Shown here: positions 1 through 64,000 of the stretch, piece after piece
How positions within the stretch are numbered: the first letter of the stretch is position 1
Layout of the letters: every line of letters starts with the position of its first letter
Assembly: GCA_002269645.1 (NCBI GenBank)
Contig: NIVC01002857.1
Coordinates: 70,874 to 134,873, forward strand
Reading direction: 5' to 3'
Source of the DNA: Macrostomum lignano
Lineage: Eukaryota
DNA: 64,000 nucleotides
The notes under the pieces: model-generated
The model's input: the letters and a program-made list of their open reading frames with translations, nothing else
Told to the model about the DNA's origin: nothing
The model's database searches: none
Position numbers and translations under genes: made by a program

Positions 1-968
1 GGGAGTAATGCCAGGATTGCAGTGAATTGATGGCTAGCATAAAAAACCAACGTCAAGCTTATATTAGGAAGATGCTGAGCGATTACGTAATCTCTCTTGC
101 TCTTTCTCGCTCTCTCGGCCGTCTCGGCGAGGACATTGATGCATTGCCGAATAGTGATGGCATCCACCATCCACCGCGCTGACTCCGCTAAATTAAATAT
201 TGACTTTACCGTTCGATTCCTCTCTGCTAAACCTTTGCGAGATTGACTTCCCACCGTCCGCAGGAGGACTGTTTGACTAAGGACTTGCCTATCAAGTTAT
301 TTGTTCTGTTGTTTTCGGGATTCTGGGCACAGCTAGGAAATTCTAGATGGAGATGGCAACCATCTACTTTCGACCTCTCTCATTTTTTTCGACTTTTGGA
401 CATAAAAAAACGACAACAACTCCATTTCTCTACTCTTATTCTTCAACTGCTCCAAGTCCTTCATTTCCTCACTGACCCGAGATGACCCCACAGGCGGGAG
501 AGAGAGAGCGAGAGAAGGTGGGTTGAAGGCTCAAAGTGAATAGCAATTCTCGCCCACAGTCCTCCCCCCTCTTCTCATTTTTACTGCAGCACCTCTTCTT
601 CTCTCTGTGTATCTTCTTCTTTTAGTTGTCACGCCCCTCCAGCCGCCCAGTCTGCTGTCACACGCACGCGCGCCTGTCGGCCTCTCTGCTTCCTAGAAGG
701 GAAAAGATCCCTATCCAAGCATTCTCGTTTCTCTGTAGCTATATTGAAGCACGCAGGCACCCCAGCCCAGCTGCCACAGAAACCCCCTGACCAGATGCTT
801 TATCGCCTAAGAGGGTTTCTGCTGCTTGGGTGCAAAGTGAGCAGCCTGTGATGGAGTACAGTACAGCCTCCAGCCATTACATAAATTATGGATATCTAGA
901 GCTTTCCTTCTAGTTGCATGTGGAATATCTACTCATCAGAGCTTTACTCTAGGGCTATCTCTACAGTC

Positions 969-1000
969 AGTTAGTTAGTTATTTAGTTAATTAATTAGTA

Positions 1001-1050
<50 letters not shown>
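969..1050. repeat. (AGTT)n microsatellite
   Basis: About 20 near-perfect AGTT units. Confidence 0.95.
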
Positions 1051-1436
1051 CTAGTTTGTGTGCTGCTCAGAAAAGCTGGAAAGTACGCGTTACAAAACGA
1101 CTCCCTGAAATACCCTGGATGAACACTTATTTTGCTTTTAGCTCGTAAAGAACATTCGGGTTCTTTCGTTAAAGCACAACAACAAGTAAACGGAGTTGAA
1201 AGGGCAGACTGTCTTTTGAAAACGCCATTTTCCTTCTTCTGCTTCTAAAAGAGCTTTTAGACTGATTAGCTTTCAGAAAAAGCTTCTGCAATGGGCAGTC
1301 AAGAAGGGACGCATTCGAGCTGTCTTAAACAGACCTTTTTGTACCCAACGCCTGCTCTAATCTAATAGCTTGGCATCTATTGCAGTCACAGTTGTGGACA
1401 GGAAGTATAGTAGGAGACGGAAACAGGGCCGGGCAG

Positions 1437-2009
<573 letters not shown>

Positions 2010-2767
2010 AACACACTGCCATTGCCTACCATAATTTTCCCATCCCCTACCGATATGTAATGCGAATGGCTTTAACAATCTAGAAGAGAGTGGGGATTCG
2101 TGTGGCAGGGCCCAGTCTCCACAAGGCAGTCAGCCAGTCTGCAGCAGGGCTTCTTTTTCATTTATTCGGGCTTCATCAAGATTTTTATTACTGCGCACAA
2201 CTCCTCATGACTAGCTGCAGCGCAATTTCGCACCTGGGATTTCTGCAGAAGGAAAGGTGGGTTCCCATCCCATTAGCCTAGCAACTCCCGGCATGGCAGC
2301 AGCTGGTCGAGTGTGACAGGAATTAGGGGGGGGGCTGTTATTATCTGACTGAACGTGCAGCAGCGCCCCAAGAAACAAGCGGCCGGGGGGAGGGGAGTAC
2401 ACAGAATATGCATTGCGGCATTCGCCCTGTCCGAGGCCACTAACCCTTCTCTATTCTATTCTACTGTTTTCTGGTCGAAAGAAACTTTTTTATATGAACT
2501 TGGGCTATCGCTGCGAGGCTGGACAAGACGAGAGGTTTGAGTGGGAGGCGCGGGGGTAAGAGAAAAGGGAAAAGAGCTGGGAGGATTACCATAAGCTTTC
2601 AAAGATATCCCCTATAATCATCTCTTAATACTATATGCACATACACAATACGGCTTTCTAACACCGCAGATGAGGATTATTAGTAATGCTGCATCCGCTT
2701 GGTTGTACTTTTATACCAAATAATAATAGATTTTTGCATTCAGCATGCACTCAAGACAACTGCTGCC

Positions 2768-3222
2768 CCGAGTCTATGGCCAAAATGATGGCCGATTTCA
2801 GAAAACAAAAAGAAGCTCAATTTTAACCCAATTCATGTCTATGGTTGAAACGCCTTTAGACCACAGACCACAATTTTAGGATCTGTGTTTTAAGACAGAC
2901 TTGCTTTAAAGACGGCCCCTGCGTTCTTCCTGGACTTTAATTCACAGCTTTAATGAAGCTACAAGTGTCACAGCGACTTGTCAAAACACTGCACAAGACA
3001 GTAGGAAATATTTTCACAAATAAGCATCCATCTAAGTGCATGTCTATGGACGAAACCTCTGAAGAAGCGCTTATGATTTGTCTAATTCCGTTTGTCCCTT
3101 GTCATTTGTAACTTGTCCGACTAGTGCTTTACGAAATGGGCCCTAGACACAAGAGGACTAAGCTAATGCTCCAAAGATGAAGTCTTTGCTCACCAAGTGA
3201 AACTTTTGGGTCATAGACTCGG
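2768..3222. mobile_element. Candidate MITE with about 18-bp imperfect TIRs
   Basis: Left end CCGAGTCTATGGCCAAAA (2768). Reverse complement of the right end is CCGAGTCTATGACCCAAAA (ends 3222). Internal GTCTATGG copies. No clean TSD seen. Confidence 0.5.
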
Positions 3223-3739
3223 TGTAGCGTTCTGACACTCTGGATTAAGTCAACTGCTCTAAAGCTCAAAGTGACTTCAATTGCGCGCTTTAGCAGAGGC
3301 GAGCGCGCACCACAGTCACTGTAGAAGTCTGCGCAGTTTTAGAAGCATGACAGTAGCTCGATCGAATCCCAAAAATAACGATCGGAAAAGTTTTATAATA
3401 TGACACAGCATAGCTACTGGTATAAATGCCTGCATATATACACTAGATATTATGTCAATTGTACTTTTAGCTCGAGAACGAGATAAGAGTCACTCTGCCT
3501 CGCGAGTTGTGCGCTCATCAAATTGTGGCATCTCTTGCTCTCGCCTCTACTATTCTTACTCCGTTGTACAGTCGGCTTCATGCGTATCGATGTAGCATCA
3601 TTTTATCTTTTTTCTGACTCTCGTTTTGCCTCGCTCTGTTTCTATCTGGGCTGACTCACTCTGACCTTTTAGTATAGCGTGACTCCAGCTTAACCTCTCC
3701 TATATCCTCTCAACTGGCTTAATTCTTCTCTGACCTTCT

Positions 3740-3975
3740 CAGCACCTTATTCATTCACGACCCCTTTTCTCTCTCTCTAACCCTCTACACACTCTCAATC
3801 TCTCCCTTGTCACCTAAAGTCTCCCATCTCATTCTCTCGCTACTTCTCTCTCCTCCCATTCTCTCTCCCCCACCCTCTCGCGCCTCGCCTTCTCTCCCCT
3901 CACTCTCTCCCCTCGACCTCTCTCCCTTCACCCTCTCTCTCCTCATCCTCTCTCTTCTTCCTATTAGCCTCCATT
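3740..3975. repeat. CT-rich polypyrimidine low-complexity tract
   Basis: About 230 bp dominated by C/T on the + strand. Confidence 0.8.
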
Positions 3976-5349
3976 TCCACACACCAACTTGAATTTCGAG
4001 GCTCAGCCTCTTCCCTTAACGTATTGTCTCCTAAATTCGACAGCGAACAGTCAGACAGACAGACCAATCGGTGTCGGATTGCACATGAGATCAATATAGA
4101 TAAAAGCCCGGGCCAGATCCCGTCCTTCTTGCAGAGCAAGTCACGCTGTCGGAGCTATGAAAAGTGCACGCTGAATCTAACGATTGATCTTTTTCCTAGC
4201 TCGTGTTGGGAAAGCTCCAGAGATCTGAGCTCTTCTCCATCTCTCTCTTCCCGGTCTCTCCCAGTCTCTCGCCGTCACAGCTTGCATTGGGTTGGTTTTT
4301 AAACAGATAAGTTGCACCAATCCCGAGGCTCGAATGCTTGCTTGGGCCGGATCCTTCTCTCTGATGCAGCACGTATTTAATTTATTCATCCCTCAGCTGA
4401 GAGGATATCGCTTGATGGATGTGCAGAGACCTAGCCAAAAGGCGTGAATATATATCGCATTTTGCTCGTCTACCCAATCCACCAATTTCAGTGAAAAGCG
4501 GAGATAACAACAGTAAAATTTCAATTGGCAGCATAGCAACAAGAAATCTTCTGCTTCTGTTCTGCATAGCCTCGGCGTACGGCGCTTGTTTTTTCGTTCA
4601 AGTTTAACTTTATTGAATAAATTTGCAGTGCGCTACTTTTGGTAGTAGTGTAGTTTGCTATTTACTATGAATTAAAAAAACTTTAATTCATTTAATTTTT
4701 GAATGGTCGCGGCTTGTTTTCCGTCTAACGTAATTTTTCCCAAGGTTTTTATTTTGCTTATTATCTGTACCCCAAAAAACAAAATATATGTACAATCCGA
4801 TCTATACGTGTACATTGATCGTTCTCCGTACATGTACGTTGCCCAGTCTGGGGTGCAATTTAATTCTACCCCTATTCCTGAGAAAATGTACACGCGATTG
4901 GTTTAATCGATTTTTAGCTCGCCAACCCCGTTTTAAAACTCATTCTGTAATTGGCTGGGCGCCCCACCCCTCCTCCAAGATTTCACAACCTTCTTATCGT
5001 GTCAGTGTCTGCGTTCGTACACACAAGCATATTCTACGCGGAAAAAATGTTTTAGTTTTTAACTTTAATTAATGCTTTCTCAAAGCTGCTTTTAGTTCAT
5101 CTTCGCGCTTGATTCCGTTTAGCAAAATTATATTTAATTTTAGTAACATTAAAATAAAATCAATTTAAATATAAGGCCAGATTTATGTGTTGTTGCAATG
5201 TTTAAAATACATCATCAACGTACTCAGCTGTGCGCAATCGATTAATGTCAATCCTATACGGTTTATGCAATGAGCTGTTCACAAATATCAAGTTTATTTA
5301 AACGCCTGAAGGACTTTAACAGTTCTACACGGCGCACGCTTCTTCACAT

Positions 5350-5690
5350 ATCCACCCCAGAGACACATATATCTCCATCCCAGAGACACATCTCCACCCG
5401 AGAGACACATATATCTCCATCCCAGAGACACTTCTCCACCCCAGAGACTCATCTCCACCCAGAGACTCATCCACCCCAGAGACTCATCTCCACCCCAGAC
5501 ACATATCTCAACCCCAGACACATATCTCAACCCCAGAGGCACATATCTGCACCCAGACACAATCTCCACCCCAGAGACACATCTCCACCCCAGAGACACA
5601 TCTCCACCCCAGAGACGCATCTCCACCCCAGAGACACATCTCCACCGCAGAGGCACATCTCCACCCCAGAGACACATCTCCACCCCAGAC
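5350..5690. repeat. 19-21-bp minisatellite (CCCCAGAGACACATCTCCA)
   Basis: Period 19 with 21-bp variants. Lies downstream of the stomatin stop codon. Confidence 0.9.
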
Positions 5691-5849
5691 ACATTAAATA
5701 TCATAACAGAGGTTAAATATCATACGAGCTTACACTACTCACGTGAGTAGAATGGAAATTTGTATTTGTATTTTACGTTTCAAAAATACGTGCCATATGA
5801 GCCCTAGAGACTGATTAATTACAAAGTTGATTCAGAACATAAAATTTTG

Positions 5850-5855
5850 TTTATT
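5850..5855 (-). promoter_or_regulatory. Candidate polyadenylation signal of the stomatin gene
   Basis: AATAAA on the - strand, about 170 nt after the stop at 6028. Confidence 0.45.
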
Positions 5856-6027
5856 TGCAAGCAAGGAATCATGAATTACATGTGATTTTTGCACAGATTC
5901 TATTCAAAATAGAAGTAGTAAAAATCGATCGCGAAATATTGAATCACAGAAAGGTTTTTAAGCATAACTTCAAGTTGAAGAAGTTTCAGCGCTTTTCGAG
6001 TTACGAGCTTGAACTCCGGGTGCTTAC

Positions 6028-9000
6028 TTAGCTAACCTTGGTTCTTCCAGCATTAAAGTGAGACAGAATTTCGATTGGTAGAGGAAAAATAACAGTAGAA
6101 TTTTTCTCAGCAGAAATTGTTGTCAGAGTTTGAAGATAGCGCAGCTGCAGCGCGGCCGGAGATTCGCTCATGATGTCGGCGGCTTCTTTCAGCGATCTGG
6201 AGGCCTTCATCTCACCGTCGGCTGCGATCACCTGGTGGGATAGAGGTCAGTGAGGCTGACTTGGTTTGAACACACTTTGGGATAGTATAAATTATTCATA
6301 CTAAATATGATCATCTGTCTCTCTTCTAGTGACGAAGAATGGGCCATCTGTCTGTCTGTTAGTGATGAAAAATGGCCACCGGTCAGTCTGGTAGTGATGA
6401 ATAATGACCACTTGTCTGTCTGTTAGTGATAAAGAATGACCACTTGTCTGTCTGTTAGTGATGAAGAATGACCACTTGTCTGTCTGTTAGTGATGAAGAA
6501 TGACCACTTGTCTGTCTGTTAGTGATGAAGAATGACCACTTGTCTGTCTGTTAGTGATGAAGAATGACCACTTGTCTGTCTGTTAGTGATGAAGAATGAC
6601 CACTTGTCTGTCTGTTAGTGATGAAGAATGACCACTTGTCTGTCTGTTAGTGATGAAGAATGACCACTTGTCTGTCTGTTAGTGATTAGGAATGACCATG
6701 AATCTTGCCTTATATTCGTGAATTAACCTATGACGTAGTATGACGAAGGATGTACCCAATTCCTTTCGTGTACCACTTGACGTCGCACACTACTTACTTT
6801 AGCTTTAGCATCCCTGTTGGCTTCCGCCTCGGCAGCCATGGAACGCTGCAACTGTTGCGGTAGACGCACGTCTTTTCTGTAAATTTGCCAAAAACGTTAT
6901 TTTTTAGGATGTGTTCAGGGTGGAACGGAATATTTAGAATATTGAGCATGCTCTGCACAAGCGATCCTTACACTTCCACGCGTTCGACTTTTACGCCCCA
7001 TGGATCAGTTGCTTCATCTAGGATGCTCTGTAAGACGTTGATAATTTTCCGTCTATGGTTTCATGATCACGTGATAAAATCGACTTATCCACAGCCCAAC
7101 GCCCGACAAAAGTGAAGTGTACGCAAGTGACACCAGCACTCATTTGCAGTCCAACAACACCCCACAAAAGTGAAGTGTACGCAAGTGACACTAACATTCA
7201 TCTGCAGTCCAACAACACCCCACAAAAGTGAAGTGTACGCAAGTGACACCAGCACTCATCCGCGCAGTCCAACAACACCCCACAAAAGTCAAGTGTACGC
7301 AATGTGACACTAGCACTCATCTGCAGTTCAGCAACACCCCACAAAAGTCAAGTGTATACGCAAGTGACACTAGCACTCATCCGCAGTCCAACAACACCCC
7401 ACAAAAGTCAAGTGTACGCAAGTGACACCAGCACTCATCCGCGCAGCCCAACAACACCCCACAAAAGTCAAGTAGAGCCCATATAATTGCATGACAAAGT
7501 TAAAAGACCTCACCGAAATGCTCTGACTCATGGCGTCCCTCTCGCTTAATATCTCACTAAGAGTTCTGGACCCCAGAACATTTCTTAACGTAGTCTGAGC
7601 CAGATATTTTGTCGACGAGTCAACATCTGACACGGCTGTCACTGATAAGATCGGATTAACAACTTTGTAGTAAACTACCGCGTCAACGGATACTGTCACT
7701 GAGTCTCTTGTTAGAATCTGGAATGCAATAAGTTTTTTCTTGTAATGAATTATTCTTAACTTTCTCCATATACATGTAAATAGTCTGCGCCGCTATATTA
7801 CGGCGAATCCGTGATGCATCTAACTTTAAAAGTACATTTGGAACGATCAATATGCTTACCAGTGTGTTGTTCCAGATATAATAAGTTAATACAGCTGTTT
7901 TTGCTACCTCCAAAGGGAAGGGTAGCTTAGTAGTATCTAACTGCACATAACTTACATCTAAAACTAATTACAGATGCTGTAGCAAAAGATAACAGACAAA
8001 TCGTGGAAACTTACCGCCTGAGGCGGCACATCAAACATCAAAGTCCTCAGGTCCACAATTCGTATTTGATCAACGCAGGGCACAATCAGAAACAGGCCGG
8101 GACCCTTGGCCCTGCCGGACACAATTCGGCCAAGACGGAAGATCACCGCCCTCTCGTACTCCTTGATGATCTGGAAGGTAATCATTCATATCCAGGTCAA
8201 AGGCCTAATTTGTTCAAAAATCTCCTCACGACTGTCCATGATTAAATCGGTGCTTGACTAATACTGTCAACGAACGGACAAGTGCAGGACCAATAAGGTC
8301 TTGATCTAATGACCTAAACAGACCATGACTCAACCAGTTCATGCATCAACCATGTATTCCATGACTCAGCCAGTCCATCCATGACTCAGCCAGTCCATCC
8401 ATGACTCAACCAGTCCATCCATGATTCAACCAGTCTATGACTCAACCAGTCCATGACTCAACCAGTACATCACTCAATCAGTCCATGACTCAACCAGTCC
8501 ATGACTCAACCAGTCCATTATCTCGTACTCAACCAGTCTATTATCTCGAACTCAACCAGTCTATTATCTCGTACTCAACCAGTCCATTATCTCGTACTCA
8601 ACCAGTCCATTATCTCGTACTCAACCAGTCCATTATCTCGTACTCAGCCAGTCCATTATTAAACCATGCAGTCCATGACTCAACCAGTTAATGGCTCAAC
8701 CAGTCCATGACTCAGCCAGTCCATGACTCAGCCAGTCCATGACTCAGCCAGTCCATGACTCAGCCAGTCCATGACTCAACCAGTTAATGGCTCAACTAGT
8801 CCATGACTCAGCCAGTCCATGACTCAGCCAGTCCATGACTCAGCCCAGTCCATGACTCAGCCAGTCCATGACTCAGCCAGTCCATGACTCAGCCCAGTCC
8901 ATGACTCAGCCAGTCCATGACTCAACCAGTCCATAACTCAACCAGTCCATGACTCAACCCAGTCCATGACTTAACCAGTCCATGACTCAGCCCAGTCCAT

Positions 9001-9381
9001 GACTCAACCAGTCCATGACTCCACCAGTCCATGACTCAACCAGTCCATGACTGCAGTTACGATCACGTGACCAAAACTGTCGATAACGGAAAATTCTCAC
9101 AAGTCGCCGATTTAGCAAAGTCTGTAAAACAATACTACAATGCATGTTTTCCTTACTTTAATGAACACAAGCATAGACAGCGGCAGGGTTAGCAGTGTCA
9201 GAAGTACAGCCAGCGCTACTAGCAGGTAGCCGCAACATCCCAAGCTTGAACTGGTTGGCCTGAGCTCTGAACCCTTCGAATACTGCTGCCCCTGGTTGCT
9301 GGCCTCCGGCTCCGGGCTGACTCGATTTGGTTCAATAAGATTGCTGCGCATTTCTACAGTAACGCCGCTGGCACTGCTCAT
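6028..9381 (-). CDS. STOM: Stomatin / band-7 (MEC-2-like) membrane protein, 307 aa, 6 exons
   Basis: Exons 9381-9157, 8170-8015, 7717-7514, 7027-6972, 6876-6798, 6231-6028. All GT-AG, phases consistent (924 nt). Motifs: CC plus hydrophobic hairpin, [85 protein letters not shown]. Confidence 0.95.
6335..6700. repeat. 32-bp minisatellite, stomatin intron 5
   Basis: Unit TTAGTGATGAAGAATGACCACTTGTCTGTCTG, about 11 copies. Confidence 0.95.
7108..7475. repeat. About 58-bp minisatellite, stomatin intron 3
   Basis: Unit beginning AAGTGAAGTGTACGCAAGTGACAC, about 6 copies. Confidence 0.95.
8322..9052. repeat. 16-bp minisatellite with a 23-bp variant block, stomatin intron 1
   Basis: Unit CCATGACTCA(A/G)CCAGT. 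The variant CCATTATCTCGTACTCAACCAGT occurs at about 8515-8660. Confidence 0.95.
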
Positions 9382-10103
9382 TACAGTTTTTACCTGTCGA
9401 ATCTTGTAATATTATTTGGTCGCATAGAAATCTCTTATATACCCAAATAATCTGTAGCTCTATAGCTTTAGCCAATGGCCAACTTTATATTAATTTAATT
9501 TAGCACCGAGACTGATTAGATAAGAGGAGAGAGAAAATAAAAAATACAGTACAGAACGCATAGGCTACACTCAGTGTCTACTTTTACGTACACAGCTCTT
9601 TATTTGTCATGGCGATAGCAGTCAAAGACCACTTATCGACTGATATTAATATTAGCTCAGCTTGATTGATTAAATTACAGTAACCTGTCGTCACTGGTTG
9701 TTAGACATTAATTCACTAATTAGGATCGCCTCAGTTTATGAGCAAGGAATGCATTTAGTTAATTTTATCGACTCGTATTAGTCATTGCATACATAAAAGT
9801 GTAAGGATTATATATTGTAAATGTACAAGTACAGTTGCAGCCAAGTGGTTTATGTACATGCGCATTAATATCAATCCACAAGTACATTGCACTATAGTTA
9901 CTGTACTTATATTATTATCAGCTCTAGAGTATAAGTGTACACTAATATTAAAAAAAACACAGAAAATATAGAATAGTGTCTAAATCTACAATGGAAAACA
10001 AATATCAGGAGTTCTATATTAGTATTTGATATCGCACTCAATTATAACTATAATATCATTGCGCTGATTTAATACATGTACTACGGTATTTAGTAAATTG
10101 GAA

Positions 10104-10328
10104 TCAGTAGCAGCCTCTGCAATTGCCTGTGCAATAGTCTCTGCAAGCGCACGAACAATTGTTGTTGCAGCAATCGCTATGGAACACGCAGAATCCTCCA
10201 GTTAGCTGGCAATCGTCAGTAGAAATTGGCAGGTGCGAACAGGCGGACACGGAATGGTAGTAGTATGTGGCGCACATTGCCAGTGCGATGACTGTGCTAT
10301 AGAACTGCACCAGGCGCTGTGAATTCAT
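10104..10328 (-). CDS. Candidate secreted cysteine-rich (knottin/conotoxin-framework-like) peptide, 74 aa
   Basis: MNSQRLVQFYSTVIALAMCATYYYHSVSA-CSHLPISTDDCQLTGGFCVFHSDCCNNNCSCACRDYCTGNCRGCY*. Hydrophobic N-terminus, 10 Cys in the last 35 aa with a C-x6-C-x5-CC-x3-C core. A 3' splice-acceptor-like CTCTACAG lies 44 nt upstream of the ATG, and ATTAAA lies about 30 nt after the stop (10068-10073). Confidence 0.65.
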   Translation of the reverse strand: MNSQRLVQFYSTVIALAMCATYYYHSVSACSHLPISTDDCQLTGGFCVFHSDCCNNNCSCACRDYCTGNCRGCY

Positions 10329-11085
10329 AACTTTGCGAAATCCGAACTTGCCAAGCAGCCGCACATTGGGATCTGTAGAGTAACGATTTCACGAAAGCAA
10401 TATAACGTAACGCGTGTGTTTTCCCACGATTTTGCGGACCGCACGACCCACGGAATCGTCGATATGTGATCGCGGTATAGTCTATGGCATTATTGGCGTA
10501 GAAAAATATAAATTTAACAAACAGTATGATGCTGTCAACATAACAGAAGTACATTTTTAAACAATACGTCGTTAGAAGAATATTTCATTAAATGTAGAAG
10601 CTGTGCCGACAAGTAAACTGTATTTCTCACACGGCTTCGATCCGTGTTAGTTGATGTGCAGCCACAGCCGACTAAAGGTGGTAAGGTGGCCGGTTGCTAA
10701 GGTAAATGTCGACTTTGACGACTGTTCAACCTGTTTGATGTTGTCTCATTCTTGTAAATCTTGTTTCGGATTCCGAAAAAGTTTCCACGTCATTGAGGTC
10801 CAGGATATATATTGGCAATCACAACCACTGATCATCGACGACAGACGTATTCGCGCTCAGTTTGGATTATTAATTCCAATTCCGCTAGTTTCATTTATGG
10901 TCAATCCTTACATAGCGGCGCCCTCGGATCGAAATAATGAGACATGACAGATTTTGCAGACCTCGGATTTCACTTATTCCAGCCCTCAAATCCATAGTCA
11001 TAAACAGTTATGGTCAATTTTAGCGGATTGCCATGATACAAGACAATACAAGATATATATAGATAGATAGATGAAAATATGTAAA

Positions 11086-11500
11086 GGAGGCCGTAGCCTA
11101 GTGGTCTAGCGCTGCGCTCTGATGTGCCAGCGGCCCAGGCTCGATTCCAAGTGCAGTCACATTAATTTGGGGCTACATTGGAATCTCGGCTTGGCTCTGC
11201 TCGTGCAATTAATGCCCTTAAGGGCCAACCCCCACGGCACAGTGAAGTGTACATGCCTAACGATAAATAAAGTTAGGGCTGCTGTACACTACGGTGAGTG
11301 TGTGCCTGCGCGTATGACTGCGTACGTATCCGCGCGCTTGTGTGCCTGCTCTGGGGAGTCGGCGGAATGGGCAGTGATGCCTCTCGCCGTTTGTGTGACA
11401 ATGTCGCTTAAAGTGCACCAGGGTACACAGCCCCTGCCCCTAGCTAAACAGATGGATTGACAGATTAGAGACAAAAAGTACTAAACAAACGCTTGAAATT
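11086..11500 (+). mobile_element. tRNA-derived SINE, family A, long copy
   Basis: A-box-like GTAGCCTAGTGGTC and B-box-like GGCTCGATTCCA. The first about 195 bp are shared with the copy at 14621. 3' boundary approximate. Confidence 0.75.
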
Positions 11501-11869
11501 TGCTCATATTTTGCTTAAACAAATCAAAATGATCAACCTAACGATATCATCTCACAATGTATTACATAGTGATAGTGGCACAAACAAATTAACGGCAGAT
11601 ATAATGGCTAATGATTAAATATTTTGTGTTTCATTTAAATATTGAATGAATTCTCCAACTTCAAAGCAAGTAAAACTTTTGCTATAAAAGAAACCAAAAA
11701 TTGATTAAAAATCGGTATCAACACACAGTTATAAACAAAAATTATTTTATAAATAAATTATTGTAGTTAACACGTTGACGAATAGCATAGGCAATACAGA
11801 CTAGTGTAATAAATCTGGATTTCTGAAGAGCACCTAGAGTATGTAAGCACAGTTGCGTGTGTATTCATG

Positions 11870-12420
11870 CCACTCACTGTGGCGTCCGTCTAACATCCAC
11901 TATGGCGCCAGCTCTCTATATTATAGAGGCGTCTCTCTATAACACTAACTATGGAGCCTCTCTAACACCCACTGTGGCGCCTCTCTATAACACTAACTGT
12001 GGCGCCTCTCTAACACCCACTGTGGCGCCTCTCTAACACCCACTGTGGCACCTCTCTAACACCCACTGTGGCGCCTCTCTATAACACTAACTGTGGAGCC
12101 TCTCTAACACCCACTGTGGCGCCTCTCTAACACCACTGTGGCACCTCTCTAACACCCACTGTGGCGCCTCTCTAACACTCAATGTGGCGTTTCTCTAACA
12201 CCCACTGTGGCGTCTCTCTATAACACTAACTATGGAGCCTCTCTAACACCCACTGTGGCGCCTCTCTATAACACTAACTGTGGAGCCTCTCTAACACCCA
12301 CTGTGGCGCCTCTCTAACACCACTGTGGCACCTCTCTAACACCCACTGTGGCGCCTCTCTAACACTCAATGTGGCGTTTCTCTAACACCCACTGTGGCGT
12401 CTCTCTAACATCCACTATTC
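11870..12420. repeat. 23/25-bp minisatellite just 3' of the FPGT stop, with a 188-bp higher-order duplication
   Basis: Unit CTCTCTAACACCCACTGTGGCGC. The variant order starting at 12071 recurs at 12259. Confidence 0.95.
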
Positions 12421-12448
12421 AATGGTTAGTAAAAGGCACATCTGGTAT

Positions 12449-15400
12449 TCAGAAAGTCATCCTGAACTCTATCAGAGCTTTGGTGTCCTTCTCCATGACA
12501 ATATCAGCCATGCTCATCAGTCTTCTCTCTTCGGGCTTTTCAGCCAGCCAGTCAACCAGTCTCCAAGACTCGCTGCTCCATCTCAACAACTTAAGCGTTG
12601 TCAACAAAGACTGGTCGCCTTGTCCATGGCCGCCAACCGCTGCAGTCCAAGTCCTGTCGCAGGGGAACAGTCTAGCAGTCCACAGGCTGCCACTGCCAGA
12701 CCATTCCGCCTCGTCCAATGGCAGGCCGTGGCGATGACAGAATTCCACCAACGGTCTGCCAAGAAATTTGGCTTCGGTTAAGCTTTGCTGCTTTGGATTG
12801 TCGTCCGAGTGCCAGGCCCACGTGACTTGGCCGGCTCCAGCTAGTAGCGGCACGGTCTGCAGCACCCAGCCATCCGGGATGACCAGTTCAGCTTCCGGCT
12901 CGCGGCATCGGCAATGACTCAACAAGCAGCCCGACCCGATGCGGCAGGAGCGAGCGGAGATTTCGCAGAATTCCAATGCGGAACCGGTTCCGTTGGATGA
13001 GATTTCCAAGCCGTTGGCTATGTTGATGCGAGAGTTGGTGACAAGGATAGGGCTGAAATAGGAAGTTTAATGCTTCTCTCTGTAGAGATTAGATTGATTA
13101 TTCCCTAAATCTCATAGAGATTAGATTGATTATTCCCTAAATCTTATAGAGATTGATTATTCCCTAATCTTATGGAAACTAGACTAATTTTTTCCTAAAT
13201 CTCAAAGGAATTAAATTGATTATTCACTAAATCTCATAGAGATTAGATTGACTATTCCCTAAATTGCATAGAGATTAGATTGATTATTCTCTAAATGTCA
13301 TAAAGATTAGATTGGTTAGTCTCTAAATCTCATATAGATTAGATAGATTATTTCCTAAATCTCACCCAGCGTCTCAACAATAGAGATTAGATTGATTATA
13401 TTCCCCAAATCTCATAGAGATTAGATTGATTATTCCCTAAATCTCATATAGATTAAATTGATTTTATTCCCTAAATCTCACCCAGAATAAAGATGGGGAT
13501 AAGATCTGATATTGTATTCAGAATAATATCTAGAAATGAGACAATATCATAAATCTTACCCACTGTCAGGTGCAGCGGCGGTGCTGAAGCACCTGGCTAA
13601 TTCGATAGGCTGAAACAGGTTATTCAAGTATTCTTTAGTGCTGCCAATGTGGACCAGTGCGGATCGTTCAATGCGGCACAGTTTGAGTTGTCTTCCTTTG
13701 AGCAGCTCAAACAGGCTCGTGCGCAGCTGGGCGAGACGAGCAGCTGTCGATGGACTGGGATGCCGGGTCAGGTTTCGAATCTCGTTGACGTAGTCATCGA
13801 GATGGGCGTCTCTGGGAGAGTGGGCGAGAAACCAATGCGGGACATGTTCAGTGGGTGCTCTGATCCTTCAGTGGGTGCTCTGACCCTTCAGTGGGTGCTC
13901 TGATCCTTCAGTGGGTGCTCTGATCCTTCAGTGGGTGCTCTGACCCTTCAGTGGGTGCTCTGATTCTTCAGTGGGTGCTCTGATTCTTCAGTGGGTGCTC
14001 TGATTCTTCAGTGGGTGCTCTGATCCTTCAGTGGGTGCTCTGATCCTTCAGTGGGTGCTCTGATCCTTCAGTGGGTGCTCTGACCCTTCAGTGAGTGCTC
14101 TGATTCTTCAGTGGGTGCTCTGATCCTTCAGTGGGTGCTCTGATTCTTCAGTGGGTGCTCTGATTCTTCAGTGGGTGCTCTGATTCTTCAGTGGGTGCTC
14201 TGATCCTTCAGTGGGTGCTCTGATTCTTCAGTGGGTGCTCTGATTCTTCAGTGGGTGCTCTGATCCTTCAGTGGGTGCTCTGATCCTTCAGTGGGTGCTC
14301 TGACCCTTCAGTGGGTGCTCTGATTCTTCAGTGGGTGCTCTGATTCTTCAGTGGGTGCTCTGATCCTTCAGTGGGTGCTCTGACCCTTCAGTGAGTGCTC
14401 TGATTCTTCAGTGGGTGCTCTGATTCTTCAGTGGGTGCTCTGATTCTTCAGTGGGTGCTCTGATCCTTCAGTGGGTGCTCTGATCCTTCAGTGGGTGCTC
14501 TGATCCTTCAGTGGGTGCTCTGATCCTTCAGTGGGTGCTCTGATCTTCAGTGGGCGTGCTAACTTCAACCCGACAGACACTCCAAGTCCCTCTATAGTGC
14601 GACAAGGTCGCTCTCACCTAGGTGCCGTAGCCCAATGGTCTAGCGTAGCGCTCTGATGTGCCTGCGGCCCAGGCTCGATTCCAAGTGCAGTCACATTAAT
14701 TTGGGGCTCAATTGTAATCTCGGCTTGGCTCTGCTCGTGCAATTAACGACCTTAAGGCTGAGGGCCCCCAAGGCACAGTGAAGTGTACATGCCCAACGAT
14801 AAATAAAGTTAGGGCCCCTGGGTCTAATAAAAAGGCCTCTCTCACCTGCCCAGTCCCCGCAGCAGGTCTCCGTAAGCATCCAGCTCCACCCCAGCCATGG
14901 AGGATTCGTTGGCATCTCGCCAGGCCAATAAGGCTTCGATGAAGTGACCGTTCAACCAAAAATTTGAATCAATCAAAATGCTACCATCTGTGGAGTCGAT
15001 AAGCCCGCTAGCTGATCGCATCTCCGCAATAGTCGGTTTTTGAAGCACCCGAGAACAGTCCAGAACGGTGAAGCTATTCGAACTGCATCGATAATCCTCT
15101 TGGTTGCTTAGCTCCCCCTGGTCAACATCTACGCAGTAAACTCCGTGTCCGGTTGCTAAGCTCAAATCCACAGTGGGATGGGCTAAAGCGACTATGTCGG
15201 ACTCGGCGAGGCGGCGAGAACAAGTCGAATTGGATATTAGACTGATGGAATCGAACTTGTAGGGTAGCAGAGCGTCTGAGCAGGCTGTGCGGGACAGGGT
15301 GGGCGTTTAAGAAAGAGCTAAGCACTGGTTAGAGATTTGACAGATCTTGAAGCTTATTGTACAGACACCTGATCGGTCATTGTACCAATATCTTGAAGCT

Positions 15401-16487
15401 TATTGTACAGACACCTGATCGGTTATTGTACCAATATCTTGAAGCTTATTGTAGACACTTTATCGGTTGTTGTACCAATATCTTGAAGCTTATTTTACAG
15501 ACACCTGATCGGTTGTTGTGCCAATATCTTGAAGCTTATTGTACAGAGACCTGATCGGTTGTTGTACTAATATCTTGAAGCTTATTGTACAGAGACCTGA
15601 TCGGTTGTTGTACCAATATCTTGAAGCTTATTGTACAGAGACCTGATCGGTTGTTGTACCAATATCTTGAAGCTTATTGTACAGAGACCTGATCGGTTGT
15701 TGTACCAATATCTTGAAGCTTATTGTAAAGAGACCTGATCGGTTGTTGTACCAATATCTTGAAGCTTATTGTACAGAGACCTGATCGGTTGTTGTACCAA
15801 TATCTTGAAGCTTATTGTACAGAGACCTGATCGGTTGTTGTGCCAATATCTTGAAGCTTATTGTAAAGAGACCTGATCGGTTGTTGTACCAATATCTTGA
15901 AGCTTATTGTACAGAGACCTGATCGGTTGTTGTACCAATATCTTGAAGCTTATTGTACAGACACCTGATCGGTTGTTGTGCACGCTTGGGTTGTTCTGTT
16001 CCAAAAACTGCAACATACCTAAGAAACAGCATCCAACGCCAGCATTGGCAGCGAACTGCGCAAACGGTTCCGACAGAGCAGTGACAATGTCAAGCATATC
16101 CAAGCAGCCCGCGCTGACTGTTGGCATCACAGCGAATAATTTTCCTAGGGCGGAAAGCCATGGCGACCGTTGGCTCATGCCACCAGCTGGGATAAATAGT
16201 ATTCGCAGTTTAGATAATTTTTTGATGCCAAATTCCAGTCGAAGCTGGTTGAGACAGTGCAGCAGAGCGCCGCCATTGCCTGTAAGTTAGGAAAGCAGTT
16301 TAGGCACAACTATATGTTTAGTGATCCGAAGATGAGTTTTAATTTCACTCACCAATTTTTGGACCTGGTGGATCCGAGTAGATTCTTAACTTGTCTTTAA
16401 ACTTTTGCTCGCCTAGTATTTTATAACCCAAAGCTTGGTCAGAATCAGACGCGCAGATGGCAATAATGTCAAACGATGTTTTTCGAT
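12449..16487 (-). CDS. FPGT: Fucose-1-phosphate guanylyltransferase (GDP-L-fucose pyrophosphorylase); start exon not located
   Basis: Exons 16487-16353, 16279-16019, 15284-14846, 13811-13560, 13052-12449. GT-AG, phase consistent, about 563 aa. Motifs matching the FPGT family: FDIIAICASD, YSDPPGPKIGNGGA, AGGMSQRSPWLSALGKLF, ALAHP..LATGHGVY, ELDAYGDLLRGLG, LFELLKG..LVHIGSTKEYL, SLWTARLFP. Confidence 0.88.
13078..13485. repeat. Degenerate 32-bp minisatellite, last FPGT intron
   Basis: Unit AGAGATTAGATTGATTATTCCCTAAATCTCAT. Confidence 0.9.
13846..14556. repeat. 20-bp minisatellite, FPGT intron
   Basis: Unit CTTCAGTGGGTGCTCTGA(T/C)(C/T), about 35 copies. Confidence 0.97.
14621..14832 (+). mobile_element. 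tRNA-derived SINE, family A, short copy in an FPGT intron (antisense to the gene)
   Basis: Homologous to 11086-11280 (GCTCTGATGTGCC..GCGGCCCAGGCTCGATTCCAAGTGCAGTCACATTAATTTGGGGCT..GATAAATAAAGTTAGGGC). Ends in AATAAAAA. Confidence 0.75.
15345..15978. repeat. 46-bp minisatellite, FPGT intron
   Basis: Unit TCTTGAAGCTTATTGTACAGAGACCTGATCGGTTGTTGTACCAATA, about 13-14 copies. Confidence 0.97.
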
Positions 16488-17939
16488 CTAAAATAGGTGT
16501 AAAATGAAGCCAGAAGCAGAAAAATAGATTAGCATTGCAAGATTTCATATATGATATAAAACAGGACTGTCTACAGGCTTAACTTAAGAAAAAATGAAAT
16601 TTTCAGTTTAAAAAATTTCTTACTGTTTGTTTTGTAGTTTTGCAATAGAAAATCAGGTGAAACTAACATTTTCAATTTCTGTTAAAATCGGAATTACGAA
16701 ATATGGGAGATTATTAAGGCGAAAATAAGTTTACATTCTGTAGTTCATCACGCAATTTTTTAAACCTTACGATAATTTATAAAGTGAATCGGAAAGAAAT
16801 AAAACATAGGCATTTGAAAGCGGTATACACAATACACACGCAGTGCAGGCTTAACCTGAACCAGTGAGCCAGCCTGTCAAAAAACTTAACCTAATAAGTA
16901 ACTTAAAAACTCGCAAAAACGAACAACACTTTCTCAGAAAAACACATACTAACAATTTGTATAGTTTTTGAAATCTTCGAAAAATAAAAAAGTATATGTA
17001 CTAAATCAATAATTTTATTTTTCTTTATAGTAGATTAAAATTAAATAACATTAAGCCTATTAATGATAATCGAGTAGCAGAAATTTAAGCATAAAGAAAT
17101 TCTACGAAACGCGCACTACTTATGAGAATTGAAAGTTTGCCGTTTGCGTTTACTAGACAATACTAGTCTTTCGTTGCCTGCCAGTTATGCAGTCACTGTC
17201 GAAGTACTTAGTCCTAATCTATGTTAACACTTTAAGATAATAAATATATGAAAGTAGTGTTAGTTAGTTATTTATTTTTAGGATAATTTGTTTTAAATCA
17301 GTCGTTTTTATGACTTTATACATGAAATGATTTTATGATTAGCCCGCCCCCCCCTCCCCTAGTACAAGCCAAGCTGGTCAACAGTTCAAGCCCTCAGATT
17401 TAAGAATAAGTAGAGTAACACTAACAGTTACCTGGTAACTCCAGTTTGTAAAAGTAGCAACAGTCTCAGTTTTTACTGCTTGTAGTCAGTAGTCCTAGTC
17501 TATGACTCTATTTTAGCACTGTTATCTGAATGCAAAAAATAGTTTTGATATATGAATTAATTAAATAAATCAATAAATTTTCTTTGAATGAATGAATGAA
17601 TATAGTGGCAATGCTGTTAAATATTAATTGTTACTTTATTTTTATGGCAAATGGTTGGTCATTTTACCAAGGCCTAGGAACTATATTAATTTATAAAATT
17701 GGACCTAATAATTTGAAAATTACTATTTTAACTCAATAGTAATAATCTAGTATATTTCATAATATTCAACTAGGCCTCCTTAAAGTGTTCCAACTACTTA
17801 CACTTGCAGTAGTACTAAGGTAGGCCTAGGCCTATTATTAGTGTTAGACTATTGCATGGCATATTGTATGAAAATTATTTGATATAGACCTACAAAGTTT
17901 TTTATCAAATTAGACCTAGACATCACACTTTGGATCATG

Positions 17940-18130
17940 TAGTATACAACCCAAAACTTGGGTGTGCATTGGCCTTGTATGCATGGCAAAAGTTGGTATA
18001 CACAGTTGGCATCCAAGGTCCATTGGCATCAATTTGTGTGCCAAAGCATGCCCAAAAGTTTACATGAATTTATATGCCAACTTTAAAAGGGGTCATTTGT
18101 ACATTGGAATTTTCTGGCATATATGTAACT
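17940..18130 (-). mobile_element. CpG-decayed relic related to the GGCGTA-rich element at 49.5 kb
   Basis: 18098-18128 aligns to the reverse complement of 49462-49492 at 26/31 identity. Four of the five mismatches are CpG to TpG/CpA. Confidence 0.55.
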
Positions 18131-19001
18131 TTCTTGAGTCTTGGTTGGCATGCATTACTCCTAAGAAAATAGTTTGCATACACACTTATGCACTTTATAG
18201 AATCAATGGAAAAGTTATTTTAAAATAGAAAAAAGCTGAAAAAGTTAATTTTTACATAAATTTTAAGCTTTGGGGTCTTTTAAAAGCTTGTAATAAATCA
18301 GTCAAATAAATCTTTACATGTATTGATTTTCTTCTATAAATAATATTGCCAAAAAGCATAAAAATCAAATTAATCATATTATTTGCCAAAAAGGGTCTAT
18401 TGGGTCATTCCATATAATGACGGTTGTAACATTCTTACATACAAGCTCATGAATTAGTCCCTGTAATAAGCTAAAATCGTTTATATTTAAGTCATTCTAA
18501 AAGCAAAATATGTCTGTTACACTAAAAAAATTGTTTTACTCATTTGACTAATGATAACAAAATAAATTGAAGGCTAAGTTACATGATGGTCGTAACAAGA
18601 GAAATTGAAACAGTTGAAGGATGTCTTTTGTGTTTGTGAATTTACTCAATCTACAAATCTTAGAGGCACTGTAATGAATAATAATGTGTTGAAATGTTAT
18701 TACAACAAGAAAAAATAGTGCACATAATAATTGCATAACAACTCTTTGAACTATTAAACTTGTTTTAAACCTTGCGGTCGTAACATTGCGGTCGTAACAA
18801 ATTTCAAACTACCGACTTCTAATTTTTTTTTTCATTTCAGATCAACAAAGTACTATCCCTTGGCAAATTTCTACCTTTGAATAATAAATGAATAATAGAA
18901 TAGCTATTTTTTGTGTTATCAACCATTTCAGACCAATATTTTCATCACTGAATAGTCAGAAGTTGTGGCAAGCATAAGAAGCATAAGTTGGAAGAATAAG
19001 T

Positions 19002-21416
19002 TCATGGAAGACCATCAAAACGGAAGTGGCCCCGCCTGTCGACAGGAGTTGGTGGGCTAATTTCCTGAATTATATCTACTTGATAATAATAAATTTCGTC
19101 CTTCTTCTTAGGCCACATGAAATGGCGGTCACCAGACTTGGCCATGACGTTGACCCGGTACTCAGTGGCACTATCATCCGACTTCCTAATTTTGGTGACT
19201 TCGCCAGGGTATTTCGACTCATTGTAGTTCACGAGCACCCATGTTCCAACTACAATTGAAATTGCAGTTCGGCTGGCCGACGTTGCTGAAGGATTTCCTT
19301 CAAGTGCATGATTCACCGGTGGCTTGGCAGTAGCCTCGGATTGAGCAGCTTCAGTAAGTGCTTGCATTGTAGAGAGAGGCGAACGGTAAGTAGCTCGGAC
19401 TGATAAGCTTGCAGACCAGAAGTGATCCTTCTTGATATTGGCGATCTACAGTTATTTGTTGTAAGCTAGCTATAAATAAAACATAAACTGTTTGACTGCA
19501 TAGCTGTAACAACTTAAATACAATCAGATTCGTACCGCAGGTGCAGCCGATAGGATGTTCACAAATTCCTCGTTATATATGGCTTGGATCTCCTCCTGGG
19601 TGATATAGTGGCACTCGATTCGGCAGTCTTCAACGGCTACCAGAAATTCATGGGCGTTTCGTACAAGCAGGCGGCCTGACCTCACTTTGATCCGCGCAGC
19701 ACGCTTCAAGGTGCCACCAAGGCCGTCGATAGCCCCTTTGCCGTGGCTGGTCGCGAAGAAGTTCCATGTCGCGCGTGACAGCTGGAACTTCTGGACGAGC
19801 ACCGAGAGCATGCAGTGCATGTACCGGTTTTTAAACTGCGATGCCGGCCCATCACTCCAGATGTGCACTGTCATGTTGGGCACACAGATTTGCTGTAAAT
19901 AAGTTAAGTATTCATGATCGTATTCGAAATGAGTATTTGGAATTATTAACTAATAAATGTTTCAATATGTTTACTTTGAACAGATGGTCCAGGAAGACCG
20001 AGACCGTCTCTCGGCCATGGTTAGTCGTGTCGCTGACGATCGCGAGCATTTTCTTCTTCGACTTCCAGTACACAGCAACAGTAAAGATCGTGACCTGTTG
20101 CTGGCACCAATATGCACTCTGTGTGGCATTCTGACTCACACACGAGTAATTTTCTGAGACGTCGAAGTGAATTACGACCTCCGAGTTTTCTGACAAATTG
20201 TCCTTTTGTTGCCGGTGGAAATCGGCCTGTTGGCGGTTGGTGAGATGATGCACCAAAAATTTCGGCAGGTTGATCAACAGCTTCTGCATGCCATCTTGCA
20301 GCGTACTGCTGTTTTTGTTGGGCTGCATGCGTCCAGTGTCACGGTCGACTTCCCACGACAGGTAGTTGATCTGCACTGCAGCTTGCTCACGAGTTGGCGC
20401 CGGAATGCGATGAGCGAGACCTGATGAGCAGTTCTCGCACTGTGCCAGCTTGCAAGCCTCGCTGATGGGGCTGCACAGCACGAACTTGTCGACCCAGGAG
20501 CGAGAATATTCGTCAATGCCTGGCATCCGCTTAGCGATGGCGTTGCATAAACTGGAATAAGAACGTGGTTTATAAAAAATCATTTTGTGGGTTAAGAAAA
20601 ATTCTTAAATTTTGGTCATATAATTAATTACAAAAAAGTGAATCCTACTTCTGAAAGTTGCTGTGATAAGTGCAGCAGCAAGCCTCCATCGGAGTCTTCT
20701 CCAATGTGATGACGTTAGGTGGCCGCAAATCACAGAACTTAGAGAGGGAAATTTTACGTTCTGGTGCTTCGTCCAGAAAGACGCGATGGCACTCTTTCAA
20801 ATTCATAAGCAAAAATCGCTTTTGCAGCTGCTGCCTGTTGACCTTTATGAATTCCTTGACACCCGGTGACCAGCGGGAGATGTCCTCCCGATTATAGAAT
20901 TGGAGGACGGCGTCCTGGGTTCCAGGGTCCAGCTTCTGCCGTGTAGCTGGAGCTGAATCCGCAATAACTAGACCGCAGTCGGCAGCTAGCTGGCGCACAA
21001 CGGCTAGGCGCCTATCGGGAGTGTTCGGCAGAGCGTCCTTGCACCTGCAATGAATTTAAAATATGATTTTCTAATGATTTTCACTATTCTTTAAACACCT
21101 TTGAACCATAATAATTGCCATTAACGACTTACTTATTCACTGCCCGAGTGTGCGTGCGTTTGCTGCTATACGGATCGCCTTCAGCAGCCTGTACATCAGG
21201 TACAGCAGGAGCCTGTTCAGCAACAGCGGCCGCTGCTGTCTTCAGACGCTGGCGCATCTTTTTCATTCGCTCCCTTGCTTGTGCACGCTGCTTCGCAATA
21301 TCTGCGCTGTCTGCGAACTGACGCCGCACTCGACTGCGCTCTCGCTCGGAGGCTTGAAGGACATCGCCAGCTCGACGACGAAAATTCCGACAGTTTTCCG
21401 CGCTCGTTTTCACCAT
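19002..21416 (-). CDS. DDE/D transposase of the Sola-type element, 685 aa, 5 exons
   Basis: Exons 21416-21133, 21044-20649, 20551-19975, 19892-19536, 19445-19002. Total 2058 nt, no internal stop. Introns are 82-97 nt GT-AG. Motifs: HFDVSENY, QSAYW..QVTIFT, HIWSDGPASQFKNRY, WNFFATSHGKGAIDGLGGTLKR, Cys clusters, and C-terminal WVLVNYNESKYPGEV...F.WPKKKDEIYY. Confidence 0.85.
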
Positions 21417-21957
21417 AATTGTTTAATTTAAGAGCTTGCAAGAGCTTAAAGAGCTTACTAGCTGAAGAATGTAACTTATATGACTATAGAACGAATAGTT
21501 TGCATCAAATGTTGAATCGAGAAAGGGATTGAGCTGTGAGAATAATTATATTGACATTATATCACAGAATAATAGCATACAAACGTCTATGTTACGACCA
21601 GAAGGAGGATGTTACGACCACAACATTCTGGTCGTAACAAGCAGTTTTTAGCCTCAATGGAAAAATGTGGCAGTCTAAAAATTTCTGACAATACTGACAC
21701 CATAAGGAATGAGTTTTTTAAGTGTACCCTGCACCCTATAATAACTTCCACTTCAATGAGTAGAACTGAATGCATTTTAAACATTCTGGTCGTAACATTC
21801 ATACAGCTGACTAACTTTTATACAAAATACATGTTTCTATACAAATTGGATATGGCTGTTATGTTATGGATATTCGGCAGGTCATCCGGGATATTCGGTC
21901 CTAAAGCCCTTAGCCGAAGATCCATGTCAAGGATATTCAGTTGCCGAATAACCACAG

Positions 21958-22100
21958 TATGGTTATTCGGTTTCAAGTTTGAGCTATGGTTATTCTGCTT
22001 CAAGTTTGAGCTATGGTTATTCTGCTTCAAGTTTGAGCTATGGTTATTCTGCTTCAAGTTTGAGCTATGGTTATTCTGCTTCAAGTTTGAGCTATGGTTA
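21958..22100. repeat. 27-bp minisatellite inside the transposon
   Basis: Unit GAGCTATGGTTATTCTGCTTCAAGTTT, about 5 copies. Confidence 0.9.
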
Positions 22101-23699
22101 TGTACTACATGATCTGATTATTCCACTGATCACTCCACCAATAGTTATTGTTCCATTAAATAGTAAAGATGTGGTACAATTTCTAAATTACATGTGTAAG
22201 AATTTAATCATAGTTTGAAAGCAAAAAAAGAGCAGATACCTCTTTTAAAACTAATTATCAAAATCAGAACTTATTGGCTAAATATATATAGTTTCAATAA
22301 AAGTCATTAAAAACACTAAAATAGGAAGAAAAAAATTTCAATTTTTTGTCCTAGTTATATGGAATGACCCTATTACGCAATTCAAAAAAGGTTATTTATT
22401 GTTATATAACGATGCCTTCTATAATCCCACTGTTGCCACCAAAGTTGTAGTAGGAGTGATTCCTCTTATTATAAAATATCTTGCTATTAAGCCACCAAAG
22501 TTATAACAGGGGTTTTCTTCTATTTTTATAAATGATTCCACAGCTGTCATCAAAGTTGTTACAGGGCTAATTTGCTATGCTCTCTTACTGGTCGTTATTA
22601 ATGTACTTAATGTTTGTACTTATATCTATTGGTAACATATCTACTTCTCTATCTACCTTTGTACTGGTAGCATATAATTATCTACTGGTAGCGCATGTGT
22701 ATACACTATACTTCTGGCCTAAGTTGTCTAATGACACTGTCTATTTTATTCTCACTATTTATTCTTATAGAGGTTTTCTCTTAGTCCTAGGTGTTCCTGG
22801 GATGCAGGATCAGGAGGTCATAGGTTTTATGCAATTTCTCCTGCCTAAGGTGATTATTAAAGTGGTTATTGCCCTTAGGCGATTTTCTCATTTTTAGCAA
22901 ACTCAATACTCTTGAATTAGGCTCTTACTTCTAAGGAAAATAATAAGTCTCTTAAGCACTACAATTTAATATATAAATGTTAGCTTGTTAGCTCGCAAGA
23001 AGGGAGCAAAATAGGTAGACAAGTTGCTCTTCTTGGCCCACTCTGGGCTTTTATTTATACTGCTTGAACAATATATTTAAAACAATTTTTTATAATAATT
23101 TTTGGTTTTACAACAATTTAAACAAAAAAATCTTTTGACCAGAAATTTGATTACTATATTTTTTAATAAATAATTTATAATTGTAGCAAGAATACACTGA
23201 AAGAACACTCTCAGAAGACTCTTAGAAGACTCTACAAAAGGTACACTATCTTAGCTGCCTTCCCTTAAGGAAATTTATGAAAAAAAGGAAAAAAATATAG
23301 AAAGAGTAGAAAAATTTTTTAGAGTAAATAAAATTGCTAAATATTAAGATGTATATATCAAACAAGTATAACTAGAAAGGCAATTTATTAATAAGAAAAA
23401 AACTAGAAAAGCACTTATCCAAGTACTAAATGTACTTACAACAGACACATTTTTCAGATATATGAAAGTGGAAAATTTGTGCATAAAATCAAGGCAAATT
23501 TTTCACAGGTGCATTAAAAAGAAAAGGAAGAACATGCTGATAGTAAGATAAATGCTATAGGTGTATTACAAGTGAAAAATAATATGCTAATAGTAAGGTA
23601 AATGAACTACAGGTATACGAAGACACACTAGTAATATGGCCAATTCTACAAATACATGTATTGTCAATTAGTAAAGCACAAAAATGTCAGCATACAAAC

Positions 23700-23869
23700 C
23701 ATTCTTCGGCGCAACCTAGGGATTCACCCAGCCGTTTTTATTGGCAACACACACGTAAGTTGCTTTTGGATGGAATAGTAGTCACGTGACTGCTCTCAGC
23801 CAATAGCGACTTACATGTGTGTGTTGCCAATAGAAACAGCCAGGTGATTCCCAAGGTTGTACATGTATG
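23700..23869. mobile_element. 170-bp hairpin-forming hAT-type MITE
   Basis: 8-bp direct repeat ATACAAAC (23692-23699 and 23870-23877). Imperfect inverted arms of about 53 bp across 23712-23859. The right terminus (rc CATACATGTACAAC) matches 12/14 of the TIR of the 46119 MITE. Confidence 0.65.
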
Positions 23870-23993
23870 ATACAAACTTGTCCATTCATAATCAGAAGTT
23901 GCAGTTATGTGGAAGGTCCCGAAATTCAGGCCAACCTAGTTGGGTAAACACCCAGCGCACCTCAATATTGACGAGTTGGCGCTGAATTGGCTG

Positions 23994-24476
23994 TCAGCTG
24001 GCGTCAATGTCGTCTCTGAACTGGTGGATTGCGTTTGCGTACTGCAGCATGACGATGGCCTCCTCTCTCGACAGTCGTGTTCGCAGGTGCTGCAGGCTCG
24101 ACCAGAGGTAGGCGCGCTGCGGCAAAGCTCGGTCCAGATGGAGGTGGGCGATCGTTTCCAAGTACACCCGGATGCCGTGTACCACTCTCTCGAGTGGAGC
24201 GCCGTGCATGGCAATGAGATTCGGGGCTGTCTCACGATAGTATCGTCTCTGTTGTTGCTGAGGCGGTTGAGGCACACGGCTGTCCGGGTGGCGCTGGCTG
24301 GTGCGGCGATGACGGCTGACGCGACAGCTGCTGCTCCTTTGTGGACCTGCTGAAGAAGCTGTTTTTAGGTTTTGAACCAGCGAGTATATAACAGTTACTT
24401 GCAATAGCCGATGGATCTCGAAAATCCTATCAATATTTGTGACAGTCTCACCGATGACTTCTCCAACCTTTTTCAC
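23994..24476 (-). CDS. Hypothetical protein, terminal exon(s) of an unidentified gene
   Basis: 160-codon GC-rich open frame starting right after an acceptor-like ACACAG. The C-terminal half reads like a helical protein (APNLIAMHGAPLERVVHGIRVYLETIAHLHLDRALP...). No family recognised. Confidence 0.35.
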   Translation of the reverse strand: MKKVGEVIGETVTNIDRIFEIHRLLQVTVIYSLVQNLKTASSAGPQRSSSCRVSRHRRTSQRHPDSRVPQPPQQQQRRYYRETAPNLIAMHGAPLERVVHGIRVYLETIAHLHLDRALPQRAYLWSSLQHLRTRLSREEAIVMLQYANAIHQFRDDIDAS

Positions 24477-24864
24477 CTGTGTCGTGTGCTGAAGACTTGA
24501 AAGGCTTTAAAAATCATTGGAGCCCTTGATTTAATAGGTGAGAAGGGGATATAACAGTAGAAATACGAGCTAAATGAATGTTGTCAGTTTTAAAGCTTTT
24601 GTTTAGAGAACTTTAAAGTCCCTAGGGTTGGGAACTCAAGCAATAGAGATTTTTTATTCCATATGCACATTGTGTGGATGCAGTGGTGGGGGCTACAGCT
24701 AAGATGAATACAGTCCTAGCATTCTTTTGTACAATAAATAAATGGGACCTGTTAATGAGTAATACCGGTAGATTAAACTATTATTGTTACTCTTTCATCA
24801 TTATACTATTGACTGATAAAAGAACTATTGACATCAAATTAACATCATTAAACGTTATGGGAAG

Positions 24865-26370
24865 CTACCGGAAATTAGTTTGATACAGGCGGATGCATAA
24901 AATTTTTATTGCGGCAGAACTGACAACTCTGATTCTTGCAAAGATGTCCACCAGCTCAATGATGGACACATTGAGCTCCGATGAGTAGATGGCAGCAGTG
25001 CCACCTTCCACTTTACAAATGGCAAGCGCCACTCGCTGATGATTTCCAACGTCTAAGTGCTGGGCAAGAATGAAATCAAGTGTACGATAAAGATATGTTC
25101 TATTCAGGCAAATTTGATTCAATGAACAGCTGTCTTAGATTAACAAATATGGACTAGAGCATCAAACAGCAGCTCAAATACCTGATACTGAGCAGTGTGA
25201 ATAGACGATCCGCTGGCATCAAAAATACCTTGTCAAGGGTTGCTGCCTTGGGATCGCTTCAAGAGACGTGATCAGTCCTTCCCTACGATTGTCCTAGGGT
25301 CTCAAGACCCACAAGCTCAAGCCAGGTTTAAAACCAATAGACAATCAGAGGGCAGACAAGGGTACAGGCAGCTTGGGGCGGGTCAACCAATCACAGCAGA
25401 ATAATTGGAGGGTTGGGGCTGGTGCGGAAGCAGCTTAGGGCGGCAGAGAAAATGGGGTGGGGCACAAATAAGTTAGCAGCTTAGGGAGCGCAGAGAAAGG
25501 TCCGCCGGGCAGACTTGACTAAGAGCTAGAGATTACTCATCAGTGCAATTAAGTGCACCCGGGCACAACACCGGCAATCAAAGCTGCAGCATGTTGAAGC
25601 ATCCAATTGTGCCGAATACTATGCGAATGCTGGTTGGCACATGCATCGGTAGGATGTGGCACTGAAGGATAAGCTGCATGCAGACTTGAAGCACCTTCGT
25701 GGTGAACTAAGTCTCCAGACGCGCGAGGCTCCATTGTCTGGATCTGGGCATCATCCAACTTGCCTGGCAATGAGGCAACTGACTACTCAGACTGCAGCTG
25801 CAGCTGGAGTTGCCCTAGCCTGCATTTCAAATCAAACCACCGTTTGCACTACTTCTTGTTCTTGTTATTTGCCGGATTTAGCCTGCCTTCTGCACTGGAA
25901 TTGTCACCAGAAAGGAATTGCAAATGTGATCTAACACGATACAGTTTCTGGTTAAGCGCCCTGAGCTTGAGATGATTTGAGATCTTTCGCTAAAGCTGCG
26001 CAATCACAGCATCATGAGCTGCAAGTTGCTTGTGAAGTTCTTGTGAACCTCTACAGCTTTGTCCTTGAAAGCCTCATCAGCACCACACAGCTCCTATGAG
26101 AAACGTTGCAGACGCTGCAAACGTCAGCAGGCCTTGGCTCAAAGCTAGAGCCAAAATTCGCGATAACCAACTACTCTTCCCTGAGCAGCTTCTCAAGCAC
26201 AGTTACGGTAGTCAAAGGCTTCATATTCCTCATCCTTGGGGTAAGCGATGGAGGTATTGAATGCAGGTCTTTAGTCGAGTAACCTTTCCAGCCAAGGTCT
26301 TCTGATCTTCTCGACTGAGAGTGCCAGCTATTTTATGACAGCGCATCCAATGCCTGCTTGCTTGTTAGCA
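24865..26370 (-). pseudogene. Decayed coding-like sequence, unidentified
   Basis: An 85-codon open frame (24865-25122) plus upstream protein-like stretches broken by stops and frameshifts. I could not join it in phase to the 24476 exon. Confidence 0.2.
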
Positions 26371-27017
26371 TGACTCTGAGTCTACACAATTAGTCACCTC
26401 TGACTAGCTATAAGCAGAGCAGTTGAAAGAGGGAGCTTTCGGATGTGTGTAAATGTGACATCGATGTAATAATAGAAAAATTAATCTAAATAAAAAATCA
26501 TATGTAATCAATATAACAAAATGACGGTTTAATACTAGCATTATATATCACCTACTATGTAACTAAAATGTTTAGTACTTGTACAAACTAAGACTAGATA
26601 TAACAAAGAGAAAGTATCATATAATATTTATTCGAAGTTTTAAATGTTCATAAAGCTTAGTGTAGTTGATAAACGTCTTACCTTATTGTCAGTAAATCTG
26701 ATACAGAATATTACGACCAAATAGTGCAGTTTCTGTAGAACAAGTAACATTAATGTCTTATTTTTCAAAAAGAGAAAGCAAGGACAACATTTATTAAATC
26801 ACATAAATTGGCTCAGCCATTGAAAAGGTATAAGAAAATAAATTTAAAAACGACACCAATAGATCACAGTTACTATGGCAAAATTTCATTACATTAACAA
26901 GTCACAATAGAAATGTCTTTGCAGTTTAAATTGTCTTTTTTTGTCCATGACGCTTTAATGAGTATCTTGCATTTGACGCACATTGAATTTCAGCTTTTAT
27001 TTGACAACTGCCTTTCA

Positions 27018-36302
<9,285 letters not shown>

Positions 36303-38306
36303 ACAAAAGCATCAGCAGAAGCGTTGTTTGTTACTTATAGTTTTCACTTTTGGTTGATTGATTTTTCTTTTGTCCACATTTTTGCTGAATTCAATTAAAT
36401 TAGCCTAAAAAAGTCCATTCCTTACCAATCAAGACAGAGCCATCAATACCGCGTGTTGAAGTGCAATTCTCCTCCCAGTTTTTGGTCCGATCAAAATTTA
36501 ACTACGCTCGTATTAATGCAAAATTTGAACATCTTATATATATGCTACTTAGATTACTTAGTAGTATAAATGTACGATTTTTATTGCCATTTTTGTCAAT
36601 AGCTGTTAGAAATGATTGTTGATTTTCTATTATCACCGTTTTTCCTACCTTTTCTCATGCCAGTAAATGAAATGACTTAAAAATAAAATACTATTACCTC
36701 AGCTTACTGCTTGTAAAATTGTTTGTTCCTATTGTCTTATTTATTGTCAAATTAACGAACAGAGGGAGATGGCCTTGCAGCTGTTTTTTTAGAATCGCCA
36801 GAAAACGCACACAATCGTTTTTAGGAATTGAAATCAAGCCTGCTGGCTGCAACAGACTCTCAATTCCTTCACAAGCTTTTCTGTTGTATTTTTGCGACAG
36901 TTTTTCGCAGATCTCTCTAGATAGGCGAAAGCGAAACGCAAAAAAGGGCAAATCAAATTTTCTGACACAGAGATGGCAACACAAAAAACGAATTGGTTTT
37001 TGTTATAATATTCTTAACTCTTTCTACTGTCACAATAAGCTGACGCGCGTCTCTCTCTACTTATAGTAAGCCGCTGCACTTGGGAGACAAAAAACACTTG
37101 GGGAGAGAAAATTGATGCATCGACAGTGTGGAACGCGTCCAATTCAAAGAATTTGTTAAAATTGGGTCAAGCAGCAGGTGCAGCAGTTGAAAGAAGAATT
37201 CTTAATTTTTTTAATTGCAGCGAAAAAAACAGGTTAGAACAAGCATTAATTTGTTAATCTGCTGGCGAGGGGTTATTATAATATTTTGACCGAAATTGAA
37301 AGCAGAAGCGCGAGAAATGAATGGAAGAGGCGCCCACAGCTCGGGGGGGGGGAATTATAAGGTAAAATTAAGTAACAACAACAGAGGCATAGCGGCGGAC
37401 ATGAAGCTGACATGAAACTGTACTGGCTGACATTGAACTTACTGACAATTAAAAACTGGCCATAAACCAAAGCAAAAAACCGTTGTTGCAAATTCAAAAA
37501 GAGAAAAACAGACAACAAAAAACGGCATCAGTGATGAAAATGACAAAGCGAGCGCATATTATTAGTAATAGTATACATAAATTAAAACTAGAAGAAAATG
37601 CGCATTTTGCTACTTATCAGTAGAGCGCCAAAGTACACGACAACTATAATTTAGGAAATGAAGTTAAAGACAAAAGAAATTAAATTCCGTAGGGGATAAT
37701 TCCATAGCGAATGTCTGAGTCCCATTTGAACAGCCGGGATAAAACAAAGGTGGGTTGGGAAGTGTAGCGAATTCTGGCACCGACAGACAACACAATCTAG
37801 ATGACAAAACAGAATAAATAATCAATATTGTAGCATTAATTTAAGCTACCACATTAAATATGACACAAAATAACGTCAATATTATAACAAATATACTAAT
37901 GATAATTAATCGTTTCTTATGAATAAAAATGACAGCTTTTCAAATGGCGCACAGGCAATTAAATTAATTAGTAATTTCAACACGGGAAATGTGAAGTGAA
38001 ACCCGCTTACCAAGATAGTTTTGTATTTGCTACACAGAGGTAGTAAAAATAAATATAGCCAATAAATAAATTACATTCCACTCCCTATCAACATTAAGGC
38101 TACTTAATACCTGGGGGGTAATTAACCAGGACACAATAAAATAATACATTTAAAGATAACAGTACACAGCACATACACAATCGGGCGTCATGCTAATTAT
38201 AGAGAAATCACACACACACTTACGCACACAAATATATAGCAGAATCGGGTCAATGTTAGACAAAATATTCAACTTGTGTTAGATAAACAAAAGTATACAT
38301 TTCAAA

Positions 38307-41300
38307 CTAGCCTTTGTTGCTGGCACCTTGTCGGACAATGTCGGCGACTGTTCGACCTTGATTGCCCCAGGCTGGCCGCGGCCGCTGGCTGGGTTTGTCA
38401 GACGCTGTCGGCGCAACCACAACCGGATTGTTGGGATCGTTCACGGAGACTTCAACGCGTCTAACTGGACGAGCGGATGGAGCGGAGGCTGCTGTTGCAG
38501 TGGAGTCTGCGGCCGCTGCTGCTACCGTCGCCGGCTCCTGTGGAATTTGAATGGCAGTCAGTGAGGGCGATTCTTAGATTTGAAGGTCGATTCTAAACTG
38601 AGAAGGGCGATTCTTAGATTTGAAGGTCGATTCTAAACTGAGAAGGGCGATTCTTAGATTTGAAGGCCGATTCTAAACTGAGAACTGCCATTTTTTAGAT
38701 TTGAAGGCCGATTCTAAACTGAGAACTGCCATTTTTTAGATTTGAAGGCCGATTCTAAACTGAGAAGGGCCATTCTTAGATTTGAAGGCCGATTCTAAAC
38801 TGAGAAGGGCCATTCTTAGATTTGAAGGCCGATTCTAAACTGAGAAGGGCCATTCTTAGATTTGAAGGCCGATTTTTAACTGAGAAGGGAATTCTTAGAT
38901 TTGAAGGCCGATTCTAAACTGAGAAGGGCCATTCTTAGATTTGAAGGCCGATTCTAAACTGAGAAGGGCCATTCTTAGATTTGAAGGCCGATTCTAAACT
39001 GAGAAGGGCCATTCTTAGATTTTAAGGCCGATTCTAAACTGAGAAGGGCCATTATTAGATTTGAAGGCCGATTCTAAACTGAGAAGGGCCATTCTTAGAT
39101 TTGAAAGCCGATTCTAAACTGAGAACTGCCATTTTTTAGATTTGAAGGCCGATTCTAAACTGAGAAGGGCCATTCTTAGATTTGAAGGCCGATTCTAAAC
39201 TGAGAAGGGCCATTCTTAGATTTGAAGGCCGATTCTAAACTGAGAAGGGCCATTATTAGATTTGAAGGCCGATTCTAAACTGAGAAGGGCCATTCTTAGA
39301 TTTGAAGGCCGATTCTAAACTGAGAAGGGCCATTCTTAGATTTGAAGGCCGATTCTAAACTGAGAAGGGCCATTCTTAGATTTGAAGGCCGATTTTTAAC
39401 TGAGAAGGGCCATTCTTAGATTTGAAGGCCGATTTTTAACTGAGAAGGGCCATTCTTAGATTTGAAGGCTGATTCTTAACTGAGAAAGGCGATTCTAAAC
39501 TTAGAAGGGCCATTCTTAGATTTGAAGGCCGGTTTTTAAGCGGAAAGGGAGATTTTGGATGTGACCAATTCTGAAATGTAAAGAGCAACTCTTACGGGCA
39601 ACGTTGGTGCTGATTCTAATAACGTCTGAAAAAGAACAAATTAAACACGTACCTGTTTAGCCTCGGCTTCAATCGCAACAGTCTGAGCTGCAGTCGGCTG
39701 GTCATCAGATTTCTTAGCAATGCTCAGCGGCTTGGACCAGGCGCTGACTGGAGGCTTAGGGGCGTCAGTGAACGTGCCACTATTGGGCGCTGGAGCGGCT
39801 GCAACTTGAGCGGCAGATGAAGCGCCCTGACTCGGCGTTGGGTGCTTCAGATGTTGCGGCTGCTGCTGCTGACGGGCCGCTGGGCCACTCGGTCGATTGG
39901 CGCCAGCAGCTGTGGTGGCTGATGAAGCTGATTGGGAAGCTGAGGGATCCGGTCGAAGGGGAAGCGTTAACAGTGGAGTAACGGATATCATAAATACTGG
40001 GCTGCAGCGCTTTTTAGAAATGCTAGGGGTTGTGCCGGTTCTTAGAAATGCTAGGGGTTATGCCGGTTCTTAGAAATGCTAGGGGTTGTGCCGGTTCTTA
40101 GAAATTCTAGAGGTTGTGCCGGTTCTTAGAAATGCTAGGGGTTGTGCCGGTTCTTAGAAATGCTAGGGTTGTGCCGGTTCTTAGAAATGCTAGGGGTTGT
40201 GCCGGTTCTTAGAAATGCTAGGGGTTGTGCCGGTTCTTAGAAATGCTAGGGGTTGTGCCGGTTCTTAGAAATGCTACGGGTTGTGCCGGCTCTTAGAAAT
40301 GCTAGGGGTTGTGCCGGTTCTTAGAAATGCTAGGGGTTGTGCCGGTTCTTAGAAATGCTAGGGTCGTGCCGGTTCTTAGAAATGCTAGGGTCGTGCCGGT
40401 TCTTAGAAATGCTAGGGGTTGTGCCGGTTCTTAGAAATGCTAGGGGTTGTGCCGGTTCTTAGAAATGCTAGGGTCGTGCCGGTTCTTAGAAATGCTAGGG
40501 TTGTGCCGGTTCTTAGAAATGCTAGAGGTTGTGCCGGTTCTTAGAAATGCTAGGGGTTGTGCCGGTTCTTAGAAATGCTAGGGGTTGTGCCGGTTCTTAG
40601 AAATGCTAGGGTTGTGCCGGTTCTTAGAAATGCTAGGGTTGTGCCGGTTCTTAGAAATGCTAGGGTCGTGCCGGTTCTTAGAAATGCTAGGGTCGTGCCG
40701 GTTCTTAGAAATGCTAGGGGTTGTGCCGGTTCTTAGAAATGCTACGGGTTGTGCCGGTTCTTAGAAATGCTAGGGGTTGTGGCGGTTCTTAGAAATGCTA
40801 GGGTCGTGCCGGTTCTTAGAAATGCTAGGGTCGTGCCGGTTCTTAGAAATGCTAGGGGTTGTGCCGGTTCTTAGAAATGCTAGGGTCGTGCCGGTTCTTA
40901 GAAATGCTAGGGTCGTGCCGGTTCTTTGAAATGCTAGGGGTTGTGCCGGTTCTTAGAAATGCTAGGGGTTGTGCCGGTTCTTAGAAATGCTAGGGGTTGT
41001 GCCGGTTCTTAGAAATGCTAGGGGTTGTGCCGGTTCTTAGAAATGCTAGGGGTTGTGCCGGTTCTTAGAAATGCTAGGGGTTGTGCCGGTTCTTAGAAAT
41101 GCTAGGGGTTGTGCCGGTTCTTAGAAATTCTATGCTTGTAAAAATAATTAATATAATTGATTACACCTGCCTTAATGGGCAGATGTGCAACCGAGAGCTC
41201 AGCCGCAGCTATTGCGTGGCGCATCTGAAGGCTGCGTACGGCTGTTCAGTCCAAGGACTGGGGGGTCGCCACACACACCCTCAATTACCCCAGCTAATGC

Positions 41301-44297
41301 TGGCACCCATTTTAGAGCTGGGTGAACTGAAGCAATGCAGAGTTAAGTGTCTTGCTCAAGGATACAAATTGTTCTTCCGAGTGGGTCAAGAATTGAACCT
41401 CGACATTCAAGTCGTGACTCTGACACTCTAACCACTAGGCTAGGCTTGTCACAATTCTTAGAAATGCTGGGCTTGTCGCAATTCTTAGAAATGCTAGGCT
41501 TGTCGCAATTCTTAGAAAAGCTAGGCTTGTCGCAATTCTTAGAAATGCTGGGCTTGTCGCAATTCTTAGAAATGCTAGGCTTGTCGCAATTCTTAGAAAT
41601 GCTAGGCTTGTCGCAATTCTTAGAAAAGCTAGGCTTGTCGCAATTCTTAGAAATGCTGGGCTTGTCGCAATTCTTAGAAATGCTGGGCTTGTCGCAATTC
41701 TTCAAAATGCGGGGTTGTGCTGATTCTTAGAATGGCTGCACGCGATAGGTCGATTCTTAAAAAGGCACGGTTTAGAATAAATCACAACTTTACCATTGCC
41801 AGTCGAATTAGCTGACTGCTGAGCAGACGGCTGCTGCTGTTGCTTCTGCTTGCGAACTTCCCAGACGTTGACACTTGGCGGCTTCGCGTCGACCATCTTG
41901 GGCGGAGGCGGCGCCTGCGGTGGCTGCTGCTGTTTCTCCGAAGTTCCCGACGATGACGACTGTTGACGAACTTTTTTAGATCCGGGACTGTGACCTGCCG
42001 ACGCTACTACTCCGGCAGTAGTATTTGTGACATTTTCATTCTCGTCAACTCTACTGCTAGACGACGAAGCGTGCTGCCTTCTTGGACCCGCTCCACTCTC
42101 GCTGCCAGCTGTTGCCGCCTGCTGCTGTCGCTCCCGTTCCAGACGTTCTTCAATCCGACGCTCAACTGACGCCGTGTCAACCGGCTTGGCGGCGCCAAAA
42201 ATTGCGGGTGCCGCGGCGGCCGGCGCTTGAGCGGCGGAGTCAGTTGATTCGGCTGGCGGCTTGCTGCGCGGAATCAGGACTAGCTTCTTGCGCTGCCTGG
42301 GCGGCGAGGGCGAACGTCGATTTCTGGGCGGCGAACGGCGATCCCTGGGCGGAGAACGGCGATCCCTGGGCGGAGAACGGCGATCTCTGGGCGAGGGAGA
42401 TCGGCTACTCGGTGACGGAGATCGCCTTCTCGGCGAAGGAGATCGCCTTCTCGGCGACGGGGATCGCCTTCTCGGCGACGGGGATCGCCTTCTCGGTGAC
42501 GGGGATCGCCCTCTCGGCGACGGCGATCGCCTTCTCGGTGACGGGGATCGCCTTCTCGGTGACGGGGATCGCCTTCTCGGTGACGGGGATCGCCTTCTCG
42601 GTGACGGGGATCGCCCTCTCGGCGACGGCGATCGCCTTCTGGGTGACGGCGATCGGCTGTATCTGGGCGGCGGCGATCGTCGACGCTGATTTGACGGCGA
42701 AGGCGACCGGCCACGTTCACGGTCTGGCGACGGCGAACGTCGACGCCGATTCAACGGCGAAGGCGACCGACGCCACGGACCCGCAGGCGAGCGACGCCTG
42801 CCAGCGAATGCGGTACCGCCGCCGCCAGAACGAGGAGACGGCGATCGTCGCCTGGGGCCGCCACCGGATCGCCAATTTGTGTCGGCGTCGACACGTGACG
42901 GACTGGTTCCCTGTCGGCCCCAGCCAGGCCGGCGCTCCATGCCGCCGCCGACAGCGCCGCCGCCGCGACCTCCGCCTCCGACGCGCATCGGTGGGCCCTG
43001 AGGCTTGGCACCGGCCCGCCACGGCCCCTGCGGGCTGGGCGTTCGACGACGCTCCGGCCGCGACATGCCGCCGTCGCGAGAATCCCGACCGCCGCCCCGG
43101 CCGCCGGTGAAACCGTTGTTGGCCGGCGACGAAGGAGGCGGAGGTCTCGCACTTTTGCGCCAATTATTATCGGTCTCGGAGGCCATCTCAGCTTGTAGGC
43201 CGTCACGTCCTGGCCGACCCTTGCCGCCCGCCTGCTGGCCCTGGCCAGCCTGATTGTCAACGAAGTCGATTTTGATTCGCCTTGTACCGATCGCGCGATC
43301 GGACATCTGCAGAGCTTTGATCATGTCCTCGGCTGTGCGCAGGGTCACGTAGCCAAATCCGCGCAGACTGTTGCGTTCGTTGCGGAGCAGATCAATCTGA
43401 GGGTTCGGGTTCGGCACCGTGAAAGTTTTGAGGCTTTTAAAATCTCGGCATATTTGTTGGAAAAATGGCATCCCTAACTCCCAATCCACCATAGGGAAAC
43501 TGGCATCCCAAACTCCCAATCCATCATAGGGAAACTGGCATCCCAAACTCCCAATCCATCATAGGGAAACTGGGATCCCAAACTCCCAATCCACCATAGG
43601 GAAACTGGGATCCTAAACTCCCAATCCACCATAGGGAAACTGGGATCCTAAACTCCCAATCCACCATAGGGAAACTGGGATCCTAAACTCCCAATCCACT
43701 ATAGGGAAACTGGCATCCCAAACTCCCAATCCATCATAGGGAAACTGGCATCCCAAACTCCTAATCCACCATAGGGAAACTGGGATCCCAAACTCCCAAT
43801 CCACCATAGGGAAACTGGGATTCCAAGCTCCCAATCCATAATGGGGAAACTGAGGACAAAAAGTCAGCTTCAAACGTAAAAAATGTAAAAAAAATTGTTT
43901 AATAGCATACCTCGACAACGTCCAGATCCTTGAAGAACTTAGCAACATTCTCCTCGGATGTGTCGAATGGCAAACTGCCAACATAAACCTTAAACGGAGG
44001 CTGTTTAGGCACTTTGCTCAAATCCAAATCTGGTTTAGTTGCCGCCTTAGGCGCAGCTGGCAAGTTTCTGCGCAAACTGAGCAAATCGTTCAGGCCAACA
44101 AATCCGGGGTCCTCTTCTTCCATCACTTCGCCCCAATCGGCGGCGGGCCTGGCCGGTTGTTGTTCGAGTTTGCCAACAACGCCGACATTCTCGCCAATAA
44201 AATCTGTTAGATGCATTTTAGTGCCTTTGTTCTGCTTTTTACCTTTCTTTCCGCCTCCAGTTGCTGGCTTGGCAGCCTCGGATGCTGAATCGGCCAT
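38307..44297 (-). CDS. EIF4B: Eukaryotic translation initiation factor 4B with an expanded RS/RSPSP region, about 835 aa, 4 exons
   Basis: Exons 44297-43911, 43396-41794, 39939-39653, 38537-38307. Total 2508 nt, GT-AG, in phase. eIF4B hallmarks: KKGKKQNKGTKMHLTDF, ADWGE, LPAAPKAA..PDLDLSKVPKQPPFKVYVGSLPFD (RNP2), RGFGYV (RNP1), RIKID, RKKLVLIPRSKP, IFGAAKPVDTASVERRIEERLERE. Confidence 0.88.
38562..39535. repeat. 40-bp minisatellite, eIF4B intron 3
   Basis: Unit GATTCTAAACTGAGAAGGGCCATTCTTAGATTTGAAGGCC, about 24 copies. Confidence 0.97.
40012..41130. repeat. 27/28-bp minisatellite, eIF4B intron 2
   Basis: Unit GGGGTTGTGCCGGTTCTTAGAAATGCTA, about 40 copies. Confidence 0.97.
41140..41442 (-). 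mobile_element. tRNA-derived SINE with a CORE-like central domain (family B)
   Basis: On the - strand: A-box TAGCCTAGTGGTTAGAG, B-box GGTTCAATTCT, then ATCCTTGAGCAAGACACTTAACTCTGCATTGCTTCAGTTCACCCAGCTCTAAAATGGG, which resembles the MIR/CORE consensus as I recall it. AT-rich tail. Confidence 0.75.
41445..41705. repeat. 27-bp minisatellite, eIF4B intron 2 (related to the 40012 array)
   Basis: Unit GGCTTGTCGCAATTCTTAGAAATGCTA, about 9 copies. Confidence 0.95.
43465..43850. repeat. 35-bp minisatellite, eIF4B intron 1
   Basis: Unit CCAATCCACCATAGGGAAACTGGGATCCTAAACTC, about 11 copies. Confidence 0.95.
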
Positions 44298-46118
44298 TGT
44301 GTGTTTATTCAGTTGGCCAATGAAGAAAATTTCATGCATTGTAATAAGAGCTCGACTCTTGATACTAACCATAGCCAACTTTGCTTAACCTGTAGCATTA
44401 ACAATAATATAAAGTGGGAAAATTTAGCTAACTAAACAAGTCCAAACATTTTTGGTAAGCAAGTTAACAAGAATTAATTGCAGCAGTTATTTATACACTG
44501 ATCAATCAAAAAAATAATAAAAATATTAAAGATCTTAAAAAACACAATAAGAATCAATACTTTTAAAATTCTCCCAATTTTATTGTTGTATCTCATTGCT
44601 TCTAATGTGGTTTTTCTTCAAAAATCCAAACATAAATTAAATACTCATCATTTCTACTACAAAATACTTTATATAGCTCAAAAAAGCAACAAAGAAACAG
44701 GTTTAGAATTCATAAATTTTAAGGTATATAAATTTAAAATGTTTTTTTTCTTTCCATTTAAATAATAATAATTATACTTTTTGTAAAGCACCCAGTTATT
44801 TTTTCTATTAACATAAACAACAAAGATCAAATTGTCCTTTTTAAAAGAGGTAAATATGTGTCTTTAAGACCTTAAGAGTAAAAATTAATATCAAAAAAAT
44901 AAATTCCTTTTTGTCCTATGGCTAATTATCATAAGCAAACTGTTTAGGTAGATTGTGTTATTTAATAATTAAAGCCATAACAATTTACTTTTTAATCTAC
45001 TATTTATAGCGCTGTTCTTCAAATTTTTAATACAATATATAAAATTTCAGTTATATTTATTTAAATTTTTTAGCTAAAGTAGGCTATATGCCTTTGATAG
45101 GAGTTAGGCATCTAAGAAAAACTATGATTTTAAGCATAATAAAAAGCCAATGATAGTTACAAAATATTTTAGACTAGTTTTCAAAAAAATATAATTTATG
45201 CTAGCATACCAAGATAAAACTGCATAGATCTGCAACTGCCATGTTTGCTAGCCAACCTAGCCAATCTAATTATAGGGGTCAGAAGATAGGATCTCAATCT
45301 TGATCTTGATTATCAAGATCTTGGCACTTTTCTTAATCTTAATTTGGTTTCAAGATCTCAAAAAAGTCAAAATTTGTAACAATGACTATTAAAATCTTTA
45401 AAATATATTGTCTAACTATTAGGCCTAATTAGTCTATTTGGTAACATAGCTAAGGGGGAAACTGGAATATAGATTCCTAATCTTAATCAACTGCACTTGG
45501 GAAGAGTCAAGAGAGGTTAAGATTATAAGATAGATATACCAATTTCCTATCATTTCGTGTTTCTTAAGAATTAAAATGGAATGTGATATAATAAGATAAA
45601 ATAGATTTTTTATATTATAATAATGTAGTATATAAATTATAATCATATAAGAAAATTTATAAATTATATAATATATGTTGGAACAAGAATCTTATCTAAA
45701 TTAAATATTTGCCAATATTTAGCAAAAACAAAAAATTTCCCAAAAATGTCTATAGTCCTAAGTATAGACTGTGCTTTTTTGCTTTTCACCCTGCATACAA
45801 GAGGGTTAGATCAAATTCACCAAGTATATGCCAATGGACCAGAGGGGAGGGGGTTAGACCATAGAAGGCAGCTACAAAGACTTTGAGTTTGATTCTATAA
45901 AACAATATCCAATGAAGTATTCAAATTTTAAATGAAAGATAATAGATAAACAATACTTATAAAAATGCTTATATATTGTAGTGACCTAAATAATAATATA
46001 CTTGGTATTTATAAATATATTACTTTATAGTAATAAAAACATTTTATTATTATAGAATAATCATTTTAAAAGTATCACAATGTTTTCAAAGGCCTAAAAA
46101 ATTCACGTGAGACATAGC

Positions 46119-46309
46119 CATACATGCGCAACTGCTGGCCGACCTGGCCGATCTGGCCACCGTAAATTGTGGTGGACCAGCGGTAAGTCCTGCCGTTTAT
46201 CCAAAATTGCGTTAATGTTGCTCTAGGATTTTTTTCACAGGTAAGTTGCATTTTTGGTCAAAAAGTAAGTTGCGTGGCCAGTGTAAATCAGGGGGGTTGC
46301 GCATGTATG
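46119..46309. mobile_element. 191-bp hAT-type MITE
   Basis: Perfect 14-bp TIR CATACATGCGCAAC. Perfect 8-bp TSD GACATAGC (46111-46118 and 46310-46317). Confidence 0.85.
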
Positions 46310-47621
46310 GACATAGCTATAATGGCAAGTTCATAGCTTTAATAATGGTAAAACACCAAAAAACTTTAATTGTAGCACTGTTTGTGCAAAGCATACTAAA
46401 AAAACTAAGGCATCTTTGGGAGGAAAAGGTGTTGAAAAATTTATACCAAAAGGTTATTCAGTTTTCACAAGCAAAGTTTTTAAGATAGGCTTTTGTACAA
46501 AAAGTATTTTTATTTTAAACAAATTTAAATTTAAATTTACAAAAAAATGACACAAAATTTATATTTTTAATAATTACTTTTTTACTAATTTTATTTATTG
46601 TTAATTTTTTAAAAGCAGTTTATCATTAACTTTTTAGACTATACAAATTTACCTTTATTTTATAAAAAACTTTAATTTACATTACAATTTACATTATGGA
46701 ATGGCTATATGACAAAATGGCCACACTGTAAAAAAGGCCATACAAAATAAAATGTTAGAGATATCTATCACATTTTGTACTGTTAGGACAAAAGATGTAA
46801 TAATCTGTAATAGAAGTGCAAAATATCTTTATGGCAGTTAGTAATAGTTATCTCTGATATGAAATTTTGGCAAACTCCTAGTTTGCTGCGTTAAATTATT
46901 TTACAATGTATCTTCACATTTCAGCCTAAAACAGGTGACTCTACAATGGCTAGGCAACCTAGGGCACCCACAACAATTGTACCTGATGCCAATTTAAGGC
47001 CTGCTGATGAACTATGCAACCTGGATGTCACCATGCGCAAGCTGGTGCTGATGACATCAGACACGGCGGCGGCCATATGCTGGTTGGCCGTATATGGGCT
47101 GCTTTGAAACTCCATGCAACATGCAACATGCAACCATTGCCTAGAAGCTCTAGCCATGTGACTGCAGCGTCAAAAAGGAGCCAAATTCATCTATGGCTAT
47201 GCCTGGGTATGCGCTACCTGCAATACCTACCTGCCATTTTAACTTTTAAAAGGTTTTAAGTGTATAAATAATTTAATGCAGCAAACTAGAAGTTTGCCAA
47301 AAAATTTTATTTGTTTTTTCATTTTTTTTTAAATTGTGCATTTGATGGTAAATTTAAGTTTTTAACAATAAAAATAATATTGCCCATATAAATTTCACAA
47401 TATCTCAATGCATTCACTTCTTTTGCATTTTGATGCAAATTGGTGCAAGTAGGCCTACCAAATCTAAAATTAATTAACAACATAAAGTAGGCTACACTCA
47501 ATAACATAGGCCTAGCACTGATATATTATTATAAGAATGATAACAGTTTAGAATATTCGTAGTAGAGGCTATGCTTATCATACAATATTAAGAGTAGAAT
47601 GGGAGTACAATGTTTGCTCAC

Positions 47622-47895
47622 AGGAAGTTTGCTTGCCAAACTTTGCTTGCAGGAATTTTGCTTGCCAAACTTTGCTTGCCGAACTTTGCTTGCCGAAGTT
47701 TGCTTGCGGAATTTTGCCTGCCGAACTTTGCTTGCTGAACTTTGCTTGCCAAACTTTGCTTGCCGAACTTTGCTTGCCGAACTTTGCTTGCCAAACTTTG
47801 CTTGTAGGAAATTTGCTTGCAGGAACTTTGCCTGCCGAACTTTGCTTGCCGAGCTTTGCTTGTAGGAATTTTGCTTGCCAAACTTTGCTTGTGAA
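47622..47895. repeat. TTTGCTTGC-core short tandem repeat
   Basis: About 15-bp period, units like AACTTTGCTTGCCG. An inverted counterpart lies at 49200-49322. Confidence 0.9.
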
Positions 47896-48259
47896 ATTTT
47901 GATGTCTGCTTTCTAGAAATTCGCAATCACACAATCGCAAGGTTTTAACTTGCAGAATTATTTTCTTGTTTGCTTGCTTGTTTTGATTGCTTGTAAAGTT
48001 GGTCAGTCAATTATTACTTACTACAGATGCTTTGCAAGTGGATTCTTATCAGGGTCAACGTAAACTGACTTGACACTAAGCTTTCAAACTAGGCTTATAG
48101 AGTTTCATTCTAAGAATGTAGTATATAGAATGCTTAGAGATTTAGTATAGGTAGATAGGGATTGGTAACAGTAAAAATCTTTGTAGTTCCTGATTTCAGC
48201 ACGATTGAGCAGGTATGATAATTGCAGTGATGCTAATGTATAATAATGCATATACTAAT

Positions 48260-49048
48260 GGCTCATTCCATATAAGATGGACATATTTGGAAAATAGAAA
48301 AAAGTCAATATTTTTGCTTGCCACTGCCTGATTAGCCAATTTTTTTACCAAATGTTTTTTATGTGTAACATCTATAATCTAAGAATAAATGAATGATAAA
48401 ATGTTAGATTAGTATGTTATCAAGTGGCAAAAGGTAATTTTTGTAAAAAATTGGACAGTTTTTTAAGCAAAAGACATCATTAAGTTTGTGAACCTTTTAA
48501 AAACAAATAGAAAGCTTTGGAAGGTTGAAACAAACTATAGATAAAAGTATAGTACTTGCATCATCAGATAAAAGTATTGATGAACAAATAATCAATTATA
48601 TTTTTAATATATTGGTACCTCTAAGTTACTGAATTGACAGAACAAAATATGTTACGACCAGAATGTTACGACCATAAGGCTGCCTTTTCTTTTGTATCTT
48701 TGTTGCCTTTTTGAGTTTATATATTCTACAAAAAGAGTATGATTTCTGAAGATGTTCTTAGTCGAATTTTAAAAAATTTATTGCAAAATATCAAAAATGA
48801 AAAATGTTATAAGACTTTTACCTTTTAGTTTCTATCTGTCAAAAATCCTGTCGTTATGACCAGAAGTGCCATTCAAGGTTTAATAGCATCTATATTAATG
48901 ATGATATCTACATGAAACTCTATAAAAATATTCTTGACAAAAAAATCTTTCATTTAAAATATTGGTTTAGTGTATTCTATTATTAGATTTCATTTTATAA
49001 GTAAAAAATAGCCTGTCATGTTACGACCATAATTATATGGAATTGCCC
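48260..49048. mobile_element. 789-bp non-autonomous Sola-type element
   Basis: Left end GGCTCATTCCATATAA; rc of right end GGGCAATTCCATATAA (1 and 2 mismatches to the 18402 TIR). TSD TAAT (48256-48259 and 49049-49052). Internal TGTTACGACC at 48650, 48664 and 49019. Confidence 0.8.
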
Positions 49049-49199
49049 TAATAATATTTTAGTATAAAAAATGTAATTAATAATCCGCCATATCTTCATA
49101 CAAAATCATAACACTATAGGCCTAGGCAACTTCCACGAATCTTAGAAATACAAGAGCTCAAAAATAGGTTTCTTTAAGGTCCTACAAAACTTTAGCTGG

Positions 49200-49322
49200 C
49201 AAACCTTGCATGAAAATTTCCTGCAAGCAAAGTTCGGCAAGCAAATTTCCTGCAAGCAGACTTTGGCAAGCAAATTTCCACAAGCAAAAGTCCCGCAAGC
49301 AAACTTCTCGCAAGCAAATTTC
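49200..49322. repeat. GCAAGCAAA-core repeat (inverted copy of the 47622 repeat)
   Basis: Direct reading. Confidence 0.85.
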
Positions 49323-49461
49323 ATAGACCCAGTAGAACAAGTTCACCTGCAATACTTTTTGTTTTGCGGCCATTTTGTCATATGGCCATTTTGTTGTGGC
49401 CATTCTGCGTGTGGCCATTTTGATGGCACCCTATTTGTAAAGTTCCCCCTACTCCCGAATC

Positions 49462-49935
49462 TTACATATACGCCGGAAAATTCCGGCGTACAGTAGACCT
49501 GAAAATATGCTTGGCGTATAACATCCGGCGTAACACAACAGCTATGCCAATTGTGCGCCACTGCGCCAGCGTATCAGTGTCTGGCGTAGATGTCTGGCAT
49601 GGCAGTAGACATATAAAATGACGTCTTCACGTATTGTATGTTCAATTGACATACAAAAAACGTTTAAAAATGTTTTTACGAACAAATGTTAAAACAGAAT
49701 ACAAAACAAGAAACACTAGGCCTATACAACAGTTACTATTTATTTATTTCCAGATTTTTGTGTTTATTAAAGTAAAAAGTAATTTTACTCAAAAAGAAAA
49801 GGGACCTAAAATTTGAGTTTCAATTTGGCGTAACATTGCAATTTTGTTCCGGCGTACATATCATGTACAAAAATTTTTTCTGGCGTAAACTTAAATTTAT
49901 GGCGTAAGGGGTCATTTTTTCCGGCGTACCGTATA
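49462..49935. mobile_element. GGCGTA-motif-rich putative non-autonomous DNA element
   Basis: At least 9 (C/T)GGCGTA motifs. Palindrome TACGCCGGAAAATTCCGGCGTA (49469-49490). TACGCCGGAAAA at 49469 is inverted to TTTTCCGGCGTA at 49917-49928. Confidence 0.45.
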
Positions 49936-50815
49936 ACAGATTTGAGAGTGTGGAAAGGTCCCACAGATTCTTTCAAAAACATTTTGATGTTAATATTAAT
50001 AAACTTCTTTAAATGCAGACAATAAGTAGAAATCCATTGCTGACCAAAATGCTGAAATGGCTGTAAATTTGGTTAGGTCTGTGACTGAAATTATATGTGG
50101 CTCAAAAACTGCCTAATAGAAAAATTAATAAATTTTTGAATTAAAAACATGATGAATTAATGTATGAAATGGTTGCTAAATGCCATAAAATTTATTTTAA
50201 TTCTATACGCTTTTAAGCTTTAAATATTTACAATGAATGAGCAATGAGTAGGCCTAAGCATGATATTATTAATTTGCACCGCTATATTCATACATACAAA
50301 TAGATTTAGGTAAATTCTCTAATGGATACTAACATCAAAGCCTACAGGATGCTAGCATATTATTATATCTTCTTTATGTATTTTATTAGGAAATTATTTT
50401 TAAAGTAAGGAAGAGAGAAAGAGCAGGAAAAAAGAAAAGGAGTAAAACGTGAGTTTTATAGGAATGGAGACTTTAATTTGAAATGTATTGGTCAAAAGTA
50501 TGTTATCTACGCACAGTAAAACAAAAGCCTAAATACTTCATAAACAAGTAATAATGAAAAATCCTGCTACTCTTTGCAGAAGTTTTTAGAAGCTAAACAA
50601 AGATAGAATTTTAAAAGAAATTATATTTACTATGTTTTACTTTATACTAGCCGCCCGCGGCCCGTTTGTGACTCTTAATTAGCAGGATTGATCGCCATAA
50701 TATCTTCTGTCGTTTGACGTTTGTTTTATAACTATGGATACAAAGTAATCTTTGATTTAAAAAATGACATATTTCTATTCATAAACAGACTACCTTCAGC
50801 GATTAAGCGACAGCA

Positions 50816-51220
50816 CAGGGAGTCGCCATGGGTTTTATGGGTGGGGGACAAAGCCAAGAATTCAATTCAACCTGTACATGACTAAATTTACTACAATACC
50901 ATTATTTTGAAAATCTTGTTGTCAGCGCTCATTTTACCACCGCAGGCACTCATTTTGGCGCCGCAGGCACTTATTTTGGCGCCCCAGCAGGCATTCCTTT
51001 TAGCGCCGCAGGTACATAATTACTCATTTTGGCACCGCAGGCACTCATTTTGGCGCCGAAGGCGCTATATTTTGGCGCCCTGAAAAAAAATTATTGATTA
51101 ACACGAGTCACAAGGTGGGCTGTGGGGGGCCGAACAAGGCATTGAATTGGCATGCCCTCCCATCAGAGCTTTAACTGGGGAGACATCGGCCCCTGTCCCC
51201 CCCCCGTGGCGACGCGCCTG
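50816..51220. mobile_element. Putative hAT-like MITE with internal tandem repeats
   Basis: Left end CAGGGAGTCGCCATGGG; rc of right end CAGGCGCGTCGCCACGGG. Internal repeats of GGCACTCATTTTGGCGCCGCA. No clean TSD. Confidence 0.5.
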
Positions 51221-52634
51221 GACCAGACAATTCTAAATTTAATCCTCAGATTATACAAGTAGCTCGATCTTACTTCTTACAGAAAGCTGCAGAAATGCAC
51301 ATCCTGATTCTAAGTTGTAGTTGTTTACAAATCAGAGTCAAATAATTGAAAGATAGTAAAAAATCATTAAGTACACATGCATCCTGCCCATCAGTCAGGT
51401 CTGATCGATTAGTCAAAAGGCCTAAGCAAATTTTAAAATTATGACACTGACAAATATTAGTTTAAGTTAATTGTATTTAAGTTTTACATGCATTATGTTA
51501 ACCATATACCTGTAGGCTTTAACAGTTATATTCTTGGAATCAAATCAGGATTACATGCATGCATAGATGTGTAAAAAAAGTGGATAAAATTGGCCAATTA
51601 TTCTAATTCTTATTAGTTAAACGTGCACGTTTGTAGGCCAAAGTGGCACAAAGTAGGTCAAATCGAATGGACATAGACTCATAGAGATCTCGGGCAAAAA
51701 AACAACCAGACTCCGTGCACAAAACGCGACGACACAAGCCTACAACATATAATACACGCGATAGTACCTTAGGAGAGTTGTCAGGACAAACAGGATTTTG
51801 AGCCTAACAAGGCAATTGTAGGAAAGGAAATTGTAGATTTCAATTCAATTCAAGGATATGGTGAAAAATGACATATAGCGATTCATTCTATTATTTGTGG
51901 ATTATAAAAGTGCAAAAATCAAAGTGAAAAATTATTCCCACTTGCATGAATACAGTGTATAGCATCGTTCGTCACGAAAAAATACCAAAATTATAATTTA
52001 AACTAAGTCTGTTTTGCCTTAAAGTACATGCACACTTTCATTAAAACGAATTATTTTATTTACGAAAATAAACAAATTGCAGGATTTCAAAAAAATCATC
52101 AGAATACAAAATTATAAAGCTAGAACTATAAAAAAAGATACAAAGTAAGAAACTATGCGGCTATCAAACTCTGGAGGAAAAGCAAATCCATATTTTTAAC
52201 TTTAATTAGCATTAATAAAATCGAATACTTGACATAATTTTCGCGCACCACGAGATCTGCAAGCCAAACACGAGCTATAGTACTATTATGTAGTAAGTAC
52301 TATATACCTAAACTCTGTAACTACGCAAATCTCTGAGCGGGAAAGCAGGTGCAAATCAATATATTCGGTGATTTAAACAGTCATTTTTACAATTGGATTT
52401 TTTTTAAATCGCATCAACTTTGGCTCGAATCGAAATAACCTGCTGTTGCCGACTACCGCCGCTTGCAGTCACCGTCTTGGAAAAGATGATTGCCAAAAGT
52501 CTGAAAAACATTGGTTTACTTTAAGTAGTTTGGATTCCTTTTTGCTTTGGTTATTGGTTTTTCTACCACTACCAGACATAGACGGATAAAACGGAAAATG
52601 ATGGCTATTGGTGCTTTTTTTATGGTGCTGGCGC

Positions 52635-53222
52635 CCATTAGCGCCCATTAAGCCCCTGGTGCTAAAGCCCCTGGTGATAAAGCCCCTTGTGCTAAAGCCC
52701 CTGGTGCTAAAGCCCCTGGTGCTAAAGCCCCTGGTGCTAAAGCCCCTGGTGATAAAGCCCCTTGTGCTAAAGCCCCTGGTGCTAAAGCCCCTGGTGCTAA
52801 AGCCCCTGGTGCTAAAGCCCCTGGTGCTAAAGCCCCTGGTGCTAAAGCCCCTGGTGCTAAAGCCCCTGGTGCTAAAGCCCCTGGTGATAAAGCCCCTTGT
52901 GCTAAAGCCCCTGGTGCTAAAGCCCCTGGTGCTAAAGCCCCTGGTGCTAAAGCCCCTTGTGCTAAAGCCCCTGGTGCTAAAGCCCCTGGTGATAAAGCCC
53001 CTTGTGCTAAAGCCCCTGGTGCTAAAGCCCCTGGTGCTAAAGCCCCTTGTGCTAAAGCCCCTGGTGATAAAGCCCCTTGTGCTAAAGCCCCTGGTGATAA
53101 AGCCCCTTGTGATAAAGCCCCTTGTGCTAAAGCCCCTGGTGATAAAGCCCCTTGTGCTAAAGCCCCTGGTGATAAAGCCCCTTGTGATAAAGCCCCTTGT
53201 GCTAAAGCCCCTGGTGCTAAAG
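52635..53222. repeat. 15-bp minisatellite (GTGCTAAAGCCCCTG)
   Basis: About 39 copies; explains the VLKPL ORF. Confidence 0.97.
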
Positions 53223-53864
53223 CCGTACTTTAAACTACGCTACGCTCATAGAATAAAGGATAATTTTGTTTCTTAGAAATTATTCGAAAAGTTTCTGATG
53301 CAGGAGCTTATTTTTTAGTTTGTCACGGTTTTCTCATTAAATATTAAATTTTCCAAAAACGCTGAACCTTTGATACTATTTCAAAAAACTTTCAGCCCCA
53401 TTTCTTTTGATCCTTCATACAATTCACAGCTTTGAGCTAGCGAATTTCTTAGATTTCTATACGCAGAAAAAACTTAAAGATTATAAATGAAAAAGCAAAA
53501 GTCAATGTTTATTACTGGATTAGTAGTGATGAAAGAGTGTTAGTACGAGTACCATAGTTGTTAGCTCACGAATTAGATTTACGCAGCTGCTCTCATTCGC
53601 ATGATTAACAAAGTATAGTTGTTTAAGGATGCTAATTCCTCCAATTCCAACAATTATAGTCGGTTAGCTTCAAGCGCTTAGCACAGGTGAAAGTGAGGTT
53701 GACCTTTTCTTGGCTTCGAATTGTACATTCCAGTTTTTGAGGACTGGTGAACTAAAATTTGGATGCGTTAAAATATTCGATATAATAAAAAACTGCAATT
53801 GTACATTCTAATGTACATGGCGAGAGCCATACCACAACTCATTCCTACTCCGACTGTTAACCCA

Positions 53865-54365
53865 ACCACTTTTTTTTCTAACCCTGGCTGTTAACCCCCA
53901 CCACCCCTTTCTTTTCTAACCATGGCTGTAAACCCCCACCACCCCTTTCTTTTCTAACCGTGGCTGTGAACCCCCACCACCCCTTTCTTTTCTAACCCTG
54001 GCTGTGAACCCCCACCACCCCTTTCTTTTCTAACCCTAGCTGTTAACCCCAACCACCCCTTTCTTTTCTAATCCTGGCTGTGACCACTACCCCTTTCTTT
54101 TTTAAACCTGTCTGTGACCACTACCCCTTTCTTTTCTAACCCTGGCTGTTAACCCCCACCACCCCTTTCTTTTCTAACCCTGGCTGTGAACCCCCACCAC
54201 CCCTTTCTTTTCTAACCCTGGCTGTTAAACCTCAACGCCCCTTTCTTTTCTAATCCAGGCTGTGACCACTACCCCTTTCTTTTATAACCCTGGTTGTGAC
54301 CACTACCCCTTTCTTTTCTAACCCTGGCTGTTAACCCCACCACCCCTTTCTTTCCTAACTCCAGC
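53865..54365. repeat. About 38-bp minisatellite
   Basis: Unit AACCCTGGCTGTGAACCCCCACCACCCCTTTCTTTTCT, with shorter variants. Confidence 0.93.
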
Positions 54366-54428
54366 TACCCCCCCCCCCCCCAACACACCTTGGCTGTTAG
54401 ACCCCGCCACAACTTATTCTTCATATAA

Positions 54429-61436
<7,008 letters not shown>

Positions 61437-61989
61437 TCAAAAATCTGACGAAGGCATGTTGCAGGAATGAATATCGATTTTTTCCGCGCTCGTGCCTGAG
61501 TCAGATTTGTCTGCTTCTGAAATATAAAATCAGGAATAAAATTGCCTAACATTGTGAAACTGTCCTATTCTCTTAACTTTGTCTTAAGAATTGGGGAGCA
61601 CATTGAATCTTGGTTGCTAAGATCAACACAGGCTCACACACACTCACACACACACACAGATCAAAAAGACAATGGTAATACGTGTTCCGTGCTCAGACCT
61701 CATCCTCAGCCATCCAATGAGCTGTGTCAGCAGCCTAGCTAATCTATCTATCAGTGTACTGCACCTGCGGTAGATACCTGGGGTAGACTGCAAAGCTATT
61801 GCACATTTCCGCTATTCCTCTCTCCCCATTCCCTATCGTGCCCTCGTGGTTTCTCCGCCACGCTGTCAAGTAAAGCAGTAATTGAAAGGAAAAAGATAGA
61901 AGCTTTCATTGTGCTAATTAATCATTAATGCTGCTGCAGTTCAGGCATAGGGGCTGCCTGTGAGTCTCTGGGCTTTCCAAGCGTAAAAT

Positions 61990-62200
61990 AGATCTGAGTT
62001 GGCGCCATATAGATCTATGAGTGGCGCCATATAGATCTCTGAGTTGGCGCCATATAGATCTATGAGTTGGCGCCATATAGATCTCTGAGTTGGCGCCATA
62101 TAGATCTATGAGTGGCGCCATATAGATCTCTAAGTTGGCGCCATATAGATCTTTGAGTTGGCGCCATATAGATCTCTAAGTTGGCGCCATATAGATCTTT
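61990..62200. repeat. 22/23-bp minisatellite upstream of the CDKL ATG
   Basis: Unit GAGTTGGCGCCATATAGATCT(C/A)T, about 9 copies. Confidence 0.93.
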
Positions 62201-62964
62201 GTGTGGTGCCATATCGGATCTCAGTTATTCATTAAAACATTTTTATTGTTTCATCAATCCTTACTTGATTTATAAGGTCTATATGTGGCCATTACAAATA
62301 CACTCAGCTGACACTCAAACTCACCTGTCTGAAAATGTCAGTCAAATAAATAGTTTACAATCTGATTCGTATTTTAATATATTGTCAATTATACAGACTT
62401 CACAAATTCATGGCTGCCAGCATAGCTACTCACAAATGGGGTAAAACTGCAGAGCACTGTATCTTCTTTTTATCTTATTTATATAATATGAGACAACTGA
62501 CGGAGAAAATGGTAGAGACAGAGAGTAAGATGCTCAATAAAGCAGACTTTGAGGTCGGAAACTCATACCGATGGCAAATATATACGGAATTATACTTATA
62601 GTTGATATATACACTTGTGTGCACTGGAAATTCACATGGATACACAAGACAAAATTGAGTGGCGAGTGGAGAGAGAAAGAGAGATAGAGTCTGCCTCTGA
62701 GTTCAATGCTCGCTTCTTCGCTCTCCTAACTCCTCTCTCTTCTCTAGAGTAGAACAGATAATCTGCAACCATTTTTGGTAATAAAACACGAGCTCAGATG
62801 CAGTTTGTAGAAACAAAGCCGTCCACCCAGGTAGCGGCTGCCTGGGAGACATTGGAAAACATTAGTTCATTAATTTACATTTCTAATTTGTTATAGTGAC
62901 GCCACAATATAAGACGAAGAAAGAAGCAAGTAAGAGAAAGTGTTTCAAGAGATTACTCTTTTAG

Positions 62965-63132
62965 TAAGTTAGTAAGTAAGTAAGTAAGTAAGTCAGTCAG
63001 TCAGTCAGTCAGTCAGTCAGTCAGTCAGTCAGTCAGTCAGTCAGTCAGTCAGTCAGTCAGTCAGTCAGTCAGTCAGTCAGTCAGTCAGTCAGTCAGTCAG
63101 TCAGTCAGTCAGTCAGTCAGTCAGTCAGTCAG
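62965..63132. repeat. (AGTA)n grading into an (AGTC)n microsatellite
   Basis: Direct reading. Confidence 0.95.
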
Positions 63133-64000
63133 TGAAATTAATATGAGCGCGTTAACTGCAGAGCGATAACTGTGCCCAAGAGAAAATGATTGAATTTTGG
63201 CAGAAAAACGAGATCCCAAAGTTGTCCACAGAAATCAGATGCACCTTATTAGAATTTTACTTCAAGTAGAGATTTCAGCATGCTGTAACTTTGAATGCAA
63301 AGTTTTTAAGGCTTATTTTAGTCTCTCTGAGTTGCACATCAACCAGAAAGACACAAATAATTGAAATGGAAAGTTTATCTTCTGAAAGTTCAAAATTGCA
63401 AGCGGAGCCCGTGTTTGTTGTGCTCATCGAAGAGGGTGTTCAACAAATACAAAAGGATTTTGCTGTGTATTTCTGAAGTAAATTTTATGTAAATGTGATG
63501 AACTGTTGTTACGGTAATTCTGGACAGTGCGCTCACTTTATAGGACCTGCGCACTTATGCGTACTTAAACGTAGTTCTCCTCTCTTTCTAGGAACTTCTC
63601 CCGCTCTCTAAGGTTTCATTCATCCATTTGGGCATCCATTTGGGCGATTCCTCATTTGGGCCTGGCCATAGACTACAGAACAGTATCCCAGTTTGCCTGT
63701 ACGCCTTGTCTATGTCGCTAGTGCTTTGCTAGCGGAGATTCTCACTAAGTGACCTCCGCTGCCATAGACAATAAAAAACGTCCTAAGCCAGAGTGAGGTT
63801 GGTTGAACTTCTTCTACCATAGACAAAACGTCTCCCGCGAATACAGGGAGTGGAGAATACTCATAATCTCCGCAAATCTAGTCAATATTTTCCGCTCCTT
63901 GCATTCGTGGATACATTTCAATAACAAACTGAGTTTCAGTAGGTTTTTATACATGTACTTATTTGGCTTGGCCTAACAAAGCTCCAAATCATGCTTTCTT

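Follow-up and report, generated by a model that had tools for sequence, protein, structure and literature searches.

A candidate gene for a small secreted cysteine-rich peptide between the FPGT and stomatin genes of the flatworm Macrostomum lignano

The stretch of Macrostomum lignano DNA analysed here, referred to as the window, comprises 64,000 nt of contig NIVC01002857.1. On its minus strand lie the genes for FPGT (PF07959, CDS 16669-12449) and for a stomatin with a Band_7 domain (CDS 9381-6028). Between these two genes, as the original prediction had it, a complete single-exon coding sequence of 225 nt is found on the same strand (10104-10328), the FPGT stop (12449) being 2,121 nt and the stomatin ATG (9381) 722 nt away. 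As read from the window, its start codon is the ATG at 10328-10326 and its stop codon, included in the interval, is the TGA at 10106-10104. The 74 codons specify a precursor of 74 aa, MNSQRLVQFYSTVIALAMCATYYYHSVSA followed by CSHLPISTDDCQLTGGFCVFHSDCCNNNCSCACRDYCTGNCRGCY, with a total of 12 cysteines. An 86-aa version of the ORF with a GTG start was also considered in look-ups of the exact product.

Residues 1-29 of the precursor (10242-10328, minus strand) constitute a putative signal peptide, with MNSQR as the n-region, TVIALAMCA as the hydrophobic core and HSVSA as the c-region. The core reaches a Kyte-Doolittle maximum of 2.4 over 9 aa. The best 19-aa window of the N-terminus has a mean of 1.17, which is too low for a membrane anchor; therefore, the N-terminus fits a signal peptide better. 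The residues at -3/-1 of the VSA site are small and agree with signal cleavage. The ORF and its signal-like N-terminus ending in V-S-A are thus present as they had been described. The last 35 aa contain 10 cysteines in the arrangement C-x6-C-x5-CC-x3-C-x-C-x-C-x3-C-x3-C-x2-C, exactly the spacing previously given. The cysteine count of the original prediction stands for this part of the protein, but it had missed Cys19 inside the hydrophobic segment and Cys30 right behind V-S-A, so that the mature form would contain 11 cysteines unless the precursor is cut after Ser31. Cleavage after V-S-A29 would leave the odd number of 11, while the alternative cleavage after A-C-S31 also satisfies the rule of small residues at -3/-1 and would leave an even 10.

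The mature peptide predicted from the former site (10107-10241, minus strand; 45 aa, 11 Cys) contains 2 F, 2 Y and two His, with more aromatics before the mature part. With a net charge of -2 and no Lys it is anionic, in which it differs from most cationic antimicrobial peptides. Its core is C40-x6-C47-x5-C53C54-x3-C58, followed by C-x-C-x3-C-x3-C-x2-C. In the part of the CDS encoding the tail, Tandem Repeats Finder reports a 12-nt tandem repeat of 2.9 copies (10112-10146; minus-strand units TTGCAGAGACTA, TTGCACAGGCAA and TTGCAGAGGCTG) with a score of 49 and 78% matches, which spans just 35 of the 225 nt. As this repeat encodes CRDY-CTGN-CRGC, the last three or four cysteines of the tail arose by micro-duplication.

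The Mlig_3_7 assembly (GCA_002269645.1) contains three copies, ~95-99% identical, of the FPGT-peptide-stomatin(-next gene) block. The copy termed L003 is located on NIVC01002857.1 itself, in reversed orientation and 100% identical to positions 1-19381 of the window. Copy L001 on NIVC01000163.1 has the same gene order and strand (FPGT PF07959, peptide, Band_7 stomatin) and an overall identity of ~95% to the window, and L002, the third copy, is located on NIVC01001378.1. The stomatin is likewise found in GenBank as three near-identical copies on three scaffolds. [quoted passage not shown]

The annotation state of the three genes differs. Annotation covers FPGT and stomatin in every copy and the peptide gene in one of them, L001; at L002 and L003 there is no gene call between FPGT and stomatin, despite the intact ORF. 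The L001 gene model (PAA89122.1 / A0A267GV01 / BOX15_Mlig006797g1) is described as a "hypothetical protein" of 74 aa with one CDS exon. It is 99% identical to the window ORF over 74 aa, with the change S3P, and is found in the same FPGT-peptide-Band_7 order, so that both near-identity and shared genomic context equate the ORF with the annotated gene Mlig006797. Hence GenBank and UniProt do list the gene, as a hypothetical protein, yet it is not annotated at the window's own locus. The designation "unrecognised" is appropriate for this locus and for the third copy, but not for the gene as such, given its deposition as PAA89122.1. The suffixes g1 and g2 of the locus tags were considered, and rejected, as a sign that genes belong to one polycistron: the stomatin copies on three scaffolds are tagged g1, g2 and g3, and therefore the suffix numbers duplicate copies and not the members of a polycistron.

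For Mlig_3_7, GenBank carries as its annotation the coregenes subset of the genome-guided transcriptome Mlig_RNA_3_7_DV1; the inputs of this transcriptome were StringTie/TACO output, de novo assembly and spliced-leader (SL) and poly(A) read evidence (PMC5730564). Since the annotation is transcript-derived, it follows from the gene model that the L001 copy was covered by an assembled transcript. For the exact 74-aa or 86-aa product, no transcript-derived protein is on record; the stomatin is likewise without a Logan source, and this missing record therefore says nothing on expression. The gene identifier had no match in indexed full texts, nor in those supplements of four M. lignano papers that were searchable.

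All three copies have an intact ORF with an indel-free CDS, while the flanks do carry indels. Compared to the window, L001 has S3P and one synonymous TGT>TGC change at Cys58, and L002 has C19W. Both amino-acid changes are located within the putative signal peptide, and C19W fits with Cys19 being a non-structural position. The 45-aa mature part is 100% identical at the protein level across the three copies, with one synonymous change. The non-repeat intergenic DNA of the three copies differs by ~1-2%, and the CDS, with 2 substitutions in 225 nt, shows no stronger conservation than the non-coding DNA next to it. The comparison of the three copies for selection comprises 3 substitutions, too few to show purifying selection.

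An indel-free block of 491 nt around the CDS (9990-10480, minus strand) is a candidate for the extent of the transcription unit. It contains 7 substitutions with respect to L001, 2 with respect to L002 and none with respect to L003, and on both sides the DNA is more diverged and carries indels. Within it, a candidate splice-acceptor-like site, CTACAG (10373-10378), lies 45 nt upstream of the ATG, and ATTAAA, a variant that may act as a polyadenylation signal, lies 30 nt past the stop (10068-10073). Both elements had been foreseen and are indeed present; together with a uORF and the ATG context, with its purine G at -3, they are invariant across the three copies. The acceptor motif enriched in SL trans-splicing of M. 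lignano is [T/C]TNCAG, and the spliced leader ends in ATG (PMC8629364). The CTACAG at 10378-10373 agrees with this motif.

The uORF just mentioned counts 13 codons (MCGCLASSDFAKL, 10325-10366, minus strand), and its TGA overlaps the main ATG in the sequence ATGA. Its frame is that of the spliced-leader ATG, if trans-splicing uses the acceptor at 10373. With the CTACAG acceptor in use, the leader ATG and the ATG at 10366 would be in frame, resulting in a 16-codon uORF that ends on the main ATG. Translation of the peptide ORF would therefore need reinitiation or leaky scanning. The uORF may exert translational control or may merely be due to chance. As an alternative to trans-splicing, a TATA-like element, TTTATATTTTT (10502-10512, minus strand), directly upstream of the 491-nt block, could drive a conventional transcript of ~430 nt. 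A scan for bacterial promoters and terminators is irrelevant here, the source being a eukaryote.

Is such an ORF to be expected by chance? Its length by itself is unremarkable, as the window contains ~84 ATG-ORFs of at least 60 aa. Its cysteine content is a different matter. Among the ~11,800 ATG-ORFs of 60 aa or longer in 200 order-1 Markov windows, the highest count was 8 cysteines per 35 aa, and 9 did not occur. When the CDS was shuffled with its dinucleotides preserved, a procedure that controls for local TGC richness, 8 of 20,000 cases had 12 in-frame cysteines, and none of the 20,000 had them without a stop. TGY codons are distributed over the three frames as 12/5/0. The cysteine density of the ORF is above chance, globally as well as with local composition controlled. 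The original prediction had called such a density unlikely in an AT-rich background, which is borne out by the 200 windows and the 20,000 shuffles, but the background is just mildly AT-rich: the flanking intergenic DNA has a GC content of 0.39, compared to 0.51 for the ORF (GC3 0.61), which forms a GC island, and the stomatin exons have a GC3 of 0.51. Elsewhere in the 64 kb, a density of 10 or more Cys per 35 aa is reached solely by translated (CAGA)n simple repeats. Tblastn and a cysteine-density scan revealed no paralogue of the peptide in the 64-kb window; the remaining cysteine-dense stretches were dismissed as paralogues, since they are simple repeats, lie in another frame of real exons or run antisense to these.

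Tandem repeats are exceptionally dense over the whole length of the window, in which 46 Tandem Repeats Finder rows have a score of at least 300, with periods of 4-187 nt. Many of these are located in FPGT and stomatin introns, and examples of arrays are found at 1434-2013, 13847-14554, 15344-15979, 29991-30978, 38564-39496 and 40014-41132. The lengths of the arrays differ among the three genomic copies. Upon translation, (CAGA)n arrays give CLSV-type pseudo-cysteine-rich ORFs. A G-rich 16-nt array, GAGGGGTTTGAGGGGT (57712-58795, ~66 copies, GC skew 0.55), gives rise to a spurious 406-aa minus-strand ORF; its sequence may be prone to form G-quadruplexes, and it adjoins a protein-kinase exon on the minus strand (58931-59368). 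A gene suggested by the Pfam match "Extensin_1" at 52608-53276 on the plus strand (101.8 bits, slightly short of the cut-off of 105) was rejected as an artefact of a translated 15-nt repeat, AAGCCCCTGGTGCTA, present in 38 copies.

Repeats are also found in and around other genes and ORFs of the window. On the plus strand, at ~27200-33500, there is a Sec24-type COPII gene with exons for the zf-Sec23_Sec24, trunk, beta-sandwich and helical domains. A 42-nt tandem repeat that is in frame and rich in Pro/Gln (27399-27679) lies in the first large exon of this gene, and long (CAGA)n and 29-nt arrays are found in its introns. On the minus strand, a 614-aa ORF (41702-43546) with a weak match to RRM_1 (E 0.0012, below the cut-off) is located in an island of 60% GC. 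It has an internal 21-nt tandem repeat (42399-42655), and satellite arrays with units of 27/28 nt and 35 nt flank it.

Searches for relatives of the peptide gave little beyond the peptide itself. In a word-indexed search of 5.8 billion protein clusters, the sole match was M. lignano PAA89122.1, and an exhaustive phmmer search of 1.84 billion representative proteins retrieved just this same protein. The lack of homologues conserving the cysteine spacing had been named in advance as speaking against the gene, and no such relative was found outside M. lignano in these collections; consequently, there is no evolutionary test of the cysteine pattern. In a Pfam scan with E-values up to 10, no family was assigned; the sole match was to Conotoxin_I2 (PF17557), with 7.5 bits versus a cut-off of 27 and an E-value of 6.2, while PF02950 was not reported and no inhibitor cystine knot (ICK) family matched. 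Among 177,635 PDB sequences nothing was significant. The best match was nemertide alpha-1 (6ENA), with an E-value of 1.3 for the 74-aa query and of 0.4 for a 35-aa query; at these values, the alignment of CQLTGGFCVFHSDCCNNNC with CIATGSFCTLSKGCCTKNC is not significant. In the same collection, the tail CRDYCTGNCRG gave weak matches, also not significant, to the CxxxC helices of CS-alpha/alpha scorpion kappa-KTx toxins (E 1.2-2.4). Metallothioneins yielded no match in Pfam, in the PDB sequences or in the 1.84-billion-protein search, and no paper was found that ties ICK peptides to flatworms.

Modelling has had a similar outcome. AlphaFold2, run without an alignment, gave low-confidence models with a pLDDT of 46 for the 45-aa peptide and of 58 for the 37-aa core, both with a helix on CRDYC, and a Foldseek comparison of the predicted model to the PDB had 0 matches. 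With such pLDDT values and no Foldseek match, any structural conclusion from the models was discarded, and structure prediction argues neither for nor against a knottin. The peptide cannot be demonstrated to belong to a named family; what it has in common with ICK peptides is the cysteine framework, as a pattern only. The assignment as an ICK peptide or knottin therefore holds in so far as the cysteine spacing fits the consensus, but membership is not shown by Pfam, the PDB or the models.

The reading we consider moderately probable is that of a genuine gene, restricted to this lineage, whose small product is secreted and rich in disulfides; a knottin-type core is its leading fold, though unproven. 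The observations in support of this are the ORF itself, its non-random cysteine content, its conservation in three copies and the transcript-derived model at one of these. How the peptide is secreted, cut and cross-linked, how it folds and what it binds we infer as follows. The N-terminal signal peptide would take the 74-aa precursor into the ER, where signal peptidase would cut after V-S-A29 or after A-C-S31. The product of 43-45 aa would then fold oxidatively into a compact peptide with five disulfides. In this peptide, C40, C47, C53, C54 and C58, together with C66 or C70, would be the six core cysteines with ICK spacing, and the remaining ones, coming partly from the 12-nt tandem duplication, would add extra bridges. 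Finally, the peptide would be secreted by a gland or epidermal cell and act outside the cell by binding a target. This could be a channel, a receptor or an enzyme, and it could belong to a predator, a competitor, a microbe or a mating partner.

A second possibility is that the peptide is secreted and disulfide-rich without being a knottin, its tail forming a helical CxxxC hairpin, or the whole a granulin-like stack or a covalent dimer via the eleventh cysteine, in which case the ICK-like spacing would be coincidental. The presence of 11 cysteines after VSA, the failure of ICK family profiles to match, the kappa-KTx matches of the tail (E 1.2-2.4) and the helix at CRDYC in both AlphaFold2 models can all be cited for this. 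However, those matches are not significant and those models are of low confidence. Moreover, ICK peptides are classically marked by C-x6-C-x5-CC-x3-C with a Gly-aromatic pair before the second cysteine, and an ICK peptide is also the best PDB match. Such a non-knottin fold seems unlikely. Still less credit is due to an intracellular or membrane-tethered metal-binding micro-protein. There is a likeness to metallothionein cluster motifs in CC, C-x-C-x-C and C-x3-C as well as in the string NCSCAC, and the acidic net charge and two His would suit such a role. However, no metallothionein match was obtained in Pfam, the PDB or the 1.84 billion proteins, and the aromatics (2 F and 2 Y after the signal, more before) and the hydrophobic N-terminus are atypical. 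This makes a metallothionein-like protein highly improbable.

It has also to be considered that the ORF is non-functional and resides on a low-level intergenic or non-coding transcript, its cysteines stemming from TGC/GCA-rich, partly 12-nt-repeat sequence and its integrity from recent duplication. The ORF is an orphan, is annotated at one of three loci and is preceded by an upstream ATG; its divergence is not below that of neighbouring non-coding DNA, its cysteine pattern is partly repeat-derived, and tandem repeats, a source of cysteine-rich pseudo-ORFs, are extremely abundant in the genome. All of this is in line with a non-functional ORF. Nevertheless, no local shuffle out of 20,000 has 12 in-frame cysteines and no stop, the distribution of TGY codons is as uneven as 12/5/0, and the repeat accounts for only 35 of the 225 nt. 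Furthermore, the signal-like N-terminus, the purine at -3 and the poly(A) signal 30 nt past the stop are combined in one compact unit, and both replacement changes fall outside the mature part. On balance, we regard the non-functional ORF as rather improbable.

Coming back to the reading of a real gene for a secreted peptide, a more far-reaching version of it can be imagined. The peptide could be a Macrostomum-specific, possibly de novo-born knottin, arisen from intergenic DNA between two ancient housekeeping genes, with a cysteine tail built by 12-nt microsatellite-like duplication in a repeat-saturated genome. It could be a five-disulfide ICK-type defence or toxin peptide, convergent on or very distantly related to nemertean mucus toxins. 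This scenario is decidedly doubtful; if true, no such peptide would have been described before from free-living macrostomid flatworms.

An orphan cysteine-rich secreted peptide in a flatworm will be no surprise to the specialist. If the peptide is made and secreted, it would provide a knottin-like disulfide-rich scaffold from a genetically tractable flatworm. M. lignano permits transgenesis, RNAi and in situ hybridisation, and the producing cell type and the function are therefore directly testable. The gene illustrates how a peptide can gain extra cysteines through short tandem duplications. As regards annotation, a transcript-annotated, duplicate-rich assembly drops identical paralogues of short genes, here at two of three loci. 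At present, an orphan with three almost identical copies is of limited comparative value, and the gene is tied to no specific biological role.

In relation to known systems, the peptide has to be placed in the first instance by its cysteine framework. The loops of ICK peptides range over about 3-7, 3-8, 0, 1-4 and 4-13 residues. In the compact knottin fold with its beta-hairpin, the cysteines pair I-IV, II-V and III-VI and the third of these bonds threads the ring; the 10-11 cysteines present here would allow many pairings. The cysteine order C-C-CC-C-C is present here with loops in these usual ranges, the candidates for the sixth cysteine being C66 (x7) and C70 (x11). The O and I2 conotoxins (PF02950, PF17557) share this framework with the Macrostomum precursor, and they have an N-terminal signal such as is predicted for it. 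In contrast to them, the latter lacks the conserved superfamily signal sequence and a pro-region, and its score for PF17557, 7.5 bits, is below the Pfam gathering threshold of 27. A metallothionein membership is at odds with the hydrophobic N-terminus and with the several Phe, Tyr and His.

Spider toxins offer another parallel. Toxins of the omega-agatoxin-IVA type combine a principal structural motif, C-x6-C...CC, with an extra structural motif, C-x-C, and in spider toxins with C-x-C after the fifth cysteine, extra disulfides staple the knottin beta-hairpin. The Macrostomum peptide shares with spider ICK toxins of at least four disulfides C-x6-C, CC and a C-x-C directly behind the fifth cysteine. 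It differs from them in that there is no sequence or profile similarity, the precursor is without a propeptide dibasic site, and the last five cysteines differ in number and spacing.

The best sequence match with a solved structure, nemertide alpha-1 (6ENA), belongs to the alpha-nemertides, whose loops C-x6-C-x5-CC-x3-C (6/5/0/3) are identical in the Macrostomum peptide. The motifs C..TG.FC and CC..NC are common to nemertide alpha-1 and the Macrostomum peptide, and both are small peptides of soft-bodied spiralian worms. Alpha-nemertides, which lineid ribbon worms carry in their mucus, are ICK toxins directed at sodium channels and are known solely from Lineidae; the members of the family are 77-97% identical to each other (PMC8406415). 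They have 31 aa and 6 Cys, a fourth loop of 5 residues, a Hyp-containing C-terminal tail and an aromatic patch of Trp22 and Phe24, and the Phe before Cys II is reported to be important for their activity (PMC8406415). This Phe is also present in the Macrostomum peptide. A membership of the family is not borne out by the similarity, which is not significant (E 0.4 and 1.3), nor by the architecture, as the Macrostomum peptide has 43-45 residues and 10-11 Cys and differs in sequence after Cys V. In comparison to the nemertides, it has 4-5 extra cysteines and a repeat-derived tail, is anionic and belongs to another phylum.

A further comparison is to be sought within the genus itself. Macrostomum reproduction-related genes evolve fast, according to two studies (PMC7336406, PMC5977470), in the searchable supplements of which the gene identifier was not found. 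Lineage-specific small secreted Macrostomum proteins, for example those of fast-evolving reproduction-related or prostate transcripts, are short, orphan and signal-bearing; the precursor described here is likewise short and orphan, with a putative signal.

What the first reader, a model, noticed from the sequence alone, without database searches (positions are those of the whole stretch)
18402..22370. Apparently intact, intron-containing Sola-type transposon, potentially active
Seen: perfect 16-bp TIRs, a perfect TATT TSD, and five exons that splice in phase into an uninterrupted 685-aa transposase with all three acidic catalytic-type motifs (FDVSE, SDG, GAIDG). CpGs are retained although the flanks are CpG-poor. 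The six-frame track shows only fragments, so this could be misannotated as several hypothetical genes. Established: Sola2 elements have GRG..CYC termini and 4-bp TSDs. As I recall, many have TIRs of hundreds of bp, whereas this one has a short TIR plus dispersed subterminal motifs. Inference: a recent insertion of an autonomous element and a candidate transgenesis or mutagenesis tool.
Basis: partly seen in the sequence, partly recalled or inferred. Interest (0 to 1): 0.7.

Follow-up and report, generated by a model that had tools for sequence, protein, structure and literature searches.

The report
Intact intron-bearing Sola2 DNA transposon
This is a complete copy of a known kind of jumping gene (a Sola2 cut-and-paste DNA transposon) with an unbroken, five-exon transposase gene; it is a good candidate for a still-mobile element, but it is an ordinary member of a very large family.

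Summary
Positions 18402-22370 are a 3969-bp element with perfect 16-bp inverted ends (GGGTCATTCCATATAA) and a perfect 4-bp duplication (TATT). Five minus-strand exons join through four GT..AG introns (88/97/82/90 nt) into a 685-aa protein.

The catalytic core matches the published Sola2 reference (Sola2-1_HM: BLASTP E=2e-18; profile probability 99.75%). It does not match Sola1 or Sola3. The three aspartates (D357, D433, D475) are invariant among 31 relatives and sit on an RNase H/integrase-like fold.

New here:
- A 789-bp non-autonomous relative lies 26 kb away (48260-49048, duplication TAAT).
- Relatives with only 31-43% protein identity, one from a sea urchin, share the terminus GGGNNATTCC and 4-bp duplications.
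- Four of these relatives also carry subterminal 10-mers at the same distances from the gene-distal end (20, ~186, ~374, ~390 bp). The 10-mer sequence differs by lineage.
- Intron 4 is conserved in position and phase in a 43%-identical relative.
- The C-terminus models as a BAH/Tudor-like barrel.

The CpG argument for recency fails, and short inverted ends are normal for Sola2. The intact gene implies about 1% neutral decay or less. Mobility is untested. Verdict: new member of a known kind.

The parts
18402..22370 (-). Whole autonomous Sola2 element, 3969 bp; the transposase gene is on the minus strand
   Evidence: TIRs, TSD and gene model:
18398..18401 (.). Left copy of the target-site duplication, TATT
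22371..22374 (.). Right copy of the target-site duplication, TATT
18402..18417 (+). TIR at the gene-distal (3') end, GGGTCATTCCATATAA
   Evidence: the terminus GGGNNATTCC is shared with relatives
22355..22370 (-). TIR at the gene-proximal (5') end, a perfect inverted copy
21133..21416 (-). Exon 1 (ATG at 21416-21414): basic, helical N-terminal region
   Evidence: the N-terminus MVKT.. matches P0003
20649..21044 (-). Exon 2: conserved FY.R(D/E)DIS..PG.K block and the start of the Cys/His cluster (C217, C219, H222)
19975..20551 (-). Exon 3: rest of the Cys cluster (C260, C265, C268) and first catalytic Asp D357 (codon 20163-20161, FDVSEN)
19536..19892 (-). Exon 4: second and third catalytic Asp, D433 (codon 19853-19851, WSDG) and D475 (codon 19727-19725, HGKGAIDG)
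19002..19445 (-). Exon 5 with stop codon (19004-19002): linker plus C-terminal BAH/Tudor-like beta-barrel (about residues 600-685)
21045..21132 (-). Intron 1, 88 nt, GT..AG, splits codon 95 (phase 2)
   Evidence: absent in relatives with continuous ORFs
20552..20648 (-). Intron 2, 97 nt, GT..AG, splits codon 227 (phase 2)
19893..19974 (-). Intron 3, 82 nt, GT..AG, phase 0
19446..19535 (-). Intron 4, 90 nt, GT..AG, phase 0; same position and phase as the single intron of the L002/L003 relative
18422..18799 (+). 3'-end array of four subterminal 10-mers (GGTTGTAACA at 18422; GGTCGTAACA at 18588, 18776, 18790), 20, 186, 374 and 388 bp from the terminus
   Evidence: the same distances occur in the MITE, L001, L002 and L008
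21590..21797 (.). 5'-end array of four exact GGTCGTAACA copies (21590-, 21610-, 21630+, 21788+)
21958..22101 (.). 27-bp tandem array (5.3 copies, 98% matches) in the 5' non-coding part of the element
48260..49048 (-). 789-bp non-autonomous (MITE-like) relative in the opposite orientation. TIRs GGCTCATTCCATATAA / GGGCAATTCCATATAA; TSD TAAT at 48256-48259 and 49049-49052; GGTCGTAACA 20, 375 and 389 bp from its right end

Best explanation
A structurally complete, autonomous Sola2-group cut-and-paste DNA transposon.

Proposed mechanism, with the basis for each step:
1. The host splices four short introns from the element's transcript, giving a 685-aa transposase (inferred; no RNA data).
2. The protein has a basic helical N-terminal region and a Cys/His cluster. 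These probably bind DNA (inferred).
3. It has an RNase H/integrase-like core with a D-D-D triad, D357, D433 and D475 (shown by homology and by a model of a 42%-identical relative).
4. It has a C-terminal BAH/Tudor-like barrel that may tether it to chromatin (inferred from fold only).
5. The transposase is proposed to recognise the conserved terminus GGGNNATTCC plus an ordered set of subterminal 10-mers (GGTCGTAACA here). These sit at fixed distances from the ends and change in sequence together with the transposase lineage.
6. It excises the element and reinserts it with a 4-bp staggered cut, usually into A/T-rich tetranucleotides, which produces the TATT duplication.
7. A 789-bp non-autonomous relative in the same window shows that this system has moved more than once in this genome.

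The copy is young (about 1% neutral decay or less) and may still be mobile.
For: Structure: TIRs, TSD and the gene model are confirmed.

Sola2 membership:
- BLASTP to the Sola2-1_HM core: E=2e-18 over the whole 130-aa core.
- hhalign to the same core: probability 99.75%, E=3e-27.
- hhalign to amoebozoan Sola2_DFa-2: probability 95.8%, E=8e-9, aligning all three Asp motifs.

Catalytic residues and fold:
- D357, D433 and D475 are invariant in 32 sequences.
- 85 of 95 strongly conserved positions are kept, within the range of the relatives.
- The model of the 42%-identical P0001 has pLDDT 82.5 with the order b1-b2-b3-a1-b4-a2-b5-a.
- Foldseek top hits are retroviral integrase cores, Argonaute PIWI domains, the IstA transposase and RNase H1.
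- The C-terminal domain model (pLDDT above 90 over residues 61-147 of exon 5) hits BAH, Tudor, chromo and PWWP domains at probability 1.00.

Cis elements:
- GGTCGTAACA has 7 exact copies in the element and 3 in the MITE, and none elsewhere in the window. Allowing one mismatch gives 12 matches against 2.1 expected.
- Motif distances 20 / ~186 / ~374 / ~388-398 bp from the gene-distal end recur in the window element and in L001, L002 and L008. The MITE has the 20, 375 and 389 bp copies. The motif sequence differs by lineage.
- Related elements have TSDs AATA, TATA and AACT.

Introns, relatives and age:
- Intron 4 is conserved in position and phase in L002.
- Two L002/L003 copies are 99.93% identical, so the lineage has been recently active elsewhere.
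- Neutral-decay simulation of ORF and splice-site intactness.
Against: - There is no transcript evidence for the splice model.
- No second full-length copy, empty site or polymorphism could be found. Exact-product look-ups and pattern scans returned nothing. Age and activity therefore rest on intactness alone.
- An intact copy picked from an unknown number of copies is a biased sample.
- F358V next to the first catalytic Asp and K332N are departures at positions conserved in 90% or more of relatives. Their effect is unknown.
- Foldseek E-values are weak: 1e-3 for the core and 1e-2 for the C-terminal domain.
- The roles of the 10-mers, the N-terminal region and the C-terminal barrel are inferred. 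No binding was shown.
- The MITE shares only its termini and motifs with this copy, so it may belong to a sister family with a different source of transposase.
Confidence: 0.85

Rival explanations
1. The element is a Sola2 copy that looks intact but is no longer mobile. It may be silenced, may carry a subtle inactivating substitution, or may be fixed, its intactness being only what one expects of the youngest copy of an extinct burst.
For: - No evidence of current activity could be obtained.
- F358V and K332N are departures at highly conserved positions.
- The element's non-coding parts are as CpG-poor as the flanks.
- The only other family member in the window has diverged TIRs, with 1 and 2 mismatches.
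Against: - The ORF, all eight splice dinucleotides, both TIRs, the TSD and seven exact 10-mers plus one single-mismatch copy are intact.
- That is improbable beyond roughly 1-1.5% neutral decay.
- The substitutions are conservative and similar in number to those of relatives that have near-identical multiple copies.
Confidence: 0.4
2. The four interruptions are not introns but small insertions or decayed segments, and the locus is a fragmented pseudogene that only appears to splice in frame.
For: - No RNA evidence.
- Several relatives (L001, L008, L011) have uninterrupted ORFs.
- The 82-97-nt interruptions are shorter than the roughly 200-1800-nt introns of the neighbouring Sec24 gene.
Against: - All four interruptions start with GT and end with AG after a pyrimidine-rich or AT-rich tract.
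- They are 26% GC against 52% GC in the exons.
- They restore the frame exactly and leave no gap or extra residue against relatives at any junction.
- Intron 4 lies at the same codon boundary and phase as the intron of a 43%-identical relative.
Confidence: 0.05
3. The gene is a domesticated, host-serving transposase-derived gene rather than a mobile element.
For: - Long intact ORF with introns.
- A chromatin-reader-like C-terminal domain.
- Only a single full copy is seen in 64 kb.
Against: - Perfect TIRs and TSD, and complete subterminal motif arrays at both ends, bracket the gene. Domesticated genes lose these.
- The same domain architecture, including the C-terminal barrel, is found in multi-copy mobile relatives.
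- The profile finds 24,602 cluster representatives, the pattern of a selfish family.
Confidence: 0.03

Closest known systems
Sola2 group of the Sola superfamily (reference Sola2-1_HM of Hydra, Repbase; catalytic core printed as group E.12 in the supplement of Majorek et al. 2014, PMC3985635)
   Same: - The catalytic core aligns over its full length: BLASTP E=2e-18, hhalign probability 99.75%.
- The signature blocks are shared: D(F/V)(S/A)ENY, (S/T)DG....(F/Y)KN and WNFFATSHG.
- 4-bp TSD and GGG..CCC termini.
   Different: - 32% identity to the Hydra core.
- This copy has four introns, whereas most relatives fetched here have none or one.
- The shared terminus GGGNNATTCC, the fixed-distance subterminal 10-mers and the C-terminal BAH/Tudor-like barrel define a sub-lineage. 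I could not check these features against Repbase descriptions.
Amoebozoan Sola2 elements DFa-2 and PPa-1 (Bao and Jurka 2013, PMC3627910)
   Same: - 4-bp AT-rich TSDs (AWWT, ATAT, AAAT, ATTT) and short TIRs of 12-22 bp.
- The DFa-2 consensus starts GAG.. and ends ..CTC.
- The D-D-D core aligns: BLASTP E=1e-4, hhalign probability 95.8%.
   Different: - Those elements are 10-15 kb and carry a Fanzor1 gene; this one is 4 kb with a single gene.
- Only the catalytic core is alignable.
Uncharacterised relatives: Macrostomum lignano UniRef protein P0001 (42%), ENA ERZ26052287 elements L002/L003 (43%), Logan contigs L001 (39%) and L008 (31%), Diadema setosum L011 (31%)
   Same: - Full-length collinear proteins.
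- Termini GGGNNATTCC and 4-bp TSDs.
- For L001, L002 and L008, the same spacing of subterminal motifs.
- Intron 4 is shared with L002/L003.
   Different: - The 10-mer sequence is lineage-specific: GGGCGTAACA, GGATGTCACA, GGTCGTAAAT.
- Introns 1-3 are absent in these relatives.
- The 5' motif array lies about 210 bp further from the terminus in the window element.
Sola1 and Sola3 groups
   Same: Same superfamily label, with a D-D-D RNase H-like core. There is a faint profile signal to Sola1 (hhalign probability 47%, E=2e-4).
   Different: - BLASTP E=0.17 to the Sola1 core; best E=3.9 (non-significant fragments only) to the Sola3 core.
- hhalign probability to Sola3 is 0.35%.
- The signature blocks differ.
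Analogy only: subterminal transposase-binding repeats of Ac/Ds, En/Spm and P elements, and chromodomain-bearing integrases of chromoviruses (from general knowledge)
   Same: Multiple short subterminal motifs in addition to the TIRs, and a reader-type beta-barrel at the C-terminus of a DDE/D enzyme.
   Different: These are unrelated superfamilies. No binding or targeting has been shown for Sola2.

Membership tests
Sola2 | Transposase catalytic core homologous to reference Sola2 transposases | tested here: met
   - BLASTP to the Sola2-1_HM core: E=2e-18, 130 aa.
- hhalign of the family profile: 99.75%, E=3e-27.
- Sola2_DFa-2: 95.8%, E=8e-9.
Sola2 | D-D-D catalytic triad on an RNase H-like fold | tested here: met
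   - D357, D433 and D475 are invariant in 32 sequences and align to the Asp motifs of DFa-2 and Sola2-1_HM.
- In the proxy model they lie on b1, after b4 and before the helix that follows b5.
- Foldseek top hits are integrase cores, Argonaute PIWI domains and RNase H1.
- Catalysis itself was not tested.
Sola2 | 4-bp target-site duplication | tested here: met
   - TATT here and TAAT for the MITE.
- AATA, TATA and AACT in relatives.
- The literature value of 4 bp is in PMC3627910.
   - GGG...CCC here and in all relatives.
- The published DFa-2 consensus starts GAG and ends CTC.
- That this feature defines the group rests on memory.
Sola1 | Core homologous to the Sola1 reference (Sola1-1_AP) | tested here: not met
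   BLASTP E=0.17. hhalign probability 46.7% over a partial stretch.
Sola3 | Core homologous to the Sola3 reference (Sola3-1_HM) | tested here: not met
   Best BLASTP E=3.9, non-significant fragments only. hhalign probability 0.35%.
Zator and other DDE/D superfamilies | Core homologous to those transposases or their Pfam models | tested here: inconclusive
   No Pfam family matches the protein or 31 relatives. This excludes the superfamilies that have Pfam models. No Zator reference sequence was available.
Active (currently mobile) transposon | Insertion polymorphism, excision footprints or transposition in an assay | not testable with these tools
   Only indirect evidence: intact ORF, splice sites, TIRs, TSD and motif arrays. 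No other copy or empty site was found.

The most novel reading that the evidence does not exclude
This copy is a live member of a Sola2 sub-lineage with three linked properties:
1. Its transposase assembles on a fixed-geometry array of subterminal sites (20, ~186, ~374 and ~390 bp from one end).
2. The sequence of those sites co-evolves with the protein.
3. Its C-terminal BAH/Tudor-like barrel steers integration by reading chromatin.

As far as I know, this would be the first experimentally tractable Sola transposon and a new scaffold for gene transfer.
Probability: 0.25. Interest if true: 0.55.

Novelty: new member of a known kind. Interest (0 to 1): 0.33.

Why it matters
To my knowledge (not checked exhaustively), no Sola-superfamily element has been shown to transpose in an experiment. 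A clean, complete copy with a defined cDNA, ends and candidate binding sites is therefore a practical starting point for a mobility assay.

The comparative results are the more useful part for the field:
- a terminus (GGGNNATTCC) conserved from a sea-urchin element to this one despite only 31% protein identity;
- subterminal motifs held at fixed distances while their sequence changes with the transposase;
- one conserved intron and three lineage-specific ones;
- a reader-like C-terminal domain.

For genome annotation, the gene is likely to be split into several hypothetical ORFs or missed. The protein was absent from a 5.8-billion-sequence collection. For biology at large it is an ordinary selfish element of a very large family: the family profile finds 24,602 cluster representatives.

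Tried and rejected
I modelled the 42%-identical P0001 and the contiguous exon-5 product instead.
- Pfam gave nothing for the protein or its relatives.
- Rfam found nothing in the window.
- The original Sola description (Bao et al. 2009) and Yuan and Wessler 2011 are not held.
- The published Sola2 alignment figure was unreadable as stored. Reference sequences came from other supplements.
- Host identification failed. Sec24 exons are at most 42-43% identical to the full-length matches found (spider, rotifer, fungi). The host is therefore an unidentified, poorly sampled eukaryote, probably an animal.
- Exact-product look-ups for the two largest element ORFs found nothing.
- Degenerate end-pattern scans of metagenome and viral contigs found nothing.
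- BLASTN of the element against the rest of the window found only a 35-bp match, inside the MITE. The MITE is therefore not a simple deletion derivative of this copy.
- The TIR-like match at 23905-23920 (3 mismatches) has no partner or motifs and was dismissed as chance.
- The 167-aa plus-strand ORF 21609-22112 runs through the 27-bp tandem array and was not treated as a gene.
- CpG retention was rejected as evidence of youth.
- A domesticated gene and a pseudogene with false introns were considered and given low weight (see rival explanations).


Full report
**1. What is in the sequence**

Positions 18402-22370 hold a 3969-bp element.
- Its first 16 bases (GGGTCATTCCATATAA) are the exact reverse complement of its last 16.
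- It is flanked on both sides by TATT (18398-18401 and 22371-22374).
- A search for the 16-mer allowing 3 mismatches expects 0.46 matches in the window. None of 100 shuffles reached the 5 observed.
- The gene lies on the minus strand. Five open segments join through four GT..AG interruptions of 88, 97, 82 and 90 nt into a 2058-nt reading frame of 685 codons.
- The motifs FDVSE, SDG and GAIDG are at residues 356, 432 and 472.

**2. Is the splice model right?**

There are no RNA data, so this rests on four lines of sequence evidence.
- The alignment with 31 relatives (28-42% identity) runs through every junction without a gap or extra residue. The start (MVKT..) and the end (..RGHFRF..) also match relatives.
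- The interruptions are 26% GC against 52% in the exons.
- Several relatives have one continuous ORF across the same positions. The interruptions are therefore insertions relative to the coding sequence, not decayed codons.
- The relative L002/L003 (43% identity) has a single GT..AG intron at the same codon boundary and phase as intron 4: SAEK|VVGIKNMH against SAAPA|IANIKKDH.
- Intron 4 is therefore old within this lineage. Introns 1-3 are specific to the window's lineage, or were lost elsewhere.

**3. Which family?**

Pfam has no model for this protein or its relatives. The literature says the same for Sola transposases (PMC5751038). I therefore used published reference sequences:
- the catalytic cores of Sola1-1_AP, Sola2-1_HM and Sola3-1_HM, printed in the supplement of Majorek et al. 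2014;
- the Sola2 transposase of Dictyostelium fasciculatum from Bao and Jurka 2013.

| Reference | BLASTP of the window protein | hhalign of the 32-sequence family profile |
|---|---|---|
| Sola2-1_HM core | E=2e-18, full 130 aa | 99.75%, E=3e-27 |
| Sola2_DFa-2 | E=1e-4 | 95.8%, E=8e-9 |
| Sola1-1_AP core | E=0.17 | 46.7% |
| Sola3-1_HM core | best E=3.9, fragments only | 0.35% |

The block WNFFATSHG is identical between the window protein and the Hydra reference. The element is therefore a Sola2-group member.

The 4-bp TSD agrees with the published Sola2 value.

**4. The protein**
- D357, D433 and D475 are invariant among the 32 aligned sequences. So are C217, C219, H222, C260 and C265, a Cys/His cluster upstream of the core; C268 is conserved in at least 90%.
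- The window protein carries the majority residue at 85 of the 95 positions where at least 80% of relatives agree. Relatives score 82-99% on the same test. Most of the ten departures are conservative; F358V and K332N are the ones at positions conserved in 90% or more of relatives that are not simple like-for-like changes.
- The spliced protein could not be submitted for modelling. A model of the 42%-identical Macrostomum protein P0001 has mean pLDDT 82.5. It shows the order b1-b2-b3-a1-b4-a2-b5-a, with the three aspartates on b1, at the end of b4 and just before the helix after b5.
- Foldseek against the PDB puts retroviral integrase catalytic cores first, with Argonaute PIWI domains, the IstA transposase and RNase H1 also among the top hits. 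Probabilities are near 1 for the integrase hits and lower for the others; E-values are only about 1e-3 to 2e-2.
- The exon-5 product is contiguous in the window and was modelled directly. Residues 61-147 have pLDDT above 90 and form a small beta-barrel.
- The best matches of that barrel are BAH domains (Rsc2, ZMET2, AIPP3, BAHCC1, DNMT1), then Tudor, chromo and PWWP domains. Probability is 1.00 and E is about 1e-2.
- This is a fold-level resemblance to chromatin readers. No function is shown.

**5.

*The 10-mer.* GGTCGTAACA occurs exactly seven times in the element. Three copies plus a one-mismatch copy lie near the gene-distal end and four lie near the gene-proximal end. The only other exact copies in the 64-kb window, three of them, all lie in one place, 48650-49028. 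Allowing one mismatch gives 12 matches against 2.1 expected.

*The second element.* That place is a second element, 48260-49048 (789 bp).
- Its TIRs differ from the 16-mer at 1 and 2 positions.
- It has a perfect TAAT duplication.
- It shares only its ends and motifs with the large element.
- It is therefore a non-autonomous relative, perhaps of a sister family. It shows a second independent insertion with a 4-bp TSD in this genome.

*Relatives from public assemblies*:

| Locus | Protein identity | Terminus | TSD |
|---|---|---|---|
| L001 | 39% | GGGCAATTCCA | not readable (flanks do not match) |
| L002 | 43% | GGGCAATTCCATGAGA | AATA |
| L003 | 43% | GGGCAATTCCATGAGA | TATA |
| L008 | 31% | GGGCGATTCCATATAA | not readable (contig ends at the terminus) |
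| L011 (sea urchin Diadema setosum) | 31% | GGGCAATTCCG | AACT |

Sources for the table.

*Motif spacing.* In L001, L002 and L008, as in the window element, a 10-mer sits 20, about 186, about 374 and about 388-398 bp from the gene-distal terminus. The MITE has the 20, 375 and 389 bp copies. The 10-mer itself differs by lineage: GGGCGTAACA, GGATGTCACA, GGTCGTAAAT. The sequence between the motifs is not conserved.

Fixed positions combined with lineage-specific sequence is the pattern expected of transposase-binding sites that co-evolve with their protein. That reading is an inference.

*The 5' end.* The relatives have motifs about 366, 532 and 543 bp from the terminus. In the window element they are at 582, 740, 751 and 771 bp. 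A 27-bp x 5.3 tandem array (21958-22101) lies between them and the terminus.

**6. Age and activity**
- The two L002/L003 copies are 99.93% identical over 4277 bp. The lineage has therefore been active very recently in at least one other organism.
- For the window copy, the TIRs and TSD alone only bound divergence loosely: P(all 20 pairs intact) = 0.05 at 7%.
- A simple neutral simulation is tighter. It used substitutions with a transition bias, and indels at 10% of the substitution rate. The probability that the ORF, start codon and 16 splice-site bases all survive is 0.065 at 1% divergence and 0.015 at 1.5%.
- This supports 'young'. It is model-dependent and ignores the bias of picking an intact copy.
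Exon CpG o/e is 0.95, but host exons in the window are 0.76-1.28, and the element's own non-coding parts are 0.49-0.61, like the flanks at 0.55-0.67.
- No other copy, empty site or transcript could be retrieved. Whether the element moves today is untested.

**7. Context**
- The element sits in a 30% GC stretch. On one side is a fucose-pyrophosphorylase/fucokinase-like exon (12449-13009, minus strand). On the other is a Sec24 gene (about 27.2-36.3 kb, plus strand).
- Sec24 introns are roughly 200-1800 nt, longer than the element's 82-97-nt introns.
- The host could not be named. Its Sec24 exons are at most 42-43% identical to the full-length matches in the protein collection.

**8. Comparison and verdict**

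This is a new member of a known kind, the Sola2 group. The family is huge: the profile finds 24,602 cluster representatives at E<=1e-3 and 3,855 at E<=1e-30. Autonomous Sola2 consensus elements have been curated in, for example, bivalves (PMC10294476).

Short TIRs are documented for Sola2 (12-22 bp), so they are not a peculiarity of this copy.

What may be new at the level of detail:
- the conserved terminus;
- the fixed-geometry subterminal array;
- the conserved intron;
- the BAH/Tudor-like C-terminal domain.

I could not check these against Repbase.

Confidence that this is an intact autonomous Sola2 element is about 0.85-0.9. Confidence that it is mobile now is about 0.4-0.5.

Noticed in passing
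window 1-64000, e.g. 13847-14554, 15344-15979, 29991-30978, 38564-39496, 40014-41132, 57712-58795: The window is packed with minisatellite arrays of 14-63-bp units, plus long (CAGA)n/(TGTC)n tracts at 1434-2013, 31727-32264, 33483-34461 and 34962-35188. Many lie inside Sec24 introns. TRF reports 54 rows at score >=150 (overlapping rows can describe the same array).
   Followed up: partly
window 22421-22572: Three copies of a roughly 55-bp direct repeat (..GCCACCAAAGTTGTAGTAGGAGT..) begin about 50 bp to the right of the element. They are not part of it.
   Followed up: no
window 41702-44378, minus strand: An eIF4B-like gene. It has an RRM fragment followed by a long Arg/Ser/Pro repeat region (RRRSPSP units, 63% GC, CpG o/e 1.28) within a 614-aa open frame.
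   Followed up: partly
window 12449-13009 (-), about 27200-36300 (+), 58931-59368 (-): Host gene fragments: a fucose-pyrophosphorylase (fucokinase-like) domain; Sec24 with a Pro/Gln-rich N-terminal repeat and the Sec23/24 zinc finger; and a protein-kinase domain exon. The Sec24 exons are at most 42-43% identical to the full-length matches in the protein collection, so the host lineage is poorly sampled.
   Followed up: partly
window 57712-58795: A G-rich array, (GAGGGGTTTGAGGGGT)n, with GC skew +0.84. On the other strand it reads as a 406-aa Pro-rich open frame, probably not a gene.
   Followed up: no
L002 3495-7770 and L003 3495-7771 (ENA ERZ26052287): Two copies of a 4.28-kb relative differ by 2 substitutions and 1 indel and have different TSDs (AATA, TATA). 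This Sola2 family was very recently active in another, unnamed eukaryote.
   Followed up: partly
P0004: A 509-aa homologue (44% identity) is deposited as a hypothetical protein of a Kangiellaceae bacterium MAG on a 3.6-kb contig. This is most likely eukaryotic DNA binned into a bacterial genome.
   Followed up: no
P0025: One relative (982 aa) carries a C-terminal Ulp1-type protease domain (PF02902) after the transposase, in place of the usual short C-terminal barrel arrangement.
   Followed up: no
L011 1782-6108 (Diadema setosum OZ188206.1): The intronless sea-urchin relative, with TSD AACT, lies inside a gene for a RabGAP-TBC protein on the opposite strand.
   Followed up: no
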